Positions 1 to 64,000 of a DNA stretch of 64,000 nucleotides are shown here, in pieces. The stretch lies in assembly GCA_029258885.1 (NCBI GenBank), contig JAPDJW010000002.1, positions 320,001-384,000 of the forward strand. Reading direction: 5' to 3'. Under the pieces are notes generated by a model. It worked only from the letters and a program-made list of their open reading frames with translations. It did not search any database and had not been told where the DNA came from. Numbering within the stretch: position 1 is the first letter of the stretch; every line of letters begins with the position of its first letter. Source of the stretch: Thermoproteota archaeon. GTDB taxonomy: Archaea > Thermoproteota > Thermoprotei > Thermofilales > B9-G17. The translations under genes and the position numbers were made by a program.

Positions 1-2
1 GG

Positions 3-176
3 CTTTTATTTCTGGCAGATAATAGAGCGGCAAGTGCAAGAAATGGGGTAGAAAAATATTGGAGGAATATTCTGAACAGATTATCAGAAGATATTAGAAA
101 GAACCCAGAGAAACTTGGAAAAGAACTTTTTAGTAAACTTTCGCACGGGTATATTGCGTTAAGCCTGCTTTGCTGA
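3..176 (+). CDS. 3' end of a gene truncated by the window edge, probably the CRISPR-associated HD nuclease Cas3'' (type I-A)
   Basis: Open frame LLFLADNRAASARNGVEKYWRNIL... ends at TGA 174-176. The LADxxAA motif resembles the last HD-domain motif, and the gene lies directly upstream of csa1/cas1. Confidence 0.4.
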   Translation, partial: LLFLADNRAASARNGVEKYWRNILNRLSEDIRKNPEKLGKELFSKLSHGYIALSLLC

Positions 177-416
177 TTAACTAGAAAAACTGTAATATGA
201 TAATAGCATGGAGTTATCGGCTAAGATTATTGATATGAAAGGTTAATTAGTTTCCTTAACAAATAGTTTATAGCATTATAATGGAATATAGGCATATTGC
301 TTTTTAATGGATATTGCTTACCATTCATTAAGGATGTTTAATTGCATATATTAAGCAAGAAATACCATAATTATAATCTTTTTACCATTTATTAAAGATG
401 TTTTCTGGTATTTAAT

Positions 417-1364
417 ATGATGATTCTCTATCGTTTGGATAGTGCTTTGAAGCGTGTTAATTTGTTGGTTTCTCGTGTTGGGGTTTCTAGTGAGCTTAGG
501 GGTTGGTGTTGGGATAGGCCTCCTGTTGAGCCTCCTGTTCATGGTGTTTATTTGCCGATTTATGAGCTTGCTAATAGGTATTGTGAGAGTATGCGTGATA
601 TTTATTTGAGGTATGTTGAGGGTGTTGAGGTTAAGCCTAATGTTGCTATGGTTGAGGGTAGGGTTTATCATGAGGTTGTGAAATCTGTTCTTACACTTGC
701 TAAGAAGGTTGTGTATGGCTTGGATATTGTTGAGGGCTTTAGGCTTCTTCAGATTATGTCTTCCAGGAGGAAAAGCTATCTTAATGGCATCTTGAAGTCC
801 TGTTTGAAGCCTATTGATGCATCTGATGTTGAGAGTGAGGTTGCTAGGCTTAAGGCTAGGGCGTGTAATTTATGGAACTACTTGACGCTCTACGTCTCAT
901 CTAACCTGGATTTGGTTAGGTCCCGCTATAGGACTATTGAGCTCGACTCTCTGGTTGCTCTCGCTATCCCCCATATTGTTGAGTTTAAGGTTGATGGTAC
1001 GTTGCTTGGTTTGAGCCGTGAGCTTTCTGTTGATGTATTTAATCCACAGAATGTTGTTCTCGAGATTAAGACGGGTAGGAGGATGCGTTTCCATAGGTTT
1101 GTTGTCGGAGGCTATGCTTTAGCTCTTGAGTCCGCTAATGAGGTTCCGGTTAATCTTGGCGCTGTAATGTACATACACTTTGATCAACGTAATCTGCCGG
1201 TTGTAACATTGAACTATCATTTCATTGGTGATGAGATTAGGAGGGATTTCCTGGAGCTTAGGGATACTGCTCTCGAGATAATCTATAATGAGAGAGATCC
1301 AGGACTCCCTCCAAAGTGCTACAAGTACTGTGTCTATAGGGAGTATTGTAGGGGAAGGCGTTGA
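417..1364 (+). CDS. csa1: Type I-A CRISPR-associated Cas4-like protein Csa1
   Basis: LRGWCWDRPPVEP...ELANRYCESMRD N-terminus, VDVF...LEIKTG PD-(D/E)xK core, C-terminal CxxCxYxxYC Fe-S ligands, adjacent to cas1. Confidence 0.9.
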   Translation: MMILYRLDSALKRVNLLVSRVGVSSELRGWCWDRPPVEPPVHGVYLPIYELANRYCESMRDIYLRYVEGVEVKPNVAMVEGRVYHEVVKSVLTLAKKVVYGLDIVEGFRLLQIMSSRRKSYLNGILKSCLKPIDASDVESEVARLKARACNLWNYLTLYVSSNLDLVRSRYRTIELDSLVALAIPHIVEFKVDGTLLGLSRELSVDVFNPQNVVLEIKTGRRMRFHRFVVGGYALALESANEVPVNLGAVMYIHFDQRNLPVVTLNYHFIGDEIRRDFLELRDTALEIIYNERDPGLPPKCYKYCVYREYCRGRR

Positions 1365-2389
1365 AGGTTCTCGTTGTTGAGAGGTATGGATGCTTTATCG
1401 GCTGTAGAAACGGTAAGGTCGTGGTTAGGAGTAAGCGTGAAAAGCTCGCCGAGGAGCCAGCCGTTAACTTGAGGGTTGTCCGCGTTAAATGTAGGGGTAC
1501 ATCTATTTCAGGGGATTTTATTAGGCTTGCTGTTAGACACGGTATTTTTACGGTTTTTACCTCTAGCTCTGGTAGGCCTATAGGTGTTGTAGCACCATTT
1601 ATTCCTAAGTCGAGTATTCTCGTCCGTAGGGAGCAGTATAAGGCCTATAGCGACTATAGGTGTATTGAGCTTGCGAGGGGCTTCATATATGGGAAGATAC
1701 ATAACCAGGAGAGCCTGCTTAGGAGCGTTATTAAGAGTAAACGTAGCCTGAATACGGGGGTAAAGCTTATTCTAGTGAGTACTATTGAGGAGTTAAGGGA
1801 TCTTAGGAACAGCCTATACGCTAGGAGTTTTAATGATGTACAGGAGGCTCGAACTGAAATATTGTCCATTGAGGCTATAGCTGCGGAGAAGTATTGGAGC
1901 TGCTGGAAGACGATACTTCCCGAGGAATTGGAGTTTCCGGGCAGGAGGAAGCGCTCCGATATGCCCGAGGATCCGGTTAACATTATGCTCAACTATCTGT
2001 ATTCGATTCTCGCCTCAGAGGTGTGGATAGCGTTGCTGGTATCTGGATTGGATCCGATAGCAGGCTTTCTACATATGGATAGCCCTAGGCGGCCTGGATT
2101 AGTATATGATTTGATGGAGGAGTTTAGAGCGCCGATTGTCGATAAGGTTGTTTTGAATATAGCGTTGAAGGAGGGTGGTTCACTTAAGTCCTGGATAGAT
2201 GATAGGATGAGGCTGACTAAGGAGGCACGTATGTTGCTGAGCAGTAGTATGCTGGAGAGGCTTGAGGTTAAGTACAGCTATGGTGGGGTTAAGCTGCCGT
2301 TTAGACTGCATATTTTAAGGCAGAGTAGGAAGATTGTACGTTATCTACGTGGAATGTCTCCACGATACGTCCCGTTTAGGTGGAAGTAG
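1361..2389 (+). CDS. cas1: CRISPR-associated endonuclease Cas1
   Basis: IEAIAAEKYW, DPVNIMLNYLY, GFLH and LVYDLMEEFRAPIVD motifs. The TTG start overlaps the csa1 stop. Confidence 0.97.
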   Translation: MKVLVVERYGCFIGCRNGKVVVRSKREKLAEEPAVNLRVVRVKCRGTSISGDFIRLAVRHGIFTVFTSSSGRPIGVVAPFIPKSSILVRREQYKAYSDYRCIELARGFIYGKIHNQESLLRSVIKSKRSLNTGVKLILVSTIEELRDLRNSLYARSFNDVQEARTEILSIEAIAAEKYWSCWKTILPEELEFPGRRKRSDMPEDPVNIMLNYLYSILASEVWIALLVSGLDPIAGFLHMDSPRRPGLVYDLMEEFRAPIVDKVVLNIALKEGGSLKSWIDDRMRLTKEARMLLSSSMLERLEVKYSYGGVKLPFRLHILRQSRKIVRYLRGMSPRYVPFRWK

Positions 2390-2686
2390 TTGGCTAGGGA
2401 AACCCTAGTTATATACGATATAAGCGATGACGGGTTAAGGCTTAAGGTAAGCAAGGTCTGCGAGTCGTTCGGCCTCGTTAGGATACAGAAGAGCGCGTTC
2501 TTGGGGAAGATGGAGAGTAGCTATAGGAAGGAGCTTATAGCTAAGCTTAGAATGTTGCTTAACAGGGAGGGGTGTGATAGGGACAATATACAGGTATTCG
2601 TCTTCAGCAGCCAATGCCTATGCGATAGGGTAATTATAGGCAGACAGTTCGGTGTAAAAGTTGAGGAGAGACTGCTATACATCTGA
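2390..2686 (+). CDS. cas2: CRISPR-associated endoribonuclease Cas2
   Basis: LVIYDISDD...FGLVRIQKSAF motif, 98 aa, follows cas1. Confidence 0.95.
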   Translation: MARETLVIYDISDDGLRLKVSKVCESFGLVRIQKSAFLGKMESSYRKELIAKLRMLLNREGCDRDNIQVFVFSSQCLCDRVIIGRQFGVKVEERLLYI

Positions 2687-3269
2687 AATCCTAATCGATG
2701 TAACGGATGTAAAACAGTACTTCTTCTGCCCGAGAATAGTATACTTCAACCACGTATTAGGCTACTACGAGAGAACAACGGAAAGTGAGGTTGAGGGAAA
2801 GGAGGTACACGAGGAACTATGGAATAAGGAGAAAAGGAGAAAGACGATCCTGAAGAAGAGAAGACTAAGCGGCTACGAGAAGATATTCGGCTTAAGGCTC
2901 TACTCAAGAAGACTAAGGCTTAAGGGGATATTGGACTGCCTAGCATATAGGGATAAAGAGTACGTACCGATAGAGTATAAGGAGACAAACTATCCAGGAT
3001 ACCTACCTGCAAACCATAAGTATCAGCTAGTAGCCTACTCACTATTAGTCGATGAGACGTACAATACGATAGTCAGATACGGATATATATACTACTCAAA
3101 ATCCGATAAACTAGCTAAAGTAAAGCTAACGATCGATATGAAAAGATACGTTAGGGAAACAGTGGATAAGATAATTAATATAATTATTAATGAATATCTA
3201 CCACCTGTAAGAACTAGGAAAAGCCGATGCATAAACTGTGGATACTATAAAATATGCCAGAGAGTATAA
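2661..3269 (+). CDS. cas4: CRISPR-associated exonuclease Cas4
   Basis: DVKQYFFCPR, LKGILD, PIEYK, QLVAY and C-terminal CxxCxYxxxC motifs. Confidence 0.95.
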   Translation: MRRDCYTSEILIDVTDVKQYFFCPRIVYFNHVLGYYERTTESEVEGKEVHEELWNKEKRRKTILKKRRLSGYEKIFGLRLYSRRLRLKGILDCLAYRDKEYVPIEYKETNYPGYLPANHKYQLVAYSLLVDETYNTIVRYGYIYYSKSDKLAKVKLTIDMKRYVRETVDKIINIIINEYLPPVRTRKSRCINCGYYKICQRV

Positions 3270-3534
3270 CATATTTTAAGCAGACGCCAGAATTATAGAC
3301 ATTATTAAAAGCCTAAATTTCAGTCAAGCTACTAAAGAACTTTAAGTTAATGCGTTTTAATAGGTAAGTATATTTAAGCAACCGTTTATTCATAGTGAAA
3401 TATTTAAAAAGAAAAACAATAATGCGTGCGCATTCTAACTCAGCATAGTACGAGATAGAAAACGGCACGGTATTTAAATAACTCGCAGAACGAAAATAAT
3501 GCTTAAATAATCAAAAGAGAAAAATAAACATAAT
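3270..3534 (+). promoter_or_regulatory. CRISPR leader
   Basis: AT-rich non-coding stretch between the cas4 stop and the first repeat, with TATA-like TTTAAATA. The opposite end of the array is degenerate. Confidence 0.8.
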
Positions 3535-6500
3535 GTGTATTTCAAGAGAATATTGAAAGCATATACATCACGATTCTCCTTACGTCTTTCAATTAAATAC
3601 TGTGTATTTCAAGAGAATATTGAAAGTCCTCAATCCAAGTCGGCCGTCCAACGTAGAATGGAATCGTGTATTTCAAGAGAATATTGAAAGTTCACGGAAC
3701 TGTGGATCCTCAACCAGAAGTTTCGGTATGTCGTGTATTTCAAGAGAATATTGAAAGCCAGCTCAAATGCCACATATGCGGTAAGGTGTTTGAGGGGGTG
3801 TATTTCAAGAGAATATTGAAAGCTTATAAACCTCCTCGACCGCCCCGGTTAAAGTGTTGGTGTATTTCAAGAGAATATTGAAAGGATATTTGGCACATAT
3901 CCTCTACAGCTTTAACGTATATGTCGTGTATTTCAAGAGAATATTGAAAGTCAAATTCCAGTAGTGCGAAAACTCCGGGGTCTCGGTGTATTTCAAGAGA
4001 ATATTGAAAGAAAACAGCTAGAGGGTCAGGGACATGATTAGTAGGCGTGTGTATTTCAAGAGAATATTGAAAGTACGCTTATCAGAGCGGTGTAGTCGCC
4101 GCCGTTTGTGAGTGTGGGTGTATTTCAAGAGAATATTGAAAGCTGCGCTTATGAATTCTTCTAGGAACTCACGTACCTTAGGTGTATTTCAAGAGAATAT
4201 TGAAAGCTATTCCATACAGCAACGAAGGGGAAAATACTATGCCAAGGTGTATTTCAAGAGAATATTGAAAGATGTATAATTATTTCTCCATCCACCCACC
4301 ATCACCCCGCATGGGTGTATTTCAAGAGAATATTGAAAGTCTTTTGAAAATAGATCAAACATACTTAATTTAAAGCCTTCTTTAGTGTATTTCAAGAGAA
4401 TATTGAAAGGCCATCACTCGTAATAGCCTGTATAGCTAGGCGGCCGTGTATTTCAAGAGAATATTGAAAGCTGAAACACTGTGCAATTTATCTTAAACGA
4501 AAATGCTAAAGTGTATTTCAAGAGAATATTGAAAGGCGTACTCGTACACGTTTACACTGTGCAATCTATTAAACGTGTATTTCAAGAGAATATTGAAAGA
4601 TCTATCCAGCGCCCTAAACTGATGCTCCGTAATATGGAGTGTATTTCAAGAGAATATTGAAAGTGTTTAATCATGATATCACTGAACTTTATTTTGTTGT
4701 CTCCGGTGTATTTCAAGAGAATATTGAAAGTCCTTAACGCTAATACGTTAGTTAGAGTCTCTGAACTTACTGTGTATTTCAAGAGAATATTGAAAGTAGA
4801 ATGCTTCTCAGCATCCGCCGACACTTCACAAGTGTATTTCAAGAGAATATTGAAAGGCGGGTAGCGTTTGCTCAAAAGTGATTTCTACATTAGTCCATTC
4901 GTGTATTTCAAGAGAATATTGAAAGTTATAACAAGCTGATTCGCTGAAGCATTAACAATAATCCTAGTGTATTTCAAGAGAATATTGAAAGTTTTTTAAT
5001 TGTTTGCGATAGCCGCGGCTAGAGCGATGGTGTATTTCAAGAGAATATTGAAAGAGGAAGGTTGAGACGCCGAGTAAAGAGATTGTTAGTGAGAAGTGTA
5101 TTTCAAGAGAATATTGAAAGCTCCCCGAAAACGATTTCCTCCATTATGCTTAGAATTAGGTGTATTTCAAGAGAATATTGAAAGTTATCATTCAATAGTG
5201 GCTTTAAACTAACAATAACAAATAGTGTATTTCAAGAGAATATTGAAAGGAATTATTTATACTCCGCCCCCACTTCTCCCGGACACGGCCGTGTATTTCA
5301 AGAGAATATTGAAAGTCTAACTTAACATGGACCTTAAGCGGTTTAAAGACTTGTGTATTTCAAGAGAATATTGAAAGCTTCAATAAGATAACGGACTATC
5401 GCTATTTCATCAAGTAGTGTATTTCAAGAGAATATTGAAAGTCTACTACGTCAACCCGGGCTTCATAATTGCGGATGCTAAGGCGTGTATTTCAAGAGAA
5501 TATTGAAAGGAGCTTATCGTAAATACGGCAAGGGGAATAGTAGCAACAGTGTATTTCAAGAGAATATTGAAAGGGACAGAATAAACCACCGCTACATCAA
5601 ACAATTCATAACAGTGTATTTCAAGAGAATATTGAAAGAGTTGTATAAATCTAATAATGCTAGAATATCTTCTCTCTTGTGTATTTCAAGAGAATATTGA
5701 AAGTGTATTGTTTCACCTGTGCTATTAACTACTTTAAGAGTGTATTTCAAGAGAATATTGAAAGTAAGTCGAAAACTGCATCGGCATTGAAAAACCACCT
5801 TGCATAGGTGTATTTCAAGAGAATATTGAAAGAGACACCGGCGGCGTACTCACTAACGTAGCAGCGCTTAAGTGTATTTCAAGAGAATATTGAAAGCCTA
5901 ATACCCAAACACACCACCCAATAAACCCAAAAACCCCAGTGTATTTCAAGAGAATATTGAAAGTATTATATCGGGGCTATGTGTATGGCCACCAGTCGGC
6001 GCGGGTGTATTTCAAGAGAATATTGAAAGATGGTAGAACTTTAATCTACCCACCAAAGGAGTATCAAAAGAAGTGTATTTCAAGAGAATATTGAAAGGTA
6101 ACACTCCAGCTGTCAACATAATCCCAATTAGGTGTATTTCAAGAGAATATTGAAAGTCTTTCTTAGCTTTTTTATTGCATCCTCTGGCTGCATAATAGTG
6201 TATTTCAAGAGAATATTGAAAGGTTCTAGTAACGGGCGTAGGTCATGGAAATCAAACGACTTTCAGTGTTATTTCAAGAGAATATTGAAAGGCAAGTGCT
6301 GATGCAAGCGGTGATTTCTACGTTACAGCAGAGTGTATTTCAAGAGAATATTGAAAGATCTATCTTGAGTACGCCCGGCATATATAATCACCCTTTCGTG
6401 TATTTCAAGAGAATATTGAAAGTTGAACCATCTTATCCACCTTTCAGCTTTTCAGTCTCAAGGTGTATTTCAAGAGAATATTGAAAGTTGGATGATTTAT

Positions 6501-7722
6501 ATAGCGATAAAAAGCTTATAGCAGTTTTTGGTGTATTTCAAGAGAATATTGAAAGAATCAGTATGATTATACGGGAAATGGAGATTGGTGGACTCCTAGT
6601 GTATTTCAAGAGAATATTGAAAGGCTATCTCCTTACCGAAATCAGTAAGCCTTATAATCCTAGGTGTATTTCAAGAGAATATTGAAAGAGTAATCTCGCT
6701 TATCTCCTCCATAAGCCAGACTAACATGTGTATTTCAAGAGAATATTGAAAGGTGTCCATTTTCGTGGCATACTATCACTTTTAACTTAAAAGTGTATTT
6801 CAAGAGAATATTGAAAGACAGTCCTGAAGCATTTCTATTTCCATCGCCTAGAAGTCCGTGTATTTCAAGAGAATATTGAAAGACCAAACCGGTCTCGTTT
6901 AGATAGTCGTAGAGATCCATTAGTGTATTTCAAGAGAATATTGAAAGTAACTGAGAGGGGGATGAGAGTGCTTGAGCTGGTTATTGAAAGTGTATTTCAA
7001 GAGAATATTGAAAGGGTGGCTGCTTTAATAGACCCAGACACGATTGAACGCTGTCGGTGTATTTCAAGAGAATATTGAAAGATACTTAAATATACGTTTT
7101 CGAAGGCATGTAATGTGCTAGGTGTATTTCAAGAGAATATTGAAAGCATACACTAGAGGTTACCAAACAAGGTTTCGAGCCATAGTGTATTTCAAGAGAA
7201 TATTGAAAGGAGATACAGTTGAGTGTCGTAGTATTCCAGTTCATCTGTATTTCAAGAGAATATTGAAAGCTTCCCCTGTAACTTTTTTCACGAAATCCTT
7301 AGCCCACCCGTGTATTTCAAGAGAATATTGAAAGGCCGCCGCAAAAGCCATGCATCCCGAACTCCCAGAAAGCTGGGTGTATTTCAAGAGAATATTGAAA
7401 GCGTCCACGACGAGCATCCCACGTACGTCTGTCCATTCTGCGTGTATTTCAAGAGAATATTGAAAGACTTATCTACTATATCTTTAAGAGGTCTGATTGC
7501 GACCATACGTGTATTTCAAGAGAATATTGAAAGTTTTGAACATGCCAGTTTCTTCCCGCATTCTCCCATGCCTAGAGTATTTCAAGAGAATATTGAAAGG
7601 TAATTAGGTTGCTTACGTAGCTGTTGCTGTAGCCCGAGTATTTCAGGAGAATATTGAAAGTAAGCCTTCCAAGAGGCATTAAAACTGTATATCGATAGCA
7701 ATTTCAAAAGAATTATTGAATT
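3535..7722 (+). CRISPR. CRISPR array, repeat GTGTATTTCAAGAGAATATTGAAAG (25 bp), about 64 repeats plus one degenerate terminal copy, spacers about 34-45 nt
   Basis: Repeats counted by eye from 3535. Internal dyad TTTCAA-N7-TTGAAA and 3' GAAAG. Variants at 6266 (extra T), 7245 (G>C), 7575 and 7636 (GAGTA...), degenerate copy at about 7698. Confidence 0.99.
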
Positions 7723-7914
7723 TTCAAAATACAGTCATTACAAGTATAGTTAAGGTATGATTTTTGGCGTATATGTTAATGCTATGATTAGAGTACCTGA
7801 TATGTGGATATCTATAGATGGAGTGTAAAGATTGTTTGTTTAGTAGGGTATCAAATGTTTTAGACAAATATTCTTATCAGTTCCTATAGAATTGTAATAA
7901 TTGGGTATTGGCGA

Positions 7915-8607
7915 ATGGCTGAGGCAATTAATGAGGATATTTTTAGAGCCTTAGCTAATAAGCATAGAAGAACAATTGTAAAAGTATTGTTTGTTAGGGG
8001 ACCCTGTAGCTATTCCGAGCTTATGAGGGAGAGTGGATTTAAGATGGGTGAAAGTGGAAGATTTGCTTATCATCTTAATAGGTTATTGGATACTGGTTTG
8101 GTTAAGCAACTTAGAGATGGTAGGTATATGCTTACAAGGCTTGGAGATAAAGCCTATAGAATTCTTAAAGAGGAGGAGGAAAAAAGCAACTATGACATAA
8201 TAAATGCCCTAGAGGGAATAACTAGGAGAATAGATGAGGATAGATTTTTCCTCGGCGGTCTATTGCTTATCCCTGCACTCTTCATACTTATTATCGGTGT
8301 CACTAATCTAGCACTTATAATAATGGGTATCCCATACAGGGTCGTAGTCGGTGGTCAAGTCTTCTACAAACATCCTAACCTACCGTTAACAATAATGTAC
8401 TTAGCGGTGGGTATTCTTCTCCTTCCTCTATCCATAAGTATTCTTAGGTCCTCATCAAAGGAGCTTTCTATACTTGAACTCTTGATATACCAAAGATACC
8501 TATTCTTGTTCCTAGCTAGGACTCCTAAACTTAAAAAGTATTTGATAGGCTATCTAATGGTAGCGGCCCTGTGCGCGTTCATCATTCTCTTTCAGATTAT
8601 TATTTAA
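7915..8607 (+). CDS. ArsR-like winged-HTH protein with a C-terminal multi-pass membrane domain
   Basis: FRALANKHRRTIVKVL...FAYHLNRLLDTGLV...YMLTRLG wHTH followed by 3-4 hydrophobic segments. Confidence 0.8.
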   Translation: MAEAINEDIFRALANKHRRTIVKVLFVRGPCSYSELMRESGFKMGESGRFAYHLNRLLDTGLVKQLRDGRYMLTRLGDKAYRILKEEEEKSNYDIINALEGITRRIDEDRFFLGGLLLIPALFILIIGVTNLALIIMGIPYRVVVGGQVFYKHPNLPLTIMYLAVGILLLPLSISILRSSSKELSILELLIYQRYLFLFLARTPKLKKYLIGYLMVAALCAFIILFQIII

Positions 8608-8826
8608 ATTATCCTGTAAGTTATGCTTCAGTAGGAGAAGTTATATGGAAATAGGGGAAAGTGGGGTGCTTCAATAATAGAGCATATATATAACGTGATT
8701 AACGAAAGAACGGCATTTCCAGCGATTATTAGATTCTAGTATGTTATAAAATTCATTAGTTTTAAGTTAGCGGAGAATTCGCCAATAAATTGTTTTATGT
8801 GGAAGGCAAGCTAGAGTATTATATGA

Positions 8827-9705
8827 TTGATGTTTGGGTTATTTTTATTAGTGTTTTCGGTGTTTTTATTGCTGGCTGATACTATGTTTTTGACTTATAC
8901 AGTTTTTAGGTTTATATTAAATAAGGATGTTATTTTGCCTAGGTTTACTGGAGGTATTGTTCTTTCTCTTGTTTTGAATCTTATCTCTATAGTTGATGAG
9001 GAGCTTGCTCGTAAGCTTCATGAGTCTAAGGCTGTTAAGCCCTACTCTGTTTCTCCCTTTATGTCTGGGGGTAGGGTTATTTTTCCACCTAAAAGTAGCT
9101 TTACCCATTTGTATGCTGGTAGAATGTATTCTTTTAGAGCCTGTTTTATCGGTGGCTTGGCTAGGACTATATTGGAGGCTTTCTCTATTCTACCAGAGGG
9201 TAGCGTTAAACTGATGAACGCCGACATGTATATTTCAGAGGTTGAGGTTAAGAGCTTAAGTTTTAGGGAGATTAAGCCTGTTGAGGCTAGCGGTGAAGGC
9301 GACGTTAAAGTAGTTTTCCTTACGCCTACTAGGTTTGCTGTTAGGAGAAGTAAGCCTATGAGGAAGCCTAAGTTCTCCCTGTTTCCAGCTCCCGAGAGGC
9401 TTTTCCACAGTATTGTTCATCACTGGAATAGTTTTGCTGGGGATAGAGTGTCGGAGCAGAAGTTCATTGACTGGGTTATAGATAACGTATACGAGGTCGA
9501 CTACCACACTAGATCCTGTAGCGTTGATATAGGTAAGGGGAGGAAGGCCGTAGGCTTTACGGGATATGTAATCTATAGGATTGAGGGATCTAAGTCTAAG
9601 AGGGACTTCGCATTAAAGCTACTAAGGTACGCGGAGTACGTCAACGTAGGCAATGCAAAATCAATGGGACTGGGAGTGGTAAGGATAGAGAAGCCCGTAA
9701 AGTAA
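8827..9705 (+). CDS. cas6: CRISPR-associated endoribonuclease Cas6 (true start probably somewhat downstream)
   Basis: KPYSVSP, VFLTPTRF, GFTGYVIY and the C-terminal glycine-rich loop VGNAKSMGLG. Confidence 0.93.
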   Translation: MMFGLFLLVFSVFLLLADTMFLTYTVFRFILNKDVILPRFTGGIVLSLVLNLISIVDEELARKLHESKAVKPYSVSPFMSGGRVIFPPKSSFTHLYAGRMYSFRACFIGGLARTILEAFSILPEGSVKLMNADMYISEVEVKSLSFREIKPVEASGEGDVKVVFLTPTRFAVRRSKPMRKPKFSLFPAPERLFHSIVHHWNSFAGDRVSEQKFIDWVIDNVYEVDYHTRSCSVDIGKGRKAVGFTGYVIYRIEGSKSKRDFALKLLRYAEYVNVGNAKSMGLGVVRIEKPVK

Positions 9706-10148
9706 TTGAAAGCCGAAATTTCTACTCCTTAAATTCACTTATGTAATTCCTTGGCATACCTACGTTAAAGGAGTAGAGTTTAATTATCTGAGGGATTCTT
9801 GAATGTCGGCTTAGTCTGTGGTCTGATGGTGTTAATTATCCTCTATCTATGACAAATGTACAGAAGATACGATTACTTTATTTCTTTTTCAATTTTATCT
9901 ATTAGTTCTTGTGCTTTATTTTCCAATTCTTCCGCTTTTCTTCTCATGTCTGCTGCCTGCTTGAGGAGGCTCTCTATAATCTGGAACATGAAGATGGTTT
10001 TCCAACACGTCTTAAACCGGTTGGGATGATTATCTGTCTATACCTATTGAATGTATTCAGGATTATAGGGAAGATTCTCCTCTATACTCTCTGCATGTAC
10101 ATATATAGAGATTCTTTAGTTGCGTTTGGCGTGGAGCTGACGATAACG

Positions 10149-11297
10149 CTATGCTTTCGGAAAATCTCCATAAAAGACGATTTTTGGGCGCTCCTCCCTA
10201 AGTTCTGGAGGCGTTTCCACCGAGAACTCAGGCCATTCATTCTCCAGAATAGGGTTTATGCACCTTACATTTAGATGAATTTCATTAAGCCTTAGAGTTG
10301 AACTAGCGTCTCTGAGTTTCAGGCCATGAAGCTTCATATTATCCATATATTCCCTCAGCAGGAATATTATGAATCCTCCAGCGTTAGAGCCTCCACAAAT
10401 AAATATTCCTTCATTAGCCGCTCTAACTTTTAAAATTTCGGCTGAACCGTCCCCAATGTTTACCTCAAGTCCTCTAACGTATTTTCCTGAATATCTATCT
10501 AGTATTGCAAGGTATTTACTGCAGGCTAAATATAGGTATTTCTTATCTAAAGCTATTGATGGAGTACATTCCTCAAGTAACTTAGGATCGCCATTAGCTA
10601 GCATGCATCCCCACAGAAAGTTACCGTCAAGGCTGAAACAGGAGACACTAGGCGGCGTAGCACATACATATACTTGATCGCCGCTTAAACGTACGGCAGA
10701 CGGATAGGTGAGCCATAATCCCTCCTTAGTCTCGGTGAAGTCAATACACCATCTAACGTTAAAGTCTTCATCGAGAAGCATGAGAATTGAATTATCGTAG
10801 TATAATCGGCTTCCAGCCACAACATATCCTCCTGAACGATATATAGAGTATAGGCGTAGAGGATTCCTTTCGGTTGAGGACTCTAATGTAACAGCAAATC
10901 CAGTGATATTATCCATTGAGGCTTTAACAATTAGTCCGTCCTCATTACATGTAACGACGAAGTCCTCAGCACAGCAAATATCATTAATAACGTGATACTC
11001 ACCGTCGAGCTCAAATGTAGCCCAACACCTCTTAAAAACTCCACTATAATCAAGGAATCCTAGCAGAAAGCTGCCTGAAACAGCGATGACATCCCTTAAG
11101 CCGCATAGCCTATTAAAGACGAAGCCATCAACCCTGGGAATAGGCGTAGATTTAAACCACACCAAATTATCATCAGCTAGACATCCAATGAAAGTGTTTG
11201 AGCTAGAAATGCCGCAAAAATAAAGACTGCCGCCGTAGGGAATAACATCATAAATCCAGCTTTCACCTCTCCCAATCAAACACAGCCAGCCAGACAC
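10149..11297 (-). CDS. Hypothetical protein, probable beta-propeller
   Basis: Long ORF with repeated short beta-strand motifs (LYFCG, IAVSG, YVVAGS, VYVCA, IFICGG). Confidence 0.6.
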   Translation of the reverse strand: MSGWLCLIGRGESWIYDVIPYGGSLYFCGISSSNTFIGCLADDNLVWFKSTPIPRVDGFVFNRLCGLRDVIAVSGSFLLGFLDYSGVFKRCWATFELDGEYHVINDICCAEDFVVTCNEDGLIVKASMDNITGFAVTLESSTERNPLRLYSIYRSGGYVVAGSRLYYDNSILMLLDEDFNVRWCIDFTETKEGLWLTYPSAVRLSGDQVYVCATPPSVSCFSLDGNFLWGCMLANGDPKLLEECTPSIALDKKYLYLACSKYLAILDRYSGKYVRGLEVNIGDGSAEILKVRAANEGIFICGGSNAGGFIIFLLREYMDNMKLHGLKLRDASSTLRLNEIHLNVRCINPILENEWPEFSVETPPELREERPKIVFYGDFPKA

Positions 11298-11524
11298 ATA
11301 CTAAATAAAGGGAGGAAAACATATAAAAATAAAACAGGCGAAGCTGGCATCGATTTATTCACCTTAACCAAAGAAGGTATTCAGTAGCAAATATATGAAA
11401 ATTAATGTGTATTAAAAGTAAGATAAACATATATTAGCTTCCTCGAGGCTTTATAGGGGGAAGAGATTTATTTCTTCTATCTCATTTTCATGTTAGTGAT
11501 AGAATATTTGCCCCGTAGGGAAGG

Positions 11525-12281
11525 ATGAAAATGTATACGATTAAAAGGAAGCGTTTTTTGAAGAATATAATTCTAGAAAGTATACTTCCTCCATACGAGG
11601 TCGATGAGGCCTATGAGGAGGAGCTTATTGGTGAATTCCAAAATGGTGTTGAGAGAACGTACTTTGACCACTTCATCAAGCTTGTTGGATTAAACGGTTT
11701 CATACTGGATTTAGCTTGCGGGGATGGTAGACATACACTCCGTCTTTCTGAAAAAATGCGTTACGTAACAGCGCTGGATCTATCCTCTAAGCAATTATAT
11801 AAGGCCAGAATAAAGTGTCAACTTAAGGAAAATATATCGTTTATTAGGGGCTCTATGTTCAATCTTCCCTTTAGAGAAAAAAATATTCGACGGTATCTGG
11901 CTCTCACAAGCCTTCGAGTATGTACCTCCAGACATGAGGGACAGATTCATTGAATACATTATAGGAATATTAAAGTCAGGAGGCATCCTGTTTATGAGCG
12001 TAGAAACCTGGCTGTATCCCAGTTTTCTCAAATCTATAAAGAATTTCATGAAAGACTTTATGCTTTATCTCTATTGGAAGTTTCTAAAACGTAAACCGCT
12101 TTTATGGGGCGAGTACCTGTATAAGCTAACAGTTAATGACGGATATACAATATATCACTATCACGTACATACGGACAAAAGAACTCTGCTCAAGCCAGTC
12201 AAAAAACATAAACTAAAAATACTTGATTTAGACCTCCACGATGGCTATATCTATATACTCTGCAGGAAATATTATACTTAA
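11525..12281 (+). pseudogene. Class I SAM-dependent methyltransferase, frameshifted
   Basis: ILDLACGDGRH motif I in ORF 11525-11953. Removing one A from the A7 run at 11877-11883 joins ...NLPFREKIFDGIWLSQAFEYVP to ORF 11934-12281. Confidence 0.8.
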
Positions 12282-12335
12282 GGTTTTATGTTTTGTCAAA
12301 ATATTCAAAATTAATAGAAAATAGAATTTATTATC

Positions 12336-12710
12336 TTATTGAATCTTTTCTACGAATTTCTCTTTATCTATTATATGTCTCTCATGTATTCCATGCGCTA
12401 TTTTTGCTTGGTTGTACCATGCTTCTACCCAGAAGGTTAGCCGTTTTCCGTCTACCGATATTAGTTCCGCTTTAACCTCTACTTCTCCGCCTAATGGTGT
12501 TGGTTTGAAATGTTTTATGTCTACGTGTACTCCTACTGTTGTCTGGTTTTCCGGCAGATATTTATCTGCTAGTGTTCTGCATGTTTTCTCCATAAATGCT
12601 ATTAATGATGGTGTTGATAGTACGGCTAGTTCTCCGCTTCCAACGTGTTTCGCTAAATGTTTTTCCTCTACCTTGAATTTCTCGGTGTGGGTTAGTCCTT
12701 TTCTGAGCAT
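12336..12710 (-). CDS. Hotdog-fold thioesterase (fluoroacetyl-CoA thioesterase FlK-like)
   Basis: VLSTPSLIAFME, TVGVHVDIKHFKPTP and GIHERHII motifs. Confidence 0.9.
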   Translation of the reverse strand: MLRKGLTHTEKFKVEEKHLAKHVGSGELAVLSTPSLIAFMEKTCRTLADKYLPENQTTVGVHVDIKHFKPTPLGGEVEVKAELISVDGKRLTFWVEAWYNQAKIAHGIHERHIIDKEKFVEKIQ

Positions 12711-12756
12711 GTTAATCCCCCTTAAATATTTAAAATATCATATTTAATGATTATTT

Positions 12757-13686
12757 ATGGGTAGGGTTCTGTATGTTCCTGCTAAGCTTAGGAAGCTTGA
12801 TAAGAGGTTTAGTCTTCCGTTTAAGTTTAGGGAGGCTTTGGAGCTTTCGCCTCTGAGGGATATGGTTGAGGAGGGTAATATCGTTGCTATAAAAATTCAT
12901 GTTGGCGATATGTCTGGAGGCGGCTTTAGGTATATTAGGCCTGTATTCGTTAGGATTCTCGTTGAATACGTTAAGGGTTTAGGCGGGCTTCCTTTTGTTA
13001 CTGATACTTGGGGATTGAAGCACGTCTACGTGGGTTTGAGGAATGGCTTTAACTACGCTACGCTGGGCTGTCCATTGATTCCCGCTAACGGTATTAAGGA
13101 GAACTTCTTCTATGAGGTTGAGATTACGAAATATTTCCATCTGAACAAAATTCAGGTTGCAGGCAACATATACGACGCTGATGTTCTAATAGACTTTGCT
13201 CACGCTAAGGGCCATGTTTCCCCTGGTTTTGGTGCCTGTATTAAGAATATTGCTATGGGATGTACATCCTATAGGACTAGGCATGAGATTCATAGGTTTG
13301 AGAAGAGTGATAATGTAGGGAAGGCTTTTCAGGAGGCTATGGCTGACGCCGTCTCGGCTGTGCTTAAGAATAAGAGGGGTAAGTGTCTCCACATAAACTA
13401 TGTTATGGATGTTCAGCCGTCCTGTGACTGTGCTCCATGGTCTGATATACCGGTTGTCCCCGATATAGGGATTCTTATATCGGATGACATTGTAGCTGTT
13501 GATCACGCTGCGATTAAGATGGTTGATGAAGCACCTATTGTTCCTAATTCTATTGCTGCTAAGCTAGATCTTAAGCCTGGGGATAATAAGTGGCTTAAAA
13601 TACATGGTAAGGATCCATATATTCAGGTTGAGGCGTGTGAGAAGCTTGGCTTAGGATCCACAAATTACGAGCTTGTGGAGGTCTAG
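12757..13686 (+). CDS. DUF362-family Fe-S protein
   Basis: VAIKIHVG, AHAKGH...FGACIKNIAMGC, PSCDC and SDDIVAVDHA motifs. Confidence 0.85.
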   Translation: MGRVLYVPAKLRKLDKRFSLPFKFREALELSPLRDMVEEGNIVAIKIHVGDMSGGGFRYIRPVFVRILVEYVKGLGGLPFVTDTWGLKHVYVGLRNGFNYATLGCPLIPANGIKENFFYEVEITKYFHLNKIQVAGNIYDADVLIDFAHAKGHVSPGFGACIKNIAMGCTSYRTRHEIHRFEKSDNVGKAFQEAMADAVSAVLKNKRGKCLHINYVMDVQPSCDCAPWSDIPVVPDIGILISDDIVAVDHAAIKMVDEAPIVPNSIAAKLDLKPGDNKWLKIHGKDPYIQVEACEKLGLGSTNYELVEV

Positions 13687-13690
13687 CCCG

Positions 13691-13912
13691 ATGCCTAAGG
13701 TAATAGTTGATCATGAGAAATGTATTGGATGCGCTAGATGCTGCGCTGTATGTCCATCGAAGGTGTTTGTAATTAAGGAGGGTAAATCCTATCCGGTTAA
13801 TGAGGATAGGTGCGTGATGTGTAGGGCGTGTGTAACCCATTGTCCTGTTGGTGCGATAACTCTAGCTCATAGGGAAGTTACGGGGGCTTTTTCGAGGCTG
13901 TATGAAGATTAG
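13691..13912 (+). CDS. 2[4Fe-4S] ferredoxin
   Basis: Two CxxCxxCxxxCP motifs (CIGCARCCAVCP, CVMCRACVTHCP). ATG at 13691. Confidence 0.92.
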   Translation: MPKVIVDHEKCIGCARCCAVCPSKVFVIKEGKSYPVNEDRCVMCRACVTHCPVGAITLAHREVTGAFSRLYED

Positions 13913-14018
13913 ATGTTTTGTCGCTGGATGAGGGTTTGGCTTCATTGAATGGGTGGGGGCTCTTCACAGCTTGTGATTGAGGGAAAATATATTATGTTCT
14001 ATAGCTATAGTTATAGTT

Positions 14019-14219
14019 ATGAGCACTACTATTCAGGTTAGTAGGAAAACTCTGCAGTTGCTTAATATGTTGAAGGAGAGGCTGTCGGTTAAGAGTTATG
14101 ATGAGCTTATAAGGATGATGGCTCTTGAAAAGCTTAATTTACCAAAGTCGATGTTCGGCGTTAATCCAAGGCTTTCATCGTTTAAGGAGGAGGATGAGGC
14201 TGAGTTTCATGAGCTATAA
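14019..14219 (+). CDS. vapB: VapB-type antitoxin
   Basis: MSTTIQVSRKTLQLL...SYDELI motif, overlaps the downstream PIN gene. Confidence 0.8.
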   Translation: MSTTIQVSRKTLQLLNMLKERLSVKSYDELIRMMALEKLNLPKSMFGVNPRLSSFKEEDEAEFHEL

Positions 14220-14619
14220 GTATGTAATAGATTCCTATGCTTGGATAGAGTACTTTAAGGGTACTGAGGCTGGTCTGAAGGCTAAACGTTACATTGAGGT
14301 TGAGCTGTCAGCTACGCCTACAATCGTTGTTGCTGAGTTATGTAGAAAGCTGTTAAGGGAGGTTAATGCTGGTAGGGAAACAATCTATGGAATGAATAAG
14401 ATGTTAAAGTTTGTTAGATCGTCGACTATTATTGTTGACCTAAACTATGATATTGCGTTGTTAGCTGGAGAAATTGATGTTAGAAGAAAGCGCAGGGTTA
14501 GGGGCTGGGGGCTTGCAGATTCAATAATTCTAGCCACCGCAAGGATATGCAATGCTAAGGTAGTTACTGGAGATGGGCATTTCAGTGATCTCAAGGATGA
14601 AGTTATAATGATTAAATAG
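14209..14619 (+). CDS. vapC: VapC PIN-domain ribonuclease toxin
   Basis: YVIDSYAWIEY, VVAEL, LADSIILATA and VTGDGHF motifs. ATG at 14209. Confidence 0.92.
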   Translation: MSYKYVIDSYAWIEYFKGTEAGLKAKRYIEVELSATPTIVVAELCRKLLREVNAGRETIYGMNKMLKFVRSSTIIVDLNYDIALLAGEIDVRRKRRVRGWGLADSIILATARICNAKVVTGDGHFSDLKDEVIMIK

Positions 14620-14648
14620 GAAACCTGTGGATGGCAAGAATTCAGTAA

Positions 14649-15128
14649 TTAGGATCTTACCCTTATTTCACCTATAAATCTAGCTTTCCTTAGTACTGCG
14701 AATTTGCTTATATGTTTAGGTATTTCAACTACCCTACAGTTTATTATCCTCAATACTCTGTTTCTGAAGTCCTTCTCGGTGACATCATCCTCGAATATCA
14801 GCTCATTTATACCTAGGAATACTATCGGTGAATCAACTGAATACAGGTCGGCTTTGCTGACGCTTAGCTTACCTATATGCCTAATGACCGTAGGTACTAT
14901 TTTTCTGAGAGGCCTAGGCGCCATCTCCTTCATCTTTCTAACTATATTTACTGGTACAAGCATCAGTTCTTCACTCTCATCAACCACCGATACGAATAGT
15001 TTAAATGCTTGGGAGGCTACAGTTCCCACGTTCATTCTCATCCTCTTAGCTAGGTCCGCCAGCTCTCTGTATGCCTCCTCCTCAACCCCCCTTATAACAA
15101 CAGTCTTCTTCCTCTCCTCATTCGACAT
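14649..15128 (-). CDS. Hypothetical protein with an N-terminal ribbon-helix-helix-like segment
   Basis: KTVVIRGVEEEAYRELADLAKRMRMNVGTVASQAF. Coupled to the upstream 599-aa gene. Confidence 0.6.
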   Translation of the reverse strand: MSNEERKKTVVIRGVEEEAYRELADLAKRMRMNVGTVASQAFKLFVSVVDESEELMLVPVNIVRKMKEMAPRPLRKIVPTVIRHIGKLSVSKADLYSVDSPIVFLGINELIFEDDVTEKDFRNRVLRIINCRVVEIPKHISKFAVLRKARFIGEIRVRS

Positions 15129-16927
15129 TATTCATCACCATTAAGTTTATCTATTTCAGTTATAACTGTATCTATCTCATCTAGTAAGTCCTTGCACTTT
15201 ATCTTCCTGTTGTTTCTCACGTATACTCCTGTAAATCCTATAGCCATAACCACGGCTATTAAAGCCGCTATTACGAGGTTAAGTCTACTCACGTAACTAT
15301 ATCCCACGTCATCCTTTGGCTGATTACTGGGTAGGGATACTTTAGCCGGATCCCTGACGACCAAGTTGTATGTTTTAACGCTTACTTCGCTGGTAAAGAA
15401 CTTCGCCTCAATGGTATTGCCGCTGAATTCAAGCACTGGCTGCTCCGTCTCGTACATTATATTTAATGCTTCAATAGCTGTCTTTCTCTCCTCGATTAAT
15501 TTAAGGTTTAATTCAATAGTCTCCCTGTAACTGTAGAATTCAGCGATATTTTCATCCAGTAGCTTCCTCCTCTCCACTATTTCCTCGGCGTAGCCCTTAG
15601 TCTGCTCGGCCATTGCCCGTGTGTACATACTTGCGTTGCGTAGCCCCTCGGCAAGCTCCATTAAATACCCGGATGAGGTCTTTAAAGCTGAACTAAACTC
15701 CCTTATATTGCTGGATACGTTACTATCGAGCAGGTTGTCTAGAGTATTCAGTAGGCTCCGTACCTCAGATAGGTCGTCTATCGCCTCCTTCAAGTTCTTC
15801 TTGACATTGCCTAGATAATTGTCTGAAAGGGGCAGGGAGTCCAATATACCGTATATTTTCTCCAGTAGAGTTATAGCCTTATCCACGTAACCTAAAGCAG
15901 TACTTAATGTATCTCTGGCGTCGCTTAATCTGGCTGTAAGCTCCTCAACATCGTCCGCAAGCTTCTCAGCCTCCATTGATGCATTCATTAGACCGGATGC
16001 AGCCCTAGACGATATGTTAGCGCACTCCTCCAACATATCAGCGTATTTCGTAAAATTTTCGCTTAGAATATTCAGTATGTTTGTCATGTTATCGAGTGCA
16101 ATAGTTATGTTGCCCATGAGGGAATCAAGCAACTTAAATCCTTTAATCATATCCTCGAGCTCTGACATCGAGGGCGTGCTTCCATTGTATAGGCTTGGAT
16201 CTATGAAGACCTCCACCCTAGGGGCTGTTAGCGTAGCCTCCTTCCACTCGCTCATCCCGCTGACCTTCAACCTTAAGCTTATCGTATAGTTGTCGTCTAG
16301 TACGGTGAACCAGGAGAGAAGGAAGTATTCTCCAACCATAGTTATGATGTTAGGCTTCGGATGTACATCAAGCATCGTAAACCTCGATGAATCAATAGTC
16401 CACGAAATGAATGCGAACAATGGGGGTGTAACGTTACCTAAGCTTAAATTATTCTTCAGGTGTAGGACGTAGGATATTTCGCATCCACTGCTCCTGTTCA
16501 CCAGGTAGAAGCTGCCGATATTCGCTGGAGACGTGGACGCATTATCAACGTTTATCTCGCTCCAAACTATAACCGGAACTATAAGGGACTCAGCCGAATA
16601 CCTTATCTTAAGCCTTCCATCAACCCTAACGTTACGCCAGTAAAGCTCAACCACACTACCATTAACCCTAACCTCACTGGGCTGGAGGCCATAGAATTCC
16701 AAGCTATTTTCCTTTATGTACATAATCCTATCGGTGAGATTGACAACGCCGTAACCTTCGACGCTTAACGTAACGTAAACCCTAGATTCAACTGATTCAC
16801 CGTTAAATGTAACTAGTATGCTTCTGCAGACCGATTTCTCGAGTATAAACTCTGGGCTACCGCTAGCTATTGAACTGAAGATTGTCGTTATCACTATTAA
16901 AGCCAGCACATACGCCTTAGCTTTCAT
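15128..16927 (-). CDS. Secreted/membrane-anchored protein with a long coiled-coil
   Basis: N-terminal signal-like hydrophobic segment, beta-rich region, about 250 aa of heptad-rich helix, C-terminal TM helix followed by basic residues. Confidence 0.75.
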   Translation of the reverse strand: MKAKAYVLALIVITTIFSSIASGSPEFILEKSVCRSILVTFNGESVESRVYVTLSVEGYGVVNLTDRIMYIKENSLEFYGLQPSEVRVNGSVVELYWRNVRVDGRLKIRYSAESLIVPVIVWSEINVDNASTSPANIGSFYLVNRSSGCEISYVLHLKNNLSLGNVTPPLFAFISWTIDSSRFTMLDVHPKPNIITMVGEYFLLSWFTVLDDNYTISLRLKVSGMSEWKEATLTAPRVEVFIDPSLYNGSTPSMSELEDMIKGFKLLDSLMGNITIALDNMTNILNILSENFTKYADMLEECANISSRAASGLMNASMEAEKLADDVEELTARLSDARDTLSTALGYVDKAITLLEKIYGILDSLPLSDNYLGNVKKNLKEAIDDLSEVRSLLNTLDNLLDSNVSSNIREFSSALKTSSGYLMELAEGLRNASMYTRAMAEQTKGYAEEIVERRKLLDENIAEFYSYRETIELNLKLIEERKTAIEALNIMYETEQPVLEFSGNTIEAKFFTSEVSVKTYNLVVRDPAKVSLPSNQPKDDVGYSYVSRLNLVIAALIAVVMAIGFTGVYVRNNRKIKCKDLLDEIDTVITEIDKLNGDE

Positions 16928-17054
16928 AGTTATCTTCGTAATACTCGTATATCAAATATATAAATTTTACTATAGGCATTCACCTCTAGGCGTATAGTAT
17001 TTTGGAAAAGTATTTACTTTTCTGTAGGTATAATTGTTGTATGAATAATGCATA

Positions 17055-17291
17055 GTGATAGGGTTGGAAACGGAAGTATTTTGTATTAGGATTAGGAGGG
17101 AGTTAAAAGATAAGATTAGGAAGTATAGTGATATTGACTGGAGGAAGCTAATAGAGGAATTCATCGAAGATGTAGTGGCTCGTAGAGAGATGGAGGAGGC
17201 TTTTAAAAGGCTGGACGAAATATTGAAGGATATTCCTCCATCAAAGGAACCTGCATGTAAGCTCATAAGGGAAGATAGAGGTAAATTGTAA
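17055..17291 (+). CDS. VapB-like (RHH/CopG) antitoxin whose cognate toxin is reduced to a stub
   Basis: FCIRIRRELKDKI...IDWRKLIEEFIE...KLIREDR, typical of archaeal VapB. Confidence 0.75.
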   Translation: MIGLETEVFCIRIRRELKDKIRKYSDIDWRKLIEEFIEDVVARREMEEAFKRLDEILKDIPPSKEPACKLIREDRGKL

Positions 17292-17320
17292 TAGATACTT
17301 CTATATATGCTAGCGTAGCC
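17285..17320 (+). pseudogene. N-terminal stub of a VapC PIN toxin
   Basis: ATT GTA ATA GAT ACT TCT... reads (M/I)VIDTSIYASVA and overlaps the antitoxin stop. It ends at the 3' end of the convergent ABC ATPase gene. Confidence 0.5.
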
Positions 17321-17321
17321 A

Positions 17322-18212
17322 TTATGCTGTCTTCTGAAGTCTTCTAATAGCTTGTTTAATACGTACTACCTCTTTCTCAGCCTCATTTCTAGGCAGTATT
17401 CCTTCAATCATTAGTCTCCTCAGGCTTTGAGCGCGTGTTTTAAGTAGGTTTAGCTGTGCATTCTTCATGAGGTCTGATTTCCTTATTCTTGTTAGCTCTT
17501 CGCTCAGCTTGGAGGATAGCAGGTCTCTCGGCGGGTTTTCATATAGTATTCCATCCCTGATGTATACTACCCTCGTAGCTATTTCGGTAAGCTCTAGGTT
17601 GTGGGTTACTATTAGGAATGTTTGTCCATATACCTCGTTGAGCCATTTAACTAGCGAAATGACCTTCGCTGAGGAGCGTGTATCGAGGTTTCCAGTGGGC
17701 TCATCCATAAATACTATTTCGGGATCGTTAGCCAGTGCTCTGGCGATGGCTACTCTCTGTTGCTGTCCGCCGCTCAGCTGCGACGGAAACTTGTTGTAGT
17801 GTTCCCTAAGTCCTACGAGACTAAGCAGCTCGAGAGCCCTACTCCTAGCTTCATCAACCGCGTATAGGCCTGACAGGATCATTGGAGCCATAACGTTCTC
17901 CAGTGCGGTAAAGTTTCTTATTAGATTGTACGTCTGGAATACGAATCCAAGTTTCCTGCTCCTTAGAGCTGTAAGCTCCTCCTCATTCAATTCAGTGACG
18001 TTTACATCCCCTATATAGACGCTCCCCATAGATGGCTTATCAAGAGTGCTAGCGATACTTAGCAACGTGGATTTACCGCTTCCGCTTGGGCCCATGACTA
18101 CCACTAGTTCTCCAGCCTCTACCTCAAAGTTAATGTTCTTAAGCACGGCCATCCTTTTGTCCCCGTATCCATAGAACTTCCACACGTTAACGAGCCTGAG
18201 CACGCTACTCAT
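17322..18212 (-). CDS. ABC transporter ATP-binding protein (LolD/MacB-type) with a C-terminal extension
   Basis: GPSGSGKST, LSGGQQQRVAIARAL, FMDEPTGNLD and IVTH motifs. Confidence 0.95.
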   Translation of the reverse strand: MSSVLRLVNVWKFYGYGDKRMAVLKNINFEVEAGELVVVMGPSGSGKSTLLSIASTLDKPSMGSVYIGDVNVTELNEEELTALRSRKLGFVFQTYNLIRNFTALENVMAPMILSGLYAVDEARSRALELLSLVGLREHYNKFPSQLSGGQQQRVAIARALANDPEIVFMDEPTGNLDTRSSAKVISLVKWLNEVYGQTFLIVTHNLELTEIATRVVYIRDGILYENPPRDLLSSKLSEELTRIRKSDLMKNAQLNLLKTRAQSLRRLMIEGILPRNEAEKEVVRIKQAIRRLQKTA

Positions 18213-19368
18213 TCTTCAACACCTCAAGAGGCTTTACCCTACTTGCCTTGAGAACGGGATATGTTGAGGATAGTATGCTTACAGCTATGGATGAGGTAAA
18301 ACCTAAGGCTATAACTAAAGGATCAAGCTTTAAGGACATCGTAAGGATACCTGAAGACTCAATATACCTCCTAAGAAGCTCCGCCAACATAACTCCAAGG
18401 AGCGACCCTATTGCCCCGCCAGCTGCCCCGAAGATGGTGGCTTCAAGCATAAACATCACTACTACGTCACGTGACTTTGCTCCAATAGCCCTTAAGACAG
18501 CTATCTCCCTAGCATGTTCCCTAACGCTGGACATTATCGTGTTTGATGTCCCAAAGACTGCTACGGCAACTCCTATAATAGTTACTGCTGAAAGTAGACC
18601 ATCGATGACCGAGATAATCTGTGTGATAGCTCCTAGAACCTCCTCCCTTCTCAGGATGTTGGCGTTAGGATAAAGTGTTTTCAGGTTCTCCTCAACTTGA
18701 TCGGTGTCCCATTCCTTATCGGCGATTATCATAACCATTGTTACAAAGCCATCCTTATCGATAAGCTTCTGTGCATCCTTCAGGGGAATTACTACGTATG
18801 TACTGAAGGCCGATAAACCCTGAAGCTTCATCCCAATATTGGCTATCCCCACAACCTTAAAGGGATACGCTATGGATCCAATCTGCGACTTCAGGAAGAC
18901 CGTATCTCCAACGCTTATATTCCTCCTCTCAGCGAAGAGCTCGTCAACAATTACAACATTCTCCTCGCCGTCAGCAAACTTACGGCCGACTTTACACTCC
19001 AAAATATAGTCCAGATCCTCCGGCTTCACACCAAATATGAAAGCCATAACACCCTCCATATACCCAGTAACGAAAACCATTGGAATAGCTCTATCAACCC
19101 CAGGAGCATCTTCAACTTCATGGACTATAAACTCGGGTATATCGCAGAGCCCCTCCCCGTATATGGCAAGCTCACCTACAAAAACCTGCTCAATAACTCC
19201 TCCAGCCGCCGCCCTAGCGCTAGCACTAACAATACGGAGTGAAACCAAGGCGGCTACTCCACACGCTATAGCTAGGACTGCAAGCATCGAAATAAACTTC
19301 CTAAACCTTATATCCCTCAAAACGAACCTCAACGATAGCCACAGCAAGCTCATAGTAATCATCGTCAT
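18205..19368 (-). CDS. ABC transporter permease (MacB/FtsX-type)
   Basis: N-terminal TM, extracellular domain, NTIMSSVREHAREIAVLRAIGA and YPVLKASRVKPLEVL motifs. Confidence 0.93.
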   Translation of the reverse strand: MTMITMSLLWLSLRFVLRDIRFRKFISMLAVLAIACGVAALVSLRIVSASARAAAGGVIEQVFVGELAIYGEGLCDIPEFIVHEVEDAPGVDRAIPMVFVTGYMEGVMAFIFGVKPEDLDYILECKVGRKFADGEENVVIVDELFAERRNISVGDTVFLKSQIGSIAYPFKVVGIANIGMKLQGLSAFSTYVVIPLKDAQKLIDKDGFVTMVMIIADKEWDTDQVEENLKTLYPNANILRREEVLGAITQIISVIDGLLSAVTIIGVAVAVFGTSNTIMSSVREHAREIAVLRAIGAKSRDVVVMFMLEATIFGAAGGAIGSLLGVMLAELLRRYIESSGILTMSLKLDPLVIALGFTSSIAVSILSSTYPVLKASRVKPLEVLKNE

Positions 19369-19509
19369 ACATGTATGACAAATATATAAATCTTTCTATA
19401 AACTATTTTACTTATCAACAGCTATCCCATCTATAGCCGTAGAGGATAGTTGGAGTTAGCTGCTAAAATATAATTAGCAGTATTAATCCCCGCTAGTGGT
19501 AAGCGCACC

Positions 19510-20580
19510 CTATAAAGCGTATCTTAACACAGGATCCGGTATATAATACATGTTATTCTTCTTCGCTATAAAACCTGAGTCCATTAGATTTTGAAGTAGT
19601 CTTGATAATGCTGAGCTATATATTTTCTCTCCTGTTTTAAGTTCTAGATATCGCGTAATTTCGCTCCATGTAGCTCCATCCTTTACGGCCTTCATAATCT
19701 CTAAATATCTTCTTGAACCCCTTAGCCTGACAAAGTTATGGAGTTCTTCTAATGCCAGCTTAGAGGCTTTCTCCAAAACCTTCATTATTGTTTCATCGCT
19801 TAACCCCTCCCTTAATGCTATTAACCCAAAATAGCTTAGCCAGCCAATTATTCCATTAAGCCTATCCACCGCCTTGGCAAGTATTTCTTCATTAGGCTCT
19901 ATTCCAGCCTGTCTAAAGCCTATTCGTAGAAACTCCAGTGACTGCTCCCTAGTTAACGGCTTTAGCTCTATCTCCTCCATGTATCTCCCGTAGGGGGGAT
20001 GAAGGGTCATCGATTTTAAGGAAATTGTATAGCATGCCTATTTTAGATCCAGCGAATATGAACGATATATTGCTTAGGTTATCGTATGCATAGGATATAA
20101 TGGGTATCATATTAAATCCCTTAAGTTTAACGAACTCCTGAGCTTCATCAAATACTATCACGAGTTTTACACCTCTATCACGAGCCCAATTATTAAGGCA
20201 GTCTAATATCGAGGCAAGGGAGGGTCTTCCCTCCCTCCAATTAAACTCTATTCTAACCCCAACAACATTTACCCCAGCTACGTACCTCAGGTAGTCAGCT
20301 ATCTTTCTAAATTTAGGCATTAGCTCGCTTAACCCTCTTCTAAATTCACGTAAAAATCTCTATACGTTAGATAGCTCCTCTCCTCAAACTTCCTTGCATC
20401 AATATATATCCTAGGCATATCCCTCGTCGCTACCTTTATAAGCGAGGTCTTCCCGGTGCGTCGAAGCCCTATAATTAATGTAATGGATCTTTTAGCAATA
20501 GATTCAATTAAAGCCTTAAGCTCCTCCTCTCTATCATATAAATCCTTCGGATCCTCTATCGGTCTATCCGTGAAGAACAT
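19510..20580 (-). pseudogene. Archaeal AAA+ ATPase (ATPase_2 family with C-terminal wHTH) split into three ORFs
   Basis: DLYDREEEL, GLRRTGKTS, VFDEAQE, DPSSPL(Y)GR. Frameshifts at homopolymers near 20352-20356 and 19993-19998. Confidence 0.85.
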
Positions 20581-20724
20581 AGTACATACCTCTGTACTTA
20601 GTACATACCTATGTACTTATATATCATTTACAATCATACACCCACGATTCCGTGAAAATAGTTAAGGAAAATGCATCATGTCCAATGTGGACGCCGAGAA
20701 ATGCAACATGTCCTCGTTGTTGAC

Positions 20725-21011
20725 ATGGAAAATGTCCTCGTTGATAAGGACGCCGAGAATCTGTATATACGTGATGCTTCCAGGCTTCAGGAAGGAGGAT
20801 ATAGAGGTCTACACTAACGGCAGAATAGTTAGGGATCGAAGCTAAGGTCCCGGAGGTATTAAGGAAGTTCATAAAGTCGGAGAAGTTGGTCAGGAGGATA
20901 CCTGTAGCCTCAACAGTTGACGTGGATAAGGCTAAATCCAAGTTTAAGAATGGATTATTAATAGTAACGTTACCGAAGAAGGCTAAGGGGAAGAAGATAG
21001 CAGTCGAGTAG
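20725..21011 (+). pseudogene. Small heat-shock protein (Hsp20/alpha-crystallin) remnant
   Basis: MENVLVDKDAENLYI / VMLPGFRKEDIEV / IEAK...AKSKFKNGLLIVTLPKKAKGKKIAVE* lie in shifting frames. Confidence 0.8.
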
Positions 21012-21053
21012 AGCCGCCACCTATGGATGCAGAGTATGTATGAATAATACATA

Positions 21054-23222
21054 ATGAATAAATATCATACTTTTCTCCCCCATAATATGAGCAGGGGTAT
21101 CCTGTTACTCATAATTATATTAATTGCTACTTCCTCGATTTTCGGCTTCATACTAGTAAGGCGCTTCTTCTTGGGGGATAGGGAGGACAGGGTAGTTCAC
21201 AGCTACGTTGATGTGGTGGATGGCAATGCCAAGCTTTTCATAAACGGGAAGCCCGTGGATATTCTGGGGTTCTATGCAACAACTGAGGTTGAGGAGTATA
21301 TAGATAAGACTGCCAAGTATGATGCTCTCTTCTGCTGCGTTAGTGTAGGGTGGGTGAGCGTGGATAGGGTTTCCGTAGAGTTTATCGAGAATAACCGGCA
21401 ACTATACCTTAGAGTTAAGAAGCTGAATAGCGAGGGCAGGCTGAGGGACGCTATCAAACTTTTACCCGATTTTCCAGTTCCAAAGAATGCTGCTGAGCTT
21501 ATAGACTTCGAGCACATAGATAAGATATTGGATTATGCTGCGTCGAAGAAGGTATACATAATCTTATTCTTCAAATACTTCTTGCCTCCCTTCTGGTGGA
21601 TTAAGAACTTCCCCGACCAACTCCAGGCCAATAGCACCGGCGCATTATCCTACATGCCAGCCTTCAATTCACCAGCTTTTCTAAAGTATGCGGATCAAGT
21701 AGTTACAGCTGTAGTGAAGCGCTATAGGAACCATCCAGCCCTACTCGGGTGGGGCTTAGCGTTCGGGTGGACTAACGAGGACAATTATCCGGGAGCTAAC
21801 TACTACTCTTCCTGGGGCATGTACGACTACTCGCCCATAGCGGTAGAGAGGTTCAGGGAATGGCTTAGGGAGAAATACAGGAATAACGTTACGGCGTTAA
21901 GGGAGGCCTGGAAAAACTACACTATAACGTTCGAAAACGTAGTGCCCCCGAAGCCCCTAGATCCTCCAGCTAGTCAAGCTGAACTCATAGAGTTTATAAA
22001 TTCGCCGGGAGATGCTAGGAGGAGCTGGCTAGATTGGATGGAGTTTCGCCTAGCTGAGAAGACGAAGTGTATGCTACACTTCGCAAACCTCATTAAAAGC
22101 CTCGACCCAAACCACATTCTAGTTCAGACGCCAGCCTCTCCTCTATCGATCGTTATGGGAAACGCTTACTACCTCAGCATAGACTGCTACAGCTACGTGA
22201 AGTCCCCAATAGACGTAGTCTACGTCAACCCGGGGCTCGATGAGAAGACTGCGATGTTGATCAAGCTTGCAGGCTACGCCATCTTCCTAAAGTACTTCGA
22301 GCAGCGAGGTAAGGCGGCATTCATAAAGTGGGAGGGGAGACCTGGAGCGGACTACGATAAACATCCAGAGATGATAGAGCTCGTTGCCAGAATGGCTAGA
22401 AGGACTGGCACCGGACTGGTTATATGGGGAGGACACGTGCCTATGCCGGGGTCGGGCGAGGAACAGCCTGAATTCACCGATCAGCAGATAGAGTTATTCA
22501 TAAATACCTTTAGGTCGACCCTCGAGGGGAGGATTAATAAGTCGAGTATAGCCATAGTCGACGATCCGAGGCTATGCTTCTTCACATACTATTCGCTTCG
22601 ACCCTACAAGCGGCAGGATGCATGCCTGTTCTGGGTACTGATACGTATGGCCGGGCTGGACTGCGATATATTGACTGTGGATGAAATCAAGGAGAACCCA
22701 GACGTATTGAAGGGGTATAAGGCATTAATACTGGATAACCTGTACAGGATGGACGACGAGCTCGTTAATATACTTGTAGACTACGCTAATTCAGGCGGCG
22801 GGCTCTTCATAGTAGGCAGGACGGGAGTATACGACTGGTATGGAGGCAGAAAATTCGAGAATCTCAGGAAGCTACTAGGAATAAACTCTTCGATTAATGA
22901 GGTTAAGGTCGTCGAATACTCCTGGAGCTTCACAGACACCGACGACTTTCTTCTCGAGCAAATACACGGGAGAAAGGGTGATAAAGGAGGTCAATACAGC
23001 CTATTCTACATTCCTGTATTCGACTACGAGAAGGAGGGATATACTATCCTGGCGACGCTCGACCAAAACAGTAGCGTAGCCGTGGTGGGACGCAAGGGAA
23101 AAATAGTGTTCTGGTTCCCAAGACTTGGACTACAGCTACTAGACAAAGACTTTAATCAACTCCAGATAGTACTACAGTTCCTAAGAAACCTGTTTAGCTT
23201 CTTCAACGAAGATCAATTATGA
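21054..23222 (+). CDS. Membrane-anchored GH42-like (clan GH-A) glycoside hydrolase, beta-galactosidase-like
   Basis: RYRNHPALLGW...TNE acid/base region, FREWLREKY...LREAW, C-terminal trimerisation-like domain (YKALIL, GGGL), N-terminal TM helix. Probable start at ATG 21087. Confidence 0.8.
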   Translation: MNKYHTFLPHNMSRGILLLIIILIATSSIFGFILVRRFFLGDREDRVVHSYVDVVDGNAKLFINGKPVDILGFYATTEVEEYIDKTAKYDALFCCVSVGWVSVDRVSVEFIENNRQLYLRVKKLNSEGRLRDAIKLLPDFPVPKNAAELIDFEHIDKILDYAASKKVYIILFFKYFLPPFWWIKNFPDQLQANSTGALSYMPAFNSPAFLKYADQVVTAVVKRYRNHPALLGWGLAFGWTNEDNYPGANYYSSWGMYDYSPIAVERFREWLREKYRNNVTALREAWKNYTITFENVVPPKPLDPPASQAELIEFINSPGDARRSWLDWMEFRLAEKTKCMLHFANLIKSLDPNHILVQTPASPLSIVMGNAYYLSIDCYSYVKSPIDVVYVNPGLDEKTAMLIKLAGYAIFLKYFEQRGKAAFIKWEGRPGADYDKHPEMIELVARMARRTGTGLVIWGGHVPMPGSGEEQPEFTDQQIELFINTFRSTLEGRINKSSIAIVDDPRLCFFTYYSLRPYKRQDACLFWVLIRMAGLDCDILTVDEIKENPDVLKGYKALILDNLYRMDDELVNILVDYANSGGGLFIVGRTGVYDWYGGRKFENLRKLLGINSSINEVKVVEYSWSFTDTDDFLLEQIHGRKGDKGGQYSLFYIPVFDYEKEGYTILATLDQNSSVAVVGRKGKIVFWFPRLGLQLLDKDFNQLQIVLQFLRNLFSFFNEDQL

Positions 23223-23271
23223 GTTTTATCGCTGTGGAGAACATTTATTACATAAGATACTCATTAGAAGG

Positions 23272-23332
23272 AACGATGATGATCAGTATTTAGGTCCGAA
23301 TAATCATGAGGATGAGCCTGAGTACTGAATCA
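23272..23332 (+). ncRNA. Candidate box C/D methylation-guide sRNA
   Basis: C box ATGATGA (23276), 13-nt guide, D' CCGA, C' ATGAGGA, 12-nt guide, D box CTGA (23325). Intergenic, with TATA-like TTTATTA about 30 nt upstream. Confidence 0.55.
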
Positions 23333-23890
23333 TCAAGATTTCAAGAAGCATTGTTTTACACATATAAGGTGGCATTTTATAGATTTGAATAATCAGACCC
23401 AAAGTCTATTACTCTATGGATTAGCTAAGGTTTGTTTTATAGTTTAGCGAGCCTATTACATTGCCTGCCGTTATAGGGGTTTCGCTGATAAAAATGTAGG
23501 CTTTTTCTTTATTTTTCCGCATTTGTGGGGATTAGGAACAGTATTAGTAAGTACTCGTCTACGATAAAGCACTCAGTATATATAGAGTGTGGAATGCTGT
23601 GTAAGGTGATACAAAGTAAATTAGAAGAGTAATGCTAGCGAGAAAGGTCCACAGAGAGTATTTATCAGCGGCCATAAACAGGTAAAATTCGAGTTGTAGC
23701 TCCAGTATATTTTGTGAAAGTAAACATTTTCAGTAAATAAGAGTTTATGCAATACTTGATATCTGCTTTCCTTAAAATCCCTACTATATAGGTGTTAATG
23801 AAAAGCTTCTTAGCATAAAATGTCAGGCCGGAAACCTTTTCTTCATATTTCTGCGCTGCAATGGCTCATCATTCACTGTAAAGGTTATCA

Positions 23891-24373
23891 ATGCAATATA
23901 TATCCGTTGTGTTAGATAGTTATATGGTGGTGGGTGTGTCCATTAAGGTCTACTATGCAGCCGCCATGTTAGGCGATAGAAGCAATTTTGAGGATAATGT
24001 CAAGATAGTTAAGATGCTTGAGGAGAAGGGGTTTAAAATTCTAACCAAGCACGTTGTCGAGGAGGTTTTAGATATTGAGAAGGGGCTTACGGTTGAGGAG
24101 GTGTTTGAAAGGGATATTAGGCTTCTGAACGAGGCTGACGTATTGATAGCTGATGTATCCTATCCAAGCCTAGGAGTCGGGTTCGAGGTAGCCTATGCTC
24201 TGCTTAAGGGTAAAAGGGTCTACGCTATCTGTAGGAGTGATAGGTATGAGAGGACTTCAGCACTTATAAGAGGTATAAGGTGGAGCAACTTTAAGCTGAT
24301 AACCTACAGTAGCCCCGAGGAGGCCGTAGATAAACTTATGGAAGCTATTCAAAGAGATTTCAGCAGGCTATAG
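23891..24373 (+). CDS. Nucleoside 2-deoxyribosyltransferase / deoxynucleoside monophosphate N-hydrolase (DNPH1-like)
   Basis: KVYYAAAM, VFERDIRLLNEADVLIADVSYPSLGVGFE and SALIRG motifs. Confidence 0.88.
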   Translation: MQYISVVLDSYMVVGVSIKVYYAAAMLGDRSNFEDNVKIVKMLEEKGFKILTKHVVEEVLDIEKGLTVEEVFERDIRLLNEADVLIADVSYPSLGVGFEVAYALLKGKRVYAICRSDRYERTSALIRGIRWSNFKLITYSSPEEAVDKLMEAIQRDFSRL

Positions 24374-24907
24374 CTGTAGGAAGTTCACGATAATTTCCTC
24401 GTTTAATACTTCCGGATGGAAGGATACTCCATAGAACTCCCTGCCAACAACCTTAAAGATGCATGCTTCATCATCCTGTAGTGCGATGAGCTCCATATAC
24501 CTGTTTAATTTCCTTAATGCATAGATATGTAGAAAGTATGCCTGAAAGCTATCGCTATGAACTAGCGGATTCTCCCTAACAGTTTTAACCGGATAAACCC
24601 CTATCTTCCTGATGTTCTCCAGCATACCGCCGTAGAGCTTAGCTAAAATCCGATATCCAGCGCAGATTCCGAGCACCTTACCATCATATCCGGTTAATAT
24701 CCTAAAGTTGTCGACATAGTTTAGGTAGTCGGAATCCATTAGCGCTGTGCCGCAGATTATTACTCCAGAATACCCGTTAAATCTAAGTTTCTCATAGTAT
24801 CTCCTTATCTCATAGCTAATCCCGAGTTTTTCCATAATCGACGTAATTGGCTTAACGAACTCCTCCTCGCTGAAGCGGTGCCTACAGCACGAAACAACTA
24901 GAATCAT
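24368..24907 (-). CDS. Class I glutamine amidotransferase (GMP synthase A subunit-like)
   Basis: VLGICAG nucleophile elbow and YGVSFHPE. Confidence 0.85.
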   Translation of the reverse strand: MILVVSCCRHRFSEEEFVKPITSIMEKLGISYEIRRYYEKLRFNGYSGVIICGTALMDSDYLNYVDNFRILTGYDGKVLGICAGYRILAKLYGGMLENIRKIGVYPVKTVRENPLVHSDSFQAYFLHIYALRKLNRYMELIALQDDEACIFKVVGREFYGVSFHPEVLNEEIIVNFLQL

Positions 24908-25578
24908 TTCTCAATCAACTCCGCTCTCCTAACTATTAGGGTGGCATCGTAGTCCTCTCCAACTACATCGTAGTCCAGAATCTTTATTCTCCTCCTAAAC
25001 AGCGGCATATCCAGCACAAGCGTCTCATACTCACCGCCTTCACCCGATGGATTCACAAAACGTCTAATACGCTCGAAAAACCCTATAATGTCGTGGTCAA
25101 GCCTCCTGCCAAGCAAGGATTTCCTCAAGGGATATCCCGCCACCCTAGTGAATATTACTTCAAAGCCGAGCTCCAAGACCTCCCTTAAAAGGGATATCTC
25201 ATCCTTCAGCCATAGAGGATTAAAACACCAAAGCTTTAAATCCCAGCAAACACGCTGAAACCTCGAGGCCTGGTAAGTCGATCTAATAGCACCAGTAACA
25301 ACGCCCTCAACGCCATATTTCTCCCTAGCCTTCTTCAGGACATAACGTAAAGCTTCAATGCTACCAGCTTCATCATCGGGGGTATCCTCCATAACCAAGG
25401 GTATATTCAGTGCCTCAGCCTGAAGCTTAACTAAATTAACGTTAGGGTAATGGAAGAGAAAGCTCTCCTCAGACCTAGGGATAAGTGTAACTAGACAGAC
25501 AACCTTAAATTCCTGATAGGCTTTGTATAGCGCTAAATTAGAGTCCTTTCCACCAGAGTACAGCACGCACACCCTCAT
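24904..25578 (-). CDS. dph6: Diphthine--ammonia ligase (PP-loop)
   Basis: LYSGGKDS, GAIRSTYQ, FNPLW and GEGGEYETLVLD motifs. Confidence 0.9.
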   Translation of the reverse strand: MRVCVLYSGGKDSNLALYKAYQEFKVVCLVTLIPRSEESFLFHYPNVNLVKLQAEALNIPLVMEDTPDDEAGSIEALRYVLKKAREKYGVEGVVTGAIRSTYQASRFQRVCWDLKLWCFNPLWLKDEISLLREVLELGFEVIFTRVAGYPLRKSLLGRRLDHDIIGFFERIRRFVNPSGEGGEYETLVLDMPLFRRRIKILDYDVVGEDYDATLIVRRAELIEK

Positions 25579-25869
25579 CTACTACACCACATACACTTCA
25601 TAGAAACTGGAAACGTGTATGCTGGAACTATAGCTATATTTCCCCCTCTAATGTACTCAAGTTTTTCTATAGACGCAGGAATTTTACTCCTTAACCCACT
25701 ATTAACATGGCCTTTTATATTAAGCATACCAGTCAGACTTACATGTGATACCACTATTTCCTCCACCGAAGATTCTGTAAATTTAATGTGAAATATTCCT
25801 CGACAATATAATGTCAAAAGGATATAAATAGCTCTTGACATTGAGCCATCAAGGCTCACGCTTCCTCTC

Positions 25870-26967
25870 ATGCTAGGGAACATCCCCCGGATAAAATATC
25901 TTAATTACCCTATTTTAAATAATGTAGAACCTATGAGTGGTATCATGAAGATGAAATTTCTAGTTATTGGATGTGGATTTATAGGGCGAATATACCTCGA
26001 TGCTTTAACACGAATTGATGATGCTGAAGCCGTGGCGGTAGTAGATACTGATTTGGATAAGGTAAAAAGCGTAGCTAAACGCTATAATATACCAAAATAC
26101 TTTACGGATTGGAGGGATGCATTAGAATTAGACGTGGATGTAGCCGCAGTCTGTGTTCCAGTAAAATATCATAAGGAAATTACGTTGGAGGCATTGAAGA
26201 GGGGCATAAATGTTCTATGTGAAAAGCCTCCAGCATTAAACAGCAGTGAAGCAGTTGAAATGATGAATGCAGCTACAAAATACAGGCGTATACTAATGTA
26301 TGGATTCCAGTGGAGGTTCATTGAGAGGTGTATATACGCTAAAAGGCTCATAGAATCAGGCGTTCTCGGGAAGATATACAAGGTGAGGATCCACTACCTC
26401 AGGAAGGAGGGTTTTCCATCGTGGTCGGGGAGCTGGCTTTTCAGGAAGGAGCTTGCTGGAGGAGGAATACTCATAGACTGTGGAGTACACTTCATAGATT
26501 TAATATATTGGCTATTAGGTAGACCTAAGCCTAAGGCCGTTTTCGGAGTCCAGCACGACTACCTTGGCAGAAATATTGAGGGCTTTGACGTGGAGGATAC
26601 GTATAGCGGGGTAGTAGTGTTCGAGGACGATGTATGTGTGTCGATGGAGTATTCATGGAGCCAGATATGGCACGAGGAATTTACGCTGAACATCTACGGC
26701 ACGAGAGGTAGCATCCGCCTATTCCCCGAGGTCGAGCTAGTGAGGAAGGAGGATGAAACCTACCTCAAGATTATTCCGGAGCTGAAGGAGCCTGAAGACT
26801 ACTGGCTTGAAGCAAACTATCAGAAAATTAGACACATGGTAGGTCTCCTAAAGACGGGGGAATATCAGGATATAACTCCAAATCCTGAAGATGGTGTAGA
26901 GGTTATGAGAATTATCGACGGATTATATGAATCATCCAGGAAGCTAGTCTCAGTTAAGCTCAGCTAA
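25870..26967 (+). CDS. Gfo/Idh/MocA-family oxidoreductase (start probably near 25945)
   Basis: IGCGFIG, VLCEKP and GGGILIDCGVHFID motifs. Confidence 0.93.
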   Translation: MLGNIPRIKYLNYPILNNVEPMSGIMKMKFLVIGCGFIGRIYLDALTRIDDAEAVAVVDTDLDKVKSVAKRYNIPKYFTDWRDALELDVDVAAVCVPVKYHKEITLEALKRGINVLCEKPPALNSSEAVEMMNAATKYRRILMYGFQWRFIERCIYAKRLIESGVLGKIYKVRIHYLRKEGFPSWSGSWLFRKELAGGGILIDCGVHFIDLIYWLLGRPKPKAVFGVQHDYLGRNIEGFDVEDTYSGVVVFEDDVCVSMEYSWSQIWHEEFTLNIYGTRGSIRLFPEVELVRKEDETYLKIIPELKEPEDYWLEANYQKIRHMVGLLKTGEYQDITPNPEDGVEVMRIIDGLYESSRKLVSVKLS

Positions 26968-28151
26968 TCCGTGGGCCTATAGCCTCTAGTTGAATAGATG
27001 AACAGTGGTATGGAGGCGAATACTAGTAGCGAGGATGTTAGATAGGGTAAGCCAGCGTGTATTGTAGCTAGATACCCAGCTATTGCTGGACACGTTATCC
27101 CTATTAGTCCGTTTACGGCGGATAAACCTCCAAGGAGAGTCCCCTTGATATCCTCCGGTATCGTTGAAAAAAGTATGCTTCTAAAGAATGGAATGTATAT
27201 ACTGTTCCCGACCGAGAAGAGTATTGATGACAGAAAAGCTAGGGCTACGCTGTTGGATAGATAAAGCATCATGTATGCTGTTCCGAATAAAGCTAGACTA
27301 AGGATGACGAGTCTTCTCCCGTGCTTCTTCTTAGCCTTAAATAGTGCCAGTGTACATATAATTACGGTTAATGAGCCTATACACTCGTATACTCCTATTT
27401 CAAATAGTCCTCCGCCGATATGCTTCATAAATAGGTTTACGAGCGTGAAGATAGGCGCTAGAGATAGCGAGAACGTAAATAATATCGCTGTCAGCGAGAC
27501 CATAATGAATCTCCTCGGAATACTTATGGGGCCTTCCTCCTCTTCAAACACTACTTTCTCTCCTATTTTAGGTAGCCAGAGGAGCGGTGTAGCAGATAGG
27601 AGGATGAAGGCGGCTGAGAATAGGATGAGTGTATGCATTAACGTGTTAACCTCCATCCTGCTGACGATGTATCCTAGTATTGGATAGCCTATAGCCGATG
27701 ATGTAAACGGCAGCAGATTATGGTATAGGAAGGCTTTTTCCCTAATATCCTCTGGATACGCTGAATACTCGTACACGGAGTATGCTGGGTAGAATGCGCT
27801 TGAAAGCTCTCCTACAATCGATGCGATAAGCAGTAGATCCAGCCTTAGATACAGTAATCCAAGGTAATATAGCAGGGTTTCAAGCCCCTCCGTCATAAGG
27901 TCTAGAGCTATGATAATGTTTGGGCTCTTTCTATCCAGTATTCTTCCGATAGGCGCCTTAAGAATAGAGCCCGCGGCTGAGCTCAAGGTATAGATTAAAC
28001 CTATCTCAAATACTGAAATATTTCTCGCTATCATCAAATATGGAATTATGTACCATTCGAAGAGCACGGGGGATATAATGCAATGCATAAGTATGTATCT
28101 CCTAGCGGCCTGCGGCAGCTTCTCCCATTCGCCGAAGAACATTGGGAACAC
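26964..28151 (-). CDS. MFS transporter
   Basis: About 12 hydrophobic segments, GRILDRKS loop motif, IPEDIKGTLLG. Confidence 0.85.
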   Translation of the reverse strand: MFPMFFGEWEKLPQAARRYILMHCIISPVLFEWYIIPYLMIARNISVFEIGLIYTLSSAAGSILKAPIGRILDRKSPNIIIALDLMTEGLETLLYYLGLLYLRLDLLLIASIVGELSSAFYPAYSVYEYSAYPEDIREKAFLYHNLLPFTSSAIGYPILGYIVSRMEVNTLMHTLILFSAAFILLSATPLLWLPKIGEKVVFEEEEGPISIPRRFIMVSLTAILFTFSLSLAPIFTLVNLFMKHIGGGLFEIGVYECIGSLTVIICTLALFKAKKKHGRRLVILSLALFGTAYMMLYLSNSVALAFLSSILFSVGNSIYIPFFRSILFSTIPEDIKGTLLGGLSAVNGLIGITCPAIAGYLATIHAGLPYLTSSLLVFASIPLFIYSTRGYRPTD

Positions 28152-28179
28152 CTATATAGTTTAGGAGATATTATAGTTT

Positions 28180-29493
28180 ATGCCTGAAGTTAAATATAGG
28201 CTGTATCGAGATGGTGATGAAGTAGGAATAGTAGATGTTATTAATAAATGCTTTAGCTCGTTTAATGGTTGGGGATTAACTGCCGATAAGTGGCTTGAAT
28301 ACGAGAAACTGGATTACGCATTTAGGAAGGATATGGCTTTAGTAGCTGAGTATAATGGCAGAGTAGTGGGGCATGTACAGCTTATTTTAAGAAAGCTTAA
28401 AATGGGCACCTGGAAGTACCTGTTGAACGGTGGGATAGCGAACGTATCTACGGATCCAGAGTTTAGGAGGCGGGGGATAGCTACAAACCTCATGAGGCTT
28501 GCTATTAAGGTCTGTAGGGAAAGGGGTATACCTCTATCCGGACTTTTTACTGGCTATCCGGGGACGGCTCATAGGGTCTATAGGAGGGTTGGATACGCCA
28601 ATACGTATTTCATGTTCACGTTTATAGCGGAGCTTGATGAGATCGATGAAGTGAAGGATGTATACCCAGTAGTTGAGGGCATTAAGATAGAGGAAATAGA
28701 GCCCAACGACGTCAATAGGCTCGATGAGCTTTATAGAAGCCTACATGAGGGGTGTGCTGGAGTAGCACTTAGAACTAGAAGCTACTGGCTCAATAAGATA
28801 CTGGGAGATAAAGTTTCCTTCCACACATTCTTCTACGATAATCCTGAGGCCTATATCCGAGTGAAGGCTATGTTGGGGAATAGAATAGTTGGATACGCGT
28901 TGGCGTTCCTACCCTATAAGGCCAGGTATACGTATGATCCTAAGGATAGGGGCATAATACTTGAGATACTTGGGGAGAACAGCGGAATAGTGGGGTCTCT
29001 AGCTCTGCACCTATTCAAAGCGTTTAGGGAGCACGGGTTAAAAACGGTCTCAGGAAGTTTCCCCGCTGCGGATCCGTATTTGAATGTCTTTGAGGGATTT
29101 AACGTATTCAGGTGCGGAGGAATATATATGGAGGCACTGCCTAGGCTTGATGTATACCTTAGGGAGATGAGCGAGGAGTTTTCATCAAGGCTAGAGGATA
29201 ACGGCGTTAAGCTAGACGCTAAGATCCTCTTTACTTCAAAGCATGCGGAGGCTGGCATAAGGATCCGTGGCCACCAGGTAGAATTATATGATGGAAACAA
29301 ATATGACGTAGTGGTTCGTGTCGACTGGGACGGCCTAACTAGGATGATATATGGTATTGAGGGATTTATTGACCTCTACTCAAGCGGATATATTTCGGTG
29401 GAATCTAAGTTTGATCCAAGAAAAGTTTTAACGGCGCTAGCTACAATGTTTCCATTGAGGGTGTTCCATATATGGAGGATAGACCACTGGTAA
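28180..29493 (+). CDS. Eis-like GNAT N-acetyltransferase with an SCP2-like C-terminus
   Basis: VSTDPEFRRRGIATNLM acetyl-CoA motif, YRRVGY, duplicated GNAT layout. Confidence 0.8.
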   Translation: MPEVKYRLYRDGDEVGIVDVINKCFSSFNGWGLTADKWLEYEKLDYAFRKDMALVAEYNGRVVGHVQLILRKLKMGTWKYLLNGGIANVSTDPEFRRRGIATNLMRLAIKVCRERGIPLSGLFTGYPGTAHRVYRRVGYANTYFMFTFIAELDEIDEVKDVYPVVEGIKIEEIEPNDVNRLDELYRSLHEGCAGVALRTRSYWLNKILGDKVSFHTFFYDNPEAYIRVKAMLGNRIVGYALAFLPYKARYTYDPKDRGIILEILGENSGIVGSLALHLFKAFREHGLKTVSGSFPAADPYLNVFEGFNVFRCGGIYMEALPRLDVYLREMSEEFSSRLEDNGVKLDAKILFTSKHAEAGIRIRGHQVELYDGNKYDVVVRVDWDGLTRMIYGIEGFIDLYSSGYISVESKFDPRKVLTALATMFPLRVFHIWRIDHW

Positions 29494-30230
29494 AGCCTCT
29501 GGAGTTGGCTAAGATCTCCTACGTTGATGCCCGGAAGTACTTTGGAGAAATGGATGTAGTGCTTCTTCCAATAGGCTCCACTGAGCAGCATGGCCCACAT
29601 AATCCTCTGGGTACCGACCACATAATTGCCTACGAGCTAGCTAAGGAGGCATCAAGGAGAACGGGCGTTATGGTGCTTCCAGTAATACCGTATGGTATGA
29701 GCGAACATCACATGCATTTCCCCGGGACAGTATCGGTCAGTCCCGATGCATTGAAACTGTATGTTAAGGAGGTATGTTTGTCTCTTAAGAGGCATGGAGT
29801 TAGGAAGATTGTTATCGTAAATGGACACGGTGGAAACCTTAACCCACTGTTAGACCTAGCTCGGGAGCTAAGGAGGGATCACGGCATGCTCATCTTCATC
29901 TTCCAGTGGTGGACTGCTATAAGCGATAAACTCACAAACATATACACTGCCAAGGAGAGGGGGCATGCAGCAGCTGAGGAGACTTCAATGATAATGTATA
30001 TAGATGAAGACCTTGTTAATAGGGAGCGAATGGTCGATGAAGAAGTTAGAGATCCTCTTAGCGGGGCTAGAGCCTACTTCCCCGGATACACCGACGACTA
30101 CACTAAAAGTGGAGTTTTTGGAGTTGCTAAAACTGCCTCCAGAGAGAAGGGAGAGCTTTCCTTTGAGGAATCAGTCAGAGAACTTGTGAAACTTATAGAT
30201 AAGGTCCGCGAAGTTAAGATAATAGAGTAA
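29472..30230 (+). CDS. Creatininase-family amidohydrolase
   Basis: LPIGSTEQHGPHNPLGTD, SEHHMHFPGT, NGHGGN and HAAAEETS motifs. Confidence 0.93.
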   Translation: MEDRPLVKPLELAKISYVDARKYFGEMDVVLLPIGSTEQHGPHNPLGTDHIIAYELAKEASRRTGVMVLPVIPYGMSEHHMHFPGTVSVSPDALKLYVKEVCLSLKRHGVRKIVIVNGHGGNLNPLLDLARELRRDHGMLIFIFQWWTAISDKLTNIYTAKERGHAAAEETSMIMYIDEDLVNRERMVDEEVRDPLSGARAYFPGYTDDYTKSGVFGVAKTASREKGELSFEESVRELVKLIDKVREVKIIE

Positions 30231-31242
30231 TTTTCTTTATACCCAGCTTTCTTTTCACAAGTTCTATCATATCTTCCTTAACGCCAAGGTATATATCCAG
30301 AGTATGGCTTGCAACGGAGACGTATCTCCTATGGACGTAGACCGCTGGTCTAAAGTGAAGCTCTATCTCTCCAAAGGATAGCTCGGGATTGGAGTTGTAC
30401 GACTGTACAGCGCCTCGAGGACCTTTGGGATCGTATTTAGCTACATCAAGGCATTCGCTTTGACTCCTAGGTAGATCATGGCTTGACGAAACTATTAGAC
30501 AATATCTTCCATCATGTTGCCTAAATAGATAGCTGATTAATTCCATCCTTAAGTCCTCAGGCCTTACGCCAAGCTTAAATACGCTACGTCCATCAATTAG
30601 AAACTCCACGTGGTCATCCGCTACTACAAGCCTATCCTCCGGAATAGGTCCAAAGTAATGGACAGGCTTTGAATCAGTAACTGTTGGGACGATTACCACG
30701 CCGTATCCATCCTCACCAGGATAAACTTGAGTTAAGGTCCATAGGTTAACGGTGGAGGATGATCTAACGTTAATAGCTTCCATGACCTCTATCCTACAGT
30801 AACTGATTCCATTAACTATTCCATCCTCTAGGAGCCTTATCTGCCGTATAAGCCCCCCAGTAACGAACTTCTCAGCAATCCAATCATAGACTTTCACAAG
30901 TGTTTCGAGTACGGCCAACCTATCCGTAGCCTCCCTGAACCTATAGTATGCTGGATCAAGCCCTCTCGGACAATACCATCCCTCAAACTCCTCGGGCTTC
31001 TTGTAGAAGAACCTGCGTTCAGGGGATATCCATATCCTATTACCGCCGATATTCCATTCTCTACGCCTAATTAAGTACCCTAAGCTCCTATTAGTCCAAA
31101 AAACGTTAGGCGAATCGCCGATAAACACGCCTAGAATTCTGGCTCCATGCTCCGTAACAACAATCCTGGATATATCTCCCTTCAGTATTTTGTATACAGT
31201 CCTACCGGATAATTCTCCAATTAGCTCTCTAATCAAATACAT
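30214..31242 (-). CDS. Hypothetical protein, probable galactose-mutarotase-like fold
   Basis: GARILG and WNIGGNRIWISPE motifs, beta-rich sequence. Confidence 0.55.
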   Translation of the reverse strand: MYLIRELIGELSGRTVYKILKGDISRIVVTEHGARILGVFIGDSPNVFWTNRSLGYLIRRREWNIGGNRIWISPERRFFYKKPEEFEGWYCPRGLDPAYYRFREATDRLAVLETLVKVYDWIAEKFVTGGLIRQIRLLEDGIVNGISYCRIEVMEAINVRSSSTVNLWTLTQVYPGEDGYGVVIVPTVTDSKPVHYFGPIPEDRLVVADDHVEFLIDGRSVFKLGVRPEDLRMELISYLFRQHDGRYCLIVSSSHDLPRSQSECLDVAKYDPKGPRGAVQSYNSNPELSFGEIELHFRPAVYVHRRYVSVASHTLDIYLGVKEDMIELVKRKLGIKKITLLS

Positions 31243-31243
31243 G

Positions 31244-32497
31244 CTACCACGGCCTAGAATCTAAATTAAGCTTATCGAGCTGGCTTAAAACGTACTCCCT
31301 CTCCTCCCTTGGATCCGGAAACTCCATTACTACTTTGCCATCTAGTATCAATGGTTTAAGCATGTTATCCATTTCTCCGCCACACTTTGGACACTTAGGA
31401 GCCTCCTCACCCGTAAGCCTAACGATATCTATTAGGCACTTCGGACACCTATAGACCTTCTTCACTCCCGAAAGCTTACCCCTCTTAGCAGCTGGAATCC
31501 ATCTTCCATCCTTCTTAACGGCAACTATATCCATAGCTATATCGATAATCCTAGCGTTAGCTATAGCCGAGCCTACTCCAAAACCGTCCGCTCCAGCCGC
31601 CTTAAGCCTAGGTATAGAGTACTCGTTAATTCCACCCGAGACAAAAACTTTCACATTGCTGTATCCCCTAACCTTAAGCTCCCACTTAACCTCCCTAATA
31701 ATATCCTCAAAACTACCTCTCCTAGAAGAGGGCGTATCCAGCCTAACACCCCACAGTTTGCTGGCTCCTACCGCCTGAACTGCACGTAACGTCTCTCTAA
31801 CTTCATCACTATAGGTGTCCACGAGCATTATCCTTGGCACATCCGGAGGCATAACTCTATCATAGGCCTTCCACGCCTCCTCCTGACTCCCCCTCACTAT
31901 AGTATATATTATTATGAGGCTGTGGGGCATAGTTCCGGTAGGCTTAATACCTAGGAACTTCTCAGCTCCCAGAACGCAGGAAACTCCGTCACAACCGCCT
32001 ATATAGGCGTAAAAGGCGTTAAAGGGAGCTATAGCTGGATGAGTCCGTCTAGCTCCAAAGGATATAACTGGAGTATCCCTACCAGCCGCTTTCTTACACC
32101 TAGCCGCCTTAGTAGCTATACCCGATCCAGTAGCTAGGAACCCTAAAAGCGGCGTCTCGTACTCGATAAACTCGCCGTACGGCCCTTCAATAGCCATTAT
32201 GGGAATCTTAACTCCATAGTAATCCCTTTTATATATCACCGATCCCTCTGGGAAAGAATATACATTAATCTTTAGTCCCTCCAGTAGCTTAGCTGCATCT
32301 CTAACTCCTCCAAGAATTCCCCAGTAGTAATCCTCAGGCATAGAGCTTATCGTAAGCTCGGCATATACCTCCGTCCTATCCAGCTTATCGTCCTCAAGAA
32401 TTCTCCTAGTCCTCAAGAAGTAGACGTCGGTTACAGCAGCGTGTTTCACCTCATCGAAGCTAGCGTAAATAAAGGAATTAGTCAAATAAATCACCAA
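31244..32497 (-). CDS. pncB: Nicotinate phosphoribosyltransferase
   Basis: TDVYF, SFGARR, GTMPHS, LVDTY, GVRLDT and VSGG motifs. C-terminal Zn ribbon. Confidence 0.92.
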   Translation of the reverse strand: MVIYLTNSFIYASFDEVKHAAVTDVYFLRTRRILEDDKLDRTEVYAELTISSMPEDYYWGILGGVRDAAKLLEGLKINVYSFPEGSVIYKRDYYGVKIPIMAIEGPYGEFIEYETPLLGFLATGSGIATKAARCKKAAGRDTPVISFGARRTHPAIAPFNAFYAYIGGCDGVSCVLGAEKFLGIKPTGTMPHSLIIIYTIVRGSQEEAWKAYDRVMPPDVPRIMLVDTYSDEVRETLRAVQAVGASKLWGVRLDTPSSRRGSFEDIIREVKWELKVRGYSNVKVFVSGGINEYSIPRLKAAGADGFGVGSAIANARIIDIAMDIVAVKKDGRWIPAAKRGKLSGVKKVYRCPKCLIDIVRLTGEEAPKCPKCGGEMDNMLKPLILDGKVVMEFPDPREEREYVLSQLDKLNLDSRPW

Positions 32498-32579
32498 TAT
32501 GCGTAGAAAGTAAGCTTGCTTATATTGTTTATTATTCCATATTGAAATTTTTCACGAAACATTTTAGGTAGCATAATCT

Positions 32580-32822
32580 TTACTCTTCAGTAAGCAGTTT
32601 TTCATTCAAAAATAGCATTAATCTTCCATTATATCGTTGGATAGATACTAGGCCAACCCTGCTTAAAATAAGAAGGTGGCTCGATATTTTGCCAGGGCTT
32701 ATGTTTAAATCCTTAGCCAGCTTTTTAATCGAAATTCCGGGGTTTTCCATTAGATATAGGATTATTTCCCTCCGCTCCGGATTTCCGAGGGCGTCGCTAA
32801 TCGAAAGAACTTTTCTAGGCAA
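32580..32822 (-). CDS. ArsR-family winged-HTH regulator
   Basis: ALGNPERREIILYL...ISSHLLILSRVGLV. Confidence 0.8.
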   Translation of the reverse strand: MPRKVLSISDALGNPERREIILYLMENPGISIKKLAKDLNISPGKISSHLLILSRVGLVSIQRYNGRLMLFLNEKLLTEE

Positions 32823-32943
32823 TGCAGTTCACCGCCAACGTTACAACGCGTTGTTGTATACCTTATACCGGACTTCTGATATAAGGCTTTATACGTTCAA
32901 GGTTATAGAATATTTACTTCTACTGTTTTATCCCATCACTATC

Positions 32944-33615
32944 TCAGAATGTTATAAATACTTTAACTAGGCTACCATCACTTAATCCAAGTTTTTCCCT
33001 CAGGTTATAGGGCGATATTATCTCTATAACATCAGGGCCATAATGTGTTCTCTCTATTAGCAGAACGGCTCCCTCAATTTCCCCCTCAATTGAAGCCTTA
33101 AAACACTTTACGCCGCCATATCTCCTAAACTTGTTCCTGTAGCCCGGTATGCCTATACCCTCCATAACCTCGAGCATCTTTCTAACTTTAATGCTATCTG
33201 GGGTAAGCCTTAAGTTGAGCGTCCCCGGATACGGCTCGAAGCCCAGCACCTCCTTAAACTTCCTCATATAGTATGGTATCGACACGTAGTAACGGCCCTC
33301 GCCAAACCCAGTGAATACTCTGCCCTTCAACATAAGTATTTCTATCTCACCTTTAAAGCACCTATTAAGGTCAAAATACACCTTATATAGATAGTCCCTG
33401 CCCTTCTGAGTTAACAGAATATACTGCCCTCTATTGGTAACTCTCCTTTCAATATAGCCCAGCTTTTCAAGCTCTATAAGCCTCCTAGAGGCATTTTGCT
33501 GTGACATCTTTAATAATAGGGCAAGATCCTTCGAGCTTACCAGCTTCTTATCGTTTATACATCCTAGACAGGCTAGCTTATACAGCGTAAATAGTATACT
33601 CTCCTCCTTCACCAT
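32944..33615 (-). CDS. ribK: CTP-dependent riboflavin kinase with an N-terminal wHTH
   Basis: SQQNASRRLIELE, GRVFTGFGEGRYY, PYPGTLN, ERTHY and IEIISPYNLREKL motifs. Confidence 0.95.
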   Translation of the reverse strand: MVKEESILFTLYKLACLGCINDKKLVSSKDLALLLKMSQQNASRRLIELEKLGYIERRVTNRGQYILLTQKGRDYLYKVYFDLNRCFKGEIEILMLKGRVFTGFGEGRYYVSIPYYMRKFKEVLGFEPYPGTLNLRLTPDSIKVRKMLEVMEGIGIPGYRNKFRRYGGVKCFKASIEGEIEGAVLLIERTHYGPDVIEIISPYNLREKLGLSDGSLVKVFITF

Positions 33616-33635
33616 GTTTCTAATTACGTATTGCC

Positions 33636-34112
33636 TTATGAAATAATTATCTCCTCATCGTCTTCGCTTGACCTAAGTATTCTAATGGATTGTACTCCAA
33701 CTATTCCAAGGGCGAAAAGCACTACGGGGTTGTTTTTAAGGGATGCTAGGGACGCGCTTACTCCGCAGGCAGCTATCTCCGTTATACACGTTACTATAAG
33801 GTTCAGGTTATTGACTATGGCTAGCGTAATTATGAGCGCCAGCATTATTGAGAATGGATGCAATGGTTTCACGTTAAGCTTATACAGTATCCAGGAGTAG
33901 AGTAGCGCTATAAACGCTATAGCATGGATTATTCCCGATATGAACGCTATCCATATTGGCAGGAAAATATTTGAAATTCTTCCAGTGAAGAAGAGCTCTA
34001 GCAGCAGATATGCGAGGCTTACATTAATAGCCGTTATAGTAGCGTTCAGGCTAAATCTAAATAATTTCGTTGTTCTCTCGTCTTCGAAAGGCTCCCTTAT
34101 AAACTCCAGCAT
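33636..34112 (-). CDS. Integral membrane hypothetical protein
   Basis: About 4 hydrophobic segments, in an operon with ribK. Confidence 0.6.
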   Translation of the reverse strand: MLEFIREPFEDERTTKLFRFSLNATITAINVSLAYLLLELFFTGRISNIFLPIWIAFISGIIHAIAFIALLYSWILYKLNVKPLHPFSIMLALIITLAIVNNLNLIVTCITEIAACGVSASLASLKNNPVVLFALGIVGVQSIRILRSSEDDEEIIIS

Positions 34113-34225
34113 AAATTCTGCACCAGAATTAAAGCTCCTAATAACAACCTATTTATTTTCTCAACACGATTAATGAGATATATTAAAGTATTATCCATAG
34201 ATATATAGCTTGAGAGTGTGTACAT

Positions 34226-34777
34226 ATGAATCGACCGCTAATATTGCTCCAGCCGTTAGGTACTGTGGATGTAAACCTGTTAAAATATCTGAAGGAGGGC
34301 ATAGAGGAGAGGCTTGACGTACGCGTAGTATTATCAGCCATGAAGATGGATGTTCCGGAGGATGCCTACGTTAAATCTAGGAGGCAGTATGTTTCAGAGA
34401 AAATAATCATGTATCTGCGTGATAAAACGATAAAACTTAACTACGATAGGGTGCTTGGAGTAGCAGATGTGGATGCTTTTTCTCCAGGTCTAAACTTCGT
34501 CTTCGGGCAGGCGTGGAGAAGCTATGCTGTAATATATCTGCCTAGATTAAGGCAGGAGTTCTATAAAATAAAGCCCAATCCTGAGCTGTTTAAGTTGAGG
34601 GCTTTAAAGGAGGCTCTACACGAACTCGGCCATACGTTCGGCTTAATGCATTGTCCAAACAGCTACTGCGTAATGCACTTCAGCAACAGCATAGTTGACA
34701 CAGATATGAAGAAGGCCGAATACTGCTTCAACTGTAGGTTTAAGTTGGCAGTAACGGGCATAAGAGTTAAGACTTGA
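34226..34777 (+). CDS. amzA: Archaemetzincin (M54 zinc metalloprotease)
   Basis: HELGHTFGLMHCPNSYCVMHFSNS...CxxC. Confidence 0.95.
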   Translation: MNRPLILLQPLGTVDVNLLKYLKEGIEERLDVRVVLSAMKMDVPEDAYVKSRRQYVSEKIIMYLRDKTIKLNYDRVLGVADVDAFSPGLNFVFGQAWRSYAVIYLPRLRQEFYKIKPNPELFKLRALKEALHELGHTFGLMHCPNSYCVMHFSNSIVDTDMKKAEYCFNCRFKLAVTGIRVKT

Positions 34778-35651
34778 GGGTAAAGTACCTCAATGCATCC
34801 GTTATATTGGCGACTTCTCTTACCGTTATATTATAGCCCATGCTTCGTAGCTCCTCTTCAAGGCTAACAGTCCTGCTCTTATAAGTTATAAGAACTACTC
34901 CAGGGGCAATGTTCTTCTTCACAGGAATATATTTGACTATCTTCGACTGCCCCTTTGGTACCAGAAATAGCGTTATGTTTCTTTTAGCTGCAGCAAGCGC
35001 TTTTTCATATACTCCTCCAACGGGACCTATACTTCCATCGGATAGTATGGTTCCTGTTATAGCTACGTCCTTTCTAATTGTAATGTTTCCCAGGAGGGAT
35101 ATTAGGAGCACTGTTATAGCTGCGCCAGCGGATGGGCCATCAACCACGTTAATCGACCTATTAGCCACGATGACTAGCATTACATCGAAGTCGTTTCCAA
35201 CACCGACGTAGTTTCTGGCAACCATATAGGCTATTTCAGCCGACCTCTGGAGGTCTATTCCTATTTTAGGAGTAGTTGATACGAAGACTCTCCCTGAGCC
35301 GGGAACTATCTTAGCGTAAGCCCACATAACCTCTCCAACTAACTCCTTTTCGAAGAAGCTGACGTACCTTACGTATACTCCAACTATAGGTATCCAACCG
35401 TATCCTGCTAGCGAGACGTTTCCAGCATATGGATGCTGGTAGCTCGTGTTTAAAAGCTCAATAGTCTTCTTTAGAACAATAATCTCTTTCTTAAGCTTCT
35501 CATTCTCCTCACTCAAGTACCTAGTATAGTTGAGTAGCTCATTTATCGCCTTATCCTTTTCCTCCAACTTAATGTACATATAGGTATAAGTGAATACGTT
35601 TAATATCAGGGAGATAGCCAGGGCTAAAGCTAGAGCCTTATTCAGCTCCAT
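34767..35651 (-). CDS. Membrane-anchored Lon-like (S16) serine protease domain protein
   Basis: VDGPSAG, ITGTILSDGSIGPVGGVYEKALAA, signal anchor plus coiled-coil. Confidence 0.9.
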   Translation of the reverse strand: MELNKALALALAISLILNVFTYTYMYIKLEEKDKAINELLNYTRYLSEENEKLKKEIIVLKKTIELLNTSYQHPYAGNVSLAGYGWIPIVGVYVRYVSFFEKELVGEVMWAYAKIVPGSGRVFVSTTPKIGIDLQRSAEIAYMVARNYVGVGNDFDVMLVIVANRSINVVDGPSAGAAITVLLISLLGNITIRKDVAITGTILSDGSIGPVGGVYEKALAAAKRNITLFLVPKGQSKIVKYIPVKKNIAPGVVLITYKSRTVSLEEELRSMGYNITVREVANITDALRYFTLKS

Positions 35652-36372
35652 GTCCAGCGCCCCGACTTAAGTACATCCTCTTTAAAATTGGTATACTCTC
35701 AATCTTATCCTTATCGAGCTTATCCCAGTATATCCCCCTAGGCTTCGGATACTTACCCAACGTCTTAATGTATCTATTAGGAGTAAATATTGCGTCCACG
35801 GGAACATCGTGTACATCCATTGGAATATATTCGACTATCTGTATCTCATGCACGCTGGTAACGACTGGAGTATTTTCACCTATAGCTCCGATCTCCCGCA
35901 GAATAGCGTATTCTAAATCGGAGTATCCACCACCTTTACCGAGCTTTGCTCCCTCGATAGTCACAGCAACACAACCAGTAACCTTCAAATCTATAGTTAA
36001 GCCGCTCAGGTCGTCCGTAACCTTACCGTATTTAAACGCTCCAGCTATTGTGGAGGCATATCTTTCCTTCCCCCTCGGAACGTCCCCCCTCCTAATTACT
36101 ATGAATCCCTGCCTTAGCCTAGGGGATGCCATAATCAAAGTTTTTCCACCTAGAATTACATGCTCCCTAACTATGCGTTGGGGGGAGTCAGGGTTGCAGA
36201 ACACCACCTTAGCTTCATCGAAGTATTTGGATCTCACCAGCCTCAGGCCAGCTCTATTACTGCCCCTAAAGTTCGGGATCCTATGGTAGACTGGCCTAGG
36301 GAATATTGCTATGTTTTTCTCCTCCATGGTTTTCCATATATATTTGCGTATATCTTCCTTGTTCACGTACAT
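35638..36372 (-). CDS. 5-formyltetrahydrofolate cyclo-ligase family (MTHFSD-like)
   Basis: RIPNFRGS, NPDSPQR, GKGGGYSDLEY and HDVPVDAIFTP motifs. Confidence 0.9.
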   Translation of the reverse strand: MYVNKEDIRKYIWKTMEEKNIAIFPRPVYHRIPNFRGSNRAGLRLVRSKYFDEAKVVFCNPDSPQRIVREHVILGGKTLIMASPRLRQGFIVIRRGDVPRGKERYASTIAGAFKYGKVTDDLSGLTIDLKVTGCVAVTIEGAKLGKGGGYSDLEYAILREIGAIGENTPVVTSVHEIQIVEYIPMDVHDVPVDAIFTPNRYIKTLGKYPKPRGIYWDKLDKDKIESIPILKRMYLSRGAGHGAE

Positions 36373-36531
36373 ACCCTATACTTCATTTAAACGATAATGT
36401 ACATAACGCTCCCGTATATATTTTTTGAGCATATAACTGAAAGAAAAGATGATTGATGTTCAATTTTATTTTAAAATAATCATACAAGAATATTGGATGT
36501 GGGGATTAGTTTCCTATAATTAAGATAATAG

Positions 36532-36780
36532 GTGTATATTGTTCGGGTGATATGGATGGTGAGGAAGAGGTATGGGAAAAACATGATATTAATAACTGTT
36601 CATATAACGGAGCAGCAGCTAAGGGCGCTGGATAAGCTGGTGCAGATGAGAATATTCCCCAGCAGAAGCGAGGCAATAAGGACAGCTATCAGGGAGCTAA
36701 TAGACAGGTATCTGTCAGGGTATAGGGAGACTCCGGTGACGATGGGCGGCTTTGGTTCATATTTAACTCCTGGTCCTTAG
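36532..36780 (+). CDS. Ribbon-helix-helix (CopG/Arc/MetJ) regulator
   Basis: ITVHITEQQLRALDKLV...SRSEAIRTAIRELI. Confidence 0.85.
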   Translation: MYIVRVIWMVRKRYGKNMILITVHITEQQLRALDKLVQMRIFPSRSEAIRTAIRELIDRYLSGYRETPVTMGGFGSYLTPGP

Positions 36781-36834
36781 TTCGCCATAACTTTTAGGCT
36801 AAACTTAATTTTCTCTATTTTCTATTTTTTATTT

Positions 36835-38355
36835 ATGTTTACATATGATTCTATACTATCCAGCCACATGAGGGCTATTGAGGATAACTGTGAATGGCTT
36901 GGCATATCTAAGCTCATTTTAATGGAGAATGCTGGTAAATCCATATTCAACGAGGTTTCCCGGAGATTTAAGAGCCTAAAAGGGCTAGGGGTACTCATTG
37001 TCTGTGGAACAGGAAACAACGGTGGAGACGGATTTGTAGCTGCTAGACATCTATCCGCATCAGGAGCCAGCGTTACTGTAATTCTAGTTGGATCAGGTAA
37101 GGATATTAGGACGCATGAAGCAAGAACAAACTTCAATATATTGAGGAATATGGAGCATACGGTGAGAATACTCGAGGTAAAGAGCATCAATGATCTAAGT
37201 AAGGTCGAGGAATTCTTTGCCGGGGCGCAGGTTATTATTGACGCTATATTTGGAACAGGATTAAAGGGCGAGGTTAGAGAGCCGTATAGGTCGGCTATAA
37301 ACCTTATAAACTCAAGTAAAGCTGTTAAGATAGCTGTAGATGTGCCATCAGGCCTTAATCCGGATACGGGAGAGGTTCACGGGGTATGTGTAAAGGCTGA
37401 TGTAACAGTAACTTTCCATAGAGTTAAGCATGGATTAACTTTAAACAGGGAGTATGCTGGCGAGATAGTGGTTGCCAACATAGGGATACCGCTGGAAGCG
37501 GAGCTTTTCGTGGGGCCTGGAGACCTAAAATCCATATACAGGCCTAGAAGCCCGTATTCAAAGAAGGGCGATAACGGGAGAATACTGGTGGTTGGGGGAT
37601 CCGAGGACTACGCCGGTGCTCCAGCGCTTGTAGCATTAGCTTCACTTAGAGCTGGCGCTGATCTAGCTATCGTAGCGGCTCCGGTATCGGTTGCGAATGT
37701 TATTAGGAGCTATTCGCCTAATCTCATAGTTAGGGAGCTATGCGACAAGAATCTCTGTCCCGCCGATATATCATATGTACTGAATTTGGCTGAAAAATGT
37801 GATGTAATGGTTATAGGGCCTGGGCTTGGATTAAGGGAGGAAACAGTGGTAGCTGTATCCGAAATAATTAAACGATCTAGAAAGCCGATGGTCATAGACG
37901 CCGATGCACTGAAAGTTCTATCCCAAGATCTTAATATGGTTAAGGGTAAGAGCGCCGTATTGACGCCGCATGCGGGCGAGTTTGCAAAGCTGACGGGAGT
38001 CACTCTGGGGCCAGAGTATAGAGAGAGGATGGAGCCTGTGAGGAGCCTAGCTCAAGAGCTCAATGTAGTTGTTTTATTGAAGGGACACTACGATGTAATA
38101 TCTGACGGCAGGAGGATAAAGGTTAATAGGACGGGCACTTCTGCAATGACTGTTGGAGGCACAGGGGACGTATTATCCGGGTTAACTGCAACCTTAATTG
38201 CACAGACGGGGGACCTATTTGGATCAGCCTGTGTTGCGGCCTTTATTAACGGTATTGCTGGTGAGCTGGCCGAGGAGAGATATGGAGCACGTATACTAGC
38301 TACCGATGTTATAGATATGATACCTTATGCCTTTAAGAAGATCCTAGAGGGGTAG
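36835..38355 (+). CDS. nnr: Bifunctional NAD(P)H-hydrate epimerase/dehydratase
   Basis: LMENAG, GTGNNGGDG, IDAIFGTG, AVDVPSG, KKGDNG, LTPHAGE and GGTGDVLSG motifs. Confidence 0.96.
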   Translation: MFTYDSILSSHMRAIEDNCEWLGISKLILMENAGKSIFNEVSRRFKSLKGLGVLIVCGTGNNGGDGFVAARHLSASGASVTVILVGSGKDIRTHEARTNFNILRNMEHTVRILEVKSINDLSKVEEFFAGAQVIIDAIFGTGLKGEVREPYRSAINLINSSKAVKIAVDVPSGLNPDTGEVHGVCVKADVTVTFHRVKHGLTLNREYAGEIVVANIGIPLEAELFVGPGDLKSIYRPRSPYSKKGDNGRILVVGGSEDYAGAPALVALASLRAGADLAIVAAPVSVANVIRSYSPNLIVRELCDKNLCPADISYVLNLAEKCDVMVIGPGLGLREETVVAVSEIIKRSRKPMVIDADALKVLSQDLNMVKGKSAVLTPHAGEFAKLTGVTLGPEYRERMEPVRSLAQELNVVVLLKGHYDVISDGRRIKVNRTGTSAMTVGGTGDVLSGLTATLIAQTGDLFGSACVAAFINGIAGELAEERYGARILATDVIDMIPYAFKKILEG

Positions 38356-39537
38356 GTATTCCCTATATATCCATCCTCTATTAGGGTCGAAGTTATCCTT
38401 TGGTAGAGGCTTCCACGTATAGCTTTCAGGCGGCAGAAACATTACCATGAATTTCTCTATGCCAAAGCTCTCTGATAAATCGCTTGCCGTAAACTTAAGT
38501 AGTTTTCCCAGATCATCTACTGGAACATCGAGTACTGCGAAGAGGACGTTTCTCCTAAGTTCCTTAGCCATAGATACGACGTACGGCGTCTCCCTAAGAA
38601 CTCCAGCGAATGTTGCTAGGTCGTCGAATCTCCTAAAGTTATATACAAATAATAGCCTATTAGATGTTCCAGGCATAAACCTCGGGAAATCCACCATATA
38701 CTCCTTAACGAGTGTTTCATCAACGTGTTCATCATAGTGATATTTAATGAGCGATCTGCTTACCCCCTCTCTTTTAGCTATCTTCGCCAGCCTCGTGGTG
38801 GCATCAACCTCCAGTGCCCATATGATAGCTATATCCAGGTAGTCTGCCTGTATCCTGAAGTATTCTGGCTCCTCAAACTCCTCCTCAACTATCTTTTCCT
38901 CCCTAATCCTTGATACGAACCTCTCTAAGTTAAATCTCCAATTCCTTTTTCTAACACTGAAGTACCTAAAGTTCGGTAGATAATACTTAAAATTTGAAGT
39001 ATAGTATATTCTGTAGTCCTCTATAATCCCTCGTTCGCTTATAGTTGCAATAAATTTCTCAAAATACTTTATTCGATCAATGGGTATAGTAAACCAAGCA
39101 TATAGCCCGTTGATAGCGCCGTAGCACTCCATAATCTCATGAAGATAGTCATGTTTAGCTAAGACTTCCTTAGCCTTATTCATACTTCTTAGGGGAGAAG
39201 TTGATAGAACTACGACATTTATGAGGCCGAGTAGATGGTATTCAGGAACTGCCCTAACGGTCAGTAATTTATCTTTTCTAAGCCTAACGTATCTTGAATG
39301 TACAGTTCTCTTTGGAGCATTAATGTTCCTAGCTATAGCCGATAGATTCCTGGGACCTATAATCTTAATCTCCTTAATAATTTTAATATTAAGTTCATCA
39401 AGGTGGCCCATAACCTTAGCGAAAATGCCGGGTTCAAGAGTTAGGGTCTTCTTCCTCCTCATGAGAACACCAGCACACTTTAAGATATTCATCTTAAGAA
39501 TATAAAACTTTCCAAAAGAAAGAATCGTTTGTATCAA
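38344..39537 (-). CDS. Tandem Lrp/AsnC-like regulator
   Basis: Two HTH segments (NLSAIARNINAPKRTV and LDIAIIWALEVDATTRLAKIAK), each followed by an alpha/beta domain. Confidence 0.65.
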   Translation of the reverse strand: MIQTILSFGKFYILKMNILKCAGVLMRRKKTLTLEPGIFAKVMGHLDELNIKIIKEIKIIGPRNLSAIARNINAPKRTVHSRYVRLRKDKLLTVRAVPEYHLLGLINVVVLSTSPLRSMNKAKEVLAKHDYLHEIMECYGAINGLYAWFTIPIDRIKYFEKFIATISERGIIEDYRIYYTSNFKYYLPNFRYFSVRKRNWRFNLERFVSRIREEKIVEEEFEEPEYFRIQADYLDIAIIWALEVDATTRLAKIAKREGVSRSLIKYHYDEHVDETLVKEYMVDFPRFMPGTSNRLLFVYNFRRFDDLATFAGVLRETPYVVSMAKELRRNVLFAVLDVPVDDLGKLLKFTASDLSESFGIEKFMVMFLPPESYTWKPLPKDNFDPNRGWIYREYLPL

Positions 39538-39564
39538 TAGCAGGATACTAGGAGCAATATTTTC

Positions 39565-39891
39565 TTATTCAACAGGAGTGCCTGGCGGGACTTCACTATC
39601 GGTTGTTAGGAGAACCGGTTTACCGTCAGCAACTGCCGCTAAAAGCATACCGTGGGACACTATCCCCCTAATCACTTTAGGCTTAAGGTTAGTCACCACA
39701 ACTATATTCTTGCCAATTAATTCCTCAGGCTTATAGTATTCAGCTATACCGGCGACAAGCTGTCTAGTTTCAGCGCCTAAATCCACCTCAATTCTAAGTA
39801 ACTTAGATGTTCCCGGTATTCTCTCAGCAGAAACCACTTTACCAACTTTAAGCTCCACCTTTTTAAACTCGTCAAAGGATATATAGCTCAT
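39565..39891 (-). CDS. tRNA-binding OB-fold protein (Trbp111 / MetRS C-terminal domain)
   Basis: FDEFKKVELKVGKV, RQLVAGI, VTNLKPKVIRGIVSHGMLLA. Confidence 0.92.
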   Translation of the reverse strand: MSYISFDEFKKVELKVGKVVSAERIPGTSKLLRIEVDLGAETRQLVAGIAEYYKPEELIGKNIVVVTNLKPKVIRGIVSHGMLLAAVADGKPVLLTTDSEVPPGTPVE

Positions 39892-39987
39892 CCAATCACC
39901 ATAGAAAATAATGTCCAGGTTATACCCTTAAAACTTTAATCATATTCTTCGCCATAAACGAAGCCTTAACTGAGGCTGTTAATTACG

Positions 39988-40854
39988 CTAGCTCCATATT
40001 GATTCATAGTCTTCCTTAAGCCTTTTTCTTGTAATATGAGTATATACCTGCGTAGTCTTAAGACTTGCATGGCCCAGAAGTTCCTGAATTTCTCTAACAT
40101 CCATACCGCGGCTTAGAGCAAAAGTTGCAAAACTATGTCTCAAAATGTGAGGGGTAACTTTCTTCTTTAGGCCAGCTTTTAAGGCTATCCGCTTAAGCCT
40201 CCTTTCAATGGTAACATAGTTTAGCTTCCCCTTCCTCCCCTTCAGCAAGTATTCATCCTGATCTCTCCTCCTTATCATCTTCCTGAGGAATTTCTCGGTT
40301 CTCCTATTGAAGAAGACCTCCCTCTCCTTTCCTCCCTTACCGTAAACTCTAATGCTCCTCTCTCTTAGATCTATATCCTTGATCTTTATGTTAACCAGCT
40401 CGCTTACACGGATACCCGTAGAGTAGAGGAGCAAAATAATGAGCTTATCCTCCAGGCTTTCAGCCGCCTCGAGAAGCTTCAAAACCTCCTCATAAGTGAG
40501 GAACCTCGGCAGAACCTTAGGTCTACGCGGATACTCAAACTTCTTAAGCGGCTCAGTTATCTCATGGTACTCGAGAAACCTCTTAATCGCGACAGCAGCA
40601 GTATAGAGGCTCTTCTCACTGTAGCCGTTTTTCCTTAAGTAAGCTAGAAATCCATCAATATCCTGTATAGTCACCCTCCTAACATCTTTTCCATTTAAGT
40701 ATCTTAAAAATCTACTAATAATGCTCCTAAAAGTTCTTATAGTTTTAATAGATTTATTTCTAGCCAATAAGTGATCGATATACTTCTCTAAAAGCTTCTC
40801 ATTAGCATCCATAGCTGTTCCTATACCACTAGACTTAGAACTCATACCTAACAC
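39988..40854 (-). CDS. xerA: Site-specific tyrosine recombinase XerA
   Basis: LYSTGIRVSEL, GKGGKER, TPHILRHSFAT and QELLGHASLKTTQVYTH motifs. Confidence 0.88.
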   Translation of the reverse strand: MLGMSSKSSGIGTAMDANEKLLEKYIDHLLARNKSIKTIRTFRSIISRFLRYLNGKDVRRVTIQDIDGFLAYLRKNGYSEKSLYTAAVAIKRFLEYHEITEPLKKFEYPRRPKVLPRFLTYEEVLKLLEAAESLEDKLIILLLYSTGIRVSELVNIKIKDIDLRERSIRVYGKGGKEREVFFNRRTEKFLRKMIRRRDQDEYLLKGRKGKLNYVTIERRLKRIALKAGLKKKVTPHILRHSFATFALSRGMDVREIQELLGHASLKTTQVYTHITRKRLKEDYESIWS

Positions 40855-41316
40855 TATGAAGGGAATGAAGTTTATTAATTTTCTCCAAATTCACATCAAT
40901 ATACGTTCCTATCCTAACGTAGGAGACTAGGGGAAATACGAATTTAAGTTTCCCTTCAAACACCTTAAATACTATATGACCACTTTTCTCTAAGATGAGG
41001 TCCATCCACCTAACGTGTAGCCTAGGAGGACGCATAATTGAATTAACGGTTAAAAGCCTTAGCGAAAATGTTTTCCTGATAGTAGTGGCGGTGTGATAAT
41101 ATTCATAGCCTTAAGAGCTAGAAGAAAGGCTCATCCCTCACTGCCACCTCCTTATCTTCCTAAAGTATATAATATTCTCTTCTCTGAAAAGATAATTTAT
41201 TTTTATATCAGCTCCCTTATTTTCTAAAGGCAATTAACGTATTTATTAAGGTGTAAATCAATTAGTGTAGAAAACATCTAGGGAAAGATATCTAATACAT
41301 TTGGAGGTGCTAAGCT

Positions 41317-42324
41317 ATTGCAGACTATGACCTAGAGATAAGCAAGATAGAGAAATTTGTACAGGAGAATAGGCCAGAAAAAGTATTAATTCAAGCCTCC
41401 GATGGGCTAAAACAGTATCTCCATGATGTTGTGGATACTTTGGAAGGCCTCGGAGTTGAAGCCATACTATATCAGGGACATACCTGGGGCGGATGCGATA
41501 TAGCGTTACATGAAGCTAGAGTATTGGGCATAAAACACATAATTCACGTAGGTCACCACGGCCCCGTAAGAGTAAAAATACCAGACGACATCAAAGTACT
41601 TTTCATACCAGCCTTCTCCAACCTAAGCGTTGAAAAATGCGTCTCTAACGCCATTCAACCTCTATCCGGATACAGGAAAATCGGTCTACTCACATCAATC
41701 CAGCACTACAGGGAGCTGAATAAAGCTAAATCCATACTAGAGGGGGAGGGATTCACAGTAGAAATAGGTTGCAGCAAAAGCATGCCTAGAGGCTTAGTTA
41801 TAGGATGCGACTTAACCACAGCATTAAGTATAAGGGATGAAGTTGAGGCATACCTAGTTATCTCCGGTGGAGTATTCCATCCCTTAGGCGTAGCTATAGC
41901 AACAGAAAAGCCCGTAATAAGGGCAGATCCCTATACGGGTAAAGCAGAGAATATAGCACGAGAGGCTGAGAAGGTTATCAGGCTTAGATTATCCAGCATA
42001 GTTAAGGCAATTGACGCGGAAAACTTCGCTATACTCGTATCAACTAAGCCAGGCCAATACCTCCTATCGAAGGCTATTGAAATCAAAAAGAGGCTAACTG
42101 ATAATGGTAAGAAAGCCTCCATTCTACTGCTCAACGATATAGACCCACTGCAGCTGGAGAACTTCCCTCAATTCGAAGCCTACATTAACACAGCGTGCCC
42201 ACGTGTCCCAATAGATGACTACCAGCTATTCCGCAAGCCGATAATAAACCTTCATGAGGTAGAGTATATCATAAGGGAGAAAATTGAAGATTACATAGGC
42301 TATAAATCCATAAAATACCCCTAG
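41317..42324 (+). CDS. dph2: Diphthamide biosynthesis protein Dph2; the frame extends 38 codons upstream of the listed GTG to an ATT
   Basis: TWGGCD, HVGH, IGCD and ACPRVPIDD motifs. Upstream in-frame YDLEISKIEKF...VLIQASDGLK matches the conserved Dph2 N-terminus. GGAGGTG lies 7 nt before ATT 41317. Confidence 0.9.
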   Translation: MADYDLEISKIEKFVQENRPEKVLIQASDGLKQYLHDVVDTLEGLGVEAILYQGHTWGGCDIALHEARVLGIKHIIHVGHHGPVRVKIPDDIKVLFIPAFSNLSVEKCVSNAIQPLSGYRKIGLLTSIQHYRELNKAKSILEGEGFTVEIGCSKSMPRGLVIGCDLTTALSIRDEVEAYLVISGGVFHPLGVAIATEKPVIRADPYTGKAENIAREAEKVIRLRLSSIVKAIDAENFAILVSTKPGQYLLSKAIEIKKRLTDNGKKASILLLNDIDPLQLENFPQFEAYINTACPRVPIDDYQLFRKPIINLHEVEYIIREKIEDYIGYKSIKYP

Positions 42325-42430
42325 ATATTTGAATAAATCCACAGCCTATAGGCTCTCGCCTATTCTTCTGGATAGCTGTTACCGTTTAACGAGGGAATTT
42401 AGAGTTCGAACTACATGTATGATAGATTAG

Positions 42431-42835
42431 CTACAGCCAAAGCCTAGTTATCTCTTTTATTTTATCGTATTCTTTATCTTCTGAGGCTATTCTCGTAATA
42501 TTGTGTAGGAGCATAGCTGCTGTATGTAAGGCATCCGAGGGTTTAATCTTATACTTCTGGATTATTTCAACGGATTTCTTATACTCCGGTTCACCTAGGG
42601 GTAATATTTCAACAAAGGGCAGGACTATCGTATCTATAAAATCCGTTGTTACATCATACGGGACTCTATACTTTTTCCTAGAAATATAGATTACTTCATC
42701 TAACACCAAGACGTCAGTATATGCCTTATACTTTGACAGCAGATTTAGATAAAAATCCTCATATATTCTCCTTATGCTCGGCGTCTTTACGGCGTTTAAG
42801 TATACCAGTAAGTTTGCATTCACAAAAATTTTCAT
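42431..42835 (-). CDS. vapC: VapC PIN-domain toxin
   Basis: IFVNANLL, VLDEV, SDALHTA and SEDKEYDKI motifs. Confidence 0.88.
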   Translation of the reverse strand: MKIFVNANLLVYLNAVKTPSIRRIYEDFYLNLLSKYKAYTDVLVLDEVIYISRKKYRVPYDVTTDFIDTIVLPFVEILPLGEPEYKKSVEIIQKYKIKPSDALHTAAMLLHNITRIASEDKEYDKIKEITRLWL

Positions 42836-43134
42836 TCTTCAAATTCCTCCTCTAAGTATACTGCAGTTAGATCCCCAGGTTTAGGCTCAACTATCTCTGA
42901 AATTCCTCTTATCCTCTCTGCATGCTTCTTAAGGGCTTCTCTAAGCTTTTTCTCATCAAATTTTCTAACAGGCTTCAAGAGAATGCCATCTCTAATCTCA
43001 ACTATAACTTCATCTCCCTCCTCTATGCCAACAGCCTCCCTCACCGCCTTAGGAAGGATAATATAGCCTTTCTTACCGACTTTAAGCTTAAGAGTCAAAC
43101 CTGATCCACCTACAGTTAAACTAGGTTTAACCAA
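42832..43134 (-). CDS. AbrB/MazE-type antitoxin
   Basis: KVGKKGYIILPKAVREAVGIEEGD motif, overlaps the vapC start. Confidence 0.88.
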   Translation of the reverse strand: MVKPSLTVGGSGLTLKLKVGKKGYIILPKAVREAVGIEEGDEVIVEIRDGILLKPVRKFDEKKLREALKKHAERIRGISEIVEPKPGDLTAVYLEEEFEE

Positions 43135-43447
43135 TATAAAAGTTATGCTCTAACGGAGAGTTTCATAATTAATTGTGTTAAGGTAAACTCTTCTATTCAT
43201 TACAGCTTATAGGAAGGCCTTAGAGGAGGAAGTTGAAGACGAGTTAAATAAGCAAGGTTTCAGCATGTAATGAATTATTTGAGTACTGCTATACTGCTTC
43301 TGAAAAGTTCTAGAAAATATTGAAGAAGAGTTAGTGAAAATAAAGGCTAAGTCCTAAGTCATTCTATGGGCTCCACTTAGTATACGCGTTTAAAATATAA
43401 AAATTTTTCTGAGTAAAAATAAATATTAGTAAAATAAGTTAAATTAT

Positions 43448-44461
43448 ATGAAAGAAAGCTTTCTTGAATATTCTCTTAGAGAATCATTAGCCTGCCCTAT
43501 ATGCAGAGGATCTCTTGAAATTAGGAAAGCTACTAGACGTAACAGTGTTATTCAGAGAGCTATTTTATCTTGTGTTTCATGTAGTACCTTGTTTAAAGTT
43601 TACGCGAGAATTCCAGTTCTACTTAAGCCAGGCCAGTACGCTTGCTGGAATCATCCCCATGTAGAGGCTGTTTTCGGCTTTACTCTAGAGTCCTACGAAG
43701 AACTCTTAAGGAAATATGGTGTAGAAGAAGTTAGAAGAAGAGCTTTCAGAATACTCAGAGGAGAGTACTCTCCTCCTAAAGTATTTTTTAAAGAACCTGT
43801 TGATAGAAGACTTTTAGCTATAGGCGGCTGGCGTATTAGAAAATGCTATGTTGAAAGGCATTTAAGAAGAATTAAGGAGCAAACAAAGAGCTCCACGTCT
43901 CTCAGGAGAATGGTCGGTATTGCTAGAGAATATTCTCCATGTAAAATACTTGATATGTGTTCTGGCGGCGGATTCTTTTTAACTTGTCTTATCGAAAAAT
44001 ATAGGGACTTTAAAGAATTCTATAGCTTTGACATAGATTATAAATGTGCTAAAAGAGTTGAAGGAACTTTAACTTATTACAAGCTCTTAGACAGGTCTCT
44101 ACCCATGGTCGCTGACGCTAGAGCTATGCCGTTTAAAGAGAACTACTTTGATATAATTACCAATAATTGTGGCTTTAACCAGATTCTCGGATATACTAAA
44201 GCTGTTAAAGAAGCTTACCGCGTGCTTAAGCCCGGAGGAAAACTTATCGTAAGGGAATTCTACGGTATTACTACGTGGGACAGCGGCTTAACTCGAAGAA
44301 ATCTCGGATTTACTGTAGACGAGCTAGTAGAGCTTTACAGACACTATGACATCTATGTTAATAAAGAATCTTTTATTAAAATTTTAGAAAAAACCGGTTT
44401 TACTATAGAGCTAGTAGAAGATATTAACGATAAATACTACTTACTAGTATGTACAAAGTAG
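43448..44461 (+). CDS. Class I SAM-dependent methyltransferase with a Trm112-like N-terminal Zn-ribbon
   Basis: LACPIC...CVSC...RIPVLL, ILDMCSGGG, DARAMPF and RVLKPGG motifs. Confidence 0.85.
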   Translation: MKESFLEYSLRESLACPICRGSLEIRKATRRNSVIQRAILSCVSCSTLFKVYARIPVLLKPGQYACWNHPHVEAVFGFTLESYEELLRKYGVEEVRRRAFRILRGEYSPPKVFFKEPVDRRLLAIGGWRIRKCYVERHLRRIKEQTKSSTSLRRMVGIAREYSPCKILDMCSGGGFFLTCLIEKYRDFKEFYSFDIDYKCAKRVEGTLTYYKLLDRSLPMVADARAMPFKENYFDIITNNCGFNQILGYTKAVKEAYRVLKPGGKLIVREFYGITTWDSGLTRRNLGFTVDELVELYRHYDIYVNKESFIKILEKTGFTIELVEDINDKYYLLVCTK

Positions 44462-44506
44462 TTAACTCTGCCAGCGAGCTAGTTACTGTAAACGTTGTTT
44501 CGGAGC

Positions 44507-44895
44507 TTAGAGAGTAAGCGGAGCTTTTTCGGTTTTTCCGTCTAGCTCCAGTACTATTACTGTGTCGTAGGGATCTGATGCTAGCCTCGGTCGTCCTTTG
44601 AGAAATACTCTATCCTTTTTCTGCTCTACTTTTAATTCTTCTCCACTCTCCTATAGCTTCTAGTCTTTCTAGTGCTTCTGGCGGAAATGTTCCGTCGGCT
44701 CGAGGCCCTACATTCAAGAGAAGATTACCCTCGTTATTCGCACATGTTACTAGAATCTGTATTAACTGCTTAACAGACTTCCAGTTTCTGTCAGCCTCAA
44801 AGTACCCCCCAGTTATCGTTCATAGTCATACATGTTTCCCAAAGCCTTTGGGCTTAGAGGGCTTTATTACTTGCTCAGGTGTATCAAAGTCTTCT
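44507..44895 (-). pseudogene. Alpha-L-fucosidase (GH29) C-terminal remnant
   Basis: DFDTPEQ, WETCMTMNDNWG(Y) and GNLLLNVGPRADG...RLEAIGEW, then DPYDTVIVLELDG. Several frameshifts and an apparent internal deletion. Confidence 0.85.
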
Positions 44896-44972
44896 AGTCG
44901 CTGGACGCTTTTTCGGACAAAACCCGGACAAAATTTGTCTGATTTTCAAGATAATTTATTTGATGTAACTAT

Positions 44973-45797
44973 CTACTTTCCAGAAATTTTATCAAGAATA
45001 GCTGGCCTAACTATATCTCCGGTGGCCTTTAAAACCCAAATCCCTTCCTCTCTAGCCCTTTCTATCAGATCATGCATAGCAAGCGATACATAGATAACGG
45101 GAATAATAGTCTTCCTCACCTTTTCCGGATAATTAAGCTTAAGCTTTTCGATCTTCCTTATAAGCTCATCGACAAGAGACCTACCAGCTCTAACACTCAC
45201 CTCACCTATAATGCAAACGTCATCGGATACTCCATAAATGTTTATCTCAATTCCGGGAAGTACAAGCCTATACAAATTAACGTCTAGACCAAGCTCCCTA
45301 AGCCTATACTTGACAACCGACAACCCCTCATCCTCAATATCCAACGTAAGCTTCTCAAGCGTACGCTCAACCCTAGACAACCTATTACTGAGACTCTCAA
45401 TCATCCTATTGAAGTCTTCTCTCAGTCTTATCTGCTCTTTCCTCATTTCATTGAATTCCTCTCTTAGCCTTATTTGCTCCTTTCTCATCTCGTTGAAGTC
45501 TTCTCTCAGCTTTATCTGCTCCTTTCTTAGCTCTTCAAAGCTTTTCCTCATTTCATTGAAGTCTTCCCTTAGCTTTATCTGCTCTTTCCTCATCTCCTCA
45601 AAGCTCCTCCATAGCTTTATCTGCTCTTTCCTCATTTCGTTGAATTCTTCCCTTAGCCTTATCTGCTCCTCCATTAGATCGTCTAGTCTCTCAAGTATCT
45701 CTCTCATACCGATGTATCCGGCTACCGCATACCTAAATTCCTTATCCTCCTCAAGTAACCTTAGTATTTTTTCCTTAAGCTGACGCATACCTCCCAA
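44973..45797 (-). CDS. Heptad-repeat coiled-coil protein with a C-terminal PD-(D/E)xK-like domain (DUF3782/paREP-like)
   Basis: LLEEDKEFRYAVAG N-terminus, repeated EQI(R/K)LREEFNEMRK units, EINIYG...IGEVSVR C-terminus. Confidence 0.8.
   Translation of the reverse strand: MGGMRQLKEKILRLLEEDKEFRYAVAGYIGMREILERLDDLMEEQIRLREEFNEMRKEQIKLWRSFEEMRKEQIKLREDFNEMRKSFEELRKEQIKLREDFNEMRKEQIRLREEFNEMRKEQIRLREDFNRMIESLSNRLSRVERTLEKLTLDIEDEGLSVVKYRLRELGLDVNLYRLVLPGIEINIYGVSDDVCIIGEVSVRAGRSLVDELIRKIEKLKLNYPEKVRKTIIPVIYVSLAMHDLIERAREEGIWVLKATGDIVRPAILDKISGK
45390..45680. repeat. Imperfect 42-bp tandem repeats (14-aa unit) inside the coiled-coil gene
   Basis: Recurring CTTATCTGCTC...CTCATTTC(A/G)TTGAA units, about 6 copies. 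Boundaries approximate. Confidence 0.8.
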
Positions 45798-45993
45798 TTA
45801 TAGGTTAAAGAAATTAGTATTTAAAAATATATGTTATTAAAACAGACAAATCTATACCGTACCTAACGATAAGCTTCAGGTTTAAGTAGCTAAAAAGAAT
45901 TATGTTAACAATAATCTATGTTCCTATTAGAGGTAGCATCGGCAGATTTAAATTACACCTAGTGCTTATCTCTCTAAATATAGGGAGTTCTAT

Positions 45994-46779
45994 ATGAAAA
46001 GAATACTTGTAACAAATGACGACGGTATAGGTAGCATAGGATTAAGAATACTATTCAACTCCGTTAGAAGCCTTGGAACAGTATATGTTGTTGCACCAGA
46101 AGGACCTAAAAGCGCCGTGGGATTAAGCCTAACCTTACACAAGCCTTTAAGGGTTCTCCATAGGATAAAGTATGCAGAGAGAGCTTGGGTTGTAAGCGGT
46201 ACTCCATCGGACTGCATACATATAGGAATAGAGAAGATAATAGGCAGAAAACCTGACCTAGTATTATCAGGGATAAACCTAGGGGATAATACAAGCATAC
46301 AGGTTATCCTAGCCTCCGGAACAGTTGGAGCGGCCATGCAGTCGGCAATAATAGGTATACCCTCAATAGCATTCTCAACAGCCATAGATGATCCGGATAG
46401 GCTTGAAAGAAGCAGGGAATACGTTAGAATAATGAGTAGGTTTGTAAGGAGAATAGTTGAATGGGTACTGGAAAACGGCATGCCTGAGGATGTAAAGCTA
46501 CTAAACGTAAACTTCCCGCCAAAGCTAAGCGAGGATACTAAAGCAATGCTGACTAGACCAGCATTAATGAGGTTTAAGGAGAGAATAATCGAGAGAAGAG
46601 ATCCTAGAGGAAGACCATACTACTGGATATATGGAACAGTACTAGATAATCCGCAGCCTGGAACGGATGTATATGCGGTATGGGTAGAAAATAAGATATC
46701 CATTACACCAATATCAATAAATCTACAGGCGGCAAATACAGAATTCTTTAAACCTTTAGAAAAAAGATTAAACGAATAA
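45994..46779 (+). CDS. surE: 5'/3'-nucleotidase SurE
   Basis: ILVTNDDG, VVSGTPSDC, SGINLGDN, SGTVGAAM and LNVNFP motifs. Confidence 0.96.
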   Translation: MKRILVTNDDGIGSIGLRILFNSVRSLGTVYVVAPEGPKSAVGLSLTLHKPLRVLHRIKYAERAWVVSGTPSDCIHIGIEKIIGRKPDLVLSGINLGDNTSIQVILASGTVGAAMQSAIIGIPSIAFSTAIDDPDRLERSREYVRIMSRFVRRIVEWVLENGMPEDVKLLNVNFPPKLSEDTKAMLTRPALMRFKERIIERRDPRGRPYYWIYGTVLDNPQPGTDVYAVWVENKISITPISINLQAANTEFFKPLEKRLNE

Positions 46780-47331
46780 TGACAGTAAAATTTATAATAT
46801 AAAAATCAGATATTTATTCTAAAATAAAGGCAGAAAACAATCGTGTATCTAATATCATCAAAAGTAAGGTATAAATATTGTATTGTTAGAACCGAATAGA
46901 AAATGAAATACTAATTGAATAAAAATAGAGAACTTTTTTCTAATTAAAATTATAAAATTATCCGATATATAATTAACGTATTCATGTCAAATATTTGTTT
47001 CAATAAAATATTGATTAGAATTAACATTAGAAAATTATAGATATTTGCAGTGGAAATGTTTTTGAAATATTCGTTATCGGTGAAAGTCGAAGTTAAAAGG
47101 CCTTAAAACAACGCTTTAGGAGATAGTGTTTTAAAGCTAATTTTGCAGTTTTGCGTCCACAAAACTGCTACAAAAAATATATGAAGTTATATCAAATATT
47201 TTTTCATAGAATGGTCGAAATTAATGTTGTATATTTTATTGAATTTAATATCCTTATAGATTTTTTGGTAACGTTACGTAACGTTATATAACGTTATGCA
47301 TATTAACTTGTAACGGCATACTGTTATTATT

Positions 47332-47430
47332 ATGGCTAGCATTGCAGAGCTGATAAGGAAGGGTGAGGGAGAAACCATAGAGTTTAAGAGAAGCCTAGCC
47401 GAGCTTAGAGAGATAGTTGAGACTAAGTAA
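47332..47430 (+). pseudogene. 5' fragment of a Schlafen/AlbA_2-domain gene cut by the integrated element
   Basis: MASIAELIRKGEGETIEFKRSLAELREIVET continues in frame at 56454 as IVETICAFSNTRGG once the element is removed. Confidence 0.9.
47413..47425 (+). repeat. attL: 13-bp direct repeat ATAGTTGAGACTA
   Basis: Identical copy at 56454-56466. Recombining the two restores the host reading frame. Confidence 0.9.
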
Positions 47431-47484
47431 ACGGATGTGTTGAGATAGCTTTTTATAGAACCGGATGCGAAAACTTAGCTCGTG

Positions 47485-48864
47485 ATGGGGGCTACGAAAT
47501 CTCAGGTTTTAGAGGACTTCCTGAAGCTCTATTCGGATAAGACTAGTACTCCAAAGACGTACAGGTACCTCCTAGAGATATTTTTCAAGATGGCGGGAAC
47601 TACGCCTGACGATTTTGCTGAGATGGTGAAGCAAGATCCCGAGAAAGCAAAGAACTTATGCTACGATGTCCTTCACAGGATGCAGGTGGAGAAGGTGAGG
47701 GATAAGCAGAAACTGAGGGGAGGGGGATATTCCCCGAAAACTATAACGAACGCTATGGTGGCATTAAACCAGTTTCTCAGCTTCCTCAACGCTGGGTTCA
47801 GGGTCAAGGTGAGGGGGATTAAGCCTATTCCTGTAAATCTAGACTACATCCCCTCCATCGAAGAGATCGAGATATTAATCTCTAAGGCTAGGTTCGAGGT
47901 TAAGCCTATAATAGCATTGATAGCTTTCTCTGGAATGAGAATAGGAGACATCTTAAAGCTGAGGTATAAGAATATAGCTGGCGACATAGAATACATTCCC
48001 GAGGAGAAAAAGTATAGGGCTAAGAGGCTGCCTGCTAAGATCATAGTATTTCAGGAAAAGACTGGGAGACCGTACGTTACCTTCATGGGCTCGAAGTGTT
48101 GTGGAATTCTCACTACTTACCTCAACGACCTCGTTGTAAGGAGGGGGAGACCTCTCGAGGACGAGGATAAGCTGTTCAAGCTAACCTACCAAGCTTTCAT
48201 TATGGCCTTTATGAGGCTCGTCAAGAGGTGTAGCATTCAAGTTCCTTCGATCAAGAGGCTCCGTCCATACTCTCTTAGGAAATACTTTAGGCTACACGTC
48301 TCTAAGCTAGGCGAGGAGACGGCTGAGTATTTGATGGGGCATGTCCGGGGGATAAATTCACTTACCGCTACCTACACGGGGCTACGTGACTTAGATCGCC
48401 GCGCGGTAGAGGAGCTCAGGAAGAGGTTTGCTGAAATACTCCCTGAACTTGAAGGAACTGCGTTCATGTTCAAGGAGGAAGTAGAGAAGCTACATCGGCA
48501 ACAGCAGGAAGAGCTGGAGAGGCTACGAAGGGAGGTCGAGTACTTGAGGGAGGCTCATAACAAGCTCCTCAAAATTCTCACGTGGGATGTCTTAGAGCCC
48601 CACGACCTGAAGAAGATATTCAGCTTCGCCTACGAGATAGCTGGCAAGAGGCTCCGTGAAACGTACTTGAAAGAGGACGAGGAACGGGTGAAAAGGGATT
48701 TTGAGGATGCGGCTAGGGTCGTAGCTAGGAGTATTGAAACTATGAAGGAGAGGAAATACGTTATTGCAAGAGGGGAAGCAGATCTCCTCAACTACCTCGA
48801 AATAGGCTACGAGCTAGTGAAGGAGCTGTCTGGAAACAGGTTTCTGCTCAGGAGACCAAAGTAG
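47485..48864 (+). CDS. Tyrosine integrase (intact, with C-terminal coiled-coil)
   Basis: FSGMRIGDIL (R), QEKT (K), YSLRKYFR, YLMGH and ATY catalytic set. Located 59 nt from attL. Confidence 0.92.
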   Translation: MGATKSQVLEDFLKLYSDKTSTPKTYRYLLEIFFKMAGTTPDDFAEMVKQDPEKAKNLCYDVLHRMQVEKVRDKQKLRGGGYSPKTITNAMVALNQFLSFLNAGFRVKVRGIKPIPVNLDYIPSIEEIEILISKARFEVKPIIALIAFSGMRIGDILKLRYKNIAGDIEYIPEEKKYRAKRLPAKIIVFQEKTGRPYVTFMGSKCCGILTTYLNDLVVRRGRPLEDEDKLFKLTYQAFIMAFMRLVKRCSIQVPSIKRLRPYSLRKYFRLHVSKLGEETAEYLMGHVRGINSLTATYTGLRDLDRRAVEELRKRFAEILPELEGTAFMFKEEVEKLHRQQQEELERLRREVEYLREAHNKLLKILTWDVLEPHDLKKIFSFAYEIAGKRLRETYLKEDEERVKRDFEDAARVVARSIETMKERKYVIARGEADLLNYLEIGYELVKELSGNRFLLRRPK

Positions 48865-48942
48865 CTGGCTAGCAGAACCGAGACAAACATAAGCGTCAGG
48901 CATTCCAGAAAATGGAATTTTGGAGGATTTGAGCTAAGTAAA

Positions 48943-49393
48943 ATGCGAATTCACGAGGCATTAAAGGAAACAGCTCATGGAGAGGAAGGGGATGTATGCT
49001 TTCAGGATCCCCGTCTCCGGATCGAGGGATCTCCCCGACGTCTTTGCAGTAGACAGCTACGGGAAAGCCGTCTACGCCTTCGAAATAAAATCTACCACGA
49101 GGCGGGTGGTGAAGGTGAAGAGGAAGCAGATCACTAGACTGCTCCGCTTCTGCAAAGCTTTCGAGAGGATAGCTAAGACTGCCGCCCTCCTCGCAGTGTA
49201 CAGCTACAGGCTGAGGCGCTGGTTCGTCTGGGAGGTAGACAAGTCGGCTCCATACTACTCTGAGGCGGTGATAGTGCTAGATTTCCAGAACTCGGGGGCA
49301 GTAGTGAGGAAAGGCGATTTTTTAAATCGGGGGATCTATAGCGAAATGTTCACGAAGCTCCTGAATCCCAAGCGTGGGAGTTTTCAGCGGTAA
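48943..49393 (+). CDS. Hjc-like Holliday junction resolvase with a +1 frameshift near its start
   Basis: FRIPVSGS..LPDVFAV...FEIKST core in ORF 48977-49393. The N-terminal MRIHEAL is in another frame and joins RKQLMERKG if A48964 is skipped. Confidence 0.75.
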
Positions 49394-49458
49394 TACAGAC
49401 AGAATTCTAAAACTTGGTTTTCGGCTGAAAATTCCCCTTCCTTCAAATCCTCTAAAAC

Positions 49459-49740
49459 TCAGCGGCGGTAGTAGTATTCCTCGCTCTCGGGTTGCCTCCC
49501 GAAGATAGCTGAGAGAACTACCCAGAGGAAGAGGAAGATGAACAGGTACGGGAGCCCGGTGTAGACGAAGGAGTCGACGATGCTCTTTATGCTGTTGGCG
49601 CTCGCCTCCCAGCGGGTTCCGCTGACGTTGAAGAGCGGGAGGATCTGCGTGTCGATGACGTTGTAGTACACCATGTCGATGAGGTAGTAGAGCACTGAAA
49701 ACATCAGCACGACGAACATTAGGACGGCGATGATCCTCAC
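49459..49740 (-). CDS. Two-helix hydrophobic protein, putative minor capsid/structural protein
   Basis: Two long hydrophobic segments joined by NVSGTRWEASAN, GGTGA RBS 5 nt before GTG, similar to the 88-aa protein. Confidence 0.6.
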   Translation of the reverse strand: MRIIAVLMFVVLMFSVLYYLIDMVYYNVIDTQILPLFNVSGTRWEASANSIKSIVDSFVYTGLPYLFIFLFLWVVLSAIFGRQPESEEYYYRR

Positions 49741-49749
49741 CTAAATCAC

Positions 49750-52623
49750 CTATTTGCCCCTCTTCTTCCTCTTCTTCCTCCTCGAAGCTTTCTTCAGCCT
49801 CCTCGCTTCGCTCCTTATGATCTTCTCGGGAGTCAGCCACTTGCTGAGCCACTTGTCCCACTTCTTCAGCAGTGAGAAGCTGAAAACTGCTCCCCCTCTC
49901 CTGAGCTTGAAGGGCGGAGGGGGTAGCTTGAACGATGGAGGAGGCTCGAAGTCTCCTAAGTCTCCAACAGAGATTAGCTCCTCTACTTGAGCTTCTACTT
50001 CTCCCACCACCTCGTCTATTTCAGCAAACACGTTAGTTTCGAGTTCAGTTTTCTGAAGCGAGGTGAGGCTAACTTTAGGAGTTGGGAAAAAGGCGTATTC
50101 CTCTGCGCTCACGCCTCTAACAGCAGGTACGGGTCTCCTAACTTTCTTCTTCCTCTTCTTCAGCTCTAGCTCTAGCTTAGGTATGGAGGAAATAACATCC
50201 CTAAAACTAATTTCGGGTATTTCAGCGCTTATCTCAACCTGAATAGGCGGTATTTGTAGAGATAGAGCCTCCTTTGCCTCCCCCACTTCTACGCCTGATA
50301 TGGAGGGCAGAGCTACGACTGGAATTAAAGTTAGTTCTTTGGCCGCCTTAACCGATATAGGCTTTGCGCTAACTGGGAGGGGGAAGGTTACTTCCTTACC
50401 TAGCTCTGCGTACTTTGAGACAGGAAGTCCTCCAGTTAGCATTTGGGCGTATTCGTCTAGCTGTGCTAACGCCCACTTAGGTTTGAATGCAGTTTTGAAC
50501 GTAGTCTTCACTCCCTCCTCAGCTCCCAAGCCAGCAATCATAGTTTTAAATTCGAAGCTGTATCCTGGCAGAACTCCTTTCTCGAACTTAATCACATATC
50601 TAACGTCCTTTACCGCATCGTCTACATACTCTAAGAATCTGAGGGCGTCGACAGGCGTACCTCCTACCTTCCCCACTCCGGTGTAAATACCCTTTCCTCC
50701 CTCCCTCACGTACCTGTAGAAGCTCTTCCAAAAGTCTTCGCCCATCCAGACCTCTCCCACAGCGAGACACTTGCCGCTAAAGTACTTGTCGTAGGCTAGT
50801 TGAAGCTCAAGTGGAGAATATATCTTTTGAGCGGAAGCAAATTCTTCCGTTGGGAGACGAGACACCCTCCACAGCTTAACTTCTCCCTTGACGATGTCGT
50901 CTATTTCTCCACCTAACTTGATCACTCCCTCGTTGTCTTTTAAGAACTGCTTGTACACGTCTTCGGCTATGTCGTCCCAGTAGGTATATATTCTCCCCTC
51001 TGCTTCGACTAATATGTCTCCCCCTCCTGAGAGCACCCTACCCTTCATCCTAACCTCAGACGGGAACTCTCCGTAATATTTTGTCTCCCTGAGCAGTTTA
51101 TCTGTAATCTCGCCAACTTTCTCCTTAACGAAGGAAAAAACGCTCCTCCTACCGACAAAATAGCTTCCAATCCCCGGGAGCTCTCCCGTTTCAACGTAGT
51201 ACTGGTAGGTACTTGGGAAGACTTTTTTAGCGATTTTTCCTCCAACTTCTTTAGCCTTCCTCACTCCCTTCTCTACCATCGGGATTATTGGGTTCAGGAG
51301 CTCAGCTAGGAGTTCGCCTTGCACGTATTCTCCTAACGCTATTCCGGGAGCCATCCCCGGGTGTTCGACGAATATCGTGCCTAAGTCTAGCGGAACGTTA
51401 TAGCCGAATATAGTTCCCCACGACTCAAAGCTCCTGATAAATCCAGCAGGTATGTTAATGTAGGTGGACACAGGCTTCGGCTCATATCCCGCAAGAACCC
51501 TCGGGAGGTTCCACCAAGTTGCTAACGGAAGAGCAAACGTTAGACCCCATTTTGCTTCACTTCCAAAGGTCTCTCCAATCCAGGCGTCTATGCTTGCTCC
51601 AATGCTTGCTAGTAAACCGCTTATCGTCCTGTCCTGCGTGCTCTCCCGATATTTCTCTTCTAGCCATCGGTTGTATTCGTTTATTTCATTGTTTAAATTG
51701 TTTATGAAATTGTTGAACTCCTCTACCTCCTTATTGAAGGAAGAAGCTATCGCCTCATACTCGCTAACGTGTCTCTGTAGACTGCCAGCGACGTCTTCGT
51801 ACTCGCCCCTTATCTCCCTCATCCTGTTTATTATCCTCCTGTATTCTCTGACGTACTTCTCGTATTTCCTGCCGTATTTTGCGTTTAACTGCCGTAGCCT
51901 CGCTTCATATTCCTCCCTAGTTATCTCTCCGTTCTCGTACATGTCTTTAAGCCTCTCGTATTCATCCACTATAGACATTATCTTCTTCCTGAGAGACATC
52001 GCCTTATTGTATAGCCTCTCGTACTCCTTTCCTAAGCCTTCGAGCCTCTCCTTTTCACGCTTTATATTCTCCTCAAGAGGCTTGAGCTTAAACTCTGTCT
52101 CAGCTTTCTTGCTGACCAGCTCCCCGTACCATTCCATAGCCTTCCTCTTCTTTTCTTCTATCTCCTCAGGCGTAACTGGAGGCTCCTCTACGCCGGAAGG
52201 TATCTCTACTCTACTCCCTCCTCTAATCCTCAGACCCTCTTCCCTATATAAGTCCTCCTCAACCAAATCCTCTATCAAGTCTTCGGGCAGTTCTCCACCA
52301 ATTCCTGCCTCAGTTCCGCCGCCAACTTCACCGGAGCTTGCCTCCTCCTTTCCTCCAAATTGAGGCATCGTAGATGGAACAGGGGGAACGATATCGGACG
52401 GCACCTCGAAGCCCAACATATAGCTAGGAATGAAATCAACCGTAGAAACGTCTCCACTTTCCTTACGTCCTCCCCCGCCTTCCTCAGTCGCAGACGTAGT
52501 TGGATGCACAGTCACTTCTTCGTCTGGAAGGGGAACTTCCTCCTCCTTCCTCTTTTTCTCTTCTTCCTCTTCGCCTGCTCCCGCTGACTCCGCGCCTAAA
52601 GAGAAATATTCTTCGACGGGAAT
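49750..52623 (-). CDS. Large (921 aa from GTG 52515; 957 aa from ATT 52623) acidic/coiled-coil protein with a polybasic C-terminus, putative virion protein
   Basis: Glu/Gly-rich N-terminus, long coiled-coil, weakly hydrophobic middle, C-terminal RRLKKASRRKKRKKRGK. The frame is open up to an ATT preceded by GGTGA. Confidence 0.7.
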   Translation of the reverse strand: MPVEEYFSLGAESAGAGEEEEEKKRKEEEVPLPDEEVTVHPTTSATEEGGGGRKESGDVSTVDFIPSYMLGFEVPSDIVPPVPSTMPQFGGKEEASSGEVGGGTEAGIGGELPEDLIEDLVEEDLYREEGLRIRGGSRVEIPSGVEEPPVTPEEIEEKKRKAMEWYGELVSKKAETEFKLKPLEENIKREKERLEGLGKEYERLYNKAMSLRKKIMSIVDEYERLKDMYENGEITREEYEARLRQLNAKYGRKYEKYVREYRRIINRMREIRGEYEDVAGSLQRHVSEYEAIASSFNKEVEEFNNFINNLNNEINEYNRWLEEKYRESTQDRTISGLLASIGASIDAWIGETFGSEAKWGLTFALPLATWWNLPRVLAGYEPKPVSTYINIPAGFIRSFESWGTIFGYNVPLDLGTIFVEHPGMAPGIALGEYVQGELLAELLNPIIPMVEKGVRKAKEVGGKIAKKVFPSTYQYYVETGELPGIGSYFVGRRSVFSFVKEKVGEITDKLLRETKYYGEFPSEVRMKGRVLSGGGDILVEAEGRIYTYWDDIAEDVYKQFLKDNEGVIKLGGEIDDIVKGEVKLWRVSRLPTEEFASAQKIYSPLELQLAYDKYFSGKCLAVGEVWMGEDFWKSFYRYVREGGKGIYTGVGKVGGTPVDALRFLEYVDDAVKDVRYVIKFEKGVLPGYSFEFKTMIAGLGAEEGVKTTFKTAFKPKWALAQLDEYAQMLTGGLPVSKYAELGKEVTFPLPVSAKPISVKAAKELTLIPVVALPSISGVEVGEAKEALSLQIPPIQVEISAEIPEISFRDVISSIPKLELELKKRKKKVRRPVPAVRGVSAEEYAFFPTPKVSLTSLQKTELETNVFAEIDEVVGEVEAQVEELISVGDLGDFEPPPSFKLPPPPFKLRRGGAVFSFSLLKKWDKWLSKWLTPEKIIRSEARRLKKASRRKKRKKRGK

Positions 52624-52724
52624 CTACCTCACCCCCACAGGAGCTTCAAAAACACCACCTTAAATTGGAGAGAATTGTTCAAGGGAAAAAATGAAGTTAA
52701 CTCTTCCTGCTGGCTTACTCTTAC

Positions 52725-52991
52725 TTACTCCCTGCCTCCTCCGCCGGCGAGACCCATTAGAAGCCTAAGCATGAATGCCGCAATGATCACCATGAAGGCT
52801 ACGCCTAACAGCGTGAATCCCGTTTGAACGGCGGTTACGAAGTTGTTGTAGGGAGTAGCCCAGTTAGTCCCCGTCAGGTTCATCGAGCTCTCGACTTGTG
52901 CGGCGATGTAGAGGCCGATGACTACTGTACATATTAGTACTACGGCGGCAATCGCTATACCGGCAAGCCCAACCTGACCCTTCCTGTTCAT
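52725..52991 (-). CDS. Two-helix hydrophobic protein, putative major capsid protein (spindle/bacilliform type)
   Basis: 88 aa, MNRKG|Q basic N-terminus, two hydrophobic helices flanking NLTGTNW with a sequon, strong GAGGTG RBS. Confidence 0.65.
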   Translation of the reverse strand: MNRKGQVGLAGIAIAAVVLICTVVIGLYIAAQVESSMNLTGTNWATPYNNFVTAVQTGFTLLGVAFMVIIAAFMLRLLMGLAGGGGRE

Positions 52992-53325
52992 ACGCTCACA
53001 CCTCTATCTAATGAAAGAGGAAGAAGTATATCAGGGAAATTACATTCACGGCCTATTAGGAGCTAGCTTTGCGGATGCATAACGTTGATTATAATTATAT
53101 TATATTGCTGGGAGGGGTTTGTTATACAACGATCCAACGCCGCCCGCTTCCCCGTCGCCACAGCGGAAGAGGCGCAGAGCACAGAGGGGGAAGGTTTAGC
53201 GGAGAGGTCAGTCATCATCGTAGACTCAGGGAGGGGGTCGAAGTCATCGGTATGATACATCAAATCCCCTACGTTGCGGCGAAAGTGAAATTATCCCTTC
53301 CTCATCGGAGGAAATCCGCCGAGTT

Positions 53326-53697
53326 CTAGAACTCCATCAGCCTCTTAAACTCGTTAGCTGGCAGAATTATAAAATCTTTACCAGCATATTCTGGCGGTAG
53401 ATACTTAAGTACTTCTGCATACTTGTACTTACCTTTCTTTGTAACGAGCTTCGCCCTCACCCTCCAGACTTTCATCGAGCCATCCTTCACTTTCAGCCCA
53501 ATAGGCTTCTTTATCCACTCCTTAACTTCCACTAAAATCTGGTCAGTCCCCTTAACCTCCTTCACGGTGGCATTTACCGCTTTGAACTTATCCTCAAGCA
53601 CTTCATAGACCTCTCTATCCATTATCAGAACTACGGGATCATGTGTGTAACTTATGTAACGTGTGTAACGTTGAAGTAAATGTTTTCTATTTCTCAT
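53326..53697 (-). CDS. Hypothetical protein of the element
   Basis: 123-aa Lys-rich ORF with GGAGG RBS. C-terminal YLPPEYAGKDFII is reminiscent of swapped-hairpin (AbrB-like) proteins. Confidence 0.6.
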   Translation of the reverse strand: MRNRKHLLQRYTRYISYTHDPVVLIMDREVYEVLEDKFKAVNATVKEVKGTDQILVEVKEWIKKPIGLKVKDGSMKVWRVRAKLVTKKGKYKYAEVLKYLPPEYAGKDFIILPANEFKRLMEF

Positions 53698-53742
53698 CTT
53701 ATTTCCTCCTTCAAGCCATATCTACGTCCAAATCAGCCCAAT

Positions 53743-54316
53743 AAATTTGCATTAATTTGTATTGCAAATTTTCTATTTGCATTAATTTGTATTGCAAATT
53801 TTCTTATCTCTTTTTACGTATTTCAGCTCCGATTCTAGCTGGTATGGAAATTTGCAAATTTGCATAGAGGTAGTAGTTAAAGTCCTTCCACGCCGCTGGC
53901 GGTGCGGTAGCGGCCTCACAGTTAAATGAATAATATACTCTCCTCCCTGCTTCTCAATTTTGAAGCGGCTACCTCTGTATTTCTCTAAGAACTCTTTTAT
54001 ATCGGGCTTACTAAATCCAAATTCACTCTCCAGAAACTGGACGAACTCCTTTCCGCTAATTCTCCCTCCCCGCTCTCTAATAAACGCTTCAACCTCTTCA
54101 GCCACAACCTCATAAACAAGATCGTTAAAGGACACCTTTTCTCCCGTTATGGGGTCTACGTATTCTCCTCCAGCCATCTCCCTAACTTTACTTATATCTC
54201 TATGCAAATTTGCAAATTTCCTAATCAGCCCTTTAATGTACTGAATAACGCCTGATACGTCATCTAAATTTGCATTACAACCAAATGCGAATTTTTCTTT
54301 CTCTTTTTGCAAATTG
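53743..54316. repeat. Cluster of AAATTTGCA/TGCAAATTT dyads including a 30-bp tandem duplication (53745-53804)
   Basis: Motifs at 53743, 53763, 53775, 53793, 53848-53864, 54203-54219, 54266 and 54286. Confidence 0.8.
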
Positions 54317-55581
54317 CTCGGAAACTCAGAGACTAGTTTATATGCGGGTCTGTATATGTTTCCCCTCCTACCTCCTCTACCCTCTTTAATCAGGTACCCT
54401 TTATCCACTAAGTCTTCCAGCTTACCGTAGATCGTTCTCCTGCTGTATCCCAGCTTCTCTCCTACAACGTCGAAGACCTGGTTGACGGTAACTCCTTCTC
54501 CGTTTTCGGAACATAAATCTAGGACGACTTGAAGTATGTATCTTTCCTGTTTGGTTAGCTCGAAAATTGAGTGCTCCAGTGCATTATAGCCCAGCCTTAA
54601 AGCAATAGCCAAATCCACCAAATCCGCTCTATCCCTTAAACTCTCTGGCTTCTGGAAGTATCTGCAAATAGCTATTTGCTTTATTAATCCTCCAAGTTTC
54701 AGCGGATACCTCCTGCTCTCAGATCTTTCAGAGGGGATCAAATCCTTCAACTCAGTTGCATAGGGAATTATTGGGTCAACGTCAACCGTAGCTATAATCC
54801 TGAAAGCCTCCTGCCAAACCTTCAGCTCCTTTGCGTCGTGTGGGAGTACATCTTTCTTTCCCTCTAAATGTTTGAGCCACACCTCGATGACCTCCTCTGT
54901 GAATTTGGGGTCGCTAGACAGTTCAATTCTCCACATCCCGCTTTTGAGAGCTGAGCTAATTCTACGTACGTTCGTTGTGGTTATTATCCCTTTAACTGGC
55001 ATTTTCACGACGGCTGTCTCCATCTGCTTTGTTTTCGGGTTCATGTAGGCGTACTCTGAGATGATTCCTCCATCGCTAGTCCTCATCAGTCTGAACTGTC
55101 TCTCCATCTCTCCTACAACTAAATCTATATCAGGGATATACAGTATATCTGCCTCCTTGAGTTCCTCTGAATATCTCATCGCGGCTGGCGTAAAGTAGCC
55201 TCTCTCTATACACTTCACAGCTTTCTTCAAGAGGAACAGAGACATCCTAACCATGCTGTCCTTTCCAGTTCCAGGCTCACCCACAACCTGGATTAAGGTG
55301 ACATAGCCCCTCTTGACAGCCATCAAGAGTATTGGAAGTAATCTCTTGTTGGCCTCCTCTCCTAATATGAAGCGTGGTTTATTCAGCTCTGGAAGTACAA
55401 AGCCATAGCTAAATATTTTTCCCAACTTATAGAAGAAGTCTGGAGACTTAAGCAACTCCTTCGCCTCAGATTCGAGTTCCTTCGCCTCAGATTCGAGTTC
55501 ATACTCAGTCATAAATTCTTCTAGGTCTCCCTCTAACTCCTTACTCTCCTCGCCGTCCTCTACAACCTTACCTCTCTTCAA
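53782..55581 (-). CDS. P-loop NTPase / putative replicative helicase with C-terminal winged-helix domains
   Basis: GEEANKRLL pre-motif, Walker A GEPGTGKD, Walker B-like LYIPD, sensor TTTN, wHTH YSRRTIYGKLEDLVDKGYL. Confidence 0.75.
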   Translation of the reverse strand: MKRGKVVEDGEESKELEGDLEEFMTEYELESEAKELESEAKELLKSPDFFYKLGKIFSYGFVLPELNKPRFILGEEANKRLLPILLMAVKRGYVTLIQVVGEPGTGKDSMVRMSLFLLKKAVKCIERGYFTPAAMRYSEELKEADILYIPDIDLVVGEMERQFRLMRTSDGGIISEYAYMNPKTKQMETAVVKMPVKGIITTTNVRRISSALKSGMWRIELSSDPKFTEEVIEVWLKHLEGKKDVLPHDAKELKVWQEAFRIIATVDVDPIIPYATELKDLIPSERSESRRYPLKLGGLIKQIAICRYFQKPESLRDRADLVDLAIALRLGYNALEHSIFELTKQERYILQVVLDLCSENGEGVTVNQVFDVVGEKLGYSRRTIYGKLEDLVDKGYLIKEGRGGRRGNIYRPAYKLVSEFPSNLQKEKEKFAFGCNANLDDVSGVIQYIKGLIRKFANLHRDISKVREMAGGEYVDPITGEKVSFNDLVYEVVAEEVEAFIRERGGRISGKEFVQFLESEFGFSKPDIKEFLEKYRGSRFKIEKQGGEYIIHLTVRPLPHRQRRGRTLTTTSMQICKFPYQLESELKYVKRDKKICNTN

Positions 55582-55888
55582 TCAAATTCACCTCCACAGA
55601 GAACTTCTGACGGAGAAATCGGACGACCTCCACTCCCCTCTCAGTTAAATAATTATAGGTGGCAGGAACCCTTAAGCTCGGATGCATTCTCCGAACCCTA
55701 AACACAAGCCCAGCTTTCTCTAACTGCTTTAGGTAATAGCTTACTTCCCGTCCGCCGAGGAGATTACTTATCTCGCAGGTGTAGAGCGGCTTGTTGGTGA
55801 AGTATAGACAGAGCAGTATCTCTAAGTTCCGCTTACAAAAAACTTTATTAACACGCTCAGCGAACTTCTTTATAAAGTAAGTATTCAT
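55568..55888 (-). CDS. Winged-HTH DNA-binding protein
   Basis: NLEILLCL...EISNLL...YYLKQLEKAGLV...YLTERG. GGAGGTGA RBS. Confidence 0.8.
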   Translation of the reverse strand: MNTYFIKKFAERVNKVFCKRNLEILLCLYFTNKPLYTCEISNLLGGREVSYYLKQLEKAGLVFRVRRMHPSLRVPATYNYLTERGVEVVRFLRQKFSVEVNLIEER

Positions 55889-55967
55889 ACTATCACCTCC
55901 TGAAGTTCTTCTTTCAATTGGTTAGAATTTGTTCAAATACGGGAAAATTGAAACTTAAACTGCCTTC

Positions 55968-56237
55968 TTATTCCCCTTCCTCACCTTCGCCTTGATTTCC
56001 AGCCACCCTTTTCGCAAGTTCCTCGAACTTCAAGATGGAAATTTTGATGTTCCTCTCCTTCGGCTCACATCTAATGATGGCGAGGTCTCCCTTTTCAAGG
56101 TTTAGAGCTTTCGCTACCTCCATAGGAATTGTAACAGCGTAGCAGGTTCGCAAATACAATATCCGCCTGACGTGTAGCACTTTACCACCTTTAACACAGC
56201 CTTTCAATTGGAATAAATCTCGACTTAACTTCCTCAT
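55968..56237 (-). CDS. AbrB/MazE-like swapped-hairpin DNA-binding protein
   Basis: YAVTIPMEVAKALNLEKGD motif. Confidence 0.8.
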   Translation of the reverse strand: MRKLSRDLFQLKGCVKGGKVLHVRRILYLRTCYAVTIPMEVAKALNLEKGDLAIIRCEPKERNIKISILKFEELAKRVAGNQGEGEEGE

Positions 56238-56250
56238 AACTTAGTTATTA

Positions 56251-56274
56251 GTTTACTAAACGGGATATATAAAA
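56251..56274 (-). promoter_or_regulatory. Putative promoter of the element's regulatory/replication operon with a palindromic operator
   Basis: TTTTATATA about 26 nt upstream of the AbrB-like ATG, with GTTTA(G/C)TAAAC (56251-56261) between them. Confidence 0.45.
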
Positions 56275-56453
56275 TTAGCGGTGGATGGCAAAAGTGAAAT
56301 TGTATTTAAATTTTCTGGTTCGTGAATTTCCCCTCCGTTTCTCTGGATATTGGATGTTTCCCTCGTTGAAAGCGGCTTGGATCAGCTTTATTTCTGCCGC
56401 GTCCTGTTCTTGTTTCTGGTTAATTCTAAAACTAGCTTTACGTTTTTGAACGC

Positions 56454-56466
56454 ATAGTTGAGACTA
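56454..56466 (+). repeat. attR: 13-bp direct repeat ATAGTTGAGACTA
   Basis: Identical to 47413-47425. Confidence 0.9.
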
Positions 56467-57686
56467 TATGTGCATTTTCTAATACACGTGGAGGGATAGT
56501 TCTTGTTGGAGTTAACGATAAGGGTGAAGTCGTAGGAGTCGATGTTAGCAGGAGTACTATAGAGAATCTGGTTTCCAGGATAGCTAGGGAGACAAACCCT
56601 AGGATATATCCTGAGGTGGAGGTTGTAGAGTTTAACGGCAGAAAAGTTATTGTTATAAGGGTTTCCGAATGAACGGATAAGCCAGTATTTGCCTTCGGCG
56701 TAGCCTACAAGAGGGTTGGGAAAAGCAATCTTAAAATGGATAGGGATGAGATACTTAGGCTTTTCAGAGAGTCCCGAAGGATAAGCTTTGAAGACGAGAA
56801 AATATGTACTATAAGTGAGCTCGACTACGGGAAAATTAAAAGCTTTATTGAGAGAGCTTCCGCGTATAGAAGAGCTGTGCTACCCAGCGACCCGAAATCG
56901 GTTCTAGATAACCTCGGCATGTTGCTAAATGATCACATTAATATCGCTGGTCTCCTAGCTTTCGGCAGAAATCCTCAGAAGTATTTTCCGTATGCGTGCA
57001 TAAAGATAGGGAAGTTTGTATCGGGGAGTATTATTTTTGAAAAGGAAATTAAGGGAGATATTATCGAACAGATCGAAAGGGCATATGCTGAGGTATTGAG
57101 TCTTATAAAACGAGAAATTAAGGTTAAAGGATTAAAAAGAGAGGAGGTCTACGAGTATCCGCCTAAGGCTTTGAGGGAAGCCGTAGTTAACGCTGTAGCG
57201 CACAGGGATTACTCGATTAAATCACCTATCTATATAAGGATATACGAGGACAGGATAGAGTTTGAAAATCCCGGAGGATTAATTGATTTAACAGTTGAAG
57301 ACTTAAAGAAGCCTCATAAATCAATACTAAGGAACCCTAAGATAGCGGAAGTACTATATTACTTGGGCTTCATAGAGAAGTGGGGCATAGGTACACTAAT
57401 GATTATTAAAGAGTGTATTTTAAACGGAAACGGCGAGCCAGTATTCGAGTCCAATGGTAGCTTTAAACTTACAATCTTCTCAAGGTACTTTAGCTCATTA
57501 GATCCTGTGGAGCGGAAAATAATTGATTACATTGGGGAGAAGGGCGTAGTTGAAAGAAGGGAAATTCAGGAGCATCTTAAGCTAGCTGAAAGCACGGTTA
57601 GGAAATACCTAATTAAGCTTAGGCTAAGAGGCTTAATAGTTAAAATTGGAAGGGGAAAGAGGACGGTTTATAAGCTTGCGCTTTAA
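56454..57686 (+). pseudogene. 3' part of a Schlafen/AlbA_2 + HATPase-like (RecG_C-type) + wHTH gene, with an in-frame TGA at 56670
   Basis: ICAFSNTRGGIVLVGVNDKG, AYKRVGKS, then ORF 56736-57686 with REAVVNAVAHRDY, ENPGG, RNPKIA, IEKWGIG and a terminal wHTH. Confidence 0.88.
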
Positions 57687-57770
57687 AATTTTAAATTGCT
57701 TGCTGTATTTTGTCCTTTTTCGTTTAACGTTTAGCAGATATTTATTAACTAGTTTTATAATAGTTTTCTC

Positions 57771-59645
57771 ATGAATTTAGATCCATACGAGTGGATGGAG
57801 AATCTAGATAACCCTAAGCTTCTCGAATGGATTGAAGTTGAGGATAGAAAATTTAGAGAATACGTCCATAGTTTATCTCAACGATTAAGGGAGAGAATTA
57901 GAAGGTATTATTTTGTAAAAAACTTAATCAGTGTAAGGATATCGGAGAAAGGGTATTATGCTCTTTTCCAGGATAGGGATGTATTTAAACTTAAGCTGCT
58001 CGATAGAGAGGGCGAGTGGATAGACGTAATCGATTCGAGGGAGCTGGGAGAACATGTTATACTTAAGGACTTCTACCCTGACCCTACTGGTCAGTACCTA
58101 GCGTACAACTATTCGTTTAAGGGAGCCGATGTAGGCTTTACACATTTTATAGACGTGGAGACTGGCGAGCTTTTAGATAAGCTTGAGGGAATTGTAGGGT
58201 CGATAATATGGCTGGATAAGGAGGCATACTACTACGTGAGATTCTTCAGTAAAAGTAAGTCTCCGGACGGTGTCGATCCACCTACAACTAGAATGTTCCT
58301 GAGGCGTCAGCAGGAGGAGGAAATGGTTTTCGGAGAAGGCTTGCCGCAAGCTCATTTTATACTAGCTAAGCCGTCAACAGATTATAAGAATATTCTCATA
58401 GCCGTTAGCCTCGGATGGAGTAAAAGTGACACGTTCGTGGGACCTCTTAAGGATCCATCTAGATGGAGGAAAATCTTTGGCGGCGATTTCATAACGTTCC
58501 CCATAGATGCAGTGGATAATTCATACCTAATAGCCGCTTTCGACCGTGGGGGATACGGCAGGATAATATTGGCATCAGTCAAAGGGGAAGTAAAAGAGCT
58601 GGTTAGAGAATGGAGATATCCGCTAAAGGAGGCAGCACTAGTTGGGGATAAGTTGCTGATACATTACTTGGTGGATGCATCATCTATTCTAAGGGTATTT
58701 GACCTTAAAGGTAAAATACTGGATGAAATAAAGTTTGACGGAGCGGGAACAGTATCCATTACGGACTTTAACTCGAGTGAAGCTGTCCTAAAATACACGT
58801 CGTTCTTAACCCCATACAGGTTCTATAAGTTTAGCGGAAGGGGACTTGAAGTAATCGAATCAAAGGACTTTAAACTCGAAATTACGGTCGAGGAGCGCTG
58901 GGCGGAGTCATTCGATGGAACAAGAATACACATGTTTATCGTTAAAAGGAAGAACTGTAAGGCAGATAAGGTGCTCCTCTATGGATACGGTGGGTTCAAT
59001 GTATCTATAACGCCGCACTATTTATCATACCTTATACCCTTCATAGAGGACTGTGGAACATACGTTATAGCTAACATAAGAGGTGGAGGCGAATACGGGG
59101 AGAAGTGGCATAGAGATGGAATGAGGGAGAAGAAGGAAAACGTTTTCATGGACTTCATAGCTGCAGCAAAGTACCTGAAAAATATGGGAGCTAAAGTCGT
59201 GGCAATGGGTTCAAGCAACGGCGGTCTACTAGTAGGCGCGGTCCTAACTAAAGAGCCTGAGCTACTCGATGGAGCTGTGATAGGATACCCAGTATTGGAT
59301 ATGCTGAAGTTCCATAAACTATACATAGGCAAGAGCTGGGTACCGGAGTACGGAGATCCTGATAATCCGAAGGATGCAGAGTTCCTAATCAAGTATTCGC
59401 CGTATCACAACGTTAAGTCAGCCAAATACCCGCCGACACTCGTCTACACAGGGTTACACGATGATAGGGTGCATCCAGCCCACGCCTTCAAGTTCGTAGC
59501 CAAGTTAAAGGAGGTAAACGCACCAGTCTACCTAAGAGTTGAAAAAGCAAGCGGGCACTCGGGAGCAACGCCCAAAATAAAGCTAAATGAACTATCAGAC
59601 ATATTAGCCTTCATATACAAGGTGCTTGGTCTATCCATGGCATAA
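57771..59645 (+). CDS. Prolyl oligopeptidase (S9A)
   Basis: DPYEWME, YGYGGFN, RGGGEYG, GSSNGG, HDDRVHP and GH catalytic triad. Confidence 0.96.
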   Translation: MNLDPYEWMENLDNPKLLEWIEVEDRKFREYVHSLSQRLRERIRRYYFVKNLISVRISEKGYYALFQDRDVFKLKLLDREGEWIDVIDSRELGEHVILKDFYPDPTGQYLAYNYSFKGADVGFTHFIDVETGELLDKLEGIVGSIIWLDKEAYYYVRFFSKSKSPDGVDPPTTRMFLRRQQEEEMVFGEGLPQAHFILAKPSTDYKNILIAVSLGWSKSDTFVGPLKDPSRWRKIFGGDFITFPIDAVDNSYLIAAFDRGGYGRIILASVKGEVKELVREWRYPLKEAALVGDKLLIHYLVDASSILRVFDLKGKILDEIKFDGAGTVSITDFNSSEAVLKYTSFLTPYRFYKFSGRGLEVIESKDFKLEITVEERWAESFDGTRIHMFIVKRKNCKADKVLLYGYGGFNVSITPHYLSYLIPFIEDCGTYVIANIRGGGEYGEKWHRDGMREKKENVFMDFIAAAKYLKNMGAKVVAMGSSNGGLLVGAVLTKEPELLDGAVIGYPVLDMLKFHKLYIGKSWVPEYGDPDNPKDAEFLIKYSPYHNVKSAKYPPTLVYTGLHDDRVHPAHAFKFVAKLKEVNAPVYLRVEKASGHSGATPKIKLNELSDILAFIYKVLGLSMA

Positions 59646-60078
59646 CCTAAGGCTAAAGTTCCCTCGGATTATCCTTAAGTAGCGCTAAAAATAGCGGAGC
59701 TGGAATCCGAGGCTATTTACTGCTGTTATCATACAGGCAATATACCCTTGTTATAATATCAATATCCTCTCGCTCGTTTAAGAGTCTTCACACCATATCT
59801 AACCCCTAAATATAGGGGTTACGCCATCTATGTTTATACACGAGATATACTTCATATTCTACTAAGATAGTCGGTAGAAAACTTGAAGGTCCTAATATAT
59901 TCATAAATGTTTAATTACAAGGCAATCATAATGCTCTTAACAATTTTTCGGTAGAAGATCATAAACACATAATCTATAGTTACACCCGCGTGTACTCTAA
60001 TTCTTGTATAATTAAGGGATCATAGAGGTAAAAAACAAGAGCGTATAAAATCTGATGGAGGATAAGCCCCAACACTGA

Positions 60079-60371
60079 TATATTGGATTATCATTAACCA
60101 AATATGGTAGCGAAATACTGGACAAGACAATGAGATCGCTTCACAGGCTCGATAGAAGGCTGGCTAACGATGCGCTATCTAAAGTTAAGAAAGCAGTTGA
60201 TATTGAATGTAAGGCTACTAAAGCTTTGGTGGAGTGTCCAGCCTATCGCCAACTATCATTTTACATGTGAAGATAGCTCTTGAGAGTTTGAGAAGGCTAT
60301 GTGAGTACGGTGCTGATGTGGCTGAGATCGTAATAGACCTCTCAATCGGTAGGAAAAAAGCTTTTCTATAG
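60079..60371 (+). pseudogene. PhoU-domain phosphate regulator C-terminal remnant
   Basis: ILDKTMRSLHRLDRRLANDAL, then in another frame LESLRRLCEYGADVAEIVIDL. Confidence 0.65.
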
Positions 60372-60403
60372 AGAAAGCTAAAATGAATAAAATGTGTTTA
60401 TTA

Positions 60404-60540
60404 ATTGAGCATAGCTTGCGATGGGAACTCTATCGTATGAAATATACAGAATGCTTGATGGCTCCGTCCCTTCCTCAATAAGATGTTTAACGTAAAGCTT
60501 CAATCAAACAGTCTTGCCACCAAGAATTCCGACGGATGGT
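60404..60540 (-). pseudogene. Remnant of an AAA-family ATP-binding protein
   Basis: GKTV*LKLYVKHLIEEGTEPSSILYISYD, a decayed Walker A followed by the ILYxSxD motif. Confidence 0.55.
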
Positions 60541-60669
60541 ATTTTTCGAAAGCATTAGAAACACCTATATATACTAAATTCGAATATAGTCGAGAAATAT
60601 ATAAGAGTTTTCAACAATATCGGCTTACCTATATTGCCAGGGAATTCCGTGATAGATTTACGTATATGG

Positions 60670-61662
60670 CTATTCTTCATCAACATGTTTCAGATGACTA
60701 ACCACGTTTTCGGGAAAGTTTATGTGTAACATTATACATGAATCGATGAATTTACTCTTCACTTTACTAAGCACCATATTTAATGGAAGCAAATGTACGC
60801 CAACATTATCCTCTATAAACTTAACCATATAGATGACCTCCCGCTGAATATACCTTTCCCTCAAAAGGTAGTTAATAACACCTCTATATATAGAGTCACT
60901 GGAGTACGAATTAAATAAAATCCACTCAATCACGCCCACTCCACTATTCTTCACGTAATCATCTAGTCTCCTTAAAAGTCTCTCAAGAATATCGCTAACT
61001 TTATACCTCGACGAAACCCACAAACCAGTAACAGCTAAAACCTTAACTTCCCTAGAACTTAAATCCTCTATCCTAAAGCCTTTATCGTCTCTGGGAAAGT
61101 ATCTAAAAGGCTTCTCTCTGTATATTATTCCCGTAAGAAGTCCCACAATACTATTCTCATAGATGGCAAGGATAGAAAAACGCTCCTCATCCCCACTCCA
61201 TACCGTACGCAACCTCTCAATAAGCCTACTCCTATAATCATGCCTCCTCCCGCTGACGAGAGCCTTCAACCTATGAACGATCGAATCAAGAACCCTACCG
61301 GAAAACTTCCTCGAAAACAACTCCCTCAATAAATTAACATGGCTACCCTTAAAGAAGTCGATAATTAGAGAATCAACATTGACAGATCTACCATTATCTA
61401 AACGCTCAGAAACCTCCTCATCAAAAGCAGTAATATAGCTTAATCCTCTATCAGTTAAACGATAGACACCATCCGAGCTATCTATCAAGCCAGAAGCCTT
61501 AAGCTTCTTCAAATGATAGTCAAGTAGCCCACAGTCCTTTTCAATATTAAGCCCAAGCCGCCTTAGAATCTCAGTAAAGGACATGCCGCTGGAATCTCTT
61601 AAAAGCCTCAAAATATTCACCCTTAAGGGATGGGATAACGCCTTAACAGCTTCAAGATCCAT
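60670..61662 (-). CDS. ArsR-like wHTH fused to a GNAT-like domain
   Basis: ALSHPLRVNILRLL...LDYHLKKL...YRLTDRG. C-terminal IVGLLTG...VTGLWVS alpha/beta region. Confidence 0.7.
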   Translation of the reverse strand: MDLEAVKALSHPLRVNILRLLRDSSGMSFTEILRRLGLNIEKDCGLLDYHLKKLKASGLIDSSDGVYRLTDRGLSYITAFDEEVSERLDNGRSVNVDSLIIDFFKGSHVNLLRELFSRKFSGRVLDSIVHRLKALVSGRRHDYRSRLIERLRTVWSGDEERFSILAIYENSIVGLLTGIIYREKPFRYFPRDDKGFRIEDLSSREVKVLAVTGLWVSSRYKVSDILERLLRRLDDYVKNSGVGVIEWILFNSYSSDSIYRGVINYLLRERYIQREVIYMVKFIEDNVGVHLLPLNMVLSKVKSKFIDSCIMLHINFPENVVSHLKHVDEE

Positions 61663-61750
61663 ACAACCACCAGATAATTAATAACAATTTAAATAATATA
61701 AATTTTATTAACAAAAAATTTTGTTAATAAAATTCACAACCACTCAGCAG

Positions 61751-62542
61751 CTAATCAATCTTTTCGAATATAAATAGCATACTTGAATCAACATACTCAT
61801 TAAACTCCCTAAAATCAGTTAGAGAGTTACGTATAGAAATGAGCTTAAACCCTTGCTTCTTCACATCTTCAAGAACTTCATCAACATAAAACCACTTCAT
61901 TAAATGACGCCTATGTACAACTTCAAACTCATTCCCATTATAAATTATATAAAAGGCACGCCAGAGAAAGACATCATCCCTATCAGTCCTATACATGGAA
62001 TATATTGGGACAATCTTAATTCCATCGCATTTTATAGCTCTATCAAACACAGGGCTACCAAGTCTGTTTACATCAAGGCGCCTAATATTTCTAGCATCGA
62101 AAACGAATAGACCGCCATGTCTAAGGACGGAGTAGGCGGAACCTGAGAATTTAGATAAATCGTTTTCACCAGTCAAATGATGCGTAGTAAAACCTAGACA
62201 GTAAACAGCGTCAAAAACACATAACCTAAAGGGGAGCCTACGCATGTCTCCAACAACAAAATCAATATCCACTCTCCTATCCTTAGCCTTAGAAAGAGCC
62301 TTCCTAACCATGTTGAAACTGACATCCAAGCCAACAACAAAATACCCCAAGCCACCGAGAGTTAAGGCATGACCACCAGTACCACACCCAATATCCAAAA
62401 CCCTTCGAACACCAAAGCCACGGAAAATCTCAACAAGCCTTTTAACTTCAGCTGAATAATCCTTAGACCCCCAAAGATAGTCGTAGATCTCAGCCTCAAA
62501 GGAAAACTTGTCAATAATCATAAGCTTTACCTCATATCTCAT
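61751..62542 (-). CDS. Class I SAM-dependent methyltransferase
   Basis: VLDIGCGTGGH, GDMRRLPF, FDAVYC and GGLFVFD motifs. Confidence 0.92.
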   Translation of the reverse strand: MRYEVKLMIIDKFSFEAEIYDYLWGSKDYSAEVKRLVEIFRGFGVRRVLDIGCGTGGHALTLGGLGYFVVGLDVSFNMVRKALSKAKDRRVDIDFVVGDMRRLPFRLCVFDAVYCLGFTTHHLTGENDLSKFSGSAYSVLRHGGLFVFDARNIRRLDVNRLGSPVFDRAIKCDGIKIVPIYSMYRTDRDDVFLWRAFYIIYNGNEFEVVHRRHLMKWFYVDEVLEDVKKQGFKLISIRNSLTDFREFNEYVDSSMLFIFEKID

Positions 62543-62686
62543 ACTATAAGAGCAAACTATAATTTAAACGCTATTCATCTAAAAGTTATGTTAATATAGT
62601 AAGAAATCCATTAACATGGTCGAGTTCATGTAGAAGCTTATGACCTACCAAAAACCTAATTTGCTAATATATTAATATATTAACAC

Positions 62687-62905
62687 ATGAAAACACTAAC
62701 CATACGAGACGACGTCTATGAAAAACTAGTTAAACTGAAGAAGGAAGGAGAAAGCTTTTCAGACCTACTAGAACGTCTCCTTTCACGAGAAAAAGTCAGC
62801 CTACGCGAGTTCTATGGTTCGTTAAAGGATAGTAAATTCCTGGAGGAACTGGAAAAGGAGATCCTAGAATTTAGGAAAAAAGCAAAAGCAAGGGAGATTC
62901 CATGA
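62687..62905 (+). CDS. vapB: VapB-type antitoxin
   Basis: MKTLTIRDDVYEKLVKLKKEGESFSDLLERL. Confidence 0.9.
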   Translation: MKTLTIRDDVYEKLVKLKKEGESFSDLLERLLSREKVSLREFYGSLKDSKFLEELEKEILEFRKKAKAREIP

Positions 62906-63294
62906 TACTAATGGATACCTCCTACCTGATTCTTCTTGCCAGAGGTTCACCTAAAGCAGAAAGCCTAATTGATTTGATCGACAATGAAGGAGGTGTTTTA
63001 ACGACCATATCGTACTTTGAAATATTTCGTAGCGGAAACAAAATGAGCAAGAAAGAGCAAAGATACTTTACTAGATTATTTTCTACATATCCAGTACTAT
63101 CTCTCGATGTGAGAGCTGCCCATAAAGCCTCAGAGTTATGGTATAAGCTGGAGCGTCTCGGCAGAATGACTAATGTTCTAGATGTCCTTATTGGTGGAAT
63201 AATGATCGCTAATGGCATAGATAAAATAGTAACATCCGATAAAGACTTCCTAGAAATCGGGAAGATATCTGAAATAGAAGTAATCTTAATATAA
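62902..63294 (+). CDS. vapC: VapC PIN-domain toxin
   Basis: ILMDTSYLI, ISYFE, DVLIGG and TSDKDF motifs. Confidence 0.92.
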   Translation: MILMDTSYLILLARGSPKAESLIDLIDNEGGVLTTISYFEIFRSGNKMSKKEQRYFTRLFSTYPVLSLDVRAAHKASELWYKLERLGRMTNVLDVLIGGIMIANGIDKIVTSDKDFLEIGKISEIEVILI

Positions 63295-63474
63295 AAATTA
63301 TTACCTAAATAAGTAGCTATATTTTTATCATAACTATTAATGAAATTGTTTAAAGAATTTGGTTACAATTTTCATTGCTGCCTTTTTCCATTAAATGAGA
63401 TGGATTACATGACCCAAAAACGTAAAATTTTCGTTTCGTTTACGGCTTATATTGTCCACCACTCTAGGGCTATG

Positions 63475-64000
63475 TTATTCCAGGATAACAGTCTTGCCAT
63501 TGAAATTCAACAGTATCCTGCTAAGCCGTAAATCAAGTAGCAGGGGCCTATAAGGCTCCCCGCCGCCATGATAAAACTTGCTAAAGAACTCATAGAAATG
63601 TAGCCTAAGGGATTGGATAAAGGCCAGCAATCCTTCTAAGGCAATAATCCCAACATTACCTATAACCACTATCGGTAAACCAGCAAACCCAAGAGCTAAA
63701 GCCATATTAACCGCTGACGTTAAAAAGACGTGAACCATGTATAATATAATTAATCTTGCATACGAGATAGTGTTTGATGCTAACTCAAGTGCACTAATAA
63801 AGAACTCTAAAAGGTTAAAGAAGATCTTTGAGGGCTGACCAAAGATCATAAGTAGAATACATGCGACCATAATATATTGTGCTATTGTCCCCATATCTCG
63901 GCTTATTACCCTACCAGCGTATTCGGTAGATCCTACGAAGATCACCGCCGAGAGATAGGTTATAACTAAAGGCACGTAAAAGAGTAATGCTTCTCTAGTC
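63475..64000 (-). CDS. atpI: A/V-type ATP synthase subunit I, C-terminal part (runs off the window)
   Basis: SNTISYARL and LEGLLAFIQSLRLHFYEFFSKFYHGGG motifs. Confidence 0.9.
   Translation of the reverse strand, partial: TREALLFYVPLVITYLSAVIFVGSTEYAGRVISRDMGTIAQYIMVACILLMIFGQPSKIFFNLLEFFISALELASNTISYARLIILYMVHVFLTSAVNMALALGFAGLPIVVIGNVGIIALEGLLAFIQSLRLHFYEFFSKFYHGGGEPYRPLLLDLRLSRILLNFNGKTVILE

Follow-up and report, generated by a model that had tools for sequence, protein, structure and literature searches.

The locus, from an uncultured hydrothermal-vent archaeon, holds a 9.04-kb block of DNA bounded by two copies of a 13-bp repeat and lodged in a protein-coding gene. Coordinates refer to the window, by which we mean the whole 64-kb stretch of DNA that was analysed, and the features are as follows.

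47332..47425, plus strand: 5' fragment of the target gene (SLFN/AlbA_2 family), 31 codons running on into element DNA and ending ...IVETK*
47413..47425: attL core, ATAGTTGAGACTA, equal to the target-gene codons IVET
47482..48864, plus strand: tyrosine integrase, 460 aa (phrog_1, E 3.6e-20; phrog_216, E 2e-12; PF00589, E 6e-5)
48977..49393, plus strand: Hjc-type Holliday-junction resolvase homologue, 138 aa (PF01870, E 2.6e-12; phrog_6591, E 1.8e-14)
49459..49740, minus strand: MCP2, 93 aa, two hydrophobic helices (by hydropathy) and an NVSGTRW loop
49750..52515, minus strand: LARGE, 921 aa from a GTG start (SHOCT, PF09851, E 1.2e-7)
52725..52991, minus strand: MCP1, 88 aa, two hydrophobic helices, an N-terminal RKGQ motif and an NLTGTNW loop
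53326..53697, minus strand: 123-aa ORF, 3' remnant of a longer helicase-like gene (match to an L121 protein)
53745..54314: ATTTGCA/TGCAAAT dyad cluster, including a 30-bp tandem duplication
53782..55581, minus strand: Rep, predicted MCM-like AAA+ helicase, 599 aa, with C-terminal winged-helix domains
55568..55888, minus strand: wHTH (ArsR-like) regulator, 106 aa (HTH_5, E 1.7e-4; phrog_12817, E 5e-5)
55968..56237, minus strand: AbrB/SpoVT (MazE-fold) DNA-binding protein, 89 aa (PF04014, E 2.2e-5, at the curated cut-off)
56300..56453: right arm adjoining attR, common to a different insert at the same site (X3)
56454..56466: attR core, ATAGTTGAGACTA, where the X2 empty-site contig enters
56454..57686, plus strand: 3' part of the target gene (AlbA_2, HATPase_c_4 and wHTH, from Pfam and translation)

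The core sequence has exactly two perfect copies in the window, spaced 9,041 bp from start to start. When up to one mismatch was allowed, the window contained four matches against 0.16 expected, and four or more were reached in 0 of 100 shuffles; the two one-mismatch copies, at 42882 and 42993, lie inside an unrelated AbrB-like gene. The flanks have a GC content of 0.31 to 0.42, below that of the element (0.41 to 0.52), which is 0.47 to 0.52 from 47.5 to 53.5 kb and about 0.41 to 0.45 from 53.5 to 56.5 kb. The two flanks are halves of one gene: the stretch at 47332-47425 (MASIAELIRKGEGETIEFKRSLAELREIVET) resumes in frame at 56467 (ICAFSNTRGG...), as read by eye on the frame-1 translation, and the insertion point falls at codons 28 to 32. 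In the right half, SLFN_AlbA_2 is recognised at E 7e-18 over profile positions 20-91, and HATPase_c_4 and wHTH domains come after it. This half is interrupted in frame by a TGA codon at 56670-56672, whereas position 56670 is A in the X2 and X3 metagenome contigs, which read AGA (Arg) and have no stop there. No tRNA gene was found in the window.

In metagenome run X2, a 2,255-nt contig joins window positions 47396-47412 directly to 56454-58000 at a depth of 35.5, equal to that of the host. This contig is the empty site (attB), joined at the 13-bp core. Throughout X2-X4 the assembly graph forks exactly after 47425, where the left-flank contig stops in X4, and the element-side contigs start just before this fork, with a depth of 6 to 7 against a host depth of about 9 to 40. 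An X3 contig at host depth (17.4) matches the window from 56300 on and is preceded by 181 unrelated bases. Empty and occupied sites coexist in other metagenomes, from vents and sediments, and between metagenomes of different studies the element shows at least 99% identity; the source sample holds a subpopulation with a 9.7-kb deletion that loses the element and part of the target gene. Because the empty site is joined exactly at the core and occurs alongside the occupied one, the element is discrete and has recently moved.

A preliminary description of this DNA had proposed a 9,041-bp integrated element between perfect direct repeats, with an unsplit integrase, a target other than a tRNA gene, a particular set of ORFs and no polymerase, primase or packaging ATPase. 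This account held throughout: the element is complete, with exact att repeats and flanks joined at the core in the X2 contig; every one of the ORFs is present, from the integrase and Hjc to the wHTH and AbrB-like genes; and none of the three enzymes is encoded. The 460-aa integrase ORF is intact, with attP 56 bp upstream of int. PF00589 (Phage_integrase) covers residues 139-299 but falls short of the curated cut-off, and by eye the tyrosine-recombinase catalytic residues, R..K..(H/Y)xxR..H..Y, appear to be present in GMRIGD, YSLRKY, MGH and TATY; about 140 additional, coiled-coil-rich residues make up the C-terminus. No match to the integrase was found among deposited phage or plasmid records (tblastn) or in the SSV1 integrase (phmmer).

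Rep starts about 45 residues ahead of its ATPase core, with helices only in that stretch. Its AlphaFold2 model (pLDDT 80) was compared with the PDB in Foldseek, and the best 50 matches were all MCM chains (best E 1e-9, TM only 0.30-0.36); at the sequence level there was no PDB match. Taken with Pfam wHTH matches at residues 343-414, the model predicts an AAA+ core of the MCM fold followed by winged-helix domains, as in the MCM clade and in the MCM-like helicases of archaeal and bacterial mobile elements. An N-terminal OB-fold and zinc-binding domain was not found, nor was there a Pfam MCM_N or MCM_OB match. Many of the 37 Rep homologues carry an N-terminal Prim-Pol domain (PF09250); in contrast to these Prim-Pol-MCM fusions, Rep has no primase domain. 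The ATTTGCA/TGCAAAT dyad, 12 of whose 14 occurrences in the window fall within the 570-bp cluster, marks a candidate origin or operator. The neighbouring 123-aa ORF shares 89% identity, over its residues 9-123, with the C-terminal end of a P-loop protein (606 aa) of sister element L121, the DNA identity of 98.5% ending at 53639, and on this comparison the ORF is a helicase-like gene remnant and a recombination scar.

MCP1 and MCP2 have the architecture of spindle-virus major capsid proteins (about 80 aa, two hydrophobic helices, a short loop, one or two paralogues). They are paralogous (profile-profile hhalign E 1.2e-5, probability 81%), and their Smith-Waterman score was reached by 0 of 2,000 composition-preserving shuffles. 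MCP1 has 18 relatives among 1.84 billion representative proteins and 15 metagenome loci. Comparisons of MCP1 or MCP2 with SSV VP1/VP3 or His1 VP21 in hhalign gave weak likeness (E 0.002-0.03, probabilities 2-14%), of which the MCP1 profile against that of SSV VP1/VP3, aligned in register, scored E 0.002 and 14%; the accepted homologues SSV and His1 VP21 gave E 0.006, no better than that pair. Neither MCP1 nor MCP2 matched a known capsid family at a statistically secure level. The Pfam VP1_VP3, His1_capsid and VP2 models gave nothing significant in the genome, PF06281 (VP1/VP3) had no match at E <= 10 genome-wide or among 20 family members, and MCP2 reached only E 0.15 with His1_capsid, a model that gave 0.9 across the genome.

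LARGE, for which the gene caller chose an alternative 889-aa start (ATG at 52419), begins with a disordered, acidic stretch, continues with a coiled-coil hairpin (antiparallel) that bears a SHOCT motif and with a conserved centre, and ends in a polybasic C-terminal tail; the AlphaFold2 model is confident only at residues 116-293, which correspond to the hairpin. Its homologues include a 1205-aa protein of metagenome contig L123 (24.6% identity across 309 aa, E 1e-8) and a 1075-aa protein of L126 (phmmer E 7e-9), and the tail, which is conserved (alignment A7), possibly binds DNA. There was no match to LARGE in a 5.8-billion-protein search or in the PDB, and its profile did not match SSV1 VP4 (E 0.44). 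Neither a signal peptide nor a transmembrane (TM) anchor was predicted, unlike in known end-filament or adhesin proteins, an observation that we count against the explanation favoured below. The three genes form an intact, tightly packed operon that we infer, from conserved synteny and context, to be a virion module, in which the paralogues MCP1 and MCP2 would serve as capsid proteins, each with two hydrophobic helices and a sequon-Trp loop.

The nearest relatives of the element come from metagenomes of uncultured vent and sediment communities. They are the contigs L129 (10.4 kb), L123 (7.6 kb), L126 (4.7 kb), L008 and L010, which have homologues of MCP1 (40-67% identity), LARGE and MCP2 in the same order. 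The operon that had earlier been described as structural-looking is in this way a conserved module with 88- and 93-aa paralogues, and we define here an uncultured MCP1-LARGE-MCP2 group with homologous genes in that order, to which the element belongs. MCP2 homologues (E 6e-8 to 3e-7) come after LARGE in L123 and L129, and in L132 they are close to MCP1. The five contigs differ from the element in carrying an AAA+ ATPase immediately upstream of MCP1, in most cases an SSV1-VP2 homologue after it, and further small membrane proteins; the element's integrase, Hjc, MCM-like Rep and regulators occur in none of them. More widely, an AAA+ ATPase lies beside MCP1 in L008, L012, L023, L026, L123, L129 and L131, homologues of the SSV1 B251 ATPase adjoin MCP1 in L131 (E 3e-24) and L026 (E 1.6e-15), and homologues of PF25632/SSV1 VP2 lie beside MCP1 in relatives (E 5e-14 to 1e-22). 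The module order recurs on metagenome contigs with such VP2 and B251 homologues, and a genome contig bearing an MCP1 relative, L023, encodes an SSV1-type integrase (E 9e-39). The fuselloviral company of these relatives supports the identification of a spindle-virus capsid module. A set of sister elements, L007 (inserted at the same attL), L120 and L121, keeps MCP1 together with a 99% identical integrase at the same site, and a serine recombinase replaces Hjc, MCP2 and LARGE; in one sister the integrase and MCP1 are all that is kept. The retention of MCP1 suggests a core role for it in how the element lives.

Like Fuselloviridae (SSV1 and others), the element has a pair of capsid-like paralogues, each about 80-90 aa long with N-x-S/T sequons and two hydrophobic helices, features reported for spindle-virus major capsid proteins in general (bioRxiv 10.1101/2021.07.29.453957; PMC10848311; PMC9608457). 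It also has a large protein in the structural region and a tyrosine integrase, and would share a carrier or lysogenic lifestyle and a small circular dsDNA form. It differs from Fuselloviridae in lacking a significant PF06281 match, in its MCM-like Rep, in its size (9 kb, where the SSV records examined measure 11.4-18 kb) and in its integrase, which is unsplit, not of the SSV type and directed to a protein-coding gene, whereas the SSV-type integrase gene is split upon integration into a tRNA gene. The nine absolute-core fusellovirus genes, which include VP4, A82, A92, the B251 ATPase, C166, A154 and B115 (PMC9608457), were not detected in the element, except for a possible VP1 analogue. In phmmer searches the nine proteins of the element had no match among the ORFs of SSV1 or His1, and SSV1 ORFs gave a single weak match in the genome, on another contig.

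Genomes of His1, Wyrdviruses and Huangdiviruses measure 14-27 kb. The N-x-[ST]-x-x-W loop of MCP1 and MCP2 resembles NASTSSW of His1 VP21 in the hhalign alignments, the likeness to His1-type capsid proteins being weak (E 0.005-0.02). His1 (Halspiviridae), Huangdiviridae and Wyrdviruses, the last being published spindle-type viruses of Asgard archaea, have His1-like capsid proteins in one or two copies and exchange replication modules freely (bioRxiv 10.1101/2021.07.29.453957). Huangdivirus (Bathyarchaeia, 'Huangdiviridae'), a provirus from a deep-sea vent, encodes VP1-VP3 as well as an ATPase and an integrase (PMC10848311). These viruses encode a morphogenesis ATPase and a TM-anchored adhesin, whereas neither part of this module (B251-like AAA+ ATPase, receptor-binding adhesin) was found in the element, and elsewhere in the genome only generic AAA proteins were found in place of a B251-like ATPase. 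The SSV satellites pSSVx and pSSVi need a helper virus for particles. They resemble the element in being small and in combining a plasmid-type replication protein with a few virus genes, pSSVx having homologues of B251 and A154 (PMC9608457). Satellites of this kind have no capsid gene, and the element, which encodes MCP-like genes and lacks B251 and A154 homologues, differs from them; no helper-like genes were found elsewhere in the assembly.

Judged by its genes, the element is a mosaic of a capsid-like module of fusellovirus-like vent viruses and a plasmid-type replication helicase. The preliminary description was right about an integrated element with att sites, an unsplit integrase and a non-tRNA target, but its claim that the element fits no recognised family does not stand, since relatives of the module carry SSV1 VP2 and B251 homologues and, on one contig, an SSV-type integrase. 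This SSV-type context, together with fusellovirus-like proviruses with VP1-VP3 published from deep-sea vents (PMC10848311; Wyrdviruses, bioRxiv 10.1101/2021.07.29.453957), places the element in the spindle-shaped-virus assemblage. We therefore favour, with some reserve, a recently mobile 9.04-kb mosaic, integrated site-specifically and belonging to the fusellovirus-like lineage of spindle-shaped viruses. It is probably a spindle-type virus that is either very small or dependent on a helper, rather than a wholly new kind of virus. Rep would probably bind the dyad cluster at its own 3' end and recruit host primase and polymerase for replication, Hjc would resolve junctions, and the wHTH and AbrB proteins would control the carrier state. 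Neither the AAA+ ATPase nor the VP2 DNA-binding protein that its relatives encode beside MCP1 is present in the element, which would accordingly be a minimal virus able to assemble in their absence or else a satellite or a defective form dependent on a helper. Counted against this explanation are the lack of a secure match of the hairpin proteins to any capsid family, the missing fusellovirus core genes, the absence of helper-like genes from the rest of the assembly, the replacement of Hjc, MCP2 and LARGE in the sister elements, the occurrence of Rep on contigs without hairpin proteins, and the 123-aa scar.

A bolder version, which we regard as a serious possibility though an unlikely one, is that the element is an autonomous virus, with 9.0 kb and eight functional genes the smallest known of the assemblage and the founder of a new family. 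Its particles would then consist of a pair of hairpin capsid proteins and a single large protein of a new kind, coiled-coil and polybasic, and would form without an AAA+ ATPase, which is otherwise regarded as universal in the assemblage. The new family would infect an uncultured hydrothermal-vent Thermoproteota lineage, with a Schlafen/AlbA_2-type gene as its integration target.

Rep has its closest homologues (52-57% identity) on 6.7- to 8.2-kb integrase-bearing contigs without two-helix hairpin proteins, and other Rep homologues are plasmid-type Prim-Pol fusions. The element might accordingly be read as an integrative plasmid with an MCM-like Rep and an integrase, like the small contigs L002 and L004, that acquired virus-derived membrane-protein genes and spreads without a virion of its own, for example by vesicles, conjugation in trans or vertical descent; the missing ATPase, VP2 and TM-anchored adhesin and the mosaic scar would suit such a plasmid. 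We think this unlikely, given that the three-gene module is intact and tightly packed, that its order is kept in distant relatives bearing VP2, B251 and SSV-integrase homologues, and that the sister elements retain MCP1 with the integrase. Pleolipoviruses typically have small genomes (7-16 kb) and few membrane proteins, and the hairpins could be envelope proteins of a pleomorphic (pleolipovirus-like) or a rod-shaped virion, the spindle context being coincidental gene sharing. The likeness to spindle-virus capsid proteins is indeed not significant and LARGE is unrelated to SSV1 VP4, but MCP1, LARGE, Rep and the integrase have no tblastn match in a phage and archaeal-virus collection, LARGE has neither the signal peptide nor the C-terminal anchor of a pleolipovirus spike, and the context genes of the relatives are specifically fuselloviral, which leaves this virion type improbable.

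Least probable of all, in our judgement, is a decaying provirus remnant, fixed and no longer mobile. The truncated 123-aa gene, the missing morphogenesis ATPase and VP2, the nonsense codon in this genome's target gene and the 9.7-kb deletion in the source sample are what such decay might leave behind. Against it, the att repeats match perfectly, none of the nine ORFs is interrupted, near-identical copies recur across metagenomes with occupied and empty sites side by side, and the integrase is 99% conserved among the sister elements at the same site.

The element is bounded by perfect direct repeats of 13 bp, as the preliminary description had claimed: the 13-mer ATAGTTGAGACTA occurs in two exact copies in the 64-kb window, at 47413-47425 and 56454-56466, with a spacing of 9,041 bp. 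When one mismatch was allowed, we found four sites where 0.16 were expected, a number reached by none of the shuffles. We rejected the one-mismatch att-like sites, at 42882 and 42993, as chance codon likeness inside an unrelated AbrB-like gene. No tRNA gene was found within the window. GC content is 0.47 to 0.52 between 47.5 and 53.5 kb and ~0.41 to 0.45 from there to 56.5 kb, with flanks at 0.31 to 0.42. The sequence derives from a hydrothermal-vent metagenome, and the host assembly (2.1 Mb) is 99.9% complete. SurE of the host has its closest matches in MAGs labelled Thermodiscus sp. (50%) and Thermofilaceae (40%), which makes the host an uncultured member of Thermoproteota, with any finer placement tentative. 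All of the previously named ORFs are present, and profile matches uphold the integrase, Hjc, wHTH and AbrB assignments. The features are as follows.

47332..47425 and 56454..57686, plus strand: halves of the target gene (SLFN/AlbA_2-HATPase-wHTH)
47482..48864, plus strand: int, tyrosine integrase gene (phrog_1, E = 3.6e-20; Pfam E = 6e-5, under the Pfam cut-off)
49459..49740, minus strand: MCP2, 93 aa
49750..52515, minus strand: LARGE, 921 aa
52725..52991, minus strand: MCP1, 88 aa
53326-53697: 123-aa ORF
53782..55581, minus strand: Rep, P-loop protein of 599 aa
Also within the element: Hjc (PF01870, E = 2.6e-12), an ArsR-like wHTH protein (profile match, E = 1.7e-4) and an AbrB/MazE-fold protein (profile match, E = 2.2e-5)

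From position 47332, the left flank encodes MASIAELIRKGEGETIEFKRSLAELREIVET, and the frame picks up beyond the right repeat with ICAFSNTRGG.... The right part of this gene matches SLFN_AlbA_2 (E = 7e-18, profile positions 20 to 91), followed by HATPase_c_4 and then a wHTH. The continuity of the frame across the repeats, together with the SLFN_AlbA_2 match, therefore places the 13-bp core within a protein-coding gene, of which it forms codons 28 to 32 and which is split by the insert.

We surveyed alleles of this site by comparing Logan contigs from four public runs with positions 46000-58000. In run X2, which belongs to a different study, a 2,255-nt contig with a host depth of 35.5 opens with 47396-47412 and proceeds directly to 56454; this is an empty site, joined precisely at the core. 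The assembly graphs of runs X2 to X4 fork at the core, with element-side contigs that start at 47396 or 47405 at a depth of 6 to 7 and host flanks at ~9 to 40, and in X4 the left-flank contig terminates at 47425. The empty-site contig and these forks show that both occupied and empty alleles are present in nature. The match of the dominant X3 host contig (depth, 17.4) begins only at 56300, after 181 unrelated bases; this is a different insert at the same att site, sharing approximately the last 150 bp of the right arm (56300-56453). Site-specific insertion at the 13-bp core of the AlbA_2-family gene is polymorphic in the population, and occupied, empty and differently occupied alleles of this integration target inside an SLFN/AlbA_2 gene coexist naturally.

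On the downstream side of the insertion, the target gene contains an in-frame TGA at 56670-56672. Contigs from X2 and X3 have AGA (Arg) at this position and hence an intact target gene, which means that the disrupted gene of the present genome has also acquired a nonsense change. One 85-nt unitig of the probable source run, with a depth of 6.6 where the element has 12.9, links 47286 to 56975 via 20 other bases, which resemble an inverted copy of 47232-47251. It therefore seems that some cells in the source population lack the element plus approximately the first 600 nt of the target gene. Breaks at these places occur in two separate assemblies, represented by a unitig of 9,753 nt and a contig of 9,803 nt. 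Just upstream of the target-gene start, 47262-47300 holds three tandem-like copies of TAACGTTA/TAACGTTAT, where assemblies break too; these copies could serve as an operator or be a hotspot of recombination. Several observations were uninformative either way: no attP circle junction occurred among the Logan contigs compared, no RNA run was among the listed holders of the element, and the depth of the element in the probable source run (12.9) was not above that of its flanks (16.6 to 17.7).

Three metagenome contigs (L007, L120 and L121) carry sister elements that occupy the same attL, with 99% identical integrases and 90 to 92% identical MCP1 proteins, and they encode a serine recombinase (Resolvase, E = 4e-38) where the present element has Hjc, MCP2 and LARGE. 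The 123-aa ORF is 89% identical to the last 115 residues of a 606-aa P-loop DEAD_2-like protein (L121:338-2158), and the DNA identity of 98.5% between the two regions stops at 53639, the position of a recombination joint with the rep module. The match to the C terminus of the 606-aa protein and the end of identity thus make the 123-aa ORF a recombination remnant. A 12-kb metagenome contig, L132, is a further recombinant, in which the capsid module is joined to a different replicon: its divergently oriented MCP1 and MCP2 homologues adjoin a PriL-like protein (PF04104, E = 3e-14), an 841-aa protein and an integrase that is related (E = 6e-40) to that of L002, a capsid-less contig with Rep.

LARGE lies between the two capsid-like genes. 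It is homologous to large proteins of the relative-bearing contigs L123 (24.6% identity over 309 aa, E = 1e-8) and L126 (E = 7e-9), and the L126 protein is 49% identical to that of L129. A central block is common to all four proteins, as is a C-terminal PPP...LPRGGA...W..W motif with a polybasic tail after it. The gene order is conserved across these loci.

Gene order around MCP1 and LARGE
L129: ATPase, MCP1, VP2-like, two small genes, LARGE, MCP2
L123: ATPase, MCP1, LARGE, MCP2
L126: MCP1, VP2-like, one small gene, LARGE
Present element: MCP1, LARGE, MCP2

LARGE represents a conserved large-protein family whose genes lie between the two capsid-like genes in the MCP1-LARGE-MCP2 group. It has no predicted TM segment, in which it differs from the large proteins of L023 (a 15-kb genome contig with an MCP1 relative), and it is unrelated to SSV1 VP4. 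Its single-sequence AF2 model (mean pLDDT, 43.5) was inadequate for a fold search, being confident only at residues 116 to 293, an antiparallel coiled-coil hairpin bearing a SHOCT motif. A word-indexed search of 5.8 billion proteins, covering lengths close to and below that of LARGE, returned nothing, LARGE itself included, because the gene caller had chosen another start. ESM Atlas look-alikes gave no usable lead for LARGE or the 123-aa ORF, and a PDB sequence search with the LARGE profile, Rep and the integrase gave coiled-coil noise only.

The two small proteins did not match each other in BLASTP, and their paralogy was detected only by unfiltered Smith-Waterman and profile comparison. Scans of IMG/VR with MCP1 and two sub-alignments found no relatives, and the Pfam VP1_VP3 and His1_capsid models gave no significant match. 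In hhalign, the MCP1 profile aligned with the SSV VP1/VP3 alignment at E = 0.002 (probability, 14%) and with His1 VP21 at E = 0.005; the accepted SSV-His1 pair itself reached E = 0.006, and the test is therefore of low power for these proteins. A sequon-Trp loop (NLTGTNW or NVSGTRW) aligns with NASTSSW of His1 VP21.

According to published work, spindle-virus MCPs are ~80 aa long, with two hydrophobic segments, and occur in one or two paralogous copies; their genes lie next to those for the adhesin and the B251-like ATPase, and these viruses exchange replication modules freely (bioRxiv 10.1101/2021.07.29.453957). VP1-VP3 homologues have also been described in a provirus from a deep-sea vent (PMC10848311). 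In L008, L010, L124, L126, L128, L129 and L134, the gene after MCP1 matches PF25632 and also SSV1 VP2 directly (E = 5e-14 to 1e-22). The ATPase preceding MCP1 is a homologue of SSV1 B251 (E = 3e-24 in L131 and 1.6e-15 in L026), and the L023 integrase matches that of SSV1 (E = 9e-39). From this context we conclude that the MCP1-LARGE-MCP2 module belongs to the spindle-virus assemblage; MCP1 and MCP2 are probably homologous to known MCPs, their direct sequence similarity being weak.

Several MCP1-family N termini (alignments A1 and A2) have [KR][GA]Q directly before the first hydrophobic helix (RKGQ in the present element), a motif that is reminiscent of archaeal class III signal-peptide sites and aligns with the (K/R)(G/A)E where the conserved part of the SSV VP1 sequences begins (alignment A3). 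MCP1 may be processed at its N terminus. The idea that MCP1 is a pilin, prompted by RKGQ, was dropped: a second hydrophobic helix stands in place of the globular pilin domain, and the viral genomic context of the relatives also disfavours it.

Thirty-seven homologues of Rep were identified, many of which carry a Prim-Pol domain at the N terminus. Its AF2 model (pLDDT, 80) matched MCM chains in Foldseek (E = 1e-9, TM ~0.35), with winged-helix domains after the matched region. Twelve of the 14 ATTTGCA/TGCAAAT sites in the window fall within 53745-54314, a cluster that overlaps the last third of rep, extends just past its 3' end and is the best candidate for an origin or operator. ATTTGCA-N11-TGCAAAT dyads lie there within a 30-bp tandem duplication, with overlapping double sites at 53850-53864 and 54203-54217; the final ~40 residues of Rep are modelled as disordered.

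We propose that the integrase would catalyse insertion at the 13-bp core; int is left unsplit by integration because attP lies 56 bp upstream of it. The MCM-like Rep would load onto the dyad cluster and employ host primase and polymerase, Hjc would resolve replication or recombination junctions, and the wHTH and AbrB proteins may regulate the carrier state. Judging by synteny and context, MCP1 and MCP2 would build a hydrophobic capsid lattice, and LARGE would be a structural or genome-condensing component; DNA binding by LARGE, hinted at by its polybasic tail, is speculative.

No element protein matched any ORF of SSV1 or His1, and a B251-like ATPase and VP2 are absent both from the element and from the rest of the host genome. 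Searches with tblastn found no match for Rep, LARGE, MCP1 or the integrase among deposited phage and archaeal-virus records, or for Rep or the integrase among plasmid records. Among 60 to 120 genomes of the host's class, Rep, the integrase and whole-element DNA found only the window itself and short low-complexity matches, and no CRISPR-spacer-like match was recognised in these searches. Exact-protein look-up gave no identical record for the AbrB-like protein or the integrase and, for Rep, returned solely the 9,803-nt contig, which carries the entire element and short flanks. The nearest actual relatives of the element are metagenome contigs. The element falls outside Fuselloviridae, from which it differs in its core genes, in the type of its integrase and in its integration target; it works like the fusellovirus-like vent viruses, to which it is related through the module. 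Its novel features are a size of 9 kb, an MCM-like replicon, the lack of an ATPase and the LARGE family, together with an unsplit, divergent integrase that has a protein-gene target.

The element is possibly a minimal virus, and if particles are formed, its gene content gives a lower bound for what a spindle-type virion requires and calls the need for a B251-type ATPase into question. It could also be a helper-dependent satellite. A plasmid carrying viral genes is likewise possible: the closest relatives of Rep (52 to 57% identity) lie on contigs of 6.7 to 8.2 kb that have an integrase and no hairpin proteins and are therefore plasmid-like. If no particles are made, the element is a clear natural plasmid-virus intermediate. 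The capsid-like module of fusellovirus-like viruses circulates among deep-sea vent Thermoproteota and can be combined with a plasmid-type MCM replicon and a non-SSV integrase in just 9 kb.

Elsewhere in the window, 45359-45725 holds a repeat array with a period of 42 bp (seven overlapping copies, 61 to 76% identity). It sits in a 274-aa ORF (44973-45797, minus strand) that has a weak SMC coiled-coil match.

Follow-up and report, generated by a model that had tools for sequence, protein, structure and literature searches.

A 9,041-bp element splits a Schlafen/AlbA_2-domain gene at a 13-bp core in a Thermoprotei archaeon

A 9,041-bp element (counting one core copy) occupies a 13-bp core within a Schlafen/AlbA_2-domain gene in the window, i.e., the whole 64,000-nt stretch of DNA analysed here; both junctions and the natural empty site are found, insertion is site-specific and the reading frame of the gene is lost. 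We consider it very probable that this is ordinary site-specific integration into an unusual, gene-disrupting target, a reading that includes a tolerated insertion and a decaying pseudogene. In the proposed course of events, an integrative plasmid- or virus-like element would have entered the core, at codons 28-32 of a 437-codon gene of a hydrothermal-vent Thermoprotei archaeon, by means of its own tyrosine integrase, which would cleave the core and catalyse integration. The attP core would have lain ~60 nt ahead of the integrase gene, which is why this gene is left whole. The host gene would have been cut into a 32-aa stub with the catalytic motif and a 3' part lacking a start codon, and the split gene would also have acquired a nonsense codon (Arg100 to TGA).

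Results

Attachment site and split target gene

The features of the insertion site are as follows.

47332..47430, + strand: 5' stub of the split pSlfn gene (reading frame and motif definition of PMC13056530)
47413..47425, + strand: attL core ATAGTTGAGACTA (exact 13-bp direct repeat)
47426..56453: element-specific DNA between the cores
56454..56466, + strand: attR core ATAGTTGAGACTA (exact 13-bp direct repeat)
56454..57686, + strand: 3' part of the split gene, codons 28-437 (Pfam and reading frame)
56670-56672, + strand: in-frame TGA, codon 100 of the reconstructed gene (comparison with other alleles)

The core ATAGTTGAGACTA has exactly two exact copies across the 2.1-Mb genome, and its chance expectation is 0.16 per window with one mismatch allowed. 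The GC content is 43-52% in the element vs. 36-39% in the flanks. A preliminary description of this DNA had placed the attachment site inside a Schlafen/AlbA_2 gene rather than a tRNA gene, and this holds: the AlbA_2 domain was matched and the window contains no tRNA genes. The small dyad that it had pointed out in the reconstructed attB (ATAGT-TGAG-ACTAT) is also real, the identical sequence being present in the natural empty sites of contigs L020 and L146. The core is nearly matched at two other positions, 42882 and 42993; both fall within a VapB/MazE-like antitoxin gene and have no relation to the element. We kept an AT-rich 12-bp repeat in L038 out of the evidence because it is intergenic and may be due to chance.

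When 47332-47412 is joined to 56454-57686, the product is 1,314 nt long (437 codons and a stop) and starts at the ATG at 47332. The joined protein contains ...EGETIEFKRSLAELREIVETICAFSNTRGG... and aligns with P0054, an intact 437-aa metagenomic orthologue, at 85.8% identity with 0 gaps. The preliminary description was thus correct on the length of the joined frame and mistaken in treating it as open, since the TGA at codon 100 had been overlooked. Codon 100 is Arg in the assembled alleles of other samples (P0053, P0055, P0056, and L146), and A replaces T at the TGA position in runs X2 and X3. The intact orthologue that it had suggested looking for does exist (P0054, 86% identity with an identical core), as does an empty site at 99% identity (L146).

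The reconstructed domain order is AlbA_2/Schlafen–HATPase_c_4–wHTH. In Pfam searches SLFN_AlbA_2 (PF04326) was matched at E 7e-18 on a 72-aa piece and HATPase_c_4 (PF13749) at E 1.5e-19, and the C-terminus matched the HTH_24, DeoR, and FaeA families; direct matches to chains of SLFN8 and SLFN12 were weak. The motif of prokaryotic Schlafens (pSlfn) has been defined as E-x4-(E/D)-x-K, and HisKinase-HTH is their second most frequent architecture at 19.2% (PMC13056530). By its predicted domains the target gene is a pSlfn of the HisKinase(GHKL)-HTH class, which it resembles in having SLFN_AlbA_2 with E-x4-E-x-K, GHKL/HATPase_c_4 and a C-terminal HTH (PMC13056530).

The stub consists of 31 native codons followed by an element-supplied Lys and a TAA stop (32 aa, MASIAELIRKGEGETIEFKRSLAELREIVETK before the stop). 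The Schlafen catalytic motif E12-x4-E17-x-K19 (EGETIEFK, residues 12-19 of the joined protein) is on the stub, upstream of the cut, and the 3' part retains the remaining SLFN_AlbA_2 domain, HATPase_c_4 (GHKL/"HisKinase") and the C-terminal wHTH. No in-frame start codon for the 3' part was found between a TAG at 56433 and the attR core. With the catalytic motif stranded on the stub and the 3' part deprived of a start codon, the allele is null, and this parting of the E-x4-E-x-K motif from the remaining protein bears out the earlier proposal that insertion switches the gene off.

Empty, occupied, and differently occupied sites

A syntenic metagenome contig at 99% nt identity (L146) carries the empty site with a single core copy, and L020-L022 show an empty site with the identical core in an 86% orthologue. 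Aligned to the window by BLASTN, both empty-site contigs (L020 and L146) give segments whose overlap is precisely the 13-nt core. In L015 a complete variant element of 6,273 bp lies between the same attL and attR; this mosaic 6.3-kb variant, which occupies the same site in other metagenomes, has a 99% identical integrase and different cargo. The same attL also stands beside the integrase in five others (L014, L016, L017, L029, and L030), and in three independent assemblies the contig ends exactly at the core. Identical attL/attR junctions recur in independent ENA, JGI, and Logan assemblies, and one 9,753-nt contig of the source run covers both junctions.

In one contig of run X2, position 56454 is immediately preceded by 17 letters of the host's left flank; this is the attB junction. 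The X2 metagenome contains both the empty and the occupied junction of one allele. Empty and occupied alleles coexist in nature. The depths (35.5 for the X2 flank and 7.0 for the element; contig-name coverages of 22.5 and 3.8 in ERZ584659) hint at occupied sites being the rarer form there and are not readable as cell shares.

Two contigs stand apart from this pattern. In L150 the attL and an integrase truncated at 48525 are joined to a pyruvate-oxidoreductase gene; we left it uninterpreted, considering it probably chimeric or rearranged in that strain, because its tail has no match in the genome of the window. An 85-nt contig of the source run joins 47286 to 56975 via 20 other letters and is unaccounted for by the integration model.

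Genes of the element

The following genes are predicted on the element.

47482..48864, + strand: tyrosine integrase, 460 aa from GTG or 459 aa from the ATG at 47485 (PHROG)
48977..49393, + strand: Hjc-like Holliday-junction resolvase homologue (Pfam PF01870, E 2.6e-12; PHROG, E 1.8e-14)
49459..49740, - strand: 93-aa hydrophobic protein (no family match)
49750..52515, - strand: 921-aa protein with a coiled-coil region (weak coiled-coil-type matches only)
52725..52991, - strand: 88-aa hydrophobic protein (~92% nt identity to the copy in the 6.3-kb variant)
53782..55581, - strand: 599-aa protein with a winged-helix region (weak replication-initiator matches)
55568..55888, - strand: 106-aa ArsR-like wHTH protein (98.5% nt identity with the variant element)
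55968..56237, - strand: 89-aa AbrB/MazE-fold protein (Pfam PF04014, E 2.2e-5)

The integrase matched the PHROG integrase family phrog_1 at E 3.6e-20; its matches to NCBIfam XerA (E 4.7e-13) and Pfam PF00589 (23.3 bits) are below the curated cutoffs, and a search by sequence gave no PDB match. Residues R153, K193, R266, H287, and Y298 are invariant in an alignment of 20 sequences. These catalytic residues and the att core together assign the protein to the phage-type tyrosine recombinases. SSV-type archaeal integrases have attP within the integrase gene, which is split upon integration. An SSV-type ("suicidal") integrase can be ruled out here, as the integrase ORF is whole after integration and the core lies outside the gene, 57-69 nt upstream of its start.

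The 599-aa protein may be a replication protein, given its matches to PHROG replication-initiation families (E 9e-5 and 1e-3) and to the Pfam Penicillinase_R wHTH family (E 3e-4). The 921-aa protein is missing from the 6.3-kb variant, and the 88-aa and 93-aa hydrophobic proteins gave no BLASTP alignment with each other. Family searches of the element with Pfam, NCBIfam, and PHROG turned up no recognisable excisionase.

Relatives of the integrase and of the target gene

Integrase homologues at 25-31% identity adjoin tRNA genes, and one at 35% identity has its 17-bp att in an intergenic region. No AlbA_2 stub was found beside integrase homologues at ≤55% identity, and tBLASTN with the 45 N-terminal residues, run on 84 integrase loci, located the stub only beside 99%-identical integrases. 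The L019 integrase gene (55% identity) is preceded, at an equal distance, by a 12-bp perfect inverted repeat that shares the ATAGTT half-site. Among 120 genomes of the class, the window's own integrase was the only one recovered, a pattern scan of a genome-contig collection found no relative, and a viral-contig collection had no match to the attL/attP-side 25-mer or to the integrase alignment.

Insertion is site-specific, since one core serves two different elements whose integrases are 99% identical, and the site is specific to the integrase of the window as judged from these sequences. This choice of target does not extend to the integrase family as a whole, because distant homologues sit by tRNA genes or intergenically. 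The expectation that homologous integrases would be found at the same site is thus true of the 99%-identical ones and fails for those at ≤55% identity, none of which has an AlbA_2 stub.

Four further copies of the target family are present in this genome (G000); two are pseudogenes without any element and two are intact. With the intact orthologue as the query, homologues were detected in 20 of the 401 genomes of the phylum, and none of these was interrupted at codons 28-32. Alignments beginning near residue 27-31 proved to be distant homologues inside ORFs of 438-487 aa and not interruptions; one of them, in G422, has an internal TAG.

Discussion

Tolerated insertion or knock-out of a defence gene

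The persistence and decay of paralogues suggest that the target is tolerated since this multi-copy gene family would be dispensable here, and that it was not chosen to disarm immunity. The main alternative is an adaptive knock-out, in which the integrase has evolved to recognise the 5' end that encodes the nuclease and integration disarms a tRNase-based immunity. In its favor, the catalytic motif is severed from its domain and the remainder lacks a start codon, the target is common to two different elements, protection from phages is known for some Schlafen fusions of bacteria (PMC13056530), and PADLOC matches the SLFN+GHKL module to the Schlafen-ATPase part of a pAgo model. We nevertheless regard it as unlikely. 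Two intact paralogues persist in the genome, so a single knock-out would not remove the family, and the two other paralogues decayed without any element; the tRNA-gene and intergenic sites of homologous integrases also speak against it. Protection has been seen only with DUF262 and Ig-like fusions in Enterobacterales, and the tested HisKinase fusions gave none (PMC13056530). The present gene differs from those defence-proven pSlfn in its architecture, in its archaeal host and in the lack of adjoining defence genes (PMC13056530).

The neighbours of the target locus point the same way, being housekeeping genes and VapBC (NnrD/YjeF, XerA, Dph2, VapBC, methyltransferases, SurE, and peptidase S9) with no known defence system among them. 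No defence island, i.e., known defence genes within about 10 kb, was detected, and PADLOC found nothing in the scanned neighbours; it gave domain-level hits only, to the SLFN-pAgo model (Schlafen-ATPase part) and to Argonaute-associated proteins. The orthologue in L020 sits amid VapBC, HicAB, and CcdA toxin-antitoxin pairs. The defence role proposed for the gene in the preliminary description had been drawn from the domain alone, and the results for the HisKinase fusions (PMC13056530) and the lack of a defence island do not favor it. A broader version of the idea, also doubtful in our estimation, holds that a family of small archaeal elements has an integrase tuned to a 13-bp dyad within the catalytic 5' end of a Schlafen-type tRNase gene, with integration acting as anti-defence and excision re-arming the host. 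If true, integration would for the first time be seen to knock out immunity in an archaeon, or active lysogeny would gain its first archaeal example.

Excision as a switch

A reversible switch (active lysogeny), with regulated excision and re-integration toggling the Schlafen gene within a lineage, appears improbable. An exact excision would give back the attB of the natural empty sites, and the X2 metagenome has both junctions of one allele; separate lineages explain the coexisting sites equally well. The preliminary description had excision restoring the frame and acting as a genetic switch. The first part is right for the junction, which would become attB as in the empty sites, and wrong for the gene of this genome, which excision would not restore because the TGA at codon 100 remains. 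As to the second, no excisionase was recognised, and neither a circular attP junction (contigs of four runs) nor a precise-excision joint (contigs of the source run), nor regulated excision, was seen in a search of contigs only, where absence is uninformative. The Arg100 to TGA change argues for a decaying pseudogene in this genome and not a poised switch.

An artefact, either a chimeric assembly or repeats matching by chance, might be suspected because the draft assembly has 26 contigs and its source was probably a small metagenome run; it is effectively refuted by the identical attL/attR in independent assemblies, the single source-run contig with both junctions, the low chance expectation of the core and the gap-free rebuilding of a conserved protein.

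Comparison with known systems

Tolerated site-specific integration has its closest counterpart in the thaumarchaeal iMGEs, which likewise have a tyrosine integrase whose gene, by attL, is left intact, and a protein-coding target confirmed via an empty site (PMC6563490). Their att repeats have a median of 17 bp vs. 13 bp here (PMC6563490). The present element differs from them in its 5'-proximal site and in bringing no replacement coding sequence (PMC6563490), and for these two reasons the gene is destroyed. Site-specific insertion that inactivates an ORF is also found in Listeria phi10403S in comK (PMC7397523) and S. aureus phiSa3int in hlb (PMC6597384), for both of which regulated excision has been demonstrated. 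As in those phages precise excision would rejoin the ORF; here there is an extra nonsense codon, and the host is an archaeon. The Schlafen-family attB further recalls the Streptococcus pyogenes prophages in CRISPR repeats, whose attB lies within an immunity locus and thereby alters immunity (bioRxiv 10.1101/2020.10.09.333658). That case involves a proven immune system and a repeat array, in contrast to the single protein gene here.

Archaeal integration into protein-coding genes is already known, and the documented cases are at the 3' end and gene-sparing. The present case is a clean 5'-proximal, gene-destroying attB with natural empty, occupied, and differently occupied alleles. The integrase, attP, attB, and intact allele make up a concrete system to probe an archaeal pSlfn-HisKinase-HTH against mobile elements, and the same system could probe whether elements gain from inserting into a pSlfn gene. 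If the gene has no anti-element role, the finding amounts to no more than a new attB for a clade of archaeal integrases that is poorly known and confined to metagenomes.

One further feature was noted upstream of the target gene.

47269..47296, + strand: three copies of the palindromic octamer TAACGTTA (read directly)

The same TAACGTTA triple repeat precedes the 86% orthologue in L020, and the DNA similarity to L020 begins at 47269; the triplet may be an operator or promoter element.

Precise insertion into a Schlafen-domain gene

The 13-mer ATAGTTGAGACTA occurs in two exact copies, at 47413-47425 (attL) and 56454-56466 (attR), and nowhere else in the whole 2.1-Mb genome. The DNA between the cores measures 9,028 bp (9,041 bp with one core counted) and has a GC content of 43-52%, vs. 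36-39% in the flanks. The ATG at 47332 opens the frame MASIAELIRKGEGETIEFKRSLAELREIVETK, which is then closed by a stop codon. Joining 47332-47412 to 56454-57686 gives 1,314 nt (437 codons plus a stop). As the preliminary description proposed, the joined product corresponds to a single protein, and an intact 437-aa metagenomic protein (P0054) aligns to it without gaps at 85.8% identity. The dyad ATAGT-TGAG-ACTAT noted there is present in the reconstructed empty site (attB), and no tRNA gene was found within the 64-kb window. That description overlooked an in-frame TGA at 56670-56672, codon 100 of the joined frame. The frame is thus not open, whereas everything else in the observation holds.

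Empty sites exist in nature in two forms. A 32-kb ENA contig (L146) is 99% identical to the window over 34217-47425, with matching upstream genes (NnrD/YjeF, XerA, Dph2, VapBC, DUF8196, and SurE). After 47425 it runs straight into 56454-57147, leaving the gene uninterrupted, and its two alignment segments share exactly the 13-nt core. In contigs L020, L021, and L022, an 86% orthologue has different surroundings, with toxin-antitoxin pairs as neighbours; the core is identical and the segment overlap is again 13 nt. In the source run, both junctions are spanned by one 9,753-nt contig. From the empty sites and this single spanning contig, we concluded that the insertion is real and precise, with a 13-bp duplication. 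Independent ENA, JGI, and Logan assemblies contain these junctions as well, which excludes an artefact of assembly.

A canonical XerA-type tyrosine recombinase lies ∼6.5 kb upstream, at 39988-40854 on the minus strand (Pfam Phage_integrase, E 5e-42). It was rejected as an element gene and assigned to the host, since the syntenic empty-site contig also has it. A palindromic octamer, TAACGTTA, is repeated three times directly upstream of the Schlafen-HTH gene (47269-47296 in the window; 9942-9969 in L020). The triplet is kept in the 86% orthologue despite different surrounding genes and may be the operator of a gene cassette able to move from one context to another.

Inactivation of the target gene and content of the element

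The target gene encodes SLFN_AlbA_2 (E 7e-18, on a 72-residue piece), HATPase_c_4 (E 1.5e-19), and a C-terminal winged HTH. Its architecture is pSlfn-HisKinase-HTH, found in 19.2% of prokaryotic Schlafens (PMC13056530). In direct sequence comparison it matches SLFN8 and SLFN12 chains weakly and the uncharacterised protein 3lmm better. The Schlafen catalytic motif is E-x4-(E/D)-x-K (PMC13056530). In the joined protein EGETIEFK occupies residues 12-19, upstream of the cut, and the motif is therefore left on a 32-aa peptide. No in-frame start codon for the 3′ part exists between the TAG at 56433 and the core. The split allele is null.

Genes of the element (coordinates and strand where given)
47482-48864: tyrosine integrase (PHROG integrase, E 3.6e-20)
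49459-49740, minus strand: small hydrophobic protein
52725-52991, minus strand: small hydrophobic protein
Element-encoded: Hjc-like resolvase
Element-encoded: 921-aa coiled-coil protein
Element-encoded: 599-aa winged-helix protein, weakly matching replication initiators
Element-encoded: ArsR-like wHTH protein
Element-encoded: AbrB/MazE-fold protein

Pfam and NCBIfam matches of the integrase fall under the curated cutoffs; R153, K193, R266, H287, and Y298 are unchanged across 20 homologues. The att core occupies the stretch 57-69 nt ahead of the integrase gene, which is consequently not split by integration, a difference from the SSV-type arrangement. Both hydrophobic proteins contain N-[LV]-[TS]-G-T-x-W-x4-N (NVSGTRWEASAN and NLTGTNWATPYN). 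BLASTP gave no alignment between the two, so their paralogy is unsupported by this test. Only the 88-aa one is retained in a 6.3-kb variant element.

Occupancy of the site

Integrases 99% identical to that of the element adjoin the same attL in at least five other assemblies with different cargo. The earlier interpretation is supported in part: the element is site-specific and inactivates a Schlafen-domain gene. Contig starts coincide exactly with the core in three independent assemblies. In contig L015 the same attL and attR enclose a complete 6,273-bp element, which encodes a serine recombinase as well as a helicase-like protein of 673 aa. Just four of its segments are also present in the 9-kb element: those for the integrase, the 88-aa protein, and a 106-aa wHTH protein, and the att-proximal end. 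In another sequencing run (X2), one contig has 17 host letters from the left flank immediately before 56454, forming the attB junction, and a different contig carries attL. Given the L015 variant and the two X2 contigs, empty sites, 9-kb-element sites, and 6.3-kb-element sites all exist in nature.

A 44-kb metagenome contig (L150, 9929-13776) has the same attL, but its integrase is cut short at residue 357. A pyruvate-oxidoreductase gene that the window's genome lacks comes next, and the contig is either chimeric or the remnant of a rearrangement.

Targets of homologous integrases

The preliminary description asked whether homologous integrases sit at the same codon and suggested that the element may preferentially insert into a defence or regulatory gene. 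Among 84 homologue loci, the AlbA_2 stub was confined to near-identical integrases, and use of the site does not extend beyond the 99% clade. For homologues at 25-31% identity, a tRNA gene (Ser, Pro, Ala, His, Arg, Lys, and others) is found 150-250 nt away. For a 35% homologue (L151), the bounding repeat is 17 bp long and intergenic and lies 73 nt upstream of its gene. With relatives placed by tRNA genes or in intergenic DNA, a family-wide preference for Schlafen-domain targets finds no support. The L018 (41%) and L152 (33%) homologues adjoin the 5′ ends of RFC and carbamoyltransferase genes, respectively; no recognisable att site was found at either locus. Within the target gene family, the exact core occurs only in the target allele and its 86% orthologue, and homologues at ≤60% amino-acid identity carry 2-5 core mismatches.

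Upstream of the gene for a 55% homologue (L019, 720-760) by 71 nt is a 12-bp perfect inverted repeat, GTACATAGTTAA-GAATAT-TTAACTATGTAC. It has the ATAGTT half-site in common with the window core and a different spacer, which fits a reading of ATAGT and ACTAT as putative core-type binding arms. A resolvase-like gene lies on the far side of this repeat, which looks like the intact attP of an episomal relative. The L151 contig (4096-5919) encodes Roadblock/LC7 proteins and an Arf-like small GTPase, which suggests an Asgard-like host for that relative.

No relative turned up in 120 genomes of the class, in IMG/VR, or in a pattern scan of the GTDB genome set. This site is a new attB, used by a clade of archaeal integrases known only from metagenomes. 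In Thaumarchaeota, 39 of 68 elements use tRNA genes and 14 of 68 lie in protein-coding genes, all 3′-distal (PMC6563490). The site described here is unusual in being 5′-proximal, destructive, and within a Schlafen-family gene. Prophage switches that split genes are known in bacteria, e.g., comK and hlb (PMC7397523, PMC6597384), and prophage integration into CRISPR repeats has also been reported (bioRxiv 10.1101/2020.10.09.333658).

Tolerated insertion, genetic switch, or loss of a defence gene

Four more copies of the Schlafen-HisKinase-HTH family are present in the genome: two intact (contigs C4 and C5) and two pseudogenes, both on C6 (L153 6975-8228, minus strand, and 14879-15487, plus strand). 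One pseudogene has frameshifts that spread it over three frames, whereas the other has lost a large internal segment; housekeeping genes surround both, and no element is present at either. The family is multi-copy and decays readily in this lineage, which makes a tolerated insertion the simplest reading.

Precise excision was proposed to restore the frame and act as a switch. Such an event would regenerate attB as it occurs in nature, but the frame in this genome would keep its TGA at codon 100. All other assembled alleles, interrupted or empty, have Arg at this codon (P0053, P0055, P0056, and L146), and runs X2 and X3 have A at 56670, giving AGA. The TGA variant is probably real and not an error, because run X5, from another study, retains the T. 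The 17 letters before the core in that X5 contig match neither element end; it may represent an empty site or one beside a third element. Neither a circle junction nor a precise-excision path was seen, which says little as the data are contigs only, and coexisting occupied and empty junctions in one metagenome could equally represent separate lineages. Switch behaviour is not supported.

A defence role for the target, also proposed earlier, is not supported. In E. coli only one DUF262 fusion and one Ig-like fusion were protective, and the tested HisKinase fusions gave no protection (PMC13056530). PADLOC returned domain-level matches only: the pAgo model (Schlafen-ATPase part), Argonaute-associated proteins, and Csa3/CasR-type HTH models. 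The neighbourhood consists of housekeeping genes and VapBC pairs. The system provides ready-made material for examining if a pSlfn-HisKinase-HTH protein of archaea has activity against mobile elements.

The source run (X1) also contains an 85-nt contig (47252-47286 + 56975-57004) that joins 47286 to 56975 via 20 other letters, CGTTAATTTCAATAAAATAT, at a depth of 6.6 vs. 12.9 for the element contig. Read by eye, these letters resemble the reverse complement of about 47231-47250. The contig could be a deletion variant missing both element and Schlafen domain, or it could be a fold-back chimera.

What the first reader, a model, noticed from the sequence alone, without database searches (positions are those of the whole stretch)
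49459..52991. Two paralogous capsid-like proteins sharing an N-[LV]-[TS]-G-T-x-W-x4-N loop flank the large gene
Seen: the 88-aa (52725-52991) and 93-aa (49459-49740) proteins both have helix-loop-helix hydrophobic architecture. Their loops align (NLTGTNWATPYN vs NVSGTRWEASAN) and each carries an N-glycosylation sequon. The 88-aa protein starts MNRKG|Q, like a class III (prepilin-type) cleavage site. Established: spindle-shaped and bacilliform archaeal virus capsid proteins are two-helix hydrophobic glycoproteins, and SSV1 has the paralogues VP1/VP3. Inference: these are major and minor capsid proteins, possibly matured by the host prepilin peptidase. A conjugative-type pilin is the alternative, but no VirB4-like ATPase is present.
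Basis: partly seen in the sequence, partly recalled or inferred. Interest (0 to 1): 0.8.

Follow-up and report, generated by a model that had tools for sequence, protein, structure and literature searches.

The report
Fusellovirus-like capsid gene pair in archaeal provirus
Two small hairpin membrane proteins flanking a large gene in a 9-kb provirus of an uncultured hot-spring archaeon are most likely the major and a minor coat protein of an undescribed group of viruses distantly related to the spindle-shaped Sulfolobus viruses.

Summary
Both ORFs exist, both are predicted alpha-helical hairpins, and the shared loop motif occurs only in these two proteins in the six-frame translation of the 2.1-Mb host genome.

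The 88-aa protein belongs to a family of about 30 distinct sequences. All come from short metagenome or MAG contigs, none of which looks like ordinary chromosome. In six distinct contig types its gene lies next to a Fusellovirus VP2 gene (Pfam PF25632, E down to 8e-28). It often follows an AAA ATPase gene or lies near an integrase.

The 93-aa protein has its own small family. Its members lie either directly after the 88-aa homologue or, as here, after a homologous 900-1200-aa protein. So "hairpin, large protein, hairpin" is a conserved module.

With the relatives added, profile-profile comparison supports paralogy of the two families: 84% probability, score 35 against about 16 for reversed controls. 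Similarity of the 88-aa family to SSV VP1/VP3 is weaker (50-60%). That alignment places its KG|Q on the known KG|E maturation site of SSV1 VP1.

Nothing related was found in IMG/VR, GenBank phage records, plasmids or 185,579 reference genomes. Virion incorporation, leader cleavage and glycosylation remain untested.

The parts
52725..52991 (-). 88-aa hydrophobic alpha-hairpin, putative major capsid protein (VP1-like). It has a leader MNRKG|Q, helix 1, a loop with an NLT sequon, helix 2 and a Gly-rich basic tail.
49459..49740 (-). 93-aa hydrophobic alpha-hairpin, a divergent paralogue and putative minor structural protein. It has a loop with an NVS sequon, a conserved Pro at the start of helix 2, and a C-terminal RQxES..YYY tail.
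49750..52515 (-). 921-aa protein with an acidic N-terminus, a coiled coil, a central moderately hydrophobic part and a polybasic C-terminus. The open frame reaches 52623. It is homologous to the 964-1209-aa proteins that sit between the two hairpin genes in related contigs. Presumed virion (terminal or internal) protein.
52992..53325 (-). Upstream region of the 88-aa gene with a TATA-like AT-rich box and a GAGGTG ribosome-binding site. It is 98-99% identical among four elements, although synonymous sites of the gene are far more diverged.
47413..47425 (.). attL: left copy of the 13-bp direct repeat ATAGTTGAGACTA, inside a split AlbA_2/Schlafen-like host gene.
56454..56466 (.). attR: right copy of the same 13-bp repeat.
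47482..48864 (+). Tyrosine integrase (460 aa, intact). It is 99.3-99.6% identical to the integrase of metagenome contigs L001, L047 and L048.
48977..49393 (+). Hjc-type Holliday junction resolvase.
53326..53697 (-). 123-aa protein. Its last 115 residues are 89% identical to the C-terminus of a 607-aa helicase-like protein in L048.
53782..55581 (-). 599-aa P-loop/winged-helix replication protein, with a 30-bp tandem repeat at its 3' end.
55568..56237 (-). wHTH (106 aa) and AbrB/MazE-like (89 aa) regulators.

Best explanation
The 88-aa protein is the major capsid protein of a 9.0-kb integrated virus of an uncultured Thermoprotei archaeon. It belongs to an undescribed family of VP1-like alpha-hairpin proteins, distantly related to the VP1/VP3 capsid proteins of Fuselloviridae. 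Inferred mechanism: it is made with a short N-terminal leader and inserted into the membrane as a two-helix hairpin. It is then cleaved at the [KR][GA]|Q boundary, as SSV1 VP1 is at KG|E, and N-glycosylated on the exposed loop. Finally it is packed laterally through its hydrophobic helices into a spindle-shaped or bacilliform shell around the DNA. The 93-aa protein is a diverged paralogue serving as a second, minor lattice or terminal component, playing the role of VP3. The 921-aa protein between them is a third virion component. The three genes form a conserved morphogenetic module. Shown here: family membership, gene linkage, hairpin models and profile similarity. Inferred: incorporation into virions, cleavage, glycosylation and virion shape.
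For: (1) The family exists and occurs only sporadically. An exhaustive HMMER search found 18 representatives and a metagenome scan found 15 more loci. No member was found in IMG/VR, in GenBank phage records or in 185,579 reference genomes. Among 400 sampled genomes of the phylum only one hit appeared, a stop-interrupted remnant. (2) There is viral linkage. A Pfam Fusello_VP2_Capsid gene lies at or near the homologue in L017 (5e-14), L019 (2.6e-25), L053 (8e-28) and L056 (3.5e-25). Precomputed hits mark it in L028/L029 (weak) and L032. These VP2 proteins match SSV1, SSV19, ASV1 and SMF1 VP2. An AAA ATPase gene precedes the homologue in L017, L020, L045, L050 and L056. Integrases lie nearby in L001, L027, L028, L033 and L059, and a Cas4 gene in L045. 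(3) The module is conserved. The order 88-family, large protein, 93-family is found in the window, L050, L053 and L056. The large proteins are linked by BLASTP (921 aa against 1209 aa, 1e-8; 1088 against 964, E 0). In L028, L030, L032 and L033 the 93-family gene directly follows the 88-family gene. (4) Paralogy is supported. hhalign of 29 against 7 sequences gives probability 84%, P 7.6e-6 and score 34.8. Reversed-sequence controls score 16.2 and 15.8. Each family's HMM ranks members of the other above nearly all of 10,367 genome ORFs. (5) There is a link to SSV VP1/VP3. hhalign gives probability 50-60%, P about 1e-4 and score 29, against 19-21 for reversed controls. The global alignment puts KG|Q on SSV1 KG|E. 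The top non-self hit of the SSV HMM is an 88-family member. (6) The folds agree. The models have helices 9-36/45-83 and 2-37/43-80. SSV19 VP1 has helices 15-44/54-83 (PMC9351363). (7) About 23 of 29 members carry a loop sequon, and [KR][GA] lies at the leader boundary in 18 of 29. SSV VP1 leaders are likewise variable in length and are cleaved by an unknown protease (PMC5748691).
Against: There is no direct virion evidence. The sequence link to VP1/VP3 is below conventional significance: the PDB profile search gives 7xdi VP1 at E 0.59 among unrelated membrane proteins, and no Pfam or PHROG capsid family matches. Hydrophobic hairpins inflate profile scores, and fold searches cannot discriminate hairpins. 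VP2 homologues also occur in Thermus sphaerolipoviruses (PMC4158269), so VP2 indicates a virus but not a spindle shape. The window itself has no VP2 and no AAA ATPase of the type seen in relatives. The closest relatives (L001, L047, L048) have the same integrase and 90-92% identical 88-aa protein. Yet they carry a serine resolvase where the large gene, the 93-aa gene and Hjc lie here. The latter are therefore not obligatory partners. No homologue of the SSV VP4, B210 or C131 tail proteins was detected.
Confidence: 0.6

Rival explanations
1. The hairpins are viral or plasmid membrane proteins that do not build the capsid lattice. They could be envelope proteins of a pleomorphic, vesicle-like virus (pleolipovirus-style: small membrane protein plus large protein plus ATPase). 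They could also be egress, holin-like or superinfection-exclusion proteins of an integrative element.
For: Only hydrophobic hairpin architecture and linkage are shown. Weak Pfam hits of family members include a holin family. The arrangement AAA ATPase, small membrane protein, large protein superficially recalls the pleolipovirus core (own knowledge). The similarity to VP1/VP3 is not significant by standard thresholds.
Against: The 88-aa gene is the one gene shared by otherwise very different elements, which is the pattern expected for a capsid hallmark gene. It lies beside the virion DNA-binding protein VP2. The 921-aa protein has no signal peptide or C-terminal anchor in its sequence, unlike a spike protein. 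The colinear profile match to VP1/VP3 exceeds reversed controls.
Confidence: 0.2
2. The 88-aa protein is a pilin. It could be a VirB2/TraA/CedA1/TedC-like conjugative or DNA-import pilin. It could also be a minimal type IV pilin-like subunit processed by the prepilin peptidase and assembled into a filament rather than a capsid.
For: It has the hairpin architecture. It has a KG|Q leader followed by a hydrophobic helix. The host encodes Peptidase_A24 (42 bits). The 88-family HMM's second-best decoy in the genome is a host pilin-like protein with a KG|IS leader. There are sub-threshold hits to DUF7263 and to a Mycoplasma ICE pilin-like family in 3 of 19 members (best E 0.006).
Against: No VirB4/TrbE, VirD4, VirB6 or PilB/PilC-type gene appears in the Pfam scans of the element proteins or in the scanned and precomputed annotations of related contigs. 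Neighbours are VP2, an AAA+ ATPase with an HTH domain, integrases and Cas4. No curated archaellin or pilin profile matches. A second transmembrane helix replaces the globular pilin domain.
Confidence: 0.04
3. The two hairpins are not paralogues. The loop similarity is convergence or chance between two unrelated small membrane proteins that merely share a module.
For: BLASTP finds nothing between them. With few sequences hhalign gave only 22% probability, barely above reversed controls (23.4 against 20.5 and 18.5). The 93-family shows no detectable similarity to SSV VP1/VP3.
Against: With 29 and 7 sequences the probability rises to 84%, with score 34.8 against about 16 for controls, colinear over 54-81 columns. 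The L059 93-family member is hit by both HMMs, at 1.7e-8 and 9e-6. The Smith-Waterman score of the window pair is the top of 111 genomic hairpin ORFs.
Confidence: 0.2

Closest known systems
Fuselloviridae capsid proteins VP1/VP3 (SSV1; SSV19, PDB 7XDI)
   Same: They are small hydrophobic alpha-hairpins of 70-90 residues, with about 30-residue helices, a short loop and N-x-S/T sequons. A paralogous pair is encoded in one structural module with a large virion protein and, in relatives, VP2. The N-terminal leader is variable and ends in [KR][GA] before the mature N-terminus. There is a weak colinear profile match (probability 50-60%).
   Different: Sequence similarity is below standard significance. 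Gln replaces the universally conserved Glu at the mature N-terminus. A conserved Trp-x3-Tyr-x-Asn-Phe loop/helix-2 motif and a Gly-rich basic tail are absent from SSVs. The gene order differs: here the large protein lies between the two hairpins. The hosts are Thermoprotei other than Sulfolobales. The integrase is not split on integration. No VP4, B210 or C131 homologues were detected.
Fusellovirus VP2 (Pfam PF25632), virion DNA-binding protein
   Same: It is encoded next to the 88-aa family in six distinct contig types, as VP2 follows VP1/VP3 in SSV1.
   Different: It is absent from this window and from the whole host genome. VP2 also occurs in Thermus sphaerolipoviruses, so it is not specific to spindle viruses.
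Clavaviridae (APBV1) major capsid protein
   Same: It is a hydrophobic alpha-hairpin capsid protein of a very small archaeal virus. The SSV19 paper notes that the fold is the same.
   Different: No sequence match was found (not among PDB profile hits). APBV1 is bacilliform, non-integrating and has a 5.3-kb genome (own knowledge).
Archaeal class III signal peptides (type IV pilins and archaellins; PibD/FlaK substrates)
   Same: There is a short basic leader, [KR][GA] at positions -2/-1, then a long hydrophobic helix. KGQVG resembles archaellin N-termini (own knowledge). The host has a Peptidase_A24 gene.
   Different: No curated pilin or archaellin profile matches. There is a second membrane helix instead of a globular domain. 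There are no pilus assembly genes nearby. The motif is present in only about two thirds of the family.
VirB2/TraA, CedA1/TedC conjugative or DNA-import pilins
   Same: They are two-helix hydrophobic hairpins of similar size.
   Different: No VirB4-like ATPase or other type IV secretion or Ced/Ted genes lie nearby. The neighbours are of viral type.

Membership tests
Fuselloviridae VP1/VP3 major/minor capsid protein family | Two long hydrophobic alpha-helices joined by a short loop (alpha-hairpin), 70-90 residues when mature | tested here: met
   AlphaFold2 models: 88 aa has H9-36/H45-83 and 93 aa has H2-37/H43-80. SSV19 VP1 has 15-44/54-83.
Fuselloviridae VP1/VP3 major/minor capsid protein family | Significant sequence or profile similarity to VP1/VP3 | tested here: inconclusive
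   For the 88-family, hhalign gives probability 50-60%, P about 1e-4 and score 29, against 19-21 for reversed controls. PDB 7xdi scores E 0.59. The 93-family shows none.
Fuselloviridae VP1/VP3 major/minor capsid protein family | N-terminal propeptide removed before a conserved Glu | tested here: inconclusive
   Gln stands in place of Glu. [KR][GA]Q lies at the aligned column in 12 of 29 members and [KR][GA] in 18 of 29. The global alignment superposes KG|Q on KG|E. Cleavage itself is not testable here.
Fuselloviridae VP1/VP3 major/minor capsid protein family | Encoded in a structural module with VP2 and a large virion (VP4-like) protein | tested here: inconclusive
   VP2 is adjacent in relatives but absent from the window. 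A large protein is present and conserved but shows no BLASTP similarity to SSV1 VP4.
Fuselloviridae VP1/VP3 major/minor capsid protein family | Found in purified virions, glycosylated | not testable with these tools
   Sequons NLT and NVS lie in the loops. About 23 of 29 family members have a loop sequon.
Archaeal class III (prepilin-type) signal peptide proteins | [KR][GA] cleavage motif followed by a hydrophobic helix, and a prepilin peptidase in the host | tested here: met
   MNRKG|Q followed by a hydrophobic helix. Peptidase_A24 scores 42 bits in the host genome. This is a motif-level test only.
Archaeal class III (prepilin-type) signal peptide proteins | Match to curated pilin or archaellin N-terminal profiles; pilin-type C-terminal domain | tested here: not met
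   No NCBIfam pilin or archaellin family matched. Only a sub-threshold DUF7263 hit was found (13 bits against a cut-off of 27). The C-terminal half is a second membrane helix.
VirB2/CedA1/TedC-type conjugative pilins | Co-located VirB4-like ATPase and other secretion or import genes | tested here: not met
   Pfam scans of the nine element proteins and the scanned or precomputed annotations of related contigs show none.

The most novel reading that the evidence does not exclude
These elements represent a new family-level group of minimal (about 9 kb) spindle-shaped or bacilliform archaeal viruses. Their VP1-like coat protein would be matured by the host prepilin peptidase at a class III-type [KR][GA]| site. 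By extension, the long-unknown protease that cleaves fusellovirus VP1 at KG|E would be PibD. Hairpin capsid proteins would then be processed, and perhaps have originated, like pilin N-terminal helices.
Probability: 0.15. Interest if true: 0.8.

Novelty: new variant of a known kind. Interest (0 to 1): 0.6.

Why it matters
Spindle-shaped viruses are the emblematic archaea-specific virus type, but bona fide fuselloviruses are known only from Sulfolobales. This module would extend VP1/VP2-type virions to other, uncultured Thermoprotei, with one contig from a Thermogladius MAG. It would do so with one of the smallest genomes of the kind.

The finding supplies two new protein families and a conserved three-gene structural module that current capsid profiles (Pfam, PHROGs) miss. 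These can be used to find such viruses in metagenomes.

The conserved [KR][GA]|Q boundary aligns with the SSV1 VP1 cleavage site. This makes an old open question, the identity of the protease that matures VP1, testable with a concrete candidate: the prepilin peptidase.

Tried and rejected
Several searches found nothing:
- BLASTP of the two window proteins found no alignment.
- tblastn of the 88-aa, 921-aa and 599-aa proteins and of family members against GenBank phages and plasmids found nothing, apart from one chance hit at E 8.
- Scans of IMG/VR and of GTDB reference genomes (two scans) gave no relatives.
- Word-indexed protein searches gave only near-identical copies: the 88-aa protein had 2 hits and the 93-aa protein only itself.

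Fold searches could not discriminate. Foldseek against PDB gave nothing. VIA-align against 48,161 chains gave only generic helical hairpins or coiled coils at Z below 8. BFVD gave no hit at E <= 0.001. The best BFVD hit for the 93-aa model is a 'hypothetical membrane protein [uncultured virus]' D5L2F9 (E 0.53, probability 0.84), and its neighbouring accession D5L2F8 is also listed. I could not trace these records.

Other negative or unusable results:
- The homo-oligomer prediction (4 copies of residues 6-88) returned 'no answer', with score 0.07 against a mark of 0.42. It is not evidence either way.
- The 921-aa protein matched only coiled-coil noise in Pfam, PHROGs and 400 genomes. It showed no similarity to the 228-268-aa coiled-coil proteins of L027, L030 and L032.
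- Rfam found nothing in 47-57 kb, and RNA folding of the conserved upstream region gave z = 0.05. A structured RNA there is rejected.
- A literature search for a proposed link between PibD and VP1 found none.
- A search for the HAV1/HAV2 description was unproductive.
Full report
OBSERVATION. The three ORFs are as described: 88 aa at 52725-52991(-), 921 aa at 49750-52515(-) and 93 aa at 49459-49740(-). The 93-aa gene starts at a GTG that lies 5 nt after a GGTGA Shine-Dalgarno and 9 nt after the stop of the large gene. The 88-aa gene has GAGGTG before its ATG and an AT-rich TATA-like box about 90 nt upstream.

Both proteins are predicted alpha-hairpins. The 88-aa model has helices 9-36 and 45-83 (pLDDT 74). 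The 93-aa model has helices 2-37 and 43-80 (pLDDT 76).

BLASTP sees no similarity between them. Even so, their Smith-Waterman score of 53 is higher than that of the 88-aa protein against each of 111 other small two-TM ORFs of the same genome (maximum 43). Only 0.75% of shuffles that keep the helix/loop/helix segments reach it. That pattern was defined post hoc.

Comparison with three 90-92% identical homologues gives 11-15 synonymous against 8-9 non-synonymous differences. The 88-aa ORF is therefore a real gene under purifying selection.

SETTING. The genes lie in a 9.0-kb element bounded by a 13-bp direct repeat at 47413 and 56454. The repeat splits an AlbA_2/Schlafen-like host gene. The element has higher G+C than its flanks. 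It encodes the following:
- an intact tyrosine integrase
- an Hjc resolvase
- a 599-aa P-loop/winged-helix replication protein
- a wHTH protein
- an AbrB-like protein

The host is an uncultured 'Thermoprotei archaeon'. The name comes from a cluster mate of a flanking host gene. Its GTDB family holds only two genomes.

THE 88-aa FAMILY. An exhaustive HMMER search of 1.84 billion representatives found 18 relatives, with E from 7e-44 to 1e-3. A metagenome scan added 15 loci. This gave 29 distinct sequences. No Pfam, PHROG or NCBIfam family matches.

All members were found on short metagenome or MAG contigs. Nothing was found in IMG/VR, in GenBank phage records or in 185,579 reference genomes. Among 400 sampled genomes of the phylum, a profile search found only the host and one stop-interrupted remnant in a same-order genome.

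CONTEXT. The homologue is next to, or one to two genes from, a Pfam Fusello_VP2_Capsid gene in several contigs:
- L017 (5e-14)
- L019 (2.6e-25)
- L053 (8e-28)
- L056 (3.5e-25)
- L028/L029 and L032 (precomputed hits; 'weak' in L028/L029)

The VP2 proteins match VP2 of SSV1, SSV19, ASV1 and SMF1 at about 50-65% identity. In SSV genomes VP2 directly follows VP1 and VP3.

A 320-345-aa AAA ATPase precedes the homologue in L017, L020, L045, L050 and L056. Integrases, a Cas4 nuclease, AbrB-like proteins and primase-like proteins lie nearby. Across these otherwise very different gene sets, the 88-aa family is the shared gene. That is the pattern expected of a capsid hallmark gene.

THE 93-aa FAMILY AND THE MODULE. 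The 93-aa protein at first looked like an orphan. Reading the genes downstream of the 88-aa homologues changed that. Relatives lie directly after the homologue in L028 and L030 (BLASTP 1e-5 over the full length). A profile search then found two more clusters, one on a contig of a Thermogladius MAG. Both are again preceded by an 88-family gene.

In L050, L053 and L056 the order is 88-family, (VP2), a 964-1209-aa protein, 93-family. This is the order seen in the window. The large proteins are homologous in a chain:
- 921 aa against 1209 aa, E 1e-8
- 1209 aa against 1088 aa, E 2e-3
- 1088 aa against 964 aa, E 0
- 1088 aa against 921 aa, E 5e-3 in two colinear pieces

'Two hairpins flanking the large gene' is therefore a conserved three-gene module and not a local accident.

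PARALOGY. With few sequences the profile-profile signal was marginal. hhalign gave 22% probability and score 23.4, against 20.5 and 18.5 for reversed-sequence controls.

With 29 and 7 sequences it becomes clear. Probability is 84%, P is 7.6e-6 and the score is 34.8 over 54 columns (81 with relaxed settings). The controls score 16.2 and 15.8.

Two further results agree. The L059 member of the 93-family is hit by both family HMMs, at 1.7e-8 and 9e-6. In a decoy test with 10,367 genome ORFs, the 93-family HMM ranks 88-family members first. The 88-family HMM puts four of five 93-family members among its top dozen non-self hits.

I rate paralogy as likely, at about 0.75-0.8.

RELATION TO FUSELLOVIRUS VP1/VP3. 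I aligned ten VP1/VP3 sequences taken from annotated SSV records. The 88-family matched them at 50-60% probability, P about 1e-4 and score 29, against 19-21 for reversed controls. The match is colinear. The best non-self hit of the SSV HMM among the decoys is an 88-family member. The PDB profile search lists SSV19 VP1 (7xdi) colinearly over 60 residues, but only at E 0.59, among unrelated membrane proteins. The 93-family shows no signal to SSV proteins. This evidence is suggestive and not conclusive.

The predicted helix/loop/helix geometry equals that solved for SSV19 VP1, with helices 15-44 and 54-83 and a loop at 45-53 (PMC9351363). Fold searches cannot discriminate such hairpins.

THE N-TERMINUS. 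Leaders before helix 1 vary from 0 to more than 50 residues. At the leader/helix boundary, 12 of 29 members have [KR][GA]Q at the same alignment column and 18 of 29 have [KR][GA]. Three of the four sequences with fewer than five residues before that column lack the motif.

The global profile alignment places the window's KG|Q exactly on SSV1's KG|E. SSV1 VP1 is known to be cleaved before that conserved Glu by an unknown protease. The residues just upstream are essential, the leader length varies between SSVs, and an E66Q mutant is still infectious (PMC5748691).

The same motif is also the generic class III (prepilin) site. The host encodes a Peptidase_A24 enzyme. A host pilin-like protein with a KG|IS leader is one of the best decoys of the family HMM. 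No curated pilin or archaellin profile matches. Leader cleavage at KG|Q is thus a reasonable inference. The enzyme remains open, and I found no paper proposing PibD for VP1.

Loop sequons are present in about 23 of 29 members of the 88-family and, by inspection of alignment A8, in 3 of 7 members of the 93-family.

ALTERNATIVES. A conjugative or type IV pilin is unlikely, because no secretion or pilus genes appear in any context examined. A non-capsid membrane role, such as an envelope or egress protein, cannot be excluded, because everything rests on linkage and weak homology.

VP2 is also found in Thermus sphaerolipoviruses (PMC4158269). It therefore marks a virus and not a virion shape, and a bacilliform shell like that of APBV1 is as possible as a spindle.

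The closest relatives of the element (L001, L047, L048) share a 99.3-99.6% identical integrase and a 90-92% identical 88-aa protein. They carry a serine resolvase where the large gene, the 93-aa gene and Hjc lie here. The 88-aa gene is thus the constant part and the other two are dispensable or exchangeable. SSV1 shows the same pattern, with VP1 essential and VP3 dispensable.

VERDICT. I found no description of these two families, or of the module, in any library or collection searched. I class it as a new variant of a known kind: hairpin-protein capsids of the fusellovirus type. This scan had noted the same stretch before, in another window of the same genome. It had not been found on other DNA.

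Noticed in passing
window 52992-53270 (- strand), compared with L001, L047, L048: The 280 nt upstream of the 88-aa gene differ at only 2-6 positions between elements, while the 267-nt gene differs at 20-24 positions (11-15 of them synonymous). Either the non-coding region is under strong constraint or the capsid gene was exchanged by recombination. There is no Rfam match and no stable fold (z 0.05). A 66-aa ORF there shows non-synonymous changes.
   Followed up: partly
L001, L047, L048 (metagenome contigs): These sister elements have a 99.3-99.6% identical integrase and a 90-92% identical 88-aa protein. A serine resolvase replaces the large gene, the 93-aa gene and Hjc. A 607-aa helicase-like protein has a C-terminal 115 residues that are 89% identical to the window's separate 123-aa protein. 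This is modular shuffling, and these elements may be satellites or defective.
   Followed up: partly
window 47413-47425 and 56454-56466: A 13-bp direct repeat flanks the element inside an AlbA_2/Schlafen-like protein-coding gene. Its 5' end lies at about 47332-47425 and it continues from 56454 towards the HATPase_c_4 gene at 56736-57686. Integration is into a protein gene and not a tRNA; there is no tRNA in the whole window.
   Followed up: partly
window 52516-52623 (- strand): The open frame of the large protein extends 36 codons upstream of the GTG at 52515. A GGTGAGG Shine-Dalgarno-like site precedes an ATT at about 52623, so the true start may be non-canonical and the protein about 957 aa long.
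   Followed up: no
window 53745-53804: There is an exact 30-bp tandem duplication containing an ATTTGCA...TGCAAAT dyad at the 3' end of the 599-aa replication gene. A 74% similar copy lies at 54265-54295. The repeats look like an origin or iterons.
   Followed up: no
G347:C72:4355-4531 (L003/L064): This is the only other genomic copy of the 88-aa family among 400 sampled genomes of the phylum. It is a remnant in a G+C-rich, same-order genome, interrupted by a TAG and lacking a hydrophobic N-terminal half, at a contig end. It is probably a decayed provirus.
   Followed up: partly
L028, L030, L032, L033: In these contigs the pair of 88-family and 93-family genes is followed by a conserved 126-131-aa multi-TM protein. 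In L030 and L032 a 228-268-aa coiled-coil protein comes next; its L027 homologue directly follows the 88-family gene. A CxxC zinc-ribbon protein recurs in L027 and L028. These may be further structural genes of this virus group.
   Followed up: no
window 44973-45797 (- strand): A host coiled-coil protein of 274 aa is built from 42-nt (14-aa) tandem repeats (REEFNEMRKEQIKL-like), with seven copies at 45359-45725.
   Followed up: no
BFVD entries D5L2F9 and D5L2F8: Two consecutively numbered 'hypothetical membrane proteins [uncultured virus]' of 92 and 87 aa are among the best structural matches of the 93-aa model (probability 0.84 and 0.38, not significant). They could be another such hairpin pair in a deposited environmental virus.
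   Followed up: no
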